From an uncultured Actinomycetes bacterium (lineage in GTDB: Bacteria; Actinomycetota; Acidimicrobiia; IMCC26256; PALSA-610): a stretch of 32,000 nt of DNA. The stretch lies in contig CAWIMB010000002.1 of NCBI GenBank assembly GCA_963837155.1, positions 3,177,526 to 3,209,525 of the forward strand. Reading direction: 5' to 3'. This document shows positions 1 through 32,000 of this stretch, one piece after another (position 1 is the stretch's first letter; every line of letters starts with the position of its first letter). Below the pieces are notes generated by a model, which was not told where the DNA came from, made no database searches, and saw nothing but the letters and a program-made list of their open reading frames with translations. Made by a program: the position numbers and the translations under genes.

Positions 1-180
1 GAACCAGATCCAGAACAACCGCGCCCACGGCCGCTGCCGTTGGAAACGCGCGTACTCACCGGCGAGCGCCGCGAGCCGCGGCTCGTCGATCGGCCGGCCG
101 AGACGGACGAGCCGGCGCAGCCGCCGGCGCTCCATCGGTTCGAGGTGATTCCACTCGTCGACAAACGTCATGGGGCGCAT
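1..180 (-). CDS. hypothetical protein, N-terminal part only (gene runs off the left edge)
   Basis: ATG at 180-178 followed by 60 uninterrupted codons to position 1, with G/C-rich third positions (MRPMTFVDEWNHLEPMERRRLRRLVRLGRPIDEPRLAALAGEYARFQRQRPWARLFWIWF). Absent from the ORF track because no stop lies inside the window. Confidence 0.4.
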   Translation of the reverse strand, partial: MRPMTFVDEWNHLEPMERRRLRRLVRLGRPIDEPRLAALAGEYARFQRQRPWARLFWIWF

Positions 181-377
181 CGTCGCACGGCCACGCGGTG
201 AAGAGAACCGTCGTAACACTCAGTTCACAATGTCGACGCACACCCGGTACACAACCGCCGATTCCGTCAGCATCCCGTCAGCAACTCGGTGGTTGACCGA
301 AACATCCCAGAGACTTCTGCGAAATCGACTACTCGTACCGTCGCCGAAACCGTTCACTACACAGCGGAGGAGGCAAG

Positions 378-1934
378 GTGCGTCATCGAGGTCTGATGCG
401 CGTCGCAGCCGTGTCGGTGCTGGTACCTGTGATCCTCGTGCTCCTTTCGAGCGTGGCGTTCGCAAGCAACATCGATGCCGGCGGTACAACGACCGAGGAG
501 CTCTCGCACACCGACATCAGCCTGAACTTGCTTTGGGTCGTGATCGGCGCGGTGCTCGTCATCTTCATGCAGGCGGGCTTCGCGCTCGTGGAAACCGGGT
601 TCTGCCGGGCGAAGCATGCGGCGCACGTCGTGTCGACGAACTTCGCGATCTTCGGCCTCGGGTTCGTCGCCTACTACGTCGTCGGCTACGCGCTGATGTT
701 CGGGGGCTTCTCGGCATCGGCGATCGGGCTCAATGCGGCGGGAGGCGCGTACGCGACACTGATCGGCTCCGGGAATTGGGTCTTCCTCTGGAAGGGCGGC
801 TTCTTCCTCCAGGGCCACGGCTACGACGTCAGCGCCGCCGCGTTCTTCTTGTACATGGTTGCGTTCATGGACACGACCGCCACGATCCCGACCGGCGCGA
901 TGGCCGAGCGGTGGAAGTGGAACAGCTTCGCGATGTGGGGCTTGTTCTGCGGAGCGATCTACTACCCGCTCTTCGGTGCGTGGACGTGGGGCGGCGGTTG
1001 GCTCTCCAAGCTCGGTGAGAGCGCGAGCATGGGCAACGGCTACGTCGACTTCGCCGGCTCGGGTGTCGTGCACATGATGGGCGGTGTCGCGGGCCTCGCG
1101 GGCGCGCTCGTGCTCGGACCACGGATCGGCAAGTACGGACCCGACGGGAAACCGCGCACCCTGGCCGGGCATCACATACCGATGGCCATGCTCGGGACGT
1201 TCATCTTGTTGTTCGGATGGTTCGGGTTCAACGCGGCGTCGACGTTTGCTGCCACCGATCACCGGTTCGCGCTCGTGGCCGCCAACACCGCGATCGCGGC
1301 TGCGTTCGGTGCGGTCATCGCGATGGTGTGGACGCAGTTGCGAACACCGAAGCACCAACCTGATCCGGGAATGATGGCCAACGGCATGCTTGCAGGGTTG
1401 GTGGGAATCACCGCCCCCTGCGCGTTCGTCCAACCCTTCGGCGCCGCGATCGTCGGCATCGTCGCCGGCGTGATCGTCGTCGAGTCCGTGTGGTTCTTCG
1501 AGAAGCGCGGCGTCGACGACCCGGTCGGCGCGATCTCGGTGCACGGAGTGTGCGGCGCCTGGGGTGTGCTCTCGGTGGGATTGCTGGCCGACGGCAGCTA
1601 CGGCGACGGCTGGAACGGCACCACCGGCACGGTCACCGGCTTGTTCTACGGCGGGGGTGGCGGTCAGCTCGCGGCCCAGCTGATGGGCGTGCTCACGATC
1701 GCGATCGTGATGGGCGGCATCGCCTACGCGTTCTTCGCCATCCAGAACACGCTCACCAAGGGCGGCATCCGCCCGACCCGCGAGGTCGAGCTGCAAGGCG
1801 TCGACCTTCCGGAGATGGGCGTGCTCGCCTATCCGTCGTTCTACGGCTCGAACCCGCACGTGGAGATGCCGACCGACGACGGCTTGGTCGAGCTTCCGGA
1901 ACCGGAGCCGGTCGGCCAAGAGCATTCGCGCTGA
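378..1934 (+). CDS. amt: ammonium transporter (Amt/MEP family)
   Basis: 518-aa ORF. GTG start lies 6 nt after GGAGGAGG (364-371). N-terminal signal-like helix, multiple TM segments, and family motifs AGFALVETGF and VDFAGSGVVHMMGG. Confidence 0.92.
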   Translation: MRHRGLMRVAAVSVLVPVILVLLSSVAFASNIDAGGTTTEELSHTDISLNLLWVVIGAVLVIFMQAGFALVETGFCRAKHAAHVVSTNFAIFGLGFVAYYVVGYALMFGGFSASAIGLNAAGGAYATLIGSGNWVFLWKGGFFLQGHGYDVSAAAFFLYMVAFMDTTATIPTGAMAERWKWNSFAMWGLFCGAIYYPLFGAWTWGGGWLSKLGESASMGNGYVDFAGSGVVHMMGGVAGLAGALVLGPRIGKYGPDGKPRTLAGHHIPMAMLGTFILLFGWFGFNAASTFAATDHRFALVAANTAIAAAFGAVIAMVWTQLRTPKHQPDPGMMANGMLAGLVGITAPCAFVQPFGAAIVGIVAGVIVVESVWFFEKRGVDDPVGAISVHGVCGAWGVLSVGLLADGSYGDGWNGTTGTVTGLFYGGGGGQLAAQLMGVLTIAIVMGGIAYAFFAIQNTLTKGGIRPTREVELQGVDLPEMGVLAYPSFYGSNPHVEMPTDDGLVELPEPEPVGQEHSR

Positions 1935-1945
1935 CCGACGACGAT

Positions 1946-1987
1946 GCCGAGGCGGGGACGCTCGACGAGGAGCGTCCCCGCCTCGGC
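1946..1987 (+). terminator. perfect 17-bp GC-rich stem with 8-nt loop between amt and the downstream regulator gene (terminator/attenuator-type hairpin without U-tract)
   Basis: GCCGAGGCGGGGACGCT (1946-1962), loop CGACGAGG, AGCGTCCCCGCCTCGGC (1971-1987). The arms are exact reverse complements. It begins 12 nt after the amt stop and ends 5 nt before the GAAGGAGG ribosome-binding site of the next gene. Confidence 0.5.
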
Positions 1988-2004
1988 GTCACGAAGGAGG
2001 GCAC

Positions 2005-2580
2005 GTGTCGACGGGCAACGCACCGTTCGGCTCTTGGACCAACGCGGACGTCGTCGTCCTTCGCTACCCGGAACAACGCGCCGAGGTCGAGCGACTGACG
2101 TTGCTCTCCGTCCCCCGGCTCCTTCTCGTCGAGCCGGGCGCGCCGCCGCCGGCCAGCGTGAGCTGTCTCGAGGACTGGGTGCGCATGCCCGCCGCCGACA
2201 CCGACGTGTGGGCCCGGTTGGAGGGCCTGGTCCATCGAGCACGCGAACATCCGGCGGTGCCCAGCCTCGACGGGCACGGGCAGCTCTCGTTCCGCGGGCG
2301 CCGGGTCTTCCTCTCCCCGACCGACGAGCGCATCGCGGCCGCGCTCGTCGCCGCGTTCGATCATGGCGTGGCCGAGGCGGAGCTGTTGCGTGACGTCTGG
2401 CCACACGGCGGGCATCACGGGCAGCTGCGGGTCGAGGTCTCGAGGCTCCGCAAACGGATCGCGCCGATCGGCCTGGGGATCACGGCGATCCGCGGCTTCG
2501 GGTACCGCCTGCACGGAGCCCTCCCGGCCGAGCTGTCAGAAATCCGTCATGGAACCGACGCTCTGCCGCCACAGAGGTGA
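2005..2580 (+). CDS. OmpR/PhoB-type winged-helix DNA-binding protein with a truncated, degenerate receiver-like N-terminus
   Basis: 191 aa, GTG start preceded by GAAGGAGG. The C-terminal half (LSPTDERIAAALVAAFDHGVAEAELLRDVW...LRVEVSRLRKRIAPIGLGITAIRGFGYRL) matches the trans_reg_C pattern. The N-terminal ~90 aa are too short for a full receiver and show no obvious phospho-acceptor context. Confidence 0.7.
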   Translation: MSTGNAPFGSWTNADVVVLRYPEQRAEVERLTLLSVPRLLLVEPGAPPPASVSCLEDWVRMPAADTDVWARLEGLVHRAREHPAVPSLDGHGQLSFRGRRVFLSPTDERIAAALVAAFDHGVAEAELLRDVWPHGGHHGQLRVEVSRLRKRIAPIGLGITAIRGFGYRLHGALPAELSEIRHGTDALPPQR

Positions 2581-2631
2581 CGCGTCGCAGAAATCTTTCG
2601 CAGCGAGCATGAGCAGGATCTGACCGACACC

Positions 2632-5382
2632 TTGCGGCCGCCCGGAGCTCAGCGCGTGGATGTGAACCGGATTCTGCTCGACATCCTCGTTGTGCTGCTC
2701 GCGGCCAAGCTCGCGGCCGAGCTGGCGGACCGGGTCGGCGTGCCGGCGGTCGTCGGTGAGATCGCTGCCGGCATACTCATCGGCCCGTCGGCGCTGGGGC
2801 TCGTGCACAGCAGCGAGGCACTCCAAACGCTCGCCCAACTCGGCGTGATCCTCCTCTTGTTGGAGGTCGGGCTCGAGATGGATCTCGGTGAGCTGAGCAG
2901 CGTCGGGCGGGCCTCGCTCGCAGTCGCGCTCGTCGGTGTCGTCGTCCCGCTGGGCTCCGGCGCGCTGACCGGCCTGGCGCTCGGCATGTCCGGCAAGGAG
3001 GCGTTGTTCGTCGGCGCCGCGCTTACCGCAACGAGCGTCGGCATCACCGCCCGCGTCTTCGGAGACCTGCGCGCGCTCGCGACGGTTGAGGCGCGCACCG
3101 TGCTCGGTGCTGCAGTCGCCGACGACATCCTCGGCCTCGTGATCCTCACCGTCGTGACCCGCATCGTTACCGGCGGATCGGTGTCCGCGTTGGGCATCAC
3201 CTGGGTCGTCGTCGTCGCGGTCGGGTTCGTCGTGCTGACGACTGCGGTCGGCCTGCGGCTCGCGCCGCCAATGTTCGCGTTCATCCGCCGTTATAGCCGT
3301 TCGTCCGGAACGCTCGTGGCGCTCGCGCTCGCGTTCACGTTGGGCATCTCGGAGCTTGCCCACGCCGCGCAGCTCGCGCCGATCGTGGGGGCGTTCGTGG
3401 CCGGACTCGTGCTCTCGCGCAGCACCGCGTCGGAGCGCGTCCGCAAGGAGCTCTCACCGGTCGGTCACCTGTTGATTCCGGTGTTCTTCTTGCAGATCGG
3501 GATCGACGCCGATGTCAGTCAGTTCGCGCGGCCGGCCGTCTTCGGCACCGCGGCCGCATTGTTGGTCGTCGCGCTGCTCGGCAAGCTCGCGTCGGCGGCC
3601 GGGATGATCGGATCGCCCGGCGATCGCCTGCTTGTCGGCATCGGCATGATTCCCCGCGGCGAGGTTGGGCTGATCTTCGCGACGCTCGGCCTCAACGAGC
3701 ACGTCTTCGGCCAGGACGTATACGCGGCCTTGCTGCTCGTTGTGCTGGTGACCACGGTCGGGACCCCGCCGTTCCTGCGCGCCCGGCTCCTCGCGCTCCG
3801 GGGACGGCACCGCGAAGCGAGCGGCGCCGTGATCCCCGCGGGTGGCACGATCGTGCGGATCACCGACGCGGGAACGGTGGAGTTGACCGGCGAGCCGCTG
3901 CCCAGCGACGCGCTCGTCGAGCGCGTTGACCGTCGCCCGCCTTGCCGAGCAGCATGCGCTTGGTCCGACCGTCCTCGAATGGTTGAACGACTTTCCGCCC
4001 GGACCGCGCCGGTGGGACGATCGCGCTCGTCACGAGCTGTGGCGCGTAATGCGAGAAGGCGGGCCACGATCGTGGCGGCTGCTCACCGCGTCGGGCGTGC
4101 TGCAACGAGCCCTGCCCGAGCTCGACGATGCCCTCGCACGCACGGCGCGGACTCGTTCGATCTCGACCCGCTCGCCGCGTTGCGTTTTCCGCGCCTGGAA
4201 TCGCTCCGCGCCGCATTGCCCGACCACGCGCCAGAGCTGCCGTCGGCGGACGCCGTGTTGCTCGCTGCGCTGATCCTCGACGTGTGCGACGACACAGATC
4301 TCGAGCCGGTGATCGTTGCCCGGCGTACCGTGCAGCGCCTCGATCTGGGAGCGCGCGTCGAGCACACGGTCGCGACGATCATCACCGATGCCGGGCTGCT
4401 CCCGGCCGCGATCCGTCGCATGGACGCGTTCGAGCAGGAACCGGTGCTGCATCTCGCGATGCATCTCGAAACGATCGACGAGCTCGACGCGCTCGCGTTC
4501 TTCACGCGTGCGACGTTCACCGGGGAACGCTGGGAACTGGACCGGCTGGATGCGCTCGTCAACCTCGTTCGGGAGACCCTCGAGCGGCCCGACCTCGTCG
4601 ACCGTGGTGCGTTGTACGAGATCGAACGCCGGCGCAACGAGGCGAGCAGTCGCTCGCTCCGAGCCGCCGTGCGAGAGCGTATTCACGCGGCGCCCCGTGA
4701 ATACGTCCTTGCGCACACCGCCGATGATCTGGTGCGGCACGCCCAGTTGTTGGAGCCGGCGCTGGGGCGCGGCGAAGTCCACGTGCGGGTCGATGCGCTT
4801 GCCGGACCCCGCGAATTCCGCGTCGAGATCGCGACACGCGACCAGATCGGGTTGATTGCACGCACGGCGCGCGTGCTCCTCGACGCGCAATGCTCGGTCG
4901 ACAGCGCGCTCGCCGCGACGTGGGGGGACGGCACCGCGCTCACGTCGTACCGCGTACACGCACCGAAGGAGCCGGGCGAGGAAGCACTCGTCGACACGCT
5001 CCGGGGGGGTCTCGACGCACCGCTCGAGGCGCCCGCGGCGCCGGAGATCGATGTGGAGTTCGACGACGACGGGTCGCCTTGGTACACCCGCTGCACCGCG
5101 AAAGCCGTCGACCGCCCCGGGCTTCTCCGCACGCTCGCGACTGCATTCGCAGTGGCAGAGGCGAACGTCCACTCGGCCCGGATCGTCACTGATCGCGATT
5201 TGGCGATCGACACGTTCGAGCTCACCAGCCGCACCGGCCGCAAACTCGACGATCAGGTGAAGGCGCGTATTCGCACGGTGTTGGCGCAGGGCATCGAACC
5301 GCCTCGCGGCCGTCTCCGCCGCTGGGGCTGGAAGCGCGGCGCCGTGCGATTATCGACGGGTGAGGTGGGGTCGGTCAGGTGA
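2632..5382 (+). CDS. CPA2-type cation:proton antiporter (aa 1-390) fused to a GlnD-like C-terminal module (degenerate HD region plus two ACT domains); contains an apparently off-frame internal segment
   Basis: The N-terminus (LAAELADRVGVPAVVGEIAAGILIGPS, about 12 TM segments, IPRGEVGLIF) is Kef/CPA2-like. The C-terminus has a GlnD-like helical region (LLAALILDVCDD where GlnD has HD), then ACT-like FRVEIATRDQIGLIARTARVLL and TRCTAKAVDRPGLLRTLATAFAVAEANV. The start could also be GTG 2656 or 2662. See the finding on the 3920-4150 frame excursion. Confidence 0.7.
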   Translation: MRPPGAQRVDVNRILLDILVVLLAAKLAAELADRVGVPAVVGEIAAGILIGPSALGLVHSSEALQTLAQLGVILLLLEVGLEMDLGELSSVGRASLAVALVGVVVPLGSGALTGLALGMSGKEALFVGAALTATSVGITARVFGDLRALATVEARTVLGAAVADDILGLVILTVVTRIVTGGSVSALGITWVVVVAVGFVVLTTAVGLRLAPPMFAFIRRYSRSSGTLVALALAFTLGISELAHAAQLAPIVGAFVAGLVLSRSTASERVRKELSPVGHLLIPVFFLQIGIDADVSQFARPAVFGTAAALLVVALLGKLASAAGMIGSPGDRLLVGIGMIPRGEVGLIFATLGLNEHVFGQDVYAALLLVVLVTTVGTPPFLRARLLALRGRHREASGAVIPAGGTIVRITDAGTVELTGEPLPSDALVERVDRRPPCRAACAWSDRPRMVERLSARTAPVGRSRSSRAVARNARRRATIVAAAHRVGRAATSPARARRCPRTHGADSFDLDPLAALRFPRLESLRAALPDHAPELPSADAVLLAALILDVCDDTDLEPVIVARRTVQRLDLGARVEHTVATIITDAGLLPAAIRRMDAFEQEPVLHLAMHLETIDELDALAFFTRATFTGERWELDRLDALVNLVRETLERPDLVDRGALYEIERRRNEASSRSLRAAVRERIHAAPREYVLAHTADDLVRHAQLLEPALGRGEVHVRVDALAGPREFRVEIATRDQIGLIARTARVLLDAQCSVDSALAATWGDGTALTSYRVHAPKEPGEEALVDTLRGGLDAPLEAPAAPEIDVEFDDDGSPWYTRCTAKAVDRPGLLRTLATAFAVAEANVHSARIVTDRDLAIDTFELTSRTGRKLDDQVKARIRTVLAQGIEPPRGRLRRWGWKRGAVRLSTGEVGSVR

Positions 5383-6549
5383 GAGCCGGCGGATCGCGAT
5401 CGCGCCGACCCCGCCTGCCAGCAGCGACGCCCCGAAGATCGCGACCTTGGCTGCGTCAAGCTGAGCGCCCGTGTAAGAGAGGTTGGCAACGAACAGCGAC
5501 ACGGTGAAGCCGATGCCCGCAAGAATGCCGACGCCGGCGATGTGAGCGAGGCGGATCCCGTCGGGGAGCCGCCCGACGCGCAAGCCGCAACCGAGCGCAG
5601 TGGCGCCGAAGATGCCGAGCGTCTTGCCGACGACGAGGCCGGCGACGATACCCCATGCGATGCGACTCGAGATGGCGTCCTTCAACGCGTCGCCGCTCAG
5701 CACGACGCCGGCGTTGGCCAGCGCGAACAGCGGTACGACGAGAAAGCTGGATACTGGGTGCAAGCGGCGCTCGAGCGACTCGAGCACGAGACGACCGCGT
5801 ACGGGGCGGGCCGGCATCAGCAAACCCAGCAACACGCCGGCGATGGTTGCGTGTATTCCCGACGAGTGGATGCAGATCCACAATCCGACGGCGGGCACGA
5901 CGTACAAGAGAGGTGATGCGACCGGGACCCGGCGCAAGGTCACCATGAGCACACAGATCGCGAGGGCCCCGCCCAGCCACGCAAGATTGATGTCCATCGA
6001 ATAGAAGCACACGATCACGACGATCGCGCCGACGTCGTCGACGATCGCCAGCGTCAAGAGGAACAGTCGAAGCTTGGTGGGCACCATCTCGCCGAGCAAT
6101 GCGAGCACACCCATTGCGAGCGCGATGTCAGTTGCGATGGGAATTCCCCAGCCGTGCCCCGCACCGGTTCCAGTATTGATCGACAGGAAGATCAATGCAG
6201 GCAGGATCATCCCGCCGCACGCTGCCAACACCGGGAGCGCCGCGGTGCGCGGGTCTCGCAGATCCCCGACAACCAGCTCGCGTTTTATCTCGAGAGCGAC
6301 GACGAAGAAGAAGATCGTCATCAGTCCGTCGTTGACCCAGTGACGCAGGTCCAGCGACGTCTCCAGGGGACCCATCCCGATCGTCACGACATGTGTCCAC
6401 ACGGTGTCGTAGCTGTCCGTGTCGATATTCGCCCAGAGCAGCGCCGCGAGTGCGGCAACGATGAGTACGACGCCGCTGAGGGCTTCGAGGGAGACGAACT
6501 CCTCGCCTACAGGAGACAAGTAGCGGCCCACGGCACGAATACGAACCAT
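5350..6549 (-). CDS. nhaA: Na+/H+ antiporter NhaA
   Basis: Motifs WVNDGLMTIFFFVVALEIKRE, GWGIPIATDIALAMGVLALLG and LLTLAIVDDVGAIVVI. The ORF-track ORF extends to 6888, but the NhaA-like sequence starts near the ATG at 6549 (alternative ATG at 6561). The upstream 110 codons are compositionally non-coding and overlap the SDR gene. Confidence 0.9.
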   Translation of the reverse strand: MVRIRAVGRYLSPVGEEFVSLEALSGVVLIVAALAALLWANIDTDSYDTVWTHVVTIGMGPLETSLDLRHWVNDGLMTIFFFVVALEIKRELVVGDLRDPRTAALPVLAACGGMILPALIFLSINTGTGAGHGWGIPIATDIALAMGVLALLGEMVPTKLRLFLLTLAIVDDVGAIVVIVCFYSMDINLAWLGGALAICVLMVTLRRVPVASPLLYVVPAVGLWICIHSSGIHATIAGVLLGLLMPARPVRGRLVLESLERRLHPVSSFLVVPLFALANAGVVLSGDALKDAISSRIAWGIVAGLVVGKTLGIFGATALGCGLRVGRLPDGIRLAHIAGVGILAGIGFTVSLFVANLSYTGAQLDAAKVAIFGASLLAGGVGAIAIRRLSPDRPHLTRR

Positions 6550-6640
6550 GCGGCGAGTCATCGATCCTCCGGGAGCGCGTGGCATTGAGCTGCCGACCAG
6601 GCTTCCCGGCACACCAGCGGTCATCGTATCCTGTCTGGAC

Positions 6641-7462
6641 GTGAGCGAATCCCGAACTGCCCTCACCACCGGTGCAAACTCGGGCATCGGTCTCGCGACC
6701 GTGCTCGAGCTCGCGCGCCGAGGCTTCCGGTCGGTCGGCACGGTTCGTTCGGAGGCGAAAGCTGAGATCGTCGAGAAGGCAGCCGCCGACGCGGGCGTCA
6801 CCGTCGAGACCGCGTTGCTCGACGTCACCGATGCCATCGGGTGCGCACGCATCATCGACGAATACCGGCCGTGGGGACTCGTGAACAACGCGGGCTACTC
6901 GATCACGGGCGCCATCGAAGACGTGAGCGATGACGAAGCGACCGCTGCGTTCGAGACGATGGTCCTCGCGCCGATGCGCCTCGCGCGCCATGCCTTGCTG
7001 CACATGCGGGCCGAGGGCGGCGGTCGGATCGTCAACATCTCGTCGATCTACGGGCGCACGACGACCCCGTTCACGGGCTGGTACCAAGGGGCGAAGCACG
7101 CGCTCGAGGGTCTGTCGGATGCGCTGCGCATGGAAGTCGCGCGCGACGGCGTACGCGTGATCCTCATCGAGCCCGGCGGCTTCAAGACCGGGATCTGGGA
7201 GGAGACCAGTCGCGAGGTCGCCAAACGCGAGGGTTCGCGCTACGACGGTGCGTACCAACGCACGCTCTCGAACACGCGCCTGTGGCAACCGTTCATGGGC
7301 GACCCGGTGCGCTGCGCGAAGGTGATCGCGTCGGCGCTCACGACGCGGCTTCCGCGCCCGCGTTACCTCGTCGGCTACGACGCACAGGCGCTCGCGTTGT
7401 GGAGCTCGCTCACGCCGACGCAGGTGAAGGACCGCATCGTCCGCATCTTCATGGCCCTCTAA
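6641..7462 (+). CDS. short-chain dehydrogenase/reductase (SDR)
   Basis: TGANSGIG dinucleotide motif right after the GTG at 6641, plus NNAG and the catalytic YQGAK. The longer ORF from 6548 adds a non-SDR leader and is less likely. Confidence 0.85.
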   Translation: MSESRTALTTGANSGIGLATVLELARRGFRSVGTVRSEAKAEIVEKAAADAGVTVETALLDVTDAIGCARIIDEYRPWGLVNNAGYSITGAIEDVSDDEATAAFETMVLAPMRLARHALLHMRAEGGGRIVNISSIYGRTTTPFTGWYQGAKHALEGLSDALRMEVARDGVRVILIEPGGFKTGIWEETSREVAKREGSRYDGAYQRTLSNTRLWQPFMGDPVRCAKVIASALTTRLPRPRYLVGYDAQALALWSSLTPTQVKDRIVRIFMAL

Positions 7463-7468
7463 GGGACA

Positions 7469-8265
7469 CTAGGACAAGGGCTCGCGCCCGGCACCGGGCG
7501 GGCCGGCGAACGCTTGCGCGATCTGCATCCACTGGGTGGCGAGCGGTCCGCTGATCGCGAGCTTGGTATCGGCGAGGTGCCGGCGTTGCGTGACGACCAA
7601 ACAGAAGTCGACGGCATCGCCTTCGACGCGGTCGGTCGCGCTTGCGTCGCCCCACGTCCACGTCCCACCGTCGGGGCTCTTGAGCGCCACGTACACGGGC
7701 GCGTCGGGAACGTTCAGGCCGCGGGAAACAAAACTGTTCGGCAGCGTGCGTACGCCGATGTGCGCGACATGACGCAGCGCAGGTGTGGTGGCGCGCGTGA
7801 CATCGAGCGCATCGGCCACATCCTGGCCGTGCGCCCACGTCTCCATGATCCGTGCGGTGAGCGACGACGGGATACTCATGTCGGGCCCGTACCAGGGCAC
7901 GCGTGTACTCGGGTCGAGGGCCAGCAACGCCTTCACCATCGCGGCGCGTGCGTCCCGGAACCACTGGTGGAGCGCGGCGATGTCGAGCGCGCGGCGCGTT
8001 TCGCAATTCCCTCGGTGAAGCCGTCGACATCAGCGAACTCCGAGAAGGCTGCGTCGCGCTCGGCGCGGAAGCGGTCGGGGTCGACGGCGGCGAGTGTTGC
8101 GGCTTCGTCGAAGTAGGCGAGGTGGCTGATCTGGTCGCGGATCGCCCAGCCCACCGCGGGTGTTGGACGTTCCCAATCAGCGACGTCGAGCGGTTCGAGC
8201 AGCCGCTCGAGCTCATACGTCTCCGCACCGAGATCGTCGGCGAGCTGCGAGGGGTCGACCGGCAC
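7469..8265 (-). pseudogene. TIGR03084-like / mycothiol-dependent maleylpyruvate-isomerase-family (DinB-like) protein split by one frameshift
   Basis: Two adjacent minus ORFs (7933-8265 and 7469-7939). The N-terminal part has WERPTPAVGWAIRDQISHLAYFDEAA. Reading the third frame across 7985-8000 gives a continuous ...GIAKRAA/ALDIAALHQWFRDARAAMVKALLALDPSTRVPWYGP. The tail STSPRSTSGSGTHAPRW of the first ORF is off-frame. Confidence 0.7.
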
Positions 8266-8282
8266 GCAAGTACGTTATAGCC

Positions 8283-9443
8283 ATGGACTTCGCCGAGAGC
8301 AGTGAGCACGAGATGCTGCGCGCGGCAGTGCGCGACATCGCGGCCGACTATGGGCACGAGTACTTCGCCGAGAAGTCGAACACCGGCGAAAAGGCCGATG
8401 AGTTGTGGAAGGCCGTCGCCGACCACGGTTTCCTCGGCGTGCACTTGCCCGAGGAATACGGCGGCGGCGGTGGCGGCATGAGTGACCTCGCGATCGTGTG
8501 CGAGGAGCTTGCGGCGCAAGGTTGTCCGCTGCTGCTGATCCTCGTGTCACCTGCGATCTGCGGCGAGCTGATCACGCGCTTCGGCACCGACGCCCAGAAG
8601 GAGCGTTGGCTGCGACCGATGGCCGCGGGCGCCAAGATGGTGTTCGCGATCACCGAACCGGACGCAGGTTCGAACAGCCACAACCTTTCCACGACCGCGA
8701 AGCGCGACGGTGACGTCTACCGGCTGCGCGGTACCAAGACGTTCATCTCCGGCGTCGACGAAGCGCCGTTGATGGTGGTGGTGACCCGCACCGGCACCGA
8801 TCCCGATAGCGGCCGGGGCCGCCTGTCGCTGTTCGTTGTCGACACCGAGGCGCCTGGCTTGGAGCGCACGCTGATCCCGATCGAGATCAAGGCGCCCGAG
8901 AAGCAGTTCCAGCTGTTCTTCGACGACGTCGAAGTTCCGGCCGATCGACTGCTCGGAGAAGAGGGCGAGGGGCTGCGGCAAGTGTTCTTCGGTCTCAACC
9001 CGGAGCGCATCATGAGCGCGGCGATCTGCACCGGCGTCGGGCGCTACGCGCTCGATCGCGCATCCGCGTACGCGAACGAGCGCCAGGTATGGGACGTGCC
9101 GATCGGCCGGCACCAGGGCGTGGCACATCCGCTCGCGATCGCAAAGATCGAACTCGAGCTCGCCCGGTTGATGACGGCCAAAGCGGCGTGGATGCACGAC
9201 CACGCAACCGACCGGGTCGCCGCCGGCGAAGCGGCGAACATGGCGAAGTACGCGGCGGCCGAAGCCGGGCTGCGCTGCCTCGACACCGCGATCCAGACGC
9301 ACGGCGGCAACGGCATGGCAATGGAATACGGCCTTGCCGACCTTTGGGGCACCCTGCGCCTGCTGCGCATCGCGCCAGTGAGCCGCGAGATGGTGCTGAA
9401 CTTCGTCGCGCAGCAATCGTTGGGCTTGCCGAAGTCGTACTGA
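8283..9443 (+). CDS. acyl-CoA dehydrogenase
   Basis: ATG at 8283 (MDFAESSEHEMLRAAVRDIA...). Typical ACAD layout with FAITEPDAGSN, a middle beta domain and C-terminal IQTHGGNGM. Confidence 0.88.
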   Translation: MDFAESSEHEMLRAAVRDIAADYGHEYFAEKSNTGEKADELWKAVADHGFLGVHLPEEYGGGGGGMSDLAIVCEELAAQGCPLLLILVSPAICGELITRFGTDAQKERWLRPMAAGAKMVFAITEPDAGSNSHNLSTTAKRDGDVYRLRGTKTFISGVDEAPLMVVVTRTGTDPDSGRGRLSLFVVDTEAPGLERTLIPIEIKAPEKQFQLFFDDVEVPADRLLGEEGEGLRQVFFGLNPERIMSAAICTGVGRYALDRASAYANERQVWDVPIGRHQGVAHPLAIAKIELELARLMTAKAAWMHDHATDRVAAGEAANMAKYAAAEAGLRCLDTAIQTHGGNGMAMEYGLADLWGTLRLLRIAPVSREMVLNFVAQQSLGLPKSY

Positions 9444-9456
9444 GCGGCCTGCGACG

Positions 9457-9949
9457 CTATCGACCGGGCGGGAACAGGTGCCGCACCGGCACCTTGACGC
9501 GCGGCGCCAGTGCATCGGCGACCATCGCGCGGTGACAGGTCGCGGGATCGGTCTCGACGCACAGCAGGGTGGGACGTTCGAACGGCACCAGACCGGCCGC
9601 GATCGCGTCGAGGTCGGCAGACGCCAGTACGTCGGCCCGGTAGCGACGCACGTACTCCGGCGCGAGCGCTTCCCGGGCCCGGAGGCCGGCGCCGCGACGG
9701 TCGATGTCGTGTTGGAGCGCAAGAAGATCGGGTGGGGGCGCGAGCTCCAAGAGGTGCTCGTACGCGATGTCGTTCTGTGCGAGGCACTCGACCAATCGCC
9801 GGGCGTTCGCGAACGCGGTACTGTGCGCCGCGCACACCTCGCCGCCGGCGCACATCGACGACGAGGTCGACGCGCGTGGCGCGAAGTCGCTGGATGAAAC
9901 CGGCTTCGTCGAACCCGTAGACACCGATCGTGCAGAGTTCCTGCGTCAT
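9457..9949 (-). pseudogene. DUF488-family protein interrupted by one frameshift
   Basis: The N-terminus [44 protein letters not shown] lies in one frame (ATG 9949-9947, overlapping the upstream TGA as ATGA). The rest, AFANARRLVECLAQNDIAYEHLLELA...LLCVETDPATCHRAMVADAL (DUF488 hallmark C-E...CHR), lies in the frame of ORF 9457-9924. The switch is near 9815-9825. Confidence 0.65.
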
Positions 9950-10770
9950 TCTCCCGTTGGTCCGTCGAAGCGGGGCTCTCGCTTCTCGGTGTGCGACGCG
10001 AGACCCTCGCGCACGTCGGGGCCGCCGAAGCCGTAGAACTCGTACGCGAGCGACGCATCGAGGATCGCCGACTGGGCGCGATACCAGTTGTTCAACGTTT
10101 GCTTGGTGTAGCGGATCGCCGCTTCCGCGCCGCCGCTCAGCTTCGTCGCGACGTCGAGCGCGGTGGCGTGCACCTGGTCGTCGTCGACGCACAACGAAAC
10201 CAACCCGATCCGCTCGGCTTCTTCGCCGGTGAGCGTCTCGCATGTCAGCAAGTAGTACTTGGCCTTGGCCATGCCACACAGCAACGGCCAGCAGATCGCG
10301 GCGTGGTCGCCGGCCGCGATCCCGAGGCGCGTATGGCCGTCGATGATCCGAGCCGTTCGGGCGACGATCGAGACATCGGCGAGAAGTCCGGCGGCGAGAC
10401 CCGCGCCGACCGCGGGACCATGGATCGCGGAGACGATCGGCTTCGCGCAGTTGATGACGTTGAACACGAGGTCACACGCTTCGCGCAGCACACACGTGCG
10501 CGCCGCGTAGTCGTTGAGCATGTTGTCGAGCAGGTCGAAGCTGCCGCCCGAGGAGAATGCCCGTCCCGCGCCTTGTAGCAACGCGACGTTCGTCTCGGGA
10601 TCGCGATCGATCGCGAGCCACACGTCGGCGAGCTCACGGTGCACGTCGGGCCCGACCACGTTGAGGCCGGGGGTGTCGAGGGTGATTCGCAGCACGCCCT
10701 GGGAGGGGCGATCGAAGCGCAGGTGGGAGAACTCGTCGTAGCGATCGGGCACGCACGAAAGAACTACCAC
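9946..10770 (-). CDS. enoyl-CoA hydratase/isomerase (crotonase) family protein
   Basis: 274 aa with crotonase signatures [10 protein letters not shown] and [13 protein letters not shown] start at 10770. Confidence 0.88.
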
Positions 10771-10807
10771 GCGGCTCGGACGCGCGCCTCATGAAGCCAC
10801 CGCTCGT

Positions 10808-11638
10808 TTGTGCAAAGATCGCGGCGTGCTGGCGGGTGGGGTGACGTCGGAACGAACATCGCTGGCGGCGTGCTTCGGCGGTGGCGTCGCGTTCGGGATC
10901 GCGTTCGATATGGGCGTGGCCCACGCGTTGCGTGACTCGGGCATCGCGATCGACGAGGGACCGATGCTCGGCACATCAGCCGGCGCGTGGACTGCGGGTG
11001 CGCTTGCGCTCGGCGTTTCGTTTCCGGACGTCCTGGCGGCCGTGCCCGCGGACCTGAGCTTCAAGCCGACGGCGACGCGTCCGGTCGACGTCGCCCGGGC
11101 GGTCTACGGCACGGCCCATGACGCTCGCGTCGCGGCCGTCGTTCTCGAGATCGCCGCGCCGCCCCGCCGCCGCGTGCTTTCGGGGGCGTCGCACTCGATC
11201 GCCGACATCGTCGCCGCGTCGTCGTCGCTGGTCGGCCTGGTCACGCCTCATTGCATCGGCACCCGCCGATTCCTCGATCCCGGCCCGCTCTTCATGACGT
11301 CCGCGCACCGCGCGCCCGCCGCCGACGTCCTCGTCGTTGTTGCCCCGATTGCGGGACGCGTCTTGGGCGCACGTGGTGCCGTCATCGAACGGCAACTGCA
11401 GATCGAGATGCAACTCTGGCGACGGCGGACGCGCGGACACGTCCTCTACGTCCGCCCGAACACCGAAGTCACTCGCCTCGCGGGGAGAAGGGTCTCCGAC
11501 CTCTTCGACGTCGGGCGCGCACGCGACATCTACGCGGCCGCGTACGACGAGGGTCTTCAGTGCGCGCGGCGCTTTCAGACTCGTCATCCCACGCTCGCGG
11601 CGGCGATTCGCGCTCCCGCGGTCGCCGCGAAGGGCTAA
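10808..11638 (+). CDS. patatin-like phospholipase (small, single-domain) no. 1
   Basis: Glycine-rich oxyanion motif FGGGVAFGIAF, nucleophile elbow GTSAG, and a later Asp in FLDPG. The start is uncertain (TTG 10808 or GTG 10826). Confidence 0.7.
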   Translation: MCKDRGVLAGGVTSERTSLAACFGGGVAFGIAFDMGVAHALRDSGIAIDEGPMLGTSAGAWTAGALALGVSFPDVLAAVPADLSFKPTATRPVDVARAVYGTAHDARVAAVVLEIAAPPRRRVLSGASHSIADIVAASSSLVGLVTPHCIGTRRFLDPGPLFMTSAHRAPAADVLVVVAPIAGRVLGARGAVIERQLQIEMQLWRRRTRGHVLYVRPNTEVTRLAGRRVSDLFDVGRARDIYAAAYDEGLQCARRFQTRHPTLAAAIRAPAVAAKG

Positions 11639-12078
11639 GCCTCGACGATTACCCAGCCGCGCATCCCGTACGCGAGATGACCCGGCAAGTGGCACGCGAA
11701 CTCGTAGCGACCCGGAGCTTCGAAGCGGTAGAAGGTCTCACCGATATCGAGGGCCTTGACCGACACCTCGCCGGGCACCGGAGGGTGCGCGGCTTCGTTG
11801 CCCTGTTGGTGCCTGCGGTGCACTGCGGCGTCACCAACGATGAACTCGTGGGCGATCGGATCGTCGTTGTGCACGAGGAACTTCACGAGCGTGCCCGGAC
11901 GCACGTGCAGCGTCGAGAATGAGAAATGACTGTGGCGAATCCCGACGTCGACGGTGACGAGGCCGGGGCCGAGCGGCGTGTCCCCTTCCGCGTGCGCGGA
12001 CCCTTCGAGTGCGTATCCGCCGATCGCGGTCGCGGCCGCAACCACAACCGCGAGAGTGATCCGTCCGAGAAGCCTCAC
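11635..12078 (-). CDS. exported cupredoxin-like (plastocyanin/azurin-type) copper protein
   Basis: 147 aa from a GTG at 12078 that overlaps the upstream stop (GTGA). N-terminal signal/anchor VRLLGRITLAVVVAAATAIGG and type-1 copper ligand pattern H...FACHLPGHLAYGM. The ORF-track extension to 12525 overlaps the upstream gene and is not credible. Confidence 0.75.
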   Translation of the reverse strand: MRLLGRITLAVVVAAATAIGGYALEGSAHAEGDTPLGPGLVTVDVGIRHSHFSFSTLHVRPGTLVKFLVHNDDPIAHEFIVGDAAVHRRHQQGNEAAHPPVPGEVSVKALDIGETFYRFEAPGRYEFACHLPGHLAYGMRGWVIVEA

Positions 12079-13133
12079 GCCGCAGCTCCCAGGTTCGGGC
12101 GGCGCCGGCCGAACACTCCGGCGATGGCGAACGTCAGCGCCCCGGCTCCCACTGCCGCCGCGACGGGCCACAGATTCCAGCCGGTGTCGGTCACGATCGG
12201 ACGCGCTTGGTCTGCCTGCACGCCAGTGTCGGTGAGGCGCGGCACCGAGTTGCTGTGCGTCGACATCGCGAGGTCGTAGTCCAGCTTCCCGGCGGTCGTG
12301 TCGAGCGGGAGATACGTGAACCACATGCGATCGGGGACCCAGCCCATGCCCTTGTCGGTGCGCAGATCGGAGAGCAGCTCCGGCGACGCCCACTCGTGAC
12401 GGGACAGCGCCAGACCGGGCCCGCCCGCCAACAGCTTGGGCTCGCTGTCGGTGAGGATGAACACGTCTGCATTCACGGCCTCGTTCTTGTCGAGACCGAG
12501 GCCGAGGATGCGTAGCGGCACCCACGGTTCACGGGTCGGCATCGTGAGCATGATCGGTGTGCCGTCACCGGAGCTCTGACCAAGCCGGCGAGCGCGCGCC
12601 GCGTCGAAACGTGCCGCCATGAACACGGGGCTGCGTTGCGAGTAGAAGTCGAGCACTTCCGGCGCGTCGGGCGAGAGCAAGAAGCCGTGATCGGTTGCCC
12701 ACTTGCCGACTTCCGCGCCACCGCCGCGCAAGACCGTGATGTCGAGCGCGTCGATCTTCTTTTGGATCAGCACCTGGGCACCTTCCGTCTTCGCAGCAGC
12801 ACGATCCTCGGCGAAAAACGCTTGGGGGACCGGTGGTGCGACCTCACGCTGCAGGCGTTGCAGCGTCCAGTCGCCGCCCCGTTCGACGTCGGTCGGCACC
12901 GCGGGCAACGGCACGATCGAGCCGAGCTCCTTGCCCTCGCCGGTGAACTGGAACGACGTCACGTAGCGTTCGACGCCGTCGTGATACGCGGCGAGTGTCG
13001 AAGTGCGCGTGAGACGGATGGTGCCGTTTTCCCCGACCAGACCGGCACAGGCGACTGCCGGCGCCGCGGCGCCGATCACCACTGCCGGTACGGCCACGGC
13101 CAGCGCCGCCCATCGAAGAGCTCGTGTGTGCAT
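12075..13133 (-). CDS. DUF2330-like exported protein with C-terminal membrane anchor
   Basis: 352 aa. Signal peptide ending in a Cys (AAPAVACAGLV), a long soluble region and a C-terminal hydrophobic helix (LWPVAAAVGAGALTFAIAGVF) followed by RRRP. The layout matches my recollection of DUF2330 proteins; the family assignment is unverified. Confidence 0.5.
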   Translation of the reverse strand: MHTRALRWAALAVAVPAVVIGAAAPAVACAGLVGENGTIRLTRTSTLAAYHDGVERYVTSFQFTGEGKELGSIVPLPAVPTDVERGGDWTLQRLQREVAPPVPQAFFAEDRAAAKTEGAQVLIQKKIDALDITVLRGGGAEVGKWATDHGFLLSPDAPEVLDFYSQRSPVFMAARFDAARARRLGQSSGDGTPIMLTMPTREPWVPLRILGLGLDKNEAVNADVFILTDSEPKLLAGGPGLALSRHEWASPELLSDLRTDKGMGWVPDRMWFTYLPLDTTAGKLDYDLAMSTHSNSVPRLTDTGVQADQARPIVTDTGWNLWPVAAAVGAGALTFAIAGVFGRRRPNLGAAA

Positions 13134-13252
13134 GCGATCCTCCGAATGCTCTGAAGCTGGGGGTCCGACGACCGCCGCCTGCCGGGAGTTCCCATCACCG
13201 GCAAATCCGCCCGAGCGGTGGCTAGCGTGCGGCCCGGAACGGAGGAACGGCG

Positions 13253-14227
13253 ATGGCTCGGATTGGTCTCGTGCTCGGCGCCGGCGGCGCGGTCGGGCAC
13301 GCCTTCCACACCGGCGTCCTCTCCGCGCTCGCGGACACCGCCGGCTGGGACGCTCGCGACGCCGAGGTCATCGTCGGCACGTCAGCCGGCTCATTGGTCG
13401 GTGCCCTGCTGCGCGCCGGCCTCTCGGGTACGGATCTCGCCGCCCGGACCAAGGACATGCCGCTGTCCGCCGAAGGCCGGCGGCTCGTGACGATCGCCGA
13501 AACCGCGCGTGGCGACCAACCACCGATTCCTTCCCGGCCTCCCCGCGCGTCACGCACCGGCGTACCCACGATGGCGGCACCCGGCGCGTTCGTGCACGCC
13601 GCCCGGCGACCCTGGAACGTGCGGCCGGGAGCACTGGCAGCCGCGGCGATGCCCGCTGGCCGCGTCCCTACAGAGCTGATCTCCACCGGATTGCGGCCGC
13701 TGTTCGATCACTGGCCCGAAGGGACCTTGTGGATCAACGCCGTCGAGCTCGAGTCGGGCCGGCGCGTGACGTTCGGTCGCAGCCGACGTGTCACCACCGA
13801 TGTCGCCACTGCGGTCGCGGCGTCGTGCGCGATCCCCGGCTTCTTCGCCCCCGTCTCCATCGGAGACGTTCGCTATGTCGACGGCGGTGTCCACTCGCCG
13901 ACGAACGCCGATCTCGTTGCCGGCCTCGGCCTCGATCTGGTGGTGGTGTCGTCGCCAATGTCGATCGCCCGCAACGGCATGCGGTTCGCTCCTGATCAAC
14001 CGGCGCGGCAGTTCTCCCGGATCACGCTCGCGCGCGAGGTGCGGCGGCTACGCAAAGCGGGAACGCCGGTCTTGACCTTCCAACCCACCGACACCGTCCT
14101 CGACGTCATGGGTTGGAACGCGATGGATCCGTCACGGCGGGCCGACGTCTCCCGCAGGGCGCACACGTCGGCGGTGCGCCGGCTCGAACGCGCCGACGCG
14201 CGCGACCGGGTGGCATTGCTCACATAG
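13253..14227 (+). CDS. patatin-like phospholipase (single-domain, CapV-sized) no. 2
   Basis: 324 aa. GGAGGAA ribosome-binding site before the ATG. Motifs LGAGGAVGHAFHTG, GTSAGS and the catalytic Asp in YVDGG. Confidence 0.85.
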   Translation: MARIGLVLGAGGAVGHAFHTGVLSALADTAGWDARDAEVIVGTSAGSLVGALLRAGLSGTDLAARTKDMPLSAEGRRLVTIAETARGDQPPIPSRPPRASRTGVPTMAAPGAFVHAARRPWNVRPGALAAAAMPAGRVPTELISTGLRPLFDHWPEGTLWINAVELESGRRVTFGRSRRVTTDVATAVAASCAIPGFFAPVSIGDVRYVDGGVHSPTNADLVAGLGLDLVVVSSPMSIARNGMRFAPDQPARQFSRITLAREVRRLRKAGTPVLTFQPTDTVLDVMGWNAMDPSRRADVSRRAHTSAVRRLERADARDRVALLT

Positions 14228-14256
14228 CCGTGTCCGACGCCGCCTCCGTCTCGTCC

Positions 14257-14313
14257 CTAGAGCCCCGACCGGCAACGTTTGCCGCGTTCCAACGTCACCG
14301 GACGGGGCTCTAG
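14257..14313. terminator. nested inverted repeat between convergent patatin and caspase-TIR genes (candidate bidirectional terminator)
   Basis: CTAGAGCCCCG (14257-14267) pairs with CGGGGCTCTAG (14303-14313). An inner hairpin CGGCAA-CGT-TTGCCG lies at 14270-14284. The outer right arm overlaps the TAG stop of the minus-strand gene. Confidence 0.4.
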
Positions 14314-16496
14314 TGCGAGAGCACCTGCACGGTTTTTCCGCATTGGATCGCGACGCTTCGAACGGCCACCGGCACGCTCAGCTGGACGCCCCAGTGCAAT
14401 GCACCCGCCTGATCGAACGGCGCGATCTCTCCCGCGAACAGGCCGATGCCGGGCGGTGCGGTCACGTTGCCGGACGTGCGAACGAGCGGCACGCGGAGGT
14501 CGGGACCACCATCGACACTCAAGATCGCTGTCACAACTGGATCGACGCCCGACGACGGTGTCTCGATCGCGATCGCGAACCGGTCGGGACCACGCGTGCA
14601 TGCCGCCGACAGGCGAACGTCGCCCGTCGCCGCGAACGAGGTCGTGGTAACCGCGACGGGGGCCGTCGTCGTCGGGCCCGGTCTCGAGCTGTTTCCTCCT
14701 GAGGTCGCGAGTGCGCCGAGCACGGCGGCCGCGCCGAGCGCGGCGGTACCGACTGCGGCGATCGTTCGCACGAGCCGGTGCTTCCTCGGCGGCCGGGGCG
14801 GACGTCCGGGGCTCGGTGACGGACTCGCCGGTGGCGGCGACGCAGGAGGCGGCGACGCAGGAGGCGGCGGCACGGGAGGTCGGCGCGCGGCAGGCGGCGG
14901 CGTAAAGCTCGGCGGCGCGGTAGCCACCGGCGGTACAGCAATCGGCGGCAACGAGCGGAAGTCGACGCGCTGGAAGTGCAGGCGCCGCAGCTCCGGAGGC
15001 GGAAGCTCTTCGTCGGAAGGAAGCGGCTCCTCCCAATACACGGGCCGTACGAACGACGGTCGCTGCAACGACAGCGCGTAGTCCCACTCCCTCTGCACGT
15101 TCGCCGAGTACATCGAGTTCCTCGACCAGAAAAGCTGGAACACGTCGGCCTGCGCGATCAGCTCGAGCAGTCGCGCGTCCCACTCCTCTCCCGCACGCAG
15201 CCGATTCGAGTCGCGCACGAACTCGTCACCGATGAGGTGCTCGATCGCGGCAACCTGTTCGACGACGGCGAGGTCGCGATGTGAGTACGAGACGAAGATC
15301 TTCCGGTACGGCCGGGCCCGTTCGGGCACGGGGCGATCGAGATCACTCAGTGCCGATGAGGACGCCAGTGTCGATGCCGGTGCCGTCGCCACGTCGTCAA
15401 CTCGAATGGTGAGGCTGATGTCGGCGATGAGCACTGCGTCATAGAACACCGACAGCTGACCGCGCGCGTGGCGGCCCTCGACGGCGGGCGACGCTCGGAG
15501 CCGGAACTGTGCCTCGTACACCTCCCCGCGCCAGCGGAACGCCTGATCCGGCGGATCGAACTCGATGCCTTCGACGTACGGCACGAACCGCAAGATCGCA
15601 CCGCGACCGATGGGTGCCGTGCTGTCGCTTCCCTTCTCGCCATAGGCCACACCTTCGCTTGCAAGTGCATCTGCTCGTCGCCGTACCTCCTCGGTCTGGT
15701 CGATCCACCCGCGTACGGGGTCCTCCACGAGGTCGGCCTTGTGCGCGAAGACGAGCATCTTGTATTCGACGCTCGGTTGCACCGCACGCGGGCGGTAAAC
15801 GCTGAACTGCACGTCGTCATCGAAAAGGTTGCGATCACGAAATCTGACGACCGCCATGCCCCGCGCGCGCGTGCTGGAGACGATGCAATGCGACGGTATT
15901 CCGACCTGCTCGATGCGCCGGCGCGCGTACGAGAACAGCTCGTCGAGCGTGATGGTCCCGTCGCGGTCGAGGTCGGCATCCCGGCCCGCGATTCCTTCTG
16001 CGAGCCGGCGCGTGAGACCGCCGTCGAGGCCGAGGCTCCTCGCGTTCGAGACCATGACGCCTACCGCGAGTCCTGCGAACGACTGCTCGAGCGAGACGAG
16101 ACGATCGCCGCTCGTTCCGGGACGATCGTCGTCGGCAAAGGTGCAATCGAAGATCACGACGATCGGTTGCCGTGAGCTGCGGATGACGTCCCGTACTGCG
16201 TCGATCGGCACGGCGGTCAAAGGAGTCGGCTGCTCGCCGGCGCGGGACGTGAAAAACAAGCGGCCGTCGTAGTCGCGCACGACATGCCCGCAGAACAGCA
16301 CCAACGTCAATGCATCAAGCGGCTGCGGTGAACTCTCCGGAAGCGCGTGCAATATGACCGCACCCGGCGCGTCGATCAGCGGCACCACGTTGACGGGAGC
16401 GTCGGTCGCGCTGGTAACCGCCGCGAGGAATTCATGTGCCTCGGCCGCGGTCGACTCACCGGCGACGACGATCGCAGTGGTGATCATGTCCGGCAC
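14310..16496 (-). CDS. multidomain membrane protein: caspase-like (peptidase C14-type) domain, EF-hand loop, beta-rich middle domain, TIR domain, Pro-rich linker, single TM helix, extracytoplasmic tail
   Basis: 728 aa, GTG 16496 with GGAG 7 nt upstream. His/Cys dyad context LTLVLFCGH(71) ... IVVIFDC(118), 46 residues apart. Caspase-tail plus EF loop GLTRRLAEGIAGRDADLDRDGTITLDELFSYARRRI. TIR: YRKIFVSYSHRDLAVV...DVFQLFWSRNSMYSANVQREWDYAL. Linker PPPASPPPASPPPASPSPSP. TM LVRTIAAVGTAALGAAAVLGALA. A 130-aa tail with two Cys. Confidence 0.75.
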   Translation of the reverse strand: MPDMITTAIVVAGESTAAEAHEFLAAVTSATDAPVNVVPLIDAPGAVILHALPESSPQPLDALTLVLFCGHVVRDYDGRLFFTSRAGEQPTPLTAVPIDAVRDVIRSSRQPIVVIFDCTFADDDRPGTSGDRLVSLEQSFAGLAVGVMVSNARSLGLDGGLTRRLAEGIAGRDADLDRDGTITLDELFSYARRRIEQVGIPSHCIVSSTRARGMAVVRFRDRNLFDDDVQFSVYRPRAVQPSVEYKMLVFAHKADLVEDPVRGWIDQTEEVRRRADALASEGVAYGEKGSDSTAPIGRGAILRFVPYVEGIEFDPPDQAFRWRGEVYEAQFRLRASPAVEGRHARGQLSVFYDAVLIADISLTIRVDDVATAPASTLASSSALSDLDRPVPERARPYRKIFVSYSHRDLAVVEQVAAIEHLIGDEFVRDSNRLRAGEEWDARLLELIAQADVFQLFWSRNSMYSANVQREWDYALSLQRPSFVRPVYWEEPLPSDEELPPPELRRLHFQRVDFRSLPPIAVPPVATAPPSFTPPPAARRPPVPPPPASPPPASPPPASPSPSPGRPPRPPRKHRLVRTIAAVGTAALGAAAVLGALATSGGNSSRPGPTTTAPVAVTTTSFAATGDVRLSAACTRGPDRFAIAIETPSSGVDPVVTAILSVDGGPDLRVPLVRTSGNVTAPPGIGLFAGEIAPFDQAGALHWGVQLSVPVAVRSVAIQCGKTVQVLSH
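14834..14878 (-). repeat. 15-nt tandem repeat (2 perfect plus 1 imperfect copies) encoding the PPPAS linker repeats
   Basis: GCGGCGACGCAGGAG at 14834-14848 and again at 14849-14863, then GCGGCGGCACGGGAG at 14864-14878. In frame within the caspase-TIR gene. Confidence 0.8.
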
Positions 16497-16511
16497 TACG
16501 CCACTCCGTCG

Positions 16512-16679
16512 TCAGGCGAAATGCAGAGCGTTGGGCGGCTCGGTGTTTTCGGTGCGAACAACGACGAACTGGGCAACGAGGCCGTCGTAGCGGCGGCCCG
16601 CGTACGGAGCGGAGTCGGCGCGGCGATAGTTGATGAAGATGCGCAGCCGTCGTTCCGTGCCGCCCGACCCGTCGTTCAC
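16512..16679 (-). other. 55-codon mini-ORF with a TIR N-terminal signature, in frame with and 5 codons upstream of the caspase-TIR ORF (remnant or interrupted N-terminal extension)
   Basis: GTG 16679: VNDGSGGTERRLRIFINYRRADSAPYAGRRYDGLVAQFVVVRTENTEPPNALHFA, then TGA (16514-16512), then CGA CGG AGT GGC GTA and the GTG at 16496. IFINYRRxDS...AGRxYDxL...F is the classic beta-A/alpha-A motif of bacterial TIR-like domains. No obvious ribosome-binding site of its own. Confidence 0.5.
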
Positions 16680-16716
16680 AGGCGAATTGCAGCCGGGCCG
16701 CGCCGATCGCGCAACA

Positions 16717-18111
16717 TCAGCTCGAGGGGGGCTTCTCCTCGGCGAGCTTGAGCAGCTCGGTCATGCCGGCTTCGACCCCGCCGCACAGCACCCCAATGTC
16801 GCTCGCGGTGTCGTAGTCGCCGGTGACGCCATAGTTGAGCATCCCGTTGTAGGAGAAGATTGCGACGCCGACGCGAACTTGGCTCGCGAGCGGCACGAAC
16901 GGGAACGCCTCGAGCATCGTGCGGCCGCACGCGTACAGCTGCATCTGGGGACCGGGCACATTCGTGGTGACGGTGTTGACATTGCGCTGCGGGATGCGCA
17001 TGGCAACGCGAGTGCCGAGTGCGAGCAGCATCGACGGCGCAAACCCCGAAAGGGAGGTCAACACTTCGCCGGCGACGGCCTGCTTCGACTCCTTGAGGCC
17101 ATCCATTTGCGCGCGGATGGCCGCCAGGCGCTCCGCGGGATCGGCGACGCCGACCGGCAGCTCGGCGATCATCGCCGACACGCGATTGTTGTACGTGCCG
17201 CGTTCGCCCGGCGTGCGTACCGAGACCGGTACCAATGTGCGTACGACGCGACCCTCGACGTTCTCGTCACGCGAGAGCAGCAGGTCGCGAAAACCGCGCG
17301 TGAGGACTGTCAGCACGATGTCATTCACCGTGCCGCCGAGCGCGCGCCGGACCGTCTTCACATCGGCGAGCGTCGTGCGCGCCCAGTCCCAGCGTCGGTG
17401 CGGGCCGATCGGTCCGTTGAGCGTCGACACTTCCGTCGGCCGCACGACACCCGTCCACGCGCGCAGGCCGCGCGCGGTGTCGCCAACCGATCGCATCATC
17501 TGACGGGGCGCGCGCGTCGATGCCCGGGCTGCTCGGAGTTGCTCGTACGGACTCGCGATGAGATCGACGATCGCGTCGCGCACGAGCCGCACGTTGCCCG
17601 GCTCGGCTTCCGGCTCCCACATGTCGGGAAGCGGGCGCGCCGGTTCGGGTTCCGGGTCGAGCACCACCGTGAGCAGATCGGTGCCGGACACGCCGTCGAC
17701 CATGCAGTGATGCACCTTCGACACGAGCGCCCAGTGCCCCTGGTCGAGGCCTTCGACCATCCACATCTCCCACAGCGGCTTGTGGCGGTCGAGATGCTGG
17801 GCCATCACCCGGCCGACGAGGTTCCGCAGCTCGCGGTCACCGCCGGGCGACGCCAGCGCGGTGTGCCGGAGGTGGTATCCGAGGTTGAAGTGCGGATCGT
17901 CGACCCACAATGGGCGGCCGAGCTGCAGCGGTACGAACCGCACCTTTTGGCGGTAGCGCGGGACGGCCGGCAACTTGCCCGAGACCATCGCCTCGAACTC
18001 TTCGTACAGGGGCGGTGGACCGGCGAAGACAGCCACGGAACCGATGTGCATCGGGCTCACGGCGTCCTCGACGTGCAGGAACGACGCGTCTAGTGGGCTC
18101 ATTCGGTCCAT
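16717..18111 (-). CDS. wax ester synthase/diacylglycerol acyltransferase (WS/DGAT) paralogue 1
   Basis: MDRMSPLDASFLHVED N-terminus and active-site HHCMVDG. ATG 18111 is preceded by AAGGGGG; the ORF track starts 5 codons earlier at a TTG. Confidence 0.88.
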   Translation of the reverse strand: MDRMSPLDASFLHVEDAVSPMHIGSVAVFAGPPPLYEEFEAMVSGKLPAVPRYRQKVRFVPLQLGRPLWVDDPHFNLGYHLRHTALASPGGDRELRNLVGRVMAQHLDRHKPLWEMWMVEGLDQGHWALVSKVHHCMVDGVSGTDLLTVVLDPEPEPARPLPDMWEPEAEPGNVRLVRDAIVDLIASPYEQLRAARASTRAPRQMMRSVGDTARGLRAWTGVVRPTEVSTLNGPIGPHRRWDWARTTLADVKTVRRALGGTVNDIVLTVLTRGFRDLLLSRDENVEGRVVRTLVPVSVRTPGERGTYNNRVSAMIAELPVGVADPAERLAAIRAQMDGLKESKQAVAGEVLTSLSGFAPSMLLALGTRVAMRIPQRNVNTVTTNVPGPQMQLYACGRTMLEAFPFVPLASQVRVGVAIFSYNGMLNYGVTGDYDTASDIGVLCGGVEAGMTELLKLAEEKPPSS

Positions 18112-18185
18112 TGCGACCCCCTTCAAGGCATCCGGCGAGCGTAGCGGCCACCTGGCATCACTGCTGACGGGAACCTACTGCTGGT

Positions 18186-18926
18186 TCAGAAGCTCAGCTG
18201 GGCGCCGCGCACGATGGCTTCGCGCAGACGCGGGGCGTCCAGCCGTTGTTCGACCTCGCGGCCGCGCAACCGGAAACGCACGCGGTCGCCGTCGCGTCTC
18301 GCCTCGCGCAGTGACCAACCCGGAGCCATCGCCACCGGAAACGCGCGCTCGATGCGCAGCCAACGCGGCAGACCTATGGCGAACTTGCGCCAGCGAACAC
18401 CCCGCAGCTCGAGCCGGACGGTGTCGTCGCGCACGAACGGCTCGACGACGAACGTCGCTTCACTGCCACCGCGGCGCGCAATGATCTGGTGGTCCGAGAC
18501 TTCGAGCAACCACTCCCCGATCCGATCGTCGATCCACGCGATCACCGGTTCCAGTGGCGCGCACCCCTCGACCGCGATGCCCGTCGCGACGAACGTCGGT
18601 TGCACACCCGGCTCGAGGCGCACCGAGGCCACTATTCCGAGTGTGTCGAACAAGACGCCAGCCGCGTCTACATCACTCAGATCGATGCGCAGCTCGCGGC
18701 GGTCGCGGCGACGAAGCAGCCTCATCGAATCGAGCGTCGCGACGACCTGCTGCCCACGAATCGTCAGGTCGACGCGCTCGCCGCCGAAGCGCGCGACAAC
18801 GCCGTCGATCATTTGCGCGAGGAGCTCTTCCGCCTGGGCGGGAAAGCGCTGCGCGGCCGCGACCGCCGGCTCTACCCACCACGTCGTGAGATCCACCCAG
18901 GCGTCGAGCCAAGAGCGTGGCGTCAC
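18186..18926 (-). CDS. hypothetical protein, possibly DUF2993/LmeA-like
   Basis: 246 aa with good coding composition. Its GTG start overlaps the methyltransferase stop (GTGA). Repeated beta-like segments (RVDLTIRGQQVVATLDSMRL..., RIDLSDVDAAGVLFDTLGIVASVRLEPG) are reminiscent of DUF2993. The assignment is weak. Confidence 0.35.
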   Translation of the reverse strand: MTPRSWLDAWVDLTTWWVEPAVAAAQRFPAQAEELLAQMIDGVVARFGGERVDLTIRGQQVVATLDSMRLLRRRDRRELRIDLSDVDAAGVLFDTLGIVASVRLEPGVQPTFVATGIAVEGCAPLEPVIAWIDDRIGEWLLEVSDHQIIARRGGSEATFVVEPFVRDDTVRLELRGVRWRKFAIGLPRWLRIERAFPVAMAPGWSLREARRDGDRVRFRLRGREVEQRLDAPRLREAIVRGAQLSF

Positions 18927-19534
18927 GCCTGGACGTTACGGGACAACCGGCACAGTATGTGGAGGTTGCGGTCGAAGAGCCAACGAGCCGGGACCGGGTA
19001 GAGCCTCAGGTCCGTGCGCCACACCTGGATGCGGAGTCCCAGCGTCTCGAAGCACCGACGCCATTGGGCTTCCGGCCAGTAGTTGTACGGCAGCGCGACG
19101 CCGTGGTGCGCGTTGCCCACGTAGTCCATGAGCCGCAAGGTTCGTGTCGCGGCCACACCGGAGGCGAGGTGGTCCTTGAGCACGATGCCGCGGCGAGCCA
19201 CTCGAGCCGCTTCGGCGAGGAGCACCGCCGGGTCCTCGGTGTGGTGCAACACGTCGACGAACATCACGTCGTCGAAGCTGTCGTCGGGATACGGGATCGT
19301 CGTGCCGTCGAAGTGCGATACCGGGATGAGCGTGTGGGGCCGGACGAGAACGTCGATGCCCGTGACCTCGAGGTCGGGTCGCTGTCCCATCAACGTGCGG
19401 GCGACGCCGCCGTCGCCACAGCCGACGTCGAGCACACTGCTCCGGGCAGGGATGATCGACGAGAGACGCTCGGCGAGCAGTTGGATCCGGCGTCCCTGCA
19501 CGGCGCGCTGATGTGCGCGGCCGATGAGTCTCAT
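18923..19534 (-). CDS. class I SAM-dependent methyltransferase
   Basis: 203 aa with motif I VLDVGCGDGGVA and post-I/II elements (DDSFDDVMFVDVLHH). Its ATG overlaps the stop of the upstream GT gene (ATGA). Confidence 0.8.
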   Translation of the reverse strand: MRLIGRAHQRAVQGRRIQLLAERLSSIIPARSSVLDVGCGDGGVARTLMGQRPDLEVTGIDVLVRPHTLIPVSHFDGTTIPYPDDSFDDVMFVDVLHHTEDPAVLLAEAARVARRGIVLKDHLASGVAATRTLRLMDYVGNAHHGVALPYNYWPEAQWRRCFETLGLRIQVWRTDLRLYPVPARWLFDRNLHILCRLSRNVQA

Positions 19535-20850
19535 GCCGTGGTCACCAATTCGTCGACAGGTGCGAGCGGCTCCTCGGCCGCCGCCGTCTTCTCCCGACGG
19601 GCGCGCGCGATTCCAGCGTCGATCGCGACCGCGCCGAGAAGCACGAACGACACCTCCGCCGATGCCCGGTATCTGGTCTGGCCGAACGTCAGCGCGACGG
19701 TGATCGCGACCATCACGACGAGCGACACCAGCGGCAGGATTGGCACGCCTCGTTCCCGCAAGATGACCGCGCCGATCACCGAGGCGGGAACGAGGGCGTA
19801 GAACAGGAACAATCCGACGGTTCCGGCCGGGACATCGCGCGTCGTCTCGAAATCGTCGTAGTGCAGTTGCTGATCGGGCCGAAAGAATCCGAACGTCCGG
19901 CCCTCACCGCGACGATCACCCAGGGTAGCTGGCTCAGGTGAGCGCGCATGTAATCCAACGCGCTGGTCGCGGTACTCGACGTCGCGCACTGACGCGTCAC
20001 CAACAATCGGGGGACCGTCGGCACACTTGTACGACCAGAAGCCGAGGTTGAAGTCGCGGTACGTATCGGCACAGTTTCCGGCTTGCATCGTCCAGCCCAA
20101 GCTCGTGGACACAAACACTGGACGCTCGAACCGGCGCTCGTTGTGCGCGAACCAAGGCAGCAGCACCAGACCTATCGTGCCGGTTGCGACAAGGGCGAGC
20201 ACGCCCGCCCGGCGCCAATCGCGCTTGGTCGCGATCACCGCAAGCGGCGCGACGAGGAGCGGCACGAGCAGCAGCGCTTCGGCACGCGTGAACGCGAATG
20301 CCGCAACGGCCAGGCCGAGCACGCCCGCCGCGTGCCGGTCGGTGCCCGCCAGAACTGATAGGCGGCAAGGACCGTGAGCGCGGCCATGAGCAGCGTCAGC
20401 GTCTCCGACATCACAAGCCCGTCGTTGAGCCAGAAGTTGGGCGAGAACGCGGCCAAGGCGGCGGCGATCAGCCCGACCGCGCGGACCCGCGATCACGCGG
20501 CCCGCGGAGCCGACGGCCACCACCGCGCCGGTCCCGATGAGGCACGACCAGATCTGGTGCGCGAGCGTCGTGTCGAGGCCGACGAGCGAAGGCAACGCGA
20601 GGGCGACGATGTAGCCCGGTGGGTGATCGGCCGCCGGTCCCTTGGGCACGGCAAAGCCGAACTGTTCGAAGTTCGGAGAGACGAAGCCCTTCCCGTCGGC
20701 CAGCAAATTGGCGGCGTGGTGGTAGTACCAGCCGTCGCCGACCAGAACGAGGTCGTGCTTGAACGCGAGGACATAGACGAGGCGCACTGCCAGGCCGGCC
20801 CCTGCGATCGCGATGAGCGCGAAAAACCAGCTCCGACCACGCGCCACCAT
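19531..20850 (-). CDS. GT-C fold glycosyltransferase (family 39 / ArnT-PMT-like) with two internal off-frame segments
   Basis: N-terminus GDGWYYHHAANLLADGKGF...ADHPPGYIVALALP and multiple TM helices. Two stretches of the long ORF are Arg-rich nonsense, while a neighbouring frame reads family-typical sequence (see findings). Confidence 0.7.
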   Translation of the reverse strand: MVARGRSWFFALIAIAGAGLAVRLVYVLAFKHDLVLVGDGWYYHHAANLLADGKGFVSPNFEQFGFAVPKGPAADHPPGYIVALALPSLVGLDTTLAHQIWSCLIGTGAVVAVGSAGRVIAGPRGRADRRRLGRVLAQLLAQRRACDVGDADAAHGRAHGPCRLSVLAGTDRHAAGVLGLAVAAFAFTRAEALLLVPLLVAPLAVIATKRDWRRAGVLALVATGTIGLVLLPWFAHNERRFERPVFVSTSLGWTMQAGNCADTYRDFNLGFWSYKCADGPPIVGDASVRDVEYRDQRVGLHARSPEPATLGDRRGEGRTFGFFRPDQQLHYDDFETTRDVPAGTVGLFLFYALVPASVIGAVILRERGVPILPLVSLVVMVAITVALTFGQTRYRASAEVSFVLLGAVAIDAGIARARREKTAAAEEPLAPVDELVTTA

Positions 20851-20982
20851 GAAGCGAGACTACCCAGCGTGTCCGCCAAGGCACTTTGGGAGCGAGAAGC
20901 GCCGAACCCTTACGATTCCCGCCATGCAAGACGACAGCGCAGCGACCGGAGTGGAGCGAAGCGTGGAGTCGACCCGATAAGC

Positions 20983-22269
20983 ATGGCCGCCCCCTTCGCA
21001 CCCGCCGGATCGGTGTCGGTGGTCCTGCCGTGCCTCGACGAGGTCGGATCGGTCGGCGAGTGCGTCCGGGAAGCGCTCGACGCCCTCTCGGCCGCGGGCC
21101 TGGCCGGTGAAGTCGTGGTCGTCGACAACGGCTCGAAGGACGGTTCGGCGGCAGTCGCGGGCGCAGCCGGCGCCCGGGTGATTGCGGAGCCGCTCCCGGG
21201 ATACGGCAGTGCGCTCCGGGCGGGATTCGCGGCCGCCCGCAACGACGTCATCGTCATGGCCGACGCCGATCTCACCTATCCGCTCAGCAAGATCCCGGAG
21301 CTCGTGCAGCCGGTCCTCGCCGGGCGCTACGACCTCGTGCTCGGCGCCCGCCTCGGCGGCGCGACGCGCGAGACGATGCCGCTCCTGCACCGGTTCGTCG
21401 GGACGCCGGTGTTGTCGTACCTGATCTCTCGTTCCTGCGGTCAGCGCATCGTGCGCGACAGCCAGTCCGGGTTTCGTGCATTCCGTCGCAAAGAGATGCT
21501 CGCGCTCGGGTTGCGGTCGACCGGCATGGAGCTCGCGTCCGAGATGCTGATTCGCGCCGCACGCGCGGGCCTGCGCATCGGCGAGATCCAGACCGGCTAC
21601 CGCGAGCGAGTCGGGAGCTCGAAGCTCGCGACCTTCGCGGACGGTTGGCGCCACGTGCAGCTCATCTTCATGCTGGCGCCCGATCTCGTTCTGATTCGGC
21701 CCGGCGCCGCGCTCGCGGGCGTCGGTGCATTCATGAGCCTGCTCGGCTTGGCCGGGCCCACCGGTGTCGAGATCGGTTCGCTGATGTGGCAACCGGTTTT
21801 CTTCTCGAGCATCGCGCTCGTCCTCGGCACGCAGGCACTGCTCGCGGGCGCGGTGCTCGCGCACCGCTCGTCGGTGATCATCGGCGCACCTGATGCTCGC
21901 TACACGTTCGTGGGCCAACCGTCATTCCCGACGCAGTGCCTCACTGCCGGCACGTTGTCGATTCTCGCCGGGCTCGGCATCGACGCCGCATTGTTCGTCG
22001 CGTGGCTGCGCGGCGCGTCTTCGCCGCCTCCGGCGCGCGCCCAAGGGTTCGCAGCACTCGCGCAGAGCTTGCTGATCACGGGCGGCACACTCGCGAGCTT
22101 CGGGCTGACCGGTCGCTCGTTCCTGCGGCAACAACCGGACGGCGATGACACGAACGGCAATGGGGCAGGCGCGCCGACGCCGGTACTTGCGACGCGACCC
22201 CGAGGACGATTCAGCACCTGGCGCGAGCGTCTCGCGCCGCGCAATCCCGCGCCGCGGCCGCTCTCCTAG
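20983..22269 (+). CDS. GT2 glycosyltransferase, polyprenyl-phosphate sugar synthase-like, with C-terminal TM region
   Basis: ATG 20983: VSVVLPCLDE, VVVVDNGSKDGS, MADADLTYP (DxD) and SQSGFRAF, followed by 3-4 hydrophobic helices. The ORF-track start at 20374 overlaps the divergent gene and is not credible. Confidence 0.82.
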   Translation: MAAPFAPAGSVSVVLPCLDEVGSVGECVREALDALSAAGLAGEVVVVDNGSKDGSAAVAGAAGARVIAEPLPGYGSALRAGFAAARNDVIVMADADLTYPLSKIPELVQPVLAGRYDLVLGARLGGATRETMPLLHRFVGTPVLSYLISRSCGQRIVRDSQSGFRAFRRKEMLALGLRSTGMELASEMLIRAARAGLRIGEIQTGYRERVGSSKLATFADGWRHVQLIFMLAPDLVLIRPGAALAGVGAFMSLLGLAGPTGVEIGSLMWQPVFFSSIALVLGTQALLAGAVLAHRSSVIIGAPDARYTFVGQPSFPTQCLTAGTLSILAGLGIDAALFVAWLRGASSPPPARAQGFAALAQSLLITGGTLASFGLTGRSFLRQQPDGDDTNGNGAGAPTPVLATRPRGRFSTWRERLAPRNPAPRPLS

Positions 22270-22275
22270 TGGGCA

Positions 22276-22704
22276 CTAGCTTTCGGCGGTCACGCGGCGC
22301 GCCTCGCGCAGCTCGCCGGCGAGGGCGATCAGCAGTTGCTCCGCGAGATCGGAGAACTCGCGGAGCAGCGTGCGGAACATGCGGATACCGATCACCGCGA
22401 CCTTGACGTCGGTTGTCGCGACGACGGTCGCACTCCGTGGCTCACCATCGAGAATCGCGAGCTCGCCGAAGTACGCACCGGGCCCGACTCGGTTGAGCTC
22501 TTCACCGTCTCGGTGAACGACGGCGTCGCCCTCGAGGATCACGAACAGGGCATCGCCCGGTTCGCCCTCCTTCACCAGATCGACACCCGCGGGCAGCTCG
22601 GCGATCTGGGCGTGGCGCACAATCGCGCGGCGCTGCCGTGTCGTACATCGCGAGAAGAGCTTGACGTCCTCCAGCAACTCCGTCAGCTCTCGCTTCGCTC
22701 CCAT
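22276..22704 (-). CDS. stand-alone cyclic-nucleotide-binding domain protein
   Basis: 142 aa. cNMP-binding cassette GEPGDALFVILEGDAVV ... GAYFGELAILDGEPRSATVVA. No HTH or other output domain. Confidence 0.85.
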   Translation of the reverse strand: MGAKRELTELLEDVKLFSRCTTRQRRAIVRHAQIAELPAGVDLVKEGEPGDALFVILEGDAVVHRDGEELNRVGPGAYFGELAILDGEPRSATVVATTDVKVAVIGIRMFRTLLREFSDLAEQLLIALAGELREARRVTAES

Positions 22705-22808
22705 GCTGGCCTCCCGCGTGCGGTGCTACCGCCTCGGCGTTTACGATCCGCCGCGCAACACTCTTCCATGACCGGCGCGGGCGAGTCGACACAACAAACG
22801 GGGGAAAC

Positions 22809-25058
22809 GTGCGGCGTCTGGCGATCTTCGTAGTCCGGCGCCGCTGGTGGGTGATCGGCGTGGCGCTGATCGCGCTCCCGATCGCTGCGGTGTACGGCGC
22901 CAATGTGCACGACGAGTTGGCGGCCGGAGGATTCTTCGACCCCGGCGCAGAGTCGACGCTCGCCAAACAAGCGATCGTCCGAGAGTTCCCGCTCTCGGCT
23001 CAATCGGACTTCGCGATCGTCGTCACCGCCAAGAGCGGCAAGGTGGACGATCCCGCGGTGGAGGCCGCCGGGAAGGACCTCACCGCGAAGCTCGGTCGCG
23101 AACCGGGCGTGCTCACGTCATCGTCGTATTGGACCCTTTCCAAGGTGCCGCAGCTGCGCAGCCGAGACTCGAGTCAGGCGCTGATCTTCGCGACGTTGCG
23201 CGGTTCCGACGACCAGAAGCTCGAAACGTCGGGCAAGTTGTCTCCTCTCTACAACATCGAAAACGCCGCCATTTCCACGGACGTGACCGGCGAGGCCGAA
23301 GTCACTCGCCAAATCTCCGACCAGGCCGAGAAGGACCTCGCGCGCGCCGACTTGCTGACCGCGCCGTTGACGTTCGTTGCGCTCGTCGTCGTGTTCGGCA
23401 GCTTGGTCGCCGCGGGGCTGCCACTCGGGGTCGGGATCCTCGCGGTCCTCGGGACGTTCGTCGTGCTCAAGGCGCTCGCGCAAATCACCGACGTCTCCGT
23501 GTTCTCGCTGAACCTCACGACCGGCATGGGGCTCGGCCTCGCGATCGACTACAGCCTCTTCGTCGTGTCTCGCTATCGAGAGGAGCTCGGACATGGCGTC
23601 TCCCCTCCCGTCGCGGTCGGGAGATCCATGCAAACCGCGGGTCGCACGGTCGCGTTCAGTGCCGGCACCGTCGCGATATCCCTCGCGGTACTCGCGATCT
23701 TTCCCATGCCGTACCTTCGCTCGTTCTCGTACGCGGGCGTCGCCGTCGTTGCCCTCGCCGCGATCGCGTCGATCGTCGTGTTGCCGGCGGTGCTCGCAGT
23801 GCTCGGACCGCGCATCGAAAAGGGCCGCTTGTTCAAGGTCAAGGAGACAACCGACGGCGGCTTCTGGCGCCATCAAGCCGACCGCGTCATGCGCCACCCG
23901 GTGCCGTACGCCGTTTCGGTCAGTCTCATCCTGATCCTGCTCGCGATCCCGTTCTTCCACGTGAGCGTGGGACTTCCCGACGACCGCGTCGGGCCCAAGG
24001 ACATGAGCAGCCGCACCGCGACCGACGCCGTGCGGCACAACTTCGCGAGCCGGGAGGCGGACGCGCTGCAGGTACAGATCCCGGACGTCGACGTCGCGAA
24101 GGACAAGGCCGCGATCGACGCGTTCGCCAAGAAGATCGAAGAGATTCCAGGCGTCGTGCGCATCGACGCTGTGACCGGCTTCTACGGTGACGTCCTGGGC
24201 GACGGCAAGCAGACTTTCATCCCACCCGAGCTCGGGCCCAAGGAGATCACCGCGCGATTCGTCGCCCAACCGGGCCAGCGCGGCACGTACTTGTCGGTCG
24301 TCCCGAACGTCGAGCCGTTCTCACCGGAAGGTGAGAAGCTGGTGAAGAATGTCCGCGCCGTCCCCGCGCCGTTCGAGTTCAAGGTCGCGGGCCTGTCGGC
24401 GCAGCTCGTCGACACGAAGGAGGCGGTGCTCTCTCGGCTCCCAATCGCGATCGGCTTCATCGCACTCGCGACCTTCGTGTTGTTGTTCATGATGACCGGG
24501 AGCATTCTCGTACCGATCAAGGCGCTCGCGCTGAACATCCTCAGCCTGACCGCGACGTTCGGCGCGATGGTCTGGATCTTCCAGGACGGCCACTTCTCCA
24601 ATCTGCTCCATTTCACGGAGACCGGCACGATCGACGTGTTCACCCCAATCCTGATGTTCTGCATCGCGTTCGGGCTCTCAATGGACTACGAGGTCTTCCT
24701 GCTGTCCCGCATCAAGGAGGAATACGACCTCGAACACGACAATGAACGTGCGGTCGCGATCGGTCTCGCGAAGACCGGACGCATCGTGACGGCCGCCGCG
24801 TTGCTGCTGACGATCGTGTTCATCGGGATCGCCACGTCGCAGGTTGCGCTCCTCAAGGCGTTCGGTATCGGCCTGTCGCTGGCCGTGCTCGTCGACGCGT
24901 TCCTCATCCGCGCGACACTTGTCCCTGCGTTCATGCGGCTCGCCGGCCGCCTCAACTGGTGGTCACCGAGCTGGTTGCGCCGGTGGCACTTGCGGTTCGG
25001 GATCTGGGAGAACGAACCGATCGCGCTCCTCGACCGCCAATTCGAAACCAGCGTCTAA
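22809..25058 (+). CDS. MMPL-family (RND superfamily) membrane transporter
   Basis: 749 aa with two blocks of about 6 TM helices, each preceded by a soluble loop. Typical MMPL N-terminus RRLAIFVVRRRWWVIGVALIAL and GMGLGLAIDYSLFVVSRYREE / AFGLSMDYEVFLLSRIKEE. Confidence 0.9.
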   Translation: MRRLAIFVVRRRWWVIGVALIALPIAAVYGANVHDELAAGGFFDPGAESTLAKQAIVREFPLSAQSDFAIVVTAKSGKVDDPAVEAAGKDLTAKLGREPGVLTSSSYWTLSKVPQLRSRDSSQALIFATLRGSDDQKLETSGKLSPLYNIENAAISTDVTGEAEVTRQISDQAEKDLARADLLTAPLTFVALVVVFGSLVAAGLPLGVGILAVLGTFVVLKALAQITDVSVFSLNLTTGMGLGLAIDYSLFVVSRYREELGHGVSPPVAVGRSMQTAGRTVAFSAGTVAISLAVLAIFPMPYLRSFSYAGVAVVALAAIASIVVLPAVLAVLGPRIEKGRLFKVKETTDGGFWRHQADRVMRHPVPYAVSVSLILILLAIPFFHVSVGLPDDRVGPKDMSSRTATDAVRHNFASREADALQVQIPDVDVAKDKAAIDAFAKKIEEIPGVVRIDAVTGFYGDVLGDGKQTFIPPELGPKEITARFVAQPGQRGTYLSVVPNVEPFSPEGEKLVKNVRAVPAPFEFKVAGLSAQLVDTKEAVLSRLPIAIGFIALATFVLLFMMTGSILVPIKALALNILSLTATFGAMVWIFQDGHFSNLLHFTETGTIDVFTPILMFCIAFGLSMDYEVFLLSRIKEEYDLEHDNERAVAIGLAKTGRIVTAAALLLTIVFIGIATSQVALLKAFGIGLSLAVLVDAFLIRATLVPAFMRLAGRLNWWSPSWLRRWHLRFGIWENEPIALLDRQFETSV

Positions 25059-25068
25059 GCCGGAGGCG

Positions 25069-26445
25069 TCAGGCGCTCTTGCAGACTTCGTCGAACGCGT
25101 CCTGGAGGCACACGACGAGCGTGTCGGGGTCGGGTACCGCGGCCGGGTCGGTGCTGACGCCGACGTGGAGCTCGTCCATGTGCGAAATCAACGTCACGTT
25201 GACAGCAGCGCCCACGCGTGGCGAGTAGCCGAAGTTCTGCAGCGACCGCGCACCCGCGACGTAGATCGGGATCGGGCTGCCCGGAACATTGCTCGTGACG
25301 ACGTCGATACCGCGCATCACGTGCGAAACGACCGGCACGACGAACGCGCTCGGAACGCTGTTCAGCAGCCGTGCGATCGGGCTAGCGAACGGGAGGGCGC
25401 CCTCACTCCGTTGGGCCGCCGTCAGCTCGCGTATGAGCTCCATGCGAGCAATCGGATCATCGATGTTGATCGGCATCCGGAACCGCGTTGGCGCGAAGTG
25501 GTTTCCGAATCCAGCCGAGCTCCGCATGCTCACCGGCATTGCAAACCGCAGTTCCGGAACGTCGGCGCCGTGCTTCGCGTGATAGCGCCCCATACCGCCC
25601 GCGACACCCGCCATGAACACGGTATTGAGCTTCCCCTCCACGCGTCGAGCGGCCGCCTTCATCTCGTCGAGCGGCAGCACCAGCGCGTCGAAGCGGCTGC
25701 TCAGCGAACGCCCTCGCATCAACGGGCTGAGCGGGCCACCGCCTGGCGACGCGACTCGCGCCAGCGAGCGCGCCACGCCCGCGAACGACGTGATCGCATC
25801 AACGGGGTGAAGGCCGGCTCGTGCGACCGCTCCCGGTGCGCCCCGCACGAGGTTCACGAGCGCGCCGGCATCGGCGCGCACCGCCTCGGCGAGCAGCGTG
25901 AGTGTGGAATCGCCATCGGCGACCGGCGCGTCTGTGTCGGCAACCGGCTCCGACGCGTCCCGTTCGAAGTCGACGAACGTCAGCACGATGTCGAGCAGGC
26001 CGATTCCGTCGCCGAGCGAATGATGGATCTTCTGAATCGCCGCGGCACGACCATCGGCGAGCCCCTCGACGATGTGCGACTCCCACAGCGGGCGGGCCGG
26101 GTCGAATGGTCGCATCGCGAGGTGCGACGCATAGTCGAGCAGTTGCCGCATCCCGGCCGGTTCGCGCAGCCGCGTGTACTGCACGTGATAGTCGAGGTCG
26201 AAGTCGGCGGTGGTGCGCCACACCGGTGCCGCACCCGGTACCGGCGCACGGACCGGCACCTGATTGATGCGTGGCACGCGGCCGATGCCGCCGAGCACTT
26301 TTGTCCGGAAGCGTTCGTGGTCGGGCGCATGCTCCAAAAGCGCGACCTGGACGATCGTCGACCGAAGCATTGGCGATCGCTCGAGCCGCAACAACAGCGC
26401 GTCGGTCGGGCTCAGCCGGCGATTCGTGGCCTGCGTGTCAGTCAT
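25069..26445 (-). CDS. WS/DGAT paralogue 2
   Basis: 458 aa. LSPTDALLLRLE N-terminus and active-site HHSLGDG. Confidence 0.88.
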   Translation of the reverse strand: MTDTQATNRRLSPTDALLLRLERSPMLRSTIVQVALLEHAPDHERFRTKVLGGIGRVPRINQVPVRAPVPGAAPVWRTTADFDLDYHVQYTRLREPAGMRQLLDYASHLAMRPFDPARPLWESHIVEGLADGRAAAIQKIHHSLGDGIGLLDIVLTFVDFERDASEPVADTDAPVADGDSTLTLLAEAVRADAGALVNLVRGAPGAVARAGLHPVDAITSFAGVARSLARVASPGGGPLSPLMRGRSLSSRFDALVLPLDEMKAAARRVEGKLNTVFMAGVAGGMGRYHAKHGADVPELRFAMPVSMRSSAGFGNHFAPTRFRMPINIDDPIARMELIRELTAAQRSEGALPFASPIARLLNSVPSAFVVPVVSHVMRGIDVVTSNVPGSPIPIYVAGARSLQNFGYSPRVGAAVNVTLISHMDELHVGVSTDPAAVPDPDTLVVCLQDAFDEVCKSA

Positions 26446-26594
26446 GGCGAACCCTCACCCCCGCGGTGGGAGGGCCGTCAGTCTGTTCTCGACACCTTCG
26501 GCACGCAAGGTGGAAGCCGTTGGTACTGGCAAACAGAGGCGCCAATTCGTTAGCGTCCACTGCAGGACACCAGGCGGCAGCGGAGAGGGTTCAC

Positions 26595-28524
26595 GTGATC
26601 GACATCACGGCCCGAGCGGGAGCGCTGGCATCGCTACCGCTCTTTGCGGGGTTCGACGCCGGCGAAATCGCGACAGTCGCGGAACGATGCACGGAGCGAG
26701 AGCATCCGAAGGACGAGGTGCTCTGGCAGGCCGGTGACCCCGGCGACGAATTCATCGTGGTGATGTCCGGCGAGCTGTCGGTATGGCGCGGCGGCGACTC
26801 CTCCGAGGTCGTGGCACGCGTCGGTCCGGGTGAGTGCCTCGGCGAAATCGCGCTGCTCCTCGAGGAGCCGCGGTCGGCCACCGTCAGTTGTTCGCGGCCG
26901 TCCCGGCTGCTCGTGCTGGCGGGAGCGGACTTCCAAGAACTTTTGCGCGGCGACGCGCGTGCGTTGACCTACGTTTCCCAGCTCCTCGCCCGCCGGGTCG
27001 TCGCAACGACACGGGCGCGCGTTCGCGACCCGCAAGTCGACGTCGATCGGCGTCGTCGGAGACGACGGGACACCGGGCGCCACCCTCGTCGCCAATGCGA
27101 TCGCGGCGATCATCGCGTCGCTGACAAAAGGCCGCGTGCTCGTGGTGTCGTTGGGCGACGTCGGGAAGCAGCTTGACACGCTGACCGCGAACGGCGGCGG
27201 CGCGACGACATCGGTCATCGAACATCGACGGAACGGCGCTCCGGACCGGCTCGACGTCGCGCTTCCGGACGCGACAGATCCCGAGCATCTGGGACACGAG
27301 CTGACGACCTTGCTCGGCGCACTCGGCGAGTCATACCGCGCGGTCATCGTCGACTTCCCCTCGCATCGTGCGTGCACGATCGCAGCGGCCGCGTCGGCGT
27401 GTGACGACGCGGTGTCGGTGTCCTACAAGTTCGACGCCACGGTCACGGCAGCCGCGCCCCACAGCCGGATCCTGCGCGTGGTCAATCGCGCCGACCCGCG
27501 ATCGCGCCCCTTGCCGTTGAACCACTGCGAGCCGTTCATCTTGCCTCACGAGGTTTCGCTCACCGGCTTGCAAGGCGACGCGCTCGGGTCGTTCCTCCAG
27601 GACAACCCGTGGCTCCCGATAACCCGCACGCTCAATCGGCTGGCGCGCAAGATCCTCCGCACGACCATAGGTCTCGCGCTCGGTGGAGGTGCCGCGTTCG
27701 GCATCTCACACGTCGGTGTGATCGAAGTGCTCGACGAAGCCGGCATCCCGATCGACCTGATCGCGGGAACGAGTATGGGATCGATCGTCGGGCTCGGCTA
27801 TGCGGGCGGCATGACCGGTACCGCGATGCACGAGGTCGCGCGGCGACAGAGCAACCTCCCGACGGCGCTTCGCGCCCTCGACCTGTCGTTCTCCGGCTTG
27901 GGACTCATGAGTGGCCGCCGCCTCATCAAGACATTTGCGCATCTGCTGCCGATCGAGACCTTCGAGGATCTCACCCTGCCGTTCGTCGCAGTCGCGACCG
28001 ACGTCCAGACCGGTCTCGGCGTCACCATCGGCACCGGGCGCCTCGAGGACGCGTTCCGGGCGAGCTCGTCGATCCCGCTCCTGTTCGCACCCGCCGAACG
28101 AGACGGACGGATGCTCGTCGACGGCGCGATGGTCGACCCGGTCCCCGCCGACGTCGCGCGCGACATGGGTGCCGACATCGTGCTCGCAGTGAACGTCGTG
28201 CCGAAGCTCAACGGTGACATCCGTACGCCGCTGTCGAGGGCCTTCGGGTCGTTGAACCGATTCAACCCGCTGGCGCACCTGAACGGCACCGTCACCGCAC
28301 CCCACATCGTCGACATCCTCATGAACTCGTTCGTCGCGATCCAATACGAGCTCGGCAACTTCAAGGCTCTGACCGCCGATGTCCTCGTCAACGTCGACCT
28401 CGCCGACTTCACGTGGATCGACTTCACGTCCGCGGTCCCGATCGTCGAGCGCGGCGCGAAAGCAGCGAAGGCGTCGCTGCCCACGATCCGGGAGGCCTAC
28501 GAGCAACGCCTCGCCGGCGTATAG
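26595..28524 (+). pseudogene. cNMP-binding domain / degenerate ParA-MinD-like module / patatin phospholipase fusion, interrupted by one frameshift near 27015-27030
   Basis: GTG 26595 after GGAGAGGG. The cNMP cassette (GDPGDEFIVVMSGEL ... GECLGEIALLLEEPRSATVSC) is in frame 3. From about 27031, frame 1 reads RKSTSIGVVGDDGTPGATLVANAIAAIIASLTKGRVLVVSLGD..., then patatin motifs LALGGGAAFGISHVG, GTSMGS and VDGAM. The frame-3 tail (DVDRRRRRRRDTGRHPRRQ) is nonsense. Total length 1930 nt is not a multiple of 3. Confidence 0.75.
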
Positions 28525-28530
28525 CGCCGC

Positions 28531-29964
28531 CTACGCGGTGGGCGCCGCTTTCTCGAGCTCGGCCACGGCATCGTCGATGTAACCCGCGAGCTGCGCGACG
28601 TCGGGCAGAAGATCGGGACACACCTGGAAACCAAAGCTCACCGTGTCCAGATAGCTGACGACCGTGATGTTCAAGCCCATGCCCTCGATGAGCGGGCCCA
28701 TTGGCAACATCTGCGTGACGCGGCCGCCGGCGATCCAGAGCGGAAAATCGGGACCGCGCACGTTCGAGATCATGAGGTTGGCGATCGGAGGAACTCGCTC
28801 GGCGAGCCGGAGCGACGAGACCACATGCATCGCCGGGTTGATCGTCTTGGGCGGGAGCAGCGACGCAACCGACTGCAGCAGTTCGTGACCGCTCTGCTCG
28901 TAGAACTCCTTGGCCGAAGACGCGGTACGGGTTGTCGCAGCGACTCGCTCCACCGGGTCTTCGATGTGCACGGGGATGCCGTAGAACATCGTCGAGAACC
29001 GATTGCCCCCGTTGGGATCCTCGAGGCTGCGCTCGGAGATGGGAATCGCCGCAACCAGCGGACGGTTCGGCAGCTCGTCGTGATCGATGAGGTACAGACG
29101 CAACGCGCCGGCACACACTGCAATCAACAAGTCGTTCAGCGTCGCGCCATACGCGCGCCGGATCTCCTTGAGGCGCGACAACTCCACGGACGTGAACTCG
29201 ACGGTTCGTGGCGGTGTGAGCGCGTGGTTGAACGAAAGACGAGGACCGGTGAGCGGCAACGCAAGGTCGGGATCGCCCAGCCGCTGCGCGGCCTGCACCA
29301 GCATGCTCGCGACGCGCGGCGCCGACCGCACAAAATCGCGCGCCCACCGAAGACTTCCTCGCATCGACTCGCGCGCGCGATCTCCCGCCGTCAGGCTGTG
29401 CGGCTCGGGGAGGGGCGGTACTTCAACCTCGGGCGCGTGTGGTTCGAGGTCGAAGAATCCCGCGAGACTCCCGATACCGGATGTCCCGTCGAGCACCGCG
29501 TGGTGGACTTTGCAGATGACCGCGATACGCCCGTCTTCCAGTTCGTCGACGAGCCACATCTCCCAGAGGGGACGATCTCGTCGAAGCGGACGCGATGCGA
29601 TCTCGCCCGCGAGCCGTCCGAGCGCCTGAAGATCCTTCGGCTCGACGAGCACCGCTTGATGCATGTGGGGATCGACCGCGAGATCGGATTCGTCTTCCCA
29701 CACCGGGTTGGAGAATCCGGGAAGCGATTGCAACCGCCGGCAAAACATCTGGACCAGCGGCAAGCGGGCCTCGATGCGATCGCGCGCAACTCGGTAGTGC
29801 TGCGACTGCGGGATATCGGGGTCGGGTTCGATGAGCAGGATTGCGAGAATGTTCAGCTGCTGCGCATCGGTCTCGAGTGAAAGCAGCGCCGCGTCAAGGG
29901 TCGAGAGGTATTCAGCCGCCATGCGCCAAGCGTACGGAGCGGTGCCTCCCGCGGCAACCATCAC
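28531..29964 (-). CDS. WS/DGAT paralogue 3
   Basis: 477 aa. LSTLDAALLSLE N-terminus and active-site HHAVLDG. The start could also be ATG 29961 or 29922. Confidence 0.88.
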   Translation of the reverse strand: MMVAAGGTAPYAWRMAAEYLSTLDAALLSLETDAQQLNILAILLIEPDPDIPQSQHYRVARDRIEARLPLVQMFCRRLQSLPGFSNPVWEDESDLAVDPHMHQAVLVEPKDLQALGRLAGEIASRPLRRDRPLWEMWLVDELEDGRIAVICKVHHAVLDGTSGIGSLAGFFDLEPHAPEVEVPPLPEPHSLTAGDRARESMRGSLRWARDFVRSAPRVASMLVQAAQRLGDPDLALPLTGPRLSFNHALTPPRTVEFTSVELSRLKEIRRAYGATLNDLLIAVCAGALRLYLIDHDELPNRPLVAAIPISERSLEDPNGGNRFSTMFYGIPVHIEDPVERVAATTRTASSAKEFYEQSGHELLQSVASLLPPKTINPAMHVVSSLRLAERVPPIANLMISNVRGPDFPLWIAGGRVTQMLPMGPLIEGMGLNITVVSYLDTVSFGFQVCPDLLPDVAQLAGYIDDAVAELEKAAPTA

Positions 29965-29994
29965 GTCCCGGTTCCCGCTGGGGACAATTACCCA

Positions 29995-30696
29995 TCACAG
30001 ATCGGCGACGACGCCGAGATGTTGGACGCCGTGCACGCGCCCGAGCCCCTGCAAGTTGAGACTGCGAGTGCCCTGCACGACGATCCACGGGGCGAGCGTC
30101 TCGGCGGGATAGCCCATCGCGAGCAGCTCGCCGGGTCCCGCGGATTCGCAGAGGCGGGCCGCGAGGTTGATCGGACGGCCGATGTAGTCGTCGCCGTCGA
30201 GGATCAGCACGTTGCCGTGCGCGAAGCCGCCACGAAGCGACAACGGCTGCTTGGCGCTGCGAGCGACGATCTCGACCGCCGCGGCGATCGTCGGCCCCAC
30301 CTCGACGCCCACAATCATTGCGCCGTCACCGAGCCACTTGTCGACGCGCACACCGCGCCGAGCGGCTGTTTCACGGGTCACGCTCCGGAACGTGCGCAGC
30401 TCGTCGATCGCCGCATGCTCACCGTGCGTTGCCGTGAAGCTGGTGAAGCCACAGAGGTCCAGGAAGGCAAACGCGCGTGCGACCGTCGGGATGGATTCCG
30501 CGACGTAGTTCGGGTGCTCGATGCCGCTCGTGTGAGTGCCCGTACCGACGGTACCGACGGGAGCGCCACCTGCCTGGGTATTCGGCTGCGGCGCGAGACG
30601 GGCAAGCCACTCGTGCGCCGCATCGCGTGCGCGCGTGACTAACGAGTCCATGCTGTAGAACTCATCGTCACGCGCCTGCGCGTTCTGAGTGGACAT
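29995..30696 (-). CDS. class III adenylate cyclase, minimal single-domain form
   Basis: 233 aa. Metal Asp residues in FLDLCGFTSF and KWLGDGAMIV. Purine-specifying Lys (DKWLGD) and Asp (GDDYIGRPINLAARL), plus Asn/Arg of the transition-state motif. Lies 30 nt upstream of WS/DGAT 3 on the same strand. Confidence 0.85.
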   Translation of the reverse strand: MSTQNAQARDDEFYSMDSLVTRARDAAHEWLARLAPQPNTQAGGAPVGTVGTGTHTSGIEHPNYVAESIPTVARAFAFLDLCGFTSFTATHGEHAAIDELRTFRSVTRETAARRGVRVDKWLGDGAMIVGVEVGPTIAAAVEIVARSAKQPLSLRGGFAHGNVLILDGDDYIGRPINLAARLCESAGPGELLAMGYPAETLAPWIVVQGTRSLNLQGLGRVHGVQHLGVVADL

Positions 30697-31006
30697 TGCG
30701 AATCACCCTATGAGGGGCGCGTCCCTCGCTCGTGCACCGGCGTGTAAATCCCACGCGAACACGCGATGACCGGCGACGTCGCCTCGAAGCTTGCCGGACA
30801 CGCTGTCGCGTCCCTCGCCACGCGCGGTTCGACGGATCGGCTGATCCCGCGCTCCCGGCCCGGTTTTCAAGCCTTCGGCGCCCGCCGTCGATACCTCCCG
30901 GAGCAAGGACAGGATCGGCTTCGGGGGGAGCGAAATGGCACGATCCGGACCTTTTGCCATAGACTTTCCACCAACGGATGTCTGGTCCCATGGAAGGGGC
31001 GATCTG

Positions 31007-32000
31007 ATGCGTGGGGGACGCTGGCGGTTGCCGGTGGCGGTCGCGGCGATCTGCGCGACCGCGTTCGCCGTCTCGGGCGGCGCCGAGGGCGAGGCCGTCG
31101 CGAATGCGCACTTCAGCGCGGCGGGAACGATTGCGCTCCCCGGACGGGGCATGTCGCTCGCATGGTCACCGGCCGGTGACGCGCTCGCGACCGGCGGCCA
31201 CTTCAAGGACAAGCTGACCGGGCAGCGCTACGACACACGCACGGTCGACGTGCGCGGCATGCGTATGAACAAGTCGTTCGATTGCCACTACTGGTGGACG
31301 ATCGCGCATGCGTGGCAGCGCAACCCGTACATCGGCGACGTGATCGCGGACGGCGGTGGCGACCACGCGGTGAAGATCTGGCGCGCGAGCGGTTCGGGCA
31401 GCACGACGTGCTCGGGTCCGGGCCAGTTCCGCGTGGAAGACGGCGGCGTCAAAGCCTTGTACGACATCAACGGTTGGGTCACGTCACTCGCGTTCTCGCC
31501 CGACGGCCGCTATCTCGCGGCCGCGAGTCGCGACCGCACCGTTCGGATCTGGCAGATCTCGCCCGGCATCGATCAGTGGAAGGTTGTGCGGCTCTGGTAC
31601 GACAAGGCCGCGAAGCAGTACTTGTCAGTGCGTTGGTCTCCCGACGGTCGCCGGTTGGTCACGGGCGATCGCGCCGGCCGCGTCGCCGAGTGGTCGTTCG
31701 ATCCGATCGCAGATCGCTGGGATGCCACGACGATCGCAGCGTTCGCCAAGATGGGGTTCCACGGTCATCCATACTGGTTCTCGCAGAACGCCGCGCTGCT
31801 CGCGCCCAAGGTGTTGTGGAGCGAAGGCGGCCACAAAGAGATCTGGAACGCGCGCTACTCGCCCGACGGCAACCGGGTTGCCGCGGCGGGCACCGATGGC
31901 GTCTTGTCTGTCTACGAAGCACGCACCGGACGAGTCCTGTACCGCACGAGCGCGCCGACGACGCAGACCCCGGCACCGAAGCCGCACGCCCGGCGGCAGC
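31007..32000 (+). CDS. secreted WD40 / beta-propeller repeat protein (C-terminus beyond window)
   Basis: ATG 31007 lies 7 nt after GGAAGGGG. Signal peptide MRGGRWRLPVAVAAICATAFAVSGGAEG. WD-like repeats (GGDHAVKIWRA; VTSLAFSPDGRYLAAASRDRTVRIWQI; VRWSPDGRRLVTGDRAGRVAEWSF; ARYSPDGNRVAAAGTDGVLSVYEA). Open to the end of the window, hence missing from the ORF track. Confidence 0.75.
   Translation, partial: MRGGRWRLPVAVAAICATAFAVSGGAEGEAVANAHFSAAGTIALPGRGMSLAWSPAGDALATGGHFKDKLTGQRYDTRTVDVRGMRMNKSFDCHYWWTIAHAWQRNPYIGDVIADGGGDHAVKIWRASGSGSTTCSGPGQFRVEDGGVKALYDINGWVTSLAFSPDGRYLAAASRDRTVRIWQISPGIDQWKVVRLWYDKAAKQYLSVRWSPDGRRLVTGDRAGRVAEWSFDPIADRWDATTIAAFAKMGFHGHPYWFSQNAALLAPKVLWSEGGHKEIWNARYSPDGNRVAAAGTDGVLSVYEARTGRVLYRTSAPTTQTPAPKPHARRQ

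Follow-up and report, generated by a model that had tools for sequence, protein, structure and literature searches.

A CPA2 antiporter fused to a GlnD-derived tail in an Amt-linked gene cluster of Acidimicrobiia

The amt, regulator and fusion genes

In the window, i.e., the whole stretch of 32,000 nucleotides analyzed here, an amt gene is followed by a hairpin, a small OmpR-type gene and an ORF that joins a CPA2 antiporter to a GlnD-like part. A preliminary description of this DNA, made from the sequence alone, had reported these elements, and all of them were recovered in place. According to Pfam scans, the remaining ORFs of the window are lipid-metabolism genes only. The features of the locus are:

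213-325 (+), GlnR-box-like operator 5' of amt, made of direct 5-nt half-sites spaced by 11 nt (half-site enrichment, cross-locus alignment)
213-228 (+), operator half-sites GTAAC-n6-TTCAC
266-282 (+), operator half-sites GTCAG-n6-GTCAG
299-325 (+), operator half-sites GAAAC-n6-GAGAC-n6-GAAAT
336-341 (+), -10-like hexamer TACCGT (TACCGT/TACGTT at the same place in related promoters)
366-373 (+), amt ribosome binding site GGAGGAGG
378-1934 (+), amt, divergent Amt subfamily, 518 aa (PF00909, E 4e-98)
1943-1990 (+), perfect G+C-rich hairpin of 21 bp with 6-nt loop (folding energy versus shuffles)
2005-2580 (+), atypical OmpR/PhoB-type regulator, 191 aa (PF00486, AF2 model, PDB matches)
2005 (+), GTG start of the regulator, preceded by GAAGGAGG
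2656-5382 (+), CPA2 antiporter::pseudo-GlnD fusion gene (ORF open from 2632; profile matches)
2698-3777 (+), 13-TM NapA-like CPA2 cation/proton antiporter domain (PF00999, TIGR00932, AF2)
3022-3042 (+), TATS motif
3112-3126 (+), DD motif AVADD, invariant in the family
3577-3594 (+), conserved Lys in LGKLAS
3889-5382 (+), cytoplasmic GlnD-derived module with helical region, pseudo-HD and two ACT domains (TIGR01693, alignment with genuine GlnD)
3919-4143 (+), segment bounded by two indels (DNA alignment with loci L001 and L002)
4150-4293 (+), pseudo-HD core, where GlnD has the H...HD metal-ligand motifs (alignment with GlnD)
4150-4170 (+), pseudo-HD motif DSFDLDP, opposite HRFTVDRH of GlnD
4270-4293 (+), pseudo-HD motif LILDVCDD, opposite LLHDVGK of GlnD
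4813-4965 (+), ACT domain 1 with D-x-x-G-L-I ligand-loop motif RDQIGLI (one of two Pfam ACT stretches)
5074-5292 (+), ACT domain 2 with motifs DRPGLL and IDTFEL (PF01842, aa 824-882, E 1e-10)

Against TIGR00836, the window Amt scores 330 bits, slightly below the cutoff of 343, and the His motifs DFAGSGVVH and VHGVCGAWG are kept. Amts adjoining the fusion in other loci are 54-89% identical to it, the canonical amtB products of L016, L018, L042 and L071 only 31-43%; judged by sequence, the window Amt is a distinct paralog of canonical AmtB. The hairpin, starting just past the amt stop codon and devoid of a U-tract, is as strong as had been claimed: its 21 perfect pairs yield -61.6 kcal/mol (z = -7.1), a value equaled by none of 200 shuffles. 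Its sequence occurs once in the window, and no matching Rfam family was found. Hairpins of -40 kcal/mol or lower lie 3' of amt in 75% of 51 loci versus 9% of random segments (p = 5e-18), their presence being common across loci and their sequence not conserved. Probably, the element serves as partial terminator, attenuator or 3'-end stabilizer.

For the 191-aa protein, the proposed OmpR type with truncated receiver was borne out. Its sole recognized domain is an OmpR-type Trans_reg_C domain (aa 98-169), the AF2 model (pLDDT 87.6) displays a short beta-alpha-beta-beta-alpha N-domain, and the PDB matches are full-length OmpR/PhoB regulators (PhoP, VanR, PrrA, GlnR). A receiver remnant (aa ~15-85) precedes the winged helix (aa ~93-171). 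The protein belongs to a dedicated family of 172 members of 160-190 aa, sharing the motifs VVVLRWPE, PRLLLVEP and EDWxRLP..D.RARL. It is an OmpR-type regulator whose receiver is truncated and non-phosphorylatable.

GlnR-box-like repeats with 11-nt spacing precede both amt and the regulator-fusion unit. Half-site words are 6- to 38-fold enriched upstream of Amt orthologs and align across loci, where GAAAC-n6-GTnAC-n6-GAAAC is found 75-100 nt 5' of amt; 8 of the 10 matches of the b-a-b pattern in 2.7 Mb are located 75-100 nt before an Amt ortholog. In most of the 34 loci in which the regulator leads the unit, TTCAC-n6-GAAAC-n6-GAAAC-n10/11-TACCGT lies upstream of its gene, and the GAAAC spacing there is 11 nt in 25 of 25 cases. 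The GlnR box consensus is gTnAc-n6-GaAAc, and in Streptomyces venezuelae, nitrogen starvation induces Na+/H+ antiporter genes (PMC3087709). The linked regulator may bind the GlnR-like boxes, but the binder could also be the ordinary genomic GlnR.

Antiporter domain, GlnD-derived tail and reading frame

The 916-codon ORF spans positions 2632-5382 (+), and the deposited protein P0001 (908 aa, 100% identical) begins at 2656. The GTG at this position, with GGAG upstream, is the probable start of the fusion, a detail missed previously in favor of TTG 2632. The antiporter half matches PF00999 over aa 23-382 (E 9e-63) and the CPA2 profile TIGR00932 (E 5e-55). Its best PDB match is NapA (5bz2) with 39% identity and a TM score of 0.92, whereas it is just 20% identical to KefC, which carries QD instead of DD. 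The earlier label "Kef-like" is imprecise in this respect. A DD or ND motif marks Na+/H+ exchangers and a QD motif K+/H+ exchangers (PMC11150392). From the DD motif, the transported ion is most likely Na+ or Li+, exchanged electrogenically against H+, while the same motif would be compatible with K+ or NH4+ as substrate too. The AF2 model of the fusion is confident (pLDDT 86.9), yet at a pTM of 0.61, it gives no dependable placement of the tail against the membrane domain.

The C-terminal half, previously said to resemble GlnD, matches the GlnD equivalog TIGR01693 (E 3e-22, profile positions 461-849 of 850) together with two ACT stretches; after the frame repair described below, the match extends over positions 325-849 of 850 (E 3e-25). 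In a BLASTP alignment, the tail is collinear with the genuine GlnD of L016. Profile searches found no nucleotidyltransferase domain in the fusion ORF, and the HD-signature residues are substituted at all motif positions and family-wide, both as suggested before, whereas the ACT D-R-x-G-L-L loops and a conserved Phe are retained. Judged from these comparisons, the tail is a GlnD derivative lacking the nucleotidyltransferase domain and the HD catalytic residues, with two ACT domains kept. The latter are its best-conserved portion, and strongly conserved surface motifs (DxDPL, VARRTVQRLDLG) occur in the pseudo-HD region. Counterparts of ACT domains 1 and 2 in the AF2 model of P0002, an intact homolog, comprise residues 709-785 (beta-alpha-beta-beta-alpha-beta) and 799-878, respectively. 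ACT domains as such bind a wide variety of ligands. In GlnD, uridylyltransferase (UTase) activity resides in the N-terminal domain and uridylyl-removing (UR) activity in the HD domain, with one glutamine site (PMC4285133). The glutamine response of GlnD requires the ACT domains, and an algal amylase has been made glutamine-activated by a GlnD-like ACT domain (PMC11190351). By homology, the ligand of the tail is probably glutamine.

It had escaped the preliminary description that codons ~430-504 of the 916-codon ORF are out of frame. In the DNA alignment with L001 and L002, the window copy has exactly one extra base (~3919) and one missing base (~4142/4143), 225 nt apart, which displaces 75 codons. 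Positions 3920-4141 code for the conserved peptide SALTVARLAE...PPGPRRWDD...RSWRLLTASGVLQRALPELDDALAR, outside the frame in which the rest of the ORF is read. Most likely, the two compensating indels are assembly errors. Were they real, a conserved helical segment of 75 residues would be swapped for an Arg/Ala-rich out-of-frame peptide in a decaying or functionally altered allele. This is unlikely, even though P0001 as deposited is identical to the frame-shifted ORF, neither indel lies within a homopolymer run, and exact compensation is what selection for an open frame would produce. Against it, the conserved peptide persists in its own frame without stops or decay, the shifted block being 88% identical to P0002 versus 78% for the gene overall, and another gene of the window is also broken by a frameshift. 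Moreover, frame splits affect 11 of 27 MFD MAG loci and in no genuine case the other 53, where the single locus scored as split, L038, proved to hold another CPA2 gene, and at 70% G+C, a wrong frame staying open for 75 codons is unsurprising. Two random errors, for their part, would seldom offset each other exactly at a distance of 225 nt.

Family and gene neighborhoods

The fusion family comprises 128 GTDB species representatives, all of them Acidimicrobiia/Actinomycetota MAGs, and 144 clusters (50% identity, E <= 1e-30). As a single ORF of ~900 aa, the fusion is found in more than 120 protein clusters and is genuine; a stop codon between the two halves is absent here and in homologs. The parts are fused in 76 of 80 loci, three of the remaining four being interrupted by a contig end. 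Among 59 well-flanked loci, Amt is adjacent to the fusion in 42 and the regulator lies directly upstream in 28. Either or both of them, as the same divergent Amt paralog and the same regulator, stand beside the fusion in 57, so orthologous fusions exist widely and the amt linkage is conserved. This link is frequent, not obligatory, since 17 of the 59 loci lack any Amt up to a distance of 10 kb. Cluster genes are co-stranded in all but two loci, and their order is shuffled among loci. No publication on the antiporter::pseudo-GlnD cluster was found.

At L016 and L042, canonical amtB, glnK and full glnD immediately adjoin the regulator-fusion-amt cluster. The two glnD products score 592 and 545 bits against TIGR01693 (cutoff 519), and the amtB there encodes a further Amt that shares just 31-33% identity with that of the window. 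A second amt and glnK lie nearby in L018, and in L007, L012 and L069 a PII gene comes right after the fusion; L004 has a divergent PII-like match. Since canonical amtB-glnK-glnD adjoins the cluster or PII genes follow the fusion in these loci, the cluster is a module in addition to the classical operon, equipped with an Amt paralog of its own.

The preliminary description had instead seen a remodeled operon without PII signaling at amt, in which the OmpR-type gene replaced glnK and the fusion replaced glnD. The order of amt, small gene and GlnD-like gene does resemble amtB-glnK-glnD, the tail is clearly GlnD-derived, and the 32-kb window contains no PII gene, as had been stated (tblastn with two PII queries, best E 1.5). 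Yet the complete canonical genes in relatives, the distinctness of the cluster Amt, the PII genes 3' of the fusion and the shuffled gene order, a poor fit to replacement in place, render this very unlikely, and for the lineage it fails at L016 and L042. Of the earlier interpretation, the fusion, its GlnD derivation, the regulator type and the amt link stand, while the replacement of glnK/glnD and the Kef-like assignment do not.

Proposed function and alternatives

A catalytically dead GlnD tail on an antiporter hints at direct control of ion transport by nitrogen status. Building on the observed domain homologies, catalytic-residue loss, family size, synteny, operator repeats, hairpin conservation and glnK/glnD coexistence in relatives, we favor, if only by a little, a nitrogen-regulated accessory module in which the pseudo-GlnD sensor gates cation/proton antiport; gating, ligand, ion, the regulator that binds the boxes and physiological purpose are inferred. 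Such a module would consist of the divergent Amt, the small phosphorylation-independent regulator and the NapA-like antiporter, whose pseudo-enzyme tail has lost the nucleotidyltransferase domain and all HD catalytic residues and keeps the helical scaffold and two ACT domains. The tail may bind glutamine or a similar metabolite that reflects nitrogen status and, in the ligand-bound state, dock on or release the transporter core, as does the RCK tail of KefC, which contacts the transporter module and inhibits transport (PMC11150392). Antiport would then be switched by nitrogen status during ammonium import via the partner Amt. At the promoters, the GlnR-box-like direct repeats with their 11-nt spacing might substitute for a -35 element, and in the gene order of the window, the post-amt hairpin would reduce read-through towards the genes of the regulator and the antiporter. 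The module would thereby operate beside amtB-glnK-glnD, not in its place. The physiological rationale is weak because it is not evident what an electrogenic Na+/H+ antiporter would contribute beside ammonium uptake.

If the antiporter moved NH4+ (or K+) rather than Na+, a glutamine-controlled ammonium/proton exchanger paired with Amt as relief valve or retrieval system would account for the tight amt linkage. Apart from this conserved linkage to a dedicated Amt, there is a precedent in AmhT, a CPA2 protein of Bacillus pseudofirmus that reportedly transports NH4+ and K+. The 39% identity with NapA, a Na+/H+ antiporter, and the invariant DD motif argue against it, as does K+-selective KefC, which uses QD and in which a Q-to-D change abolishes K+ binding; on balance, this substrate appears improbable. 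The sensor part could likewise read PII rather than glutamine. The HD domain of GlnD strips the nucleotidyl group from modified PII, and a dead HD domain might still bind modified GlnK and couple the antiporter to the PII state. The location of UR activity in the HD domain (PMC4285133), the conserved pseudo-HD surface motifs and the PII or PII-like genes at L007, L012, L069 and L004 point in this direction, but an adjacent PII gene is present in just ~4 of 59 loci, and the best-conserved tail portion is the ACT domains, the mediators of the glutamine response. We consider PII reading quite unlikely; it is compatible with glutamine reading, the two not being mutually exclusive.

Gene layout and conservation of the amt-regulator-fusion cluster

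Profile searches and folding showed that the preliminary description of an amt gene, a hairpin, a 191-aa ORF and a 916-codon ORF is accurate. The three ORFs are co-directional and are arranged, together with their flanking elements, as follows.

Features of the cluster region, in window coordinates
213-228, 266-282 and 299-325: GlnR-box-like sites upstream of amt
336-341: -10-like element TACCGT upstream of amt
378-1934, + strand: amt transporter gene (PF00909, E 4e-98)
1943-1990: hairpin of 21 perfect G+C-rich base pairs between amt and the small regulator gene
2005-2580, + strand: gene of the 191-aa OmpR-type regulator (PF00486 at aa 98-169 as sole recognised domain)
2632-5382, + strand: fusion ORF of 916 codons (PF00999 and TIGR00932, followed by TIGR01693 and ACT)
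5350-6888, - strand: nhaA Na+/H+ antiporter gene, convergent and overlapping the fusion ORF at the 3' end by about 33 nt

The nhaA gene was dismissed as a member of the module, as it adjoins the fusion gene in only 2 other loci among 80 related ones. In its ORF, the NhaA domain starts only at residue 130, so that the true start probably lies further downstream. A PII homolog was found nowhere in the 32-kb window by tblastn, in agreement with the earlier reading. The window's Amt reaches 329 bits on PF00909 and contains the motifs DFAGSGVVH and VHGVCGAWG (twin-His pore) in its translation; since its TIGR00836 score (330 bits) lies under the cutoff of 343, it represents a divergent subfamily.

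A search of 5.8 billion proteins yielded at least 120 clusters of 880-930 aa combining PF00999 and ACT, with 49-78% identity across 93-99% of the query, and 144 clusters of an exhaustive library (50% identity) match the GlnD-derived tail at E <= 1e-30. Where named, the clusters of 880-930 aa are called "cation:proton antiporter" or "KefB". Scanning GTDB species representatives with tail-specific patterns gave 128 relatives, the best 80 of which all stem from uncultured Acidimicrobiia/Actinomycetota MAGs. The CPA2 half lies directly upstream in the same gene in 76 of these 80 loci, and three of the four non-fused ones are interrupted by contig ends. A gene boundary or stop between antiporter and GlnD-like parts was ruled out, the homologs being single ORFs of about 900 aa; orthologous fusions thus exist, as the preliminary description had left to be checked, and most are linked to amt. 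The sole truly unfused GlnD-like module among the 80 loci (566 aa, ACT, without CPA2 half) is found in L059:

9800-11500 of L059, + strand: unfused GlnD-like module

The genes on either side of it (7471-8697 and 11770-14478) encode part of a GAF-HisKA kinase and a HAMP-GGDEF-EAL protein, and a b-a-b GlnR-like box occurs at 9482, about 320 nt upstream of the module.

Neighbourhoods were counted by tblastn of the window proteins against the 80 loci, 59 of which offer sufficient flanking DNA. An Amt ortholog (54-89% identical) directly adjoins the fusion gene in 42 of the 59 (upstream in 27, downstream in 15), the gene of the small regulator directly precedes it in 28, and at least one of the two partners is present in 57. 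Apart from two loci, the cluster genes share one strand, while their order varies (amt-reg-fusion, amt-fusion, reg-amt-fusion, reg-fusion-amt, fusion-amt-reg and reg-fusion). As linkage is kept despite this reshuffling, amt, regulator and fusion can be regarded as a functional unit.

In textbook ammonium-uptake control, PII (GlnK) plugs AmtB, with GlnD as the upstream glutamine-sensing enzyme. The proposal that glnK and glnD had been replaced by the OmpR-type gene and the fusion, respectively, was not borne out, as two of the related loci carry the canonical genes immediately beside the regulator-fusion-amt cluster:

2422-6693 of L016: canonical amtB-glnK-glnD operon
1-4025 of L042: canonical amtB-glnK-glnD operon

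The order in L016 is amtB, glnK, glnD, regulator, fusion, amt. Here, amtB encodes a second Amt which is 31% identical to that of the window and scores above the TIGR00836 cutoff (445 bits), glnK matches the PII model NF008111 (147 bits, E 1.8e-43), and glnD encodes 878 aa with PF08335, HD and ACT domains and 592 bits on TIGR01693 (cutoff 519). The GlnD of L042 reaches 545 bits on the same model. Hence, these loci carry side by side two paralogs of Amt as well as two proteins derived from GlnD. Additionally, glnK and a second amt lie nearby in L018, and PII genes directly follow the fusion gene in L007, L012 and L069. The canonical operon next to the cluster in relatives marks the latter as a supplementary module that has a separate Amt paralog. 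Like the actinobacterial amtB-glnK-glnD operon, the cluster combines an ammonium transporter gene with a GlnD-type sensor and has GlnR-box-like operators upstream; in contrast to it, the cluster has no PII gene of its own, its Amt is a different paralog, and its sensor lacks enzymatic activity and forms one protein with an antiporter.

Architecture of the fusion protein and frameshifts in the window's copy

Residues ~430-504 of the window's fusion ORF are Arg/Ala-rich and do not align to homologs, while 15 of 15 homologs hold a conserved block at this place (...ALTVARLAE..GP.LLEWL..FPPGPRRWDD...RSWRLLTASGVLQRALPELDDAL...). The block is encoded in the window at 3920-4141, in a frame other than that of the fusion ORF. 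Aligned with the DNA of the two loci nearest to it, the window's copy shows exactly one surplus base near 3919 and exactly one absent base near 4143. Frame repair widens the match to the GlnD model TIGR01693 from profile positions 461-849 of 850 (78.6 bits, E 3e-22) to positions 325-849 (88.6 bits, E 3e-25; cutoff 519.4), and the repaired tail comprises all of GlnD after the nucleotidyltransferase domain. The likely start is the GTG at 2656, preceded by GGAG, which fits the 908-aa deposited protein (P0001) and agrees with the MDVN... N-termini of homologs. This deposited protein of the window's genome carries 75 out-of-frame residues.

We think that both indels are probably assembly errors, and a genuinely damaged allele is an improbable explanation. 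The block in the shifted frame is undamaged and shares 88% identity with the intact homolog P0002, compared with 78% for the gene overall. Moreover, a single frameshift likewise splits a second gene of the window, encoding an MDMPI_N protein (mycothiol maleylpyruvate isomerase family, 7469-8274, - strand):

7933-8274, - strand: MDMPI_N ORF covering profile positions 2-80
7469-8029, - strand: MDMPI_N ORF covering profile positions 75-140

This split is independent evidence of indel errors, or of pseudogenes, in the window's assembly. Frame splits are also biased towards one data set: the fusion gene is spread over more than one reading frame in 11 of 27 "MFD" MAG assemblies (L007, L010, L019, L024, L028, L036, L043, L046, L062, L072 and L076), whereas no genuine split occurs in the 53 non-MFD assemblies, of which only L038 scores, via a different CPA2 gene. 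This suggests systematic indel errors in the MFD data set, and hence truncated or chimeric protein predictions.

The membrane half (residues 23-382) is a CPA2 antiporter according to PF00999 (E 9e-63, 212.7 bits, cutoff 26.2) and TIGR00932 (E 5.5e-55, 186.8 bits, under the 238.3 cutoff of that subfamily model). In an AF2 model of P0002, built from a 64-sequence alignment (pLDDT 86.9, pTM 0.61), residues 1-389 form the helices of a 13-TM NapA/KefC fold. The best PDB match in Foldseek is NapA 5bz2 (39% identity, TM 0.92 on target, E 1e-17), with KefC next at just 20% identity. D164 and D165 of an AVADD motif as well as K318 are invariant in 16 sequences. This DD motif and the conserved Lys are common to NapA, the Thermus thermophilus Na+/H+ antiporter (5bz2, 4bwz) that is the closest solved structure to the membrane domain; its solved chain (384 residues), however, covers the membrane domain only, while the fusion has about 500 extra regulatory residues. 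The KefC and KefB equivalog models score 80 and 70 bits on the fusion, compared with cutoffs of 752 and 804, and a TrkA_N/RCK Pfam match is absent from it. The domain is therefore CPA2 but of NapA type, and the "Kef-like" label of the preliminary description was dropped on account of the two identities, DD instead of QD, and the missing RCK domain. The glutathione-gated K+/H+ exchangers KefC and KefB do share the general layout, namely a 13-TM CPA2 core to which a cytoplasmic tail for ligand sensing is covalently fused, and KefC is a structural match. Their tails, however, are Rossmann-fold RCK/KTN domains and not GlnD-derived (pseudo-HD plus two ACT), their ion-site motif is QD, and their genomic partners are kefF or kefG instead of amt and an OmpR-type regulator gene.

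With regard to the transported ion, DD or ND is characteristic of Na+/H+ exchangers and QD of K+/H+ exchangers, and K+ binding of KefC is abolished by the Q155D exchange (PMC11150392). From the NapA match and the DD motif, Na+ (or Li+) against H+ would thus be the most likely exchange. Judging by the sequence, NH4+ or K+ may be carried instead, with lower probability. A literature search on AmhT returned passing mentions only.

The tail aligns with the genuine GlnD of L016 in one collinear BLASTP alignment of 445 residues (27% identity), spanning the GVLxRxLPE motif through the C-terminus. Relative to the TIGR01693 profile, it is collinear from position ~325 on, with the helical linker carrying GVLxRxLPE, an HD-fold region, ACT1 and ACT2, albeit with a shorter ACT1-ACT2 linker and, at 89 bits, far under the cutoff of 519. 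The nucleotidyltransferase domain is absent, the N-terminus being occupied by the CPA2 domain. Likewise, when four fusion proteins are aligned with genuine GlnD, every position of the GlnD HD signatures HRFTVDRH, LLHDVGK, LVRHHLL and VGDS differs in them, those of the metal ligands and catalytic residues included, and of 64 sequences at least 90% have Leu-Asp where GlnD has His-Asp. The Pfam models HD (PF01966) and GlnD_UR_UTase (PF08335) match the L016 GlnD, but not the fusion. As the preliminary description had proposed, the C-terminal half does match the GlnD profile and ACT: two ACT stretches (PF01842) are present, both keep the D-R-x-G-L-L ligand loop and a conserved Phe in the alignment, and two beta-alpha-beta-beta-alpha-beta units appear in the tail of the P0002 model. 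A sequence search of the PDB gave no GlnD structure, its matches being Rel/RelA ACT domains only, and in a Foldseek search with the full-length fusion model the transporter half dominated the matches, leaving no GlnD anchor for the tail.

In GlnD, transferase activity resides in the N-terminal domain and removing activity in the HD domain, with one glutamine site (PMC4285133), and responding to glutamine requires the ACT domains (Zhang et al. 2010, cited by PMC11190351). With HD and nucleotidyltransferase functions lost and ACT kept, the tail is a pseudo-enzyme retaining the sensory part of GlnD. Its ligand would be glutamine, which we favour, or alternatively modified PII. The use of GlnD-type ACT domains as glutamine-responsive modules has parallels in plant ACR proteins and in the Chlamydomonas alpha-amylase AMA2 (PMC11190351, PMC3173338), the algal amylase being made glutamine-activated by its GlnD-like ACT domain (PMC11190351). 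Those proteins, however, are soluble, eukaryotic and contain ACT only, whereas the tail comprises the whole post-nucleotidyltransferase part of GlnD, its dead HD domain among it, on a bacterial membrane transporter.

The small regulator, candidate operators and the hairpin

The small regulator belongs to a narrow family (172 matches, 160-190 aa) that has PF00486 as its sole domain. The winged-helix domain of the window's copy is recognised by PF00486 (E 3e-7, 30.7 bits, cutoff 26.2), while no receiver (Response_reg Pfam) was found in it or in the 120 listed relatives. Conserved N-terminal motifs are VVVLRWPE, PRLLLVEP and EDWxRLPxxDxDxRARLxAL. An AF2 model (pLDDT 87.6) shows an N-domain with three strands and two helices, followed by the winged helix, and Foldseek and profile matches over both domains are full-length OmpR/PhoB regulators (among them M. 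tuberculosis PhoP, VanR, PrrA, KdpE, NsrR and M. tuberculosis GlnR). The earlier characterisation as OmpR-type with a truncated receiver is hence correct, and the receiver is non-phosphorylatable. In our reading of the alignment, VVVLRWPE would be strand beta1 and PRLLLVEP strand beta3 of a receiver whose phospho-acceptor position is taken by Glu. The orphan actinobacterial GlnR likewise combines a winged helix with an atypical phosphorylation-independent receiver, and the candidate operator of the small regulator consists, as the GlnR box does, of direct repeats of gTnAc/GaAAc with 11-nt spacing. The receiver of the small regulator, however, is cut to ~70-85 residues (160-190 aa in total versus 255-256 aa in solved GlnR chains), and the protein is as near to PhoP, VanR and NsrR as to GlnR.

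Upstream of Amt orthologs, CGTAAC, GTAACA, GAAACA, CGAAAC and GTTCAC are enriched 6- to 38-fold, and the alignment reveals GAAAC-n6-GTnAC-n6-GAAAC followed by a -10-like element (TACCGT/TACGTT). Eight of the 10 matches to this three-half-site pattern in 2.7 Mb sit 75-100 nt before amt. Upstream of regulator genes a strict pattern of three half-sites gave almost no match; direct inspection of regulator-led units (34 loci) showed TTCAC-n6-GAAAC-n6-GAAAC-n10/11-TACCGT in nearly all, with the start ATG GAC GTC (M-D-V-V-V-L...) 6-9 nt after TACCGT. All GAAAC-GAAAC spacings (25 of 25) are exactly 11 nt. Half-sites and spacing match the actinobacterial GlnR box, the consensus of which is gTnAc-n6-GaAAc (PMC3087709); the boxes are candidate operators that may be bound by GlnR or by the linked mini-regulator. 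From this arrangement, we infer promoters whose -35 element would be replaced by the repeats and which would give leaderless mRNAs. Regulator genes leading their unit look leaderless, with TACCGT 6-9 nt before ATG and no Shine-Dalgarno sequence in L019, L022, L025, L028, L041, L057 and others. In the gene order of the window, the regulator gene differs from these unit-leading copies in that it possesses a Shine-Dalgarno sequence and encodes 14 extra residues at the N-terminus.

With this order, the regulator gene lacks a separate promoter and its Shine-Dalgarno sequence directly follows the hairpin, so that it would have to be reached by read-through. The hairpin at 1943-1990 (-61.6 kcal/mol, z = -7.1) is not followed by a U-tract, and a terminator scan of the window did not report it. 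A repeated element was rejected, as the hairpin is unique in the window. An Rfam search for a riboswitch or another known RNA in the amt leader and at the hairpin gave nothing past gathering thresholds, with chance-level hairpin-like matches at E <= 1. Strong hairpins (<= -40 kcal/mol) nevertheless follow the amt stop in 75% of 51 loci versus 9% of random segments (Mann-Whitney p = 5e-18), while their sequence is not conserved. Such conservation of structure argues for a function, probably as attenuating terminator or 3' stabiliser.

Reading of the module and further genes of the window

The best-supported reading of the cluster is a nitrogen-regulated accessory module, in which a GlnD-derived sensor gates a NapA-like antiporter that is co-expressed with a dedicated Amt. 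While homologies, loss of catalytic residues, family size, synteny, operator repeats, hairpin conservation and the presence of glnK and glnD in relatives are observed, we infer the ligand, the gating, the transported ion, the pairing of regulator and operators, and the physiological purpose of the module. The fused tail of KefC contacts the transporter module and thereby inhibits transport (PMC11150392), a precedent which makes gating by the tail mechanistically plausible. Na+/H+ antiporter genes are induced by nitrogen starvation in Streptomyces venezuelae (PMC3087709). Only tentatively, and with rather more doubt than confidence, one may go further and regard the tail as a stand-alone receptor of glutamine or modified PII that gates a cation/proton (or ammonium/proton) antiporter, maybe along with the Amt paralog, giving Acidimicrobiia a route from nitrogen status to ion and ammonium fluxes across the membrane that is free of the GlnK plug, with the unit as a small regulon under a miniature GlnR-like regulator and leaderless promoters devoid of a -35 element.

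The fusion has known counterparts in CPA2 transporters gated by a ligand and in sensors of the GlnD type; in its case, the half of GlnD that serves sensing, without both enzymatic activities, is wired directly to a secondary transporter. This combination is kept beside a dedicated Amt across more than 100 species of Acidimicrobiia, an abundant and almost uncultured class of soil and water, in which the fusion genes are currently annotated merely as "cation:proton antiporter". A search of the literature library at hand returned no paper on an antiporter-GlnD fusion or on amt plus antiporter in Acidimicrobiia. If the tail binds glutamine, the fusion would be the first member of the CPA family to be gated by a nitrogen metabolite and a clear example of a pseudo-enzyme turned into a receptor, and the tail would provide a ready-made soluble domain for locating the glutamine site of GlnD. 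At the same time, the module raises the question for what reason the uptake of ammonium would be linked with Na+/H+ or NH4+/H+ exchange, and it offers a compact candidate regulon of mini-GlnR, 11-nt-spaced boxes and leaderless transcripts.

According to Pfam scans, the other genes of the window belong to lipid metabolism or encode a TIR-domain and a WD40 protein.

Further genes of the window
8130-9443: acyl-CoA dehydrogenase gene, close to the wax-ester synthase/DGAT genes
9946-10788: enoyl-CoA hydratase gene, close to the wax-ester synthase/DGAT genes
14310-16511, - strand: ORF of 733 aa, its sole recognised domain being a central TIR_2 (aa 405-519)
16717-18174, 25069-26454 and 28531-29994, all - strand: three wax-ester synthase/DGAT paralogs
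22665-25058, + strand: MMPL transporter gene
26968-28524, + strand: patatin-like lipase gene
30845-32000, + strand: WD40-repeat protein gene, running off the window end

The wax-ester synthase/DGAT region is a neighbourhood of neutral-lipid storage and turnover with no relation to the nitrogen cluster, and the TIR_2 ORF may encode a signalling or defence protein. Between 18186 and 20859, overlapping high-GC3 ORFs lie on both strands without Pfam match, and further frameshifts may be hidden there.

What the first reader, a model, noticed from the sequence alone, without database searches (positions are those of the whole stretch)
14310..16496. Receptor-like membrane protein uniting a caspase-like protease, an EF-hand loop and a TIR domain with an extracytoplasmic tail
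Directly readable in the 728-aa product:
- A caspase/metacaspase-type His-Cys dyad in canonical strand contexts (LVLFCGH71, VVIFDC118, 46-residue spacing).
- A perfect EF-hand loop, DLDRDGTITLDE (aa 175-186, nt 15939-15974).
- A beta-rich module of about 145 aa (DVQFSVYRPRAVQP...LTIRVDD).
- A TIR domain (aa ~397-515) with a Glu (E470 in NVQREWDYA) where bacterial TIR NADases carry their catalytic Glu.
- A Pro-rich spacer, one TM helix (aa 575-597) and a 130-aa Cys-containing tail predicted to be outside.

There is no signal peptide, so both enzymatic domains should be cytoplasmic and the tail external. That is an inside-out analogue of a Toll-like receptor. TIR NADases and caspase-like proteases are each established signalling or effector modules in bacterial conflict systems (Thoeris, gasdermin-activating proteases, CHAT proteases). 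I do not recognise this single-polypeptide, membrane-anchored combination as any named system. It sits among lipid-metabolism genes with no operon partner on its strand, which suggests a self-contained sensor-effector.
Basis: partly seen in the sequence, partly recalled or inferred. Interest (0 to 1): 0.85.

Follow-up and report, generated by a model that had tools for sequence, protein, structure and literature searches.

The report
Membrane-tethered caspase-fold plus TIR protein
This gene encodes a membrane-anchored protein that joins a caspase-like domain to a likely NAD-cleaving TIR domain, and it belongs to a large, apparently undescribed bacterial family in which the TIR unit is constant and the caspase part is only one of many alternative front ends.

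Summary

- **Head:** it has the caspase fold, and H71 and C118 sit at the dyad positions. It lacks the His-Gly hallmark, and three close relatives have Asp in place of the His.
- **EF-hand:** this is a single Ca-type loop built into the caspase domain, not a separate module. It is better conserved than the dyad.
- **Beta module:** a generic Ig-like sandwich that is always paired with the TIR.
- **TIR:** it keeps four residues that align with the experimentally tested NADase site of Cat1. E470 is invariant in 114 homologues.
- **Topology:** N-in, C-out.

The protein is not unique. The sandwich-TIR pair defines a family of at least 2,222 clusters at 50% identity. About 87% of sampled members have a transmembrane helix after the TIR. 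Their N-terminal heads vary, and kinases are the most common.

No partner gene is conserved, and the window shows no defence island. Orthologues sit in a conserved lipid-metabolism neighbourhood, and some have deleted the sandwich-TIR cassette.

The most likely function is a self-contained, membrane-tethered TIR NADase activated by clustering. That function is inferred, not shown. I rate it a new variant of a known kind, of moderate interest.

The parts
14310..16496 (-). Whole ORF, 728 aa, GTG start, stop codon included. The probable true start is the ATG at 16487.
15831..16487 (-). Caspase-fold head, aa 4-222, a diverged EACC1-type caspase domain.
   Evidence: NF047832 E=2.3e-9. AF2 pLDDT 87.9. 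Foldseek to MALT1, metacaspase and caspase-11 at E 8e-6 to 2e-4.
16284..16286 (-). His71 codon, at the dyad His position in the context FCGHVV. It is followed by Val, not Gly.
   Evidence: It aligns with the His of SCHG in P0018, which has a PF00656 hit. It is Asp in P0008-10.
16143..16145 (-). Cys118 codon, at the dyad Cys position in the context VIFDCT.
   Evidence: It aligns with the DC of P0018 and is invariant in 11 aligned sequences. It is lost in P0100.
15939..15974 (-). Single EF-hand-type loop DLDRDGTITLDE, aa 175-186, embedded in the caspase fold.
   Evidence: Pfam EF-hand_1 E=0.01, below the cut-off. Calmodulin loops are hit at E=4e-4. The model shows helix, loop, helix. The loop is present in all 14 caspase-like heads.
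15393..15821 (-). Ig-like beta-sandwich, aa 226-368. It is the family-defining partner of the TIR.
   Evidence: AF2 pLDDT 88.6. Foldseek gives only generic sandwiches, best E=1.3e-3. The profile finds 2,222 representative clusters.
14964..15311 (-). TIR domain, aa 396-511.
   Evidence: PF13676 E=1.1e-12. The profile hits Cat1 and a TIR-TPR structure in the PDB.
15087..15089 (-). Glu470 codon, the predicted catalytic Glu of the TIR.
   Evidence: Invariant in 114 homologues. It aligns with Cat1 E74, which lines the NADase site; E74A abolished the growth arrest in vivo (PMC12162218).
14775..14963 (-). Pro-rich linker (44% Pro), presumed disordered, aa 512-574. It contains a 15-nt tandem repeat at 14833-14899.
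   Evidence: dN/dS is 0.41, the least constrained segment.
14706..14774 (-). Single transmembrane helix, aa 575-597, rich in Ala and Gly, preceded by a basic cluster.
   Evidence: Kyte-Doolittle 2.03 and the only segment above 1.6. A TM helix follows the TIR in 96 of 110 family members.
14313..14705 (-). Extracytoplasmic tail, aa 598-728: a Ser/Thr/Pro stalk and then a domain of about 100 aa with two conserved Cys (633, 719).
   Evidence: Conserved only in the Acidimicrobiia orthologues. Weak resemblance to the tails of the kinase-type members P0014 and P0230. 58-62% identity to orthologues.
16497..16716 (-). Upstream intergenic region up to the WS/DGAT stop codon. It holds about 150 bp absent from orthologous loci, and no EACC1-like ORF.

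Best explanation
The gene encodes a bitopic membrane protein with its N-terminus inside and its C-terminus outside, from an Acidimicrobiia-type actinobacterium.

**Constant core.** The core is a cassette: Ig-like beta-sandwich, TIR, long flexible linker, then a transmembrane anchor. I propose that the TIR is an NAD+-cleaving enzyme. It would stay inactive as a monomer and switch on when several copies are brought together in the plane of the membrane. This is how other bacterial TIR enzymes are activated by assembly.

**Lineage-specific parts.** The caspase-fold head with its built-in Ca-type loop and the external Cys-containing tail would control that clustering. Candidate triggers are Ca2+ entry or an envelope cue. 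The head may also contribute proteolysis.

**Output.** The output would be NAD+ depletion or an ADP-ribose-derived signal, leading to growth arrest or death of the cell. The cell might be stressed or infected.

**Shown:** the domain identities, the active-site residues, the predicted topology from sequence, the family-wide architecture, purifying selection, and the absence of a conserved partner gene.

**Inferred:** NADase activity, activation by clustering, Ca2+ control, and the biological trigger.
For: **TIR and its active site**
- TIR_2 scores above the Pfam threshold.
- S403, D429, S464 and E470 align with Cat1 S7, D33, S68 and E74, which line its NADase site. Alanine substitutions D33A, S68A and E74A abolished the growth arrest in vivo; S7 was not mutated.
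- E470 is invariant in 114 homologues, and the query keeps every TIR column that is at least 90% conserved.
- The TIR is the most constrained segment, with dN/dS 0.13-0.17.

**Cassette architecture**
- The sandwich and the TIR are always adjacent, in that order.
- 96 of 110 non-orthologous members have a TM helix after the TIR, and the median linker is 100 aa.
- Heads vary while the cassette stays constant.

**Self-containment**
- No partner gene recurs in 28 loci or in seven Pfam-annotated contexts.

**Head**
- The caspase fold is supported.
- The EF-type loop is conserved in all 14 caspase-like heads.

**Topology**
- The basic cluster on the N-terminal side of the TM helix indicates that the N-terminus is inside.
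Against: - No biochemical or phenotypic data exist.
- The window and the orthologous loci are lipid-metabolism neighbourhoods without defence genes.
- The query lineage has changed six near-invariant sandwich residues: W244E, P267Q, N314D, E324G, H327Y and G353D.
- Sister lineages have deleted the cassette altogether while keeping head, TM helix and tail. So the TIR is dispensable in this clade, and the head and tail have a function of their own.
- The head lacks His-Gly, and its His is not conserved in close relatives.
- Half of the family has no ectodomain, so outside sensing cannot be the general trigger.
Confidence: 0.45

Rival explanations
1. Housekeeping or regulatory role tied to neutral-lipid metabolism. 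The protein would be a membrane-bound regulator, for example of wax-ester or TAG turnover or of dormancy. It would be co-expressed with the WS/DGAT gene upstream, and the TIR would adjust NAD+ or ADP-ribose levels as a metabolic signal rather than in conflict.
For: - The order WS/DGAT, this gene, patatin, DUF2330, cupredoxin, ECH, ACAD is conserved in four genomes.
- The gene is on the same strand as WS/DGAT, only 65-125 bp downstream in orthologues.
- There is no defence gene nearby.
- The gene is vertically inherited and under purifying selection.
Against: - Family members elsewhere sit in unrelated contexts.
- The gene diverges faster than its neighbours: 71-73% identity against 80-95%.
- The cassette is lost in sister genomes with unchanged synteny.
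- No known lipid pathway uses a TIR or caspase-fold protein (my own knowledge).
Confidence: 0.15
2. A fused, cis-acting version of type IV Thoeris. The TIR would make an ADP-ribose-derived signal, such as N7-cADPR, that activates the caspase-like protease in the same chain, and the protease would then degrade cellular proteins.
For: - TIR-to-caspase signalling is established in bacteria (Rousset et al., bioRxiv 10.1101/2024.10.24.620036).
- Both domain types are present with the key residues.
- Caspase or CHAT heads have joined the cassette in at least three lineages: P0018, P0100, and P0038/41/43.
Against: - The caspase head is one of many interchangeable heads, and kinases dominate. The sandwich therefore goes with the TIR, not with the protease.
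- There is no match to Thoeris models in NCBIfam or PADLOC.
- His-Gly is missing and His is replaced in relatives. The P0100 head is catalytically dead.
- Head, TM helix and tail persist without the TIR.
Confidence: 0.1
3. Scaffold or adaptor role. The TIR and the sandwich would act as non-enzymatic oligomerisation modules in a receptor-like signalling protein, as in animal TLR and MyD88. The head domain (kinase, caspase and so on) would be the real output.
For: - The architecture head, linker, TM helix, ectodomain matches that of receptor-type bacterial Ser/Thr kinases (established knowledge).
- Kinase heads dominate.
- Ig-like domains often mediate dimerisation.
Against: - The catalytic Glu and three further NADase-site residues are invariant or nearly so across the family. 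A pure scaffold would not need them.
Confidence: 0.1
4. A decaying relic of an EACC1-caspase conflict system. It would have lost its EACC1 partner and be losing its effector parts, with little present function for the TIR or the protease.
For: - There is no EACC1-like gene in the window or in orthologous loci.
- The NF047832 score is low, 37 bits against a cut-off of 140.
- Near-invariant sandwich residues are degenerate.
- Relatives have deleted the cassette and changed His to Asp.
Against: - All segments are under purifying selection, and the TIR most strongly.
- The TIR keeps every conserved family residue.
Confidence: 0.1

Closest known systems
EACC1-caspase two-gene membrane-associated conflict system (Kaur, Burroughs, Iyer & Aravind 2020, eLife, PMC7159879, 'System 4')
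   Same: - It has an N-terminal caspase-superfamily domain followed by a variable C-terminal region that often contains TM helices, and it is prevalent in actinobacteria.
- The query head matches the NCBIfam model for this caspase type at E=2.3e-9.
- The relative P0018 (caspase + sandwich + TIR + TM) scores 133 bits against the cut-off of 140.
   Different: - There is no 5' EACC1 gene here or in the orthologues.
- The score is far below the family cut-off.
- The dyad context is degenerate.
- The sandwich-TIR-TM unit is mostly found with non-caspase heads, so it is not simply one of that system's C-terminal options.
Type IV Thoeris (TIR protein plus caspase-like protease; Rousset et al. 2024, bioRxiv 10.1101/2024.10.24.620036)
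   Same: - It combines a TIR that has a catalytic Glu with a caspase-family domain that has a catalytic Cys.
- The predicted outcome is growth arrest or death.
   Different: - Thoeris IV is two separate soluble proteins in an operon, frequently near other defence systems, and its caspase has its own C-terminal sensor domain.
- Here there is one membrane-anchored chain, an Ig-like sandwich between the two domains, no defence context, and no model match.
Assembly-activated bacterial TIR NADases, for example Cat1 (PMC12162218)
   Same: - The TIR active-site residues align: S7/D33/S68/E74 with S403/D429/S464/E470.
- In Cat1 the active site is completed by a neighbouring TIR. Activation by proximity is therefore a reasonable model.
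   Different: - Cat1 is soluble and is triggered by cA4 binding to a CARF domain.
- Here there is no nucleotide-sensor domain. There is instead a membrane tether and an Ig-like partner domain.
- The profile similarity is weak (E=0.027).
Receptor-type bacterial Ser/Thr kinases (PknB-like) and animal TLR/IL-1R
   Same: - All are single-pass membrane proteins that couple an outside domain to a cytoplasmic signalling domain.
- The family's commonest form is kinase, sandwich-TIR, linker, TM helix, with or without an ectodomain.
   Different: - TLRs have the N-terminus outside, with the TIR C-terminal to the TM helix and non-enzymatic.
- PknB-type kinases have no TIR.
- Half of this family is tail-anchored with no ectodomain.
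- The resemblance is one of logic, not of descent.

Membership tests
Caspase / clan CD peptidase (Peptidase_C14) | Caspase-haemoglobinase fold | tested here: met
   The AF2 model has pLDDT 87.9. Foldseek finds MALT1 at 8e-6, metacaspase 9 at 1.7e-5 and caspase-11 at 2.3e-4.
Caspase / clan CD peptidase (Peptidase_C14) | His and Cys dyad at the ends of consecutive core strands | tested here: met
   H71 and C118 align with the His and Cys of P0018, which has a PF00656 hit. Both lie in strands E60-71 and E109-117 of the model, His three residues and Cys two residues before the strand end.
Caspase / clan CD peptidase (Peptidase_C14) | His-Gly motif and conservation of the dyad among close relatives | tested here: not met
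   The motif is GHV, not HG. His is Asp in P0008-10. P0100 has lost both residues.
Caspase / clan CD peptidase (Peptidase_C14) | Pfam PF00656 or PF12770 match | tested here: not met
   No hit at E<=1.
Caspase / clan CD peptidase (Peptidase_C14) | Proteolytic activity | not testable with these tools
   This needs a cleavage assay with H71A and C118A controls.
EACC1-caspase system (Kaur et al. 2020) | Caspase domain of the EACC1-associated type (NF047832) | tested here: inconclusive
   E=2.3e-9, but 37 bits against a cut-off of 140. The relative P0018 scores 133 bits.
EACC1-caspase system (Kaur et al. 2020) | Adjacent 5' gene encoding the single-TM EACC1 protein | tested here: not met
   The upstream gene is WS/DGAT. 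The 220-bp spacer has no such ORF. tblastn with the small gene upstream of P0018 finds nothing in the window or in L001-L003.
EACC1-caspase system (Kaur et al. 2020) | Variable C-terminal region, often with TM helices | tested here: met
   Sandwich, TIR, TM helix and tail follow the head.
TIR_2 / bacterial TIR NADases | TIR domain profile match above threshold | tested here: met
   PF13676, 48.9 bits against 28, E=1.1e-12, aa 400-514.
TIR_2 / bacterial TIR NADases | Catalytic Glu and the surrounding active-site residues | tested here: met
   E470 is invariant in 114 sequences. S403, D429, S464 and E470 align with Cat1 S7, D33, S68 and E74.
TIR_2 / bacterial TIR NADases | NAD+ hydrolase or cyclase activity | not testable with these tools
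   This needs an NAD+ consumption assay with an E470A control.
EF-hand | 12-residue loop DxDxDGxIxxxE flanked by helices | tested here: met
   The loop is exact at aa 175-186. The model shows a helix, the loop with a short bridge, then a helix.
EF-hand | Profile match above threshold, and a paired EF-hand domain | tested here: not met
   EF-hand_1 scores 15.7 bits against 25.4. There is a single loop only, embedded in the caspase fold.
EF-hand | Ca2+ binding | not testable with these tools
   This needs ITC or a 45Ca overlay with loop mutants.
Type IV Thoeris | [quoted passage not shown] | tested here: not met
   This is a single chain. The context is not a defence context. NCBIfam and PADLOC give no match. 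The sensor domain of PsCaspase could not be compared because no sequence was at hand.
Unnamed sandwich-TIR-TM cassette family (defined here) | Ig-like sandwich directly N-terminal to the TIR, followed by a linker and a TM helix | tested here: met
   - aa 225-511 is 40-52% identical to more than 100 proteins.
- A TM helix follows the TIR in 96 of 110 members.
- The profile finds 2,222 clusters.
- However, the query differs at 6 of the near-invariant sandwich columns.

The most novel reading that the evidence does not exclude
The sandwich-TIR-linker-TM cassette could be a widespread and so far undescribed bacterial 'receptor-proximal' TIR signalling unit. Membrane clustering would switch on TIR NAD+ chemistry. 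The clustering would be driven by an ectodomain, by the anchor itself, or by the head domain. The interchangeable heads (kinase, caspase/CHAT, Hsp70, WD40) would act as co-outputs or sensors. In this protein a Ca2+-binding caspase-fold head would make it a Ca2+-gated, membrane-damage-sensing death or dormancy switch. That would be a prokaryotic counterpart of TLR-type induced-proximity signalling in one chain.
Probability: 0.15. Interest if true: 0.85.

Novelty: new variant of a known kind. Interest (0 to 1): 0.55.

Why it matters
[quoted passage not shown] Every characterised bacterial TIR system I am aware of is soluble and is triggered by a partner protein or a nucleotide signal.

This finding leads to a family of at least 2,222 clusters at 50% identity. 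In it, a TIR with an intact NADase site is permanently tethered to the membrane and paired with an unclassified Ig-like domain. No partner gene is conserved. The N-terminal enzymes are interchangeable.

If the TIR is activated by clustering at the membrane, this would add a new activation mode to bacterial TIR biology. It would also give a simple one-gene system for testing induced-proximity TIR signalling.

The particular protein in the window is a derived member. Its sandwich is partly degenerate and its protease site is uncertain, so it is a pointer to the family rather than the best model for studying it.

Tried and rejected
- **Word-indexed homologue search with the head alone.** It returned one protein, which was useless for depth. 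I built the head alignment from orthologues plus P0018 instead.
- **Sequence and profile searches of the PDB.**
  - The whole protein gave only low-complexity noise.
  - The head profile hit only calmodulin loops.
  - The sandwich profile hit nothing.
  - The P0018 head hit nothing.
  - The caspase assignment therefore rests on NF047832, on P0018 and on the fold search.
- **Fold of the sandwich.** Foldseek against the PDB and against viral models gave only generic Ig, Fn3, MG and CARDB-like hits at E>=1.3e-3. I found no specific family.
- **Defence-system assignment.** PADLOC gave only a weak TIR-region hit (E=0.0025). NCBIfam gave no Thoeris model. The neighbours are not defence genes.
- **EACC1 partner.** None was found.
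- **Tail homology.** The tail profile finds only the orthologues. hhalign to the largest tail cluster is negative. There is only a weak, motif-level resemblance to P0014 and P0230.
- **Upstream 150-bp insert.** It carries a TIR-strand-like peptide, but this could not be confirmed.
- **Promoter and terminator scan.** It was uninformative.
- **Literature.** I found no paper describing caspase-TIR or kinase-TIR fusions, and nothing in the held supplement of Kaur et al..
- **Exact-sequence look-ups of P0001.** They found no contig record and no name. The organism is therefore inferred from the orthologue in an Acidimicrobiia MAG.
Full report
**1. The observation**

The minus-strand ORF 14310..16496 (728 aa, GTG start) is real.
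- GC3 is 0.73-0.83 in every 100-codon block, including the Pro-rich part.
- An identical protein is on record from a 3.995-Mb contig (P0001).
- Full-length orthologues of 66-73% identity exist (P0002-P0005).
- dN/dS against two orthologues is 0.21-0.24 for the head, 0.22-0.23 for the beta module, 0.13-0.17 for the TIR, 0.41 for the linker and 0.29-0.32 for the tail. The gene is therefore functional throughout.
- All orthologues begin at the ATG that is codon 4 here, and the DNA alignment is conserved from just upstream of it. The true start is therefore probably 16487.

**2. The head (aa 4-222)**

*Fold and dyad*
- Pfam gives no Peptidase_C14 hit.
- NCBIfam NF047832, 'caspase, EACC1-associated type', matches aa 46-196 at E=2.3e-9. 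The score is 37 bits against a cut-off of 140.
- An AlphaFold2 model built from 11 sequences has pLDDT 87.9 and an alternating strand-helix order.
- Foldseek against the PDB returns MALT1 paracaspase (8e-6), metacaspases 9 and 4, caspases 11, 4 and 9, and the bacterial protein GSU0716. The caspase fold is established.
- H71 and C118 align with the His of SCHG and the Cys of LDCW in P0018, a relative with a precomputed PF00656 hit and 133 bits on NF047832.
- Both residues lie in core strands of the model, two to three residues before the strand end.

*Points against an active protease*
- The residue after His is Val. The Gly that is nearly universal in clan CD (established knowledge) is absent.
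- The three closest TIR-less relatives, P0008-10, have Asp in place of His.
- P0100, another caspase-fold head joined to the same cassette, has lost both residues (CCPV and VDDR).

*The EF-hand*
- It is a single canonical 12-residue loop lying between two helices of the caspase fold (model H157-167, loop, H181-194).
- It lies inside the NF047832 profile match.
- It is below the Pfam EF-hand thresholds.
- It draws only calmodulin loops from the PDB (E=4e-4).
- It is present in all 14 caspase-like heads in my set, including those with a broken dyad.

The loop is therefore a conserved part of this caspase clade, better conserved than the catalytic residues. A Ca2+-dependent regulatory role for the head is at least as likely as proteolysis.

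**3. The beta module and the TIR form one cassette**

*Distribution*
- BLAST of the query against the first 120 homologues shows that more than 100 non-orthologous proteins match aa 225-511 at 40-52% identity, and nothing else in the query.
- In the 28 genome loci examined, nearly every strong TIR match is directly preceded by the sandwich. Only the two most divergent loci lack a detectable sandwich.

*The sandwich*
- Its model has pLDDT 88.6. It is an all-beta sandwich with one inserted helix.
- Foldseek finds only generic Ig-, Fn3-, MG- and CARDB-like domains, best E=1.3e-3.
- It has no Pfam, NCBIfam or PDB sequence match.
- A profile of the sandwich alone finds 2,222 proteins at E<=1e-3 among 1.84 billion representatives clustered at 50% identity, and 848 at E<=1e-30.

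*The TIR*
- It passes Pfam TIR_2 (E=1.1e-12).
- A profile of the family's TIR reaches a TIR-TPR structure (E=8e-4) and Cat1 (E=0.027) in the PDB.
- In that alignment S403, D429, S464 and E470 fall on Cat1 S7, D33, S68 and E74. The Cat1 paper lists these residues as lining the NADase site. Alanine substitutions D33A, S68A and E74A abolished the growth arrest in vivo; S7 was not mutated (PMC12162218).
- E470 is invariant in 114 homologues, and the query keeps every TIR column that is at least 90% conserved.

*Degeneration in the query lineage*

The query lineage differs at six near-invariant sandwich columns: W244E, P267Q, N314D, E324G, H327Y and G353D.

**4. Membrane tether**

- The only strongly hydrophobic segment is aa 575-597.
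- It follows a 63-aa linker of 44% Pro and a cluster of basic residues, and a Ser/Thr/Pro stalk comes after it. This indicates that the N-terminus is inside and the C-terminus outside.
- The tether is a family trait. Of 110 non-orthologous members:
  - 54 are tail-anchored
  - 33 have one TM helix plus an external tail
  - 9 have several TM helices
  - 14 have none detected

  The median linker is 100 aa.
- The external tails are diverse and lineage-specific.
- The query's tail is conserved only among its orthologues, with two invariant Cys. It resembles only weakly the tails of the kinase-type members P0014 and P0230.

**5. Heads vary**

I counted these by reading the Pfam column.
- About a third of the 110 members carry a Ser/Thr kinase head.
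- Other heads are Hsp70, WD40, FHA, CHAT, zinc ribbons, DUF4062, sedolisin pro-domains and type VI secretion-related domains.
- About 40% have no Pfam-recognised head.
- Caspase-superfamily heads are rare and come from different clades: the query lineage, P0018, P0100, and the CHAT proteins P0038/41/43.

**6. Genomic context**

*The window*
- It is a lipid-metabolism region with three WS/DGAT genes, three patatins, an MMPL transporter, an acyl-CoA dehydrogenase, an enoyl-CoA hydratase and a cNMP-binding protein.
- PADLOC finds no defence system in it.

*Orthologues*
- The order WS/DGAT, target, patatin, DUF2330, cupredoxin, ECH, ACAD is conserved in three related contigs. One of them is from an Acidimicrobiia MAG.
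- The target is 71-73% identical to its orthologues, while the flanking genes are 80-95% identical.
- In L003 the same slot holds a 474-aa protein with head, linker, TM helix and tail but no cassette.
  - P0006 and P0007 still carry the first residues of the sandwich (NLFDDEVAFS) fused to the linker. This shows an internal deletion.
  - Head and tail remain as conserved there as in the TIR-bearing orthologues.

*The wider family*
- All-against-all comparison of ORFs in 28 loci found no recurrent neighbour apart from the gene itself and its shadow frames.
- Seven Pfam-annotated contexts share nothing.

**7. Interpretation**

*What is shown*
- A functional single gene encodes a membrane-tethered protein.
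- The protein has a caspase-fold head, an Ig-like sandwich, and a TIR with an NADase-type active site.
- It is one member of a large family with the constant cassette sandwich-TIR-linker-TM.

*What I infer*
- The TIR cleaves NAD+ and is activated by proximity. In Cat1 the active site is completed by the neighbouring TIR. A long flexible tether in two dimensions is well suited to assembly that depends on local concentration.
- The head, possibly through Ca2+, and the tail would modulate that assembly.
- The biological trigger is open. It could be phage, envelope damage or a developmental cue.

*Rivals*

The rivals are a lipid-linked regulatory role, a fused type IV Thoeris, a pure scaffold, and a decaying relic. 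Each has some support and is listed with tests.

**8. Comparison with what is known**

- *EACC1-caspase system of Kaur et al..* This is the closest described system for the head. The defining 5' EACC1 gene is absent and the profile score is sub-threshold, so I do not file the protein as a member.
- *Type IV Thoeris.* It shares the TIR-plus-caspase theme. It differs in gene number, solubility, context and domain content.
- *Literature.* I found no description of the sandwich-TIR-TM cassette or of caspase-TIR or kinase-TIR fusions in the searchable literature. The Aravind-group papers do list TIR, caspase and kinase as recurrent effector domains in multicellular bacteria.

**9. Verdict**

- This is a new variant of a known kind.
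- Interest is moderate. The family is worth more attention than this particular, partly degenerate member.

Noticed in passing
window 16497-16716, mainly 16512-16676, minus strand: The spacer between WS/DGAT and the target carries about 150 bp that L002 and L003 lack. On the minus strand it reads VNDGSGGTERRLRIFINYRRADSAPYAGRRYDGLVAQF...HFA*. The RIFINYRRAD stretch looks like the first strand of a TIR domain, so this may be a gene remnant. Pfam finds nothing, and the match to the family's TIR profile is not significant.
   Followed up: partly
window 18127-22275; L002:4360-8442: A 4.1-kb block lies between the cNMP-binding gene and WS/DGAT and is absent from L001 and L003. It holds a hypothetical gene, a SAM methyltransferase, a second hypothetical gene and a polyprenyl-phosphate-type GT2. 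In L002 the same slot holds a 1360-aa gene of a different TIR family, with an N-terminal TIR and WD40-type beta-propeller matches. The slot therefore looks like an insertion hot spot.
   Followed up: partly
window 22276-22704 (-): A stand-alone 142-aa cNMP-binding protein is conserved in all syntenic loci. It matches PADLOC PycTIR and Pycsar effector models over residues 31-145 of the 288-position PycTIR model, which I take to be the cNMP-binding part (E=8e-16). One relative, L003, also has a cNMP_binding-patatin fusion nearby.
   Followed up: no
window 14833-14899: A 15-nt tandem repeat of 4.5 copies encodes (PPPAS)n in the juxtamembrane linker. Linker length and sequence vary between orthologues.
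   Followed up: no
L003:10001-11425 (P0007); P0006, P0008-P0010: These orthologues sit in the same syntenic slot but have lost the sandwich-TIR cassette. P0006 and P0007 keep a short remnant of the sandwich start. P0008-10 also have Asp in place of the caspase His.
   Followed up: yes
L035:548-2503 (P0100): A caspase-fold head joined to the same cassette has lost both catalytic residues but keeps the EF-type loop DTDGDGLVTVDE. This points to a non-proteolytic role for such heads.
   Followed up: partly
L030:2515-2898: A 127-aa gene ends 4 bp before the caspase-sandwich-TIR gene P0018. It has a weakly hydrophobic, Gly-containing segment and, from memory, resembles EACC1. NCBIfam gives no hit, so this is unconfirmed.
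   Followed up: partly
L034:5708-6841: A second TIR_2 gene of 377 aa lies divergently next to the family member P0072. A MazE/PIN pair is 4 kb away.
   Followed up: no
window 25069-29964 and 10808-14227: The window holds three WS/DGAT paralogues and three patatin-like genes, together with an MMPL transporter. This looks like a dedicated wax-ester or triacylglycerol storage and mobilisation locus in this Acidimicrobiia-type genome.
   Followed up: no
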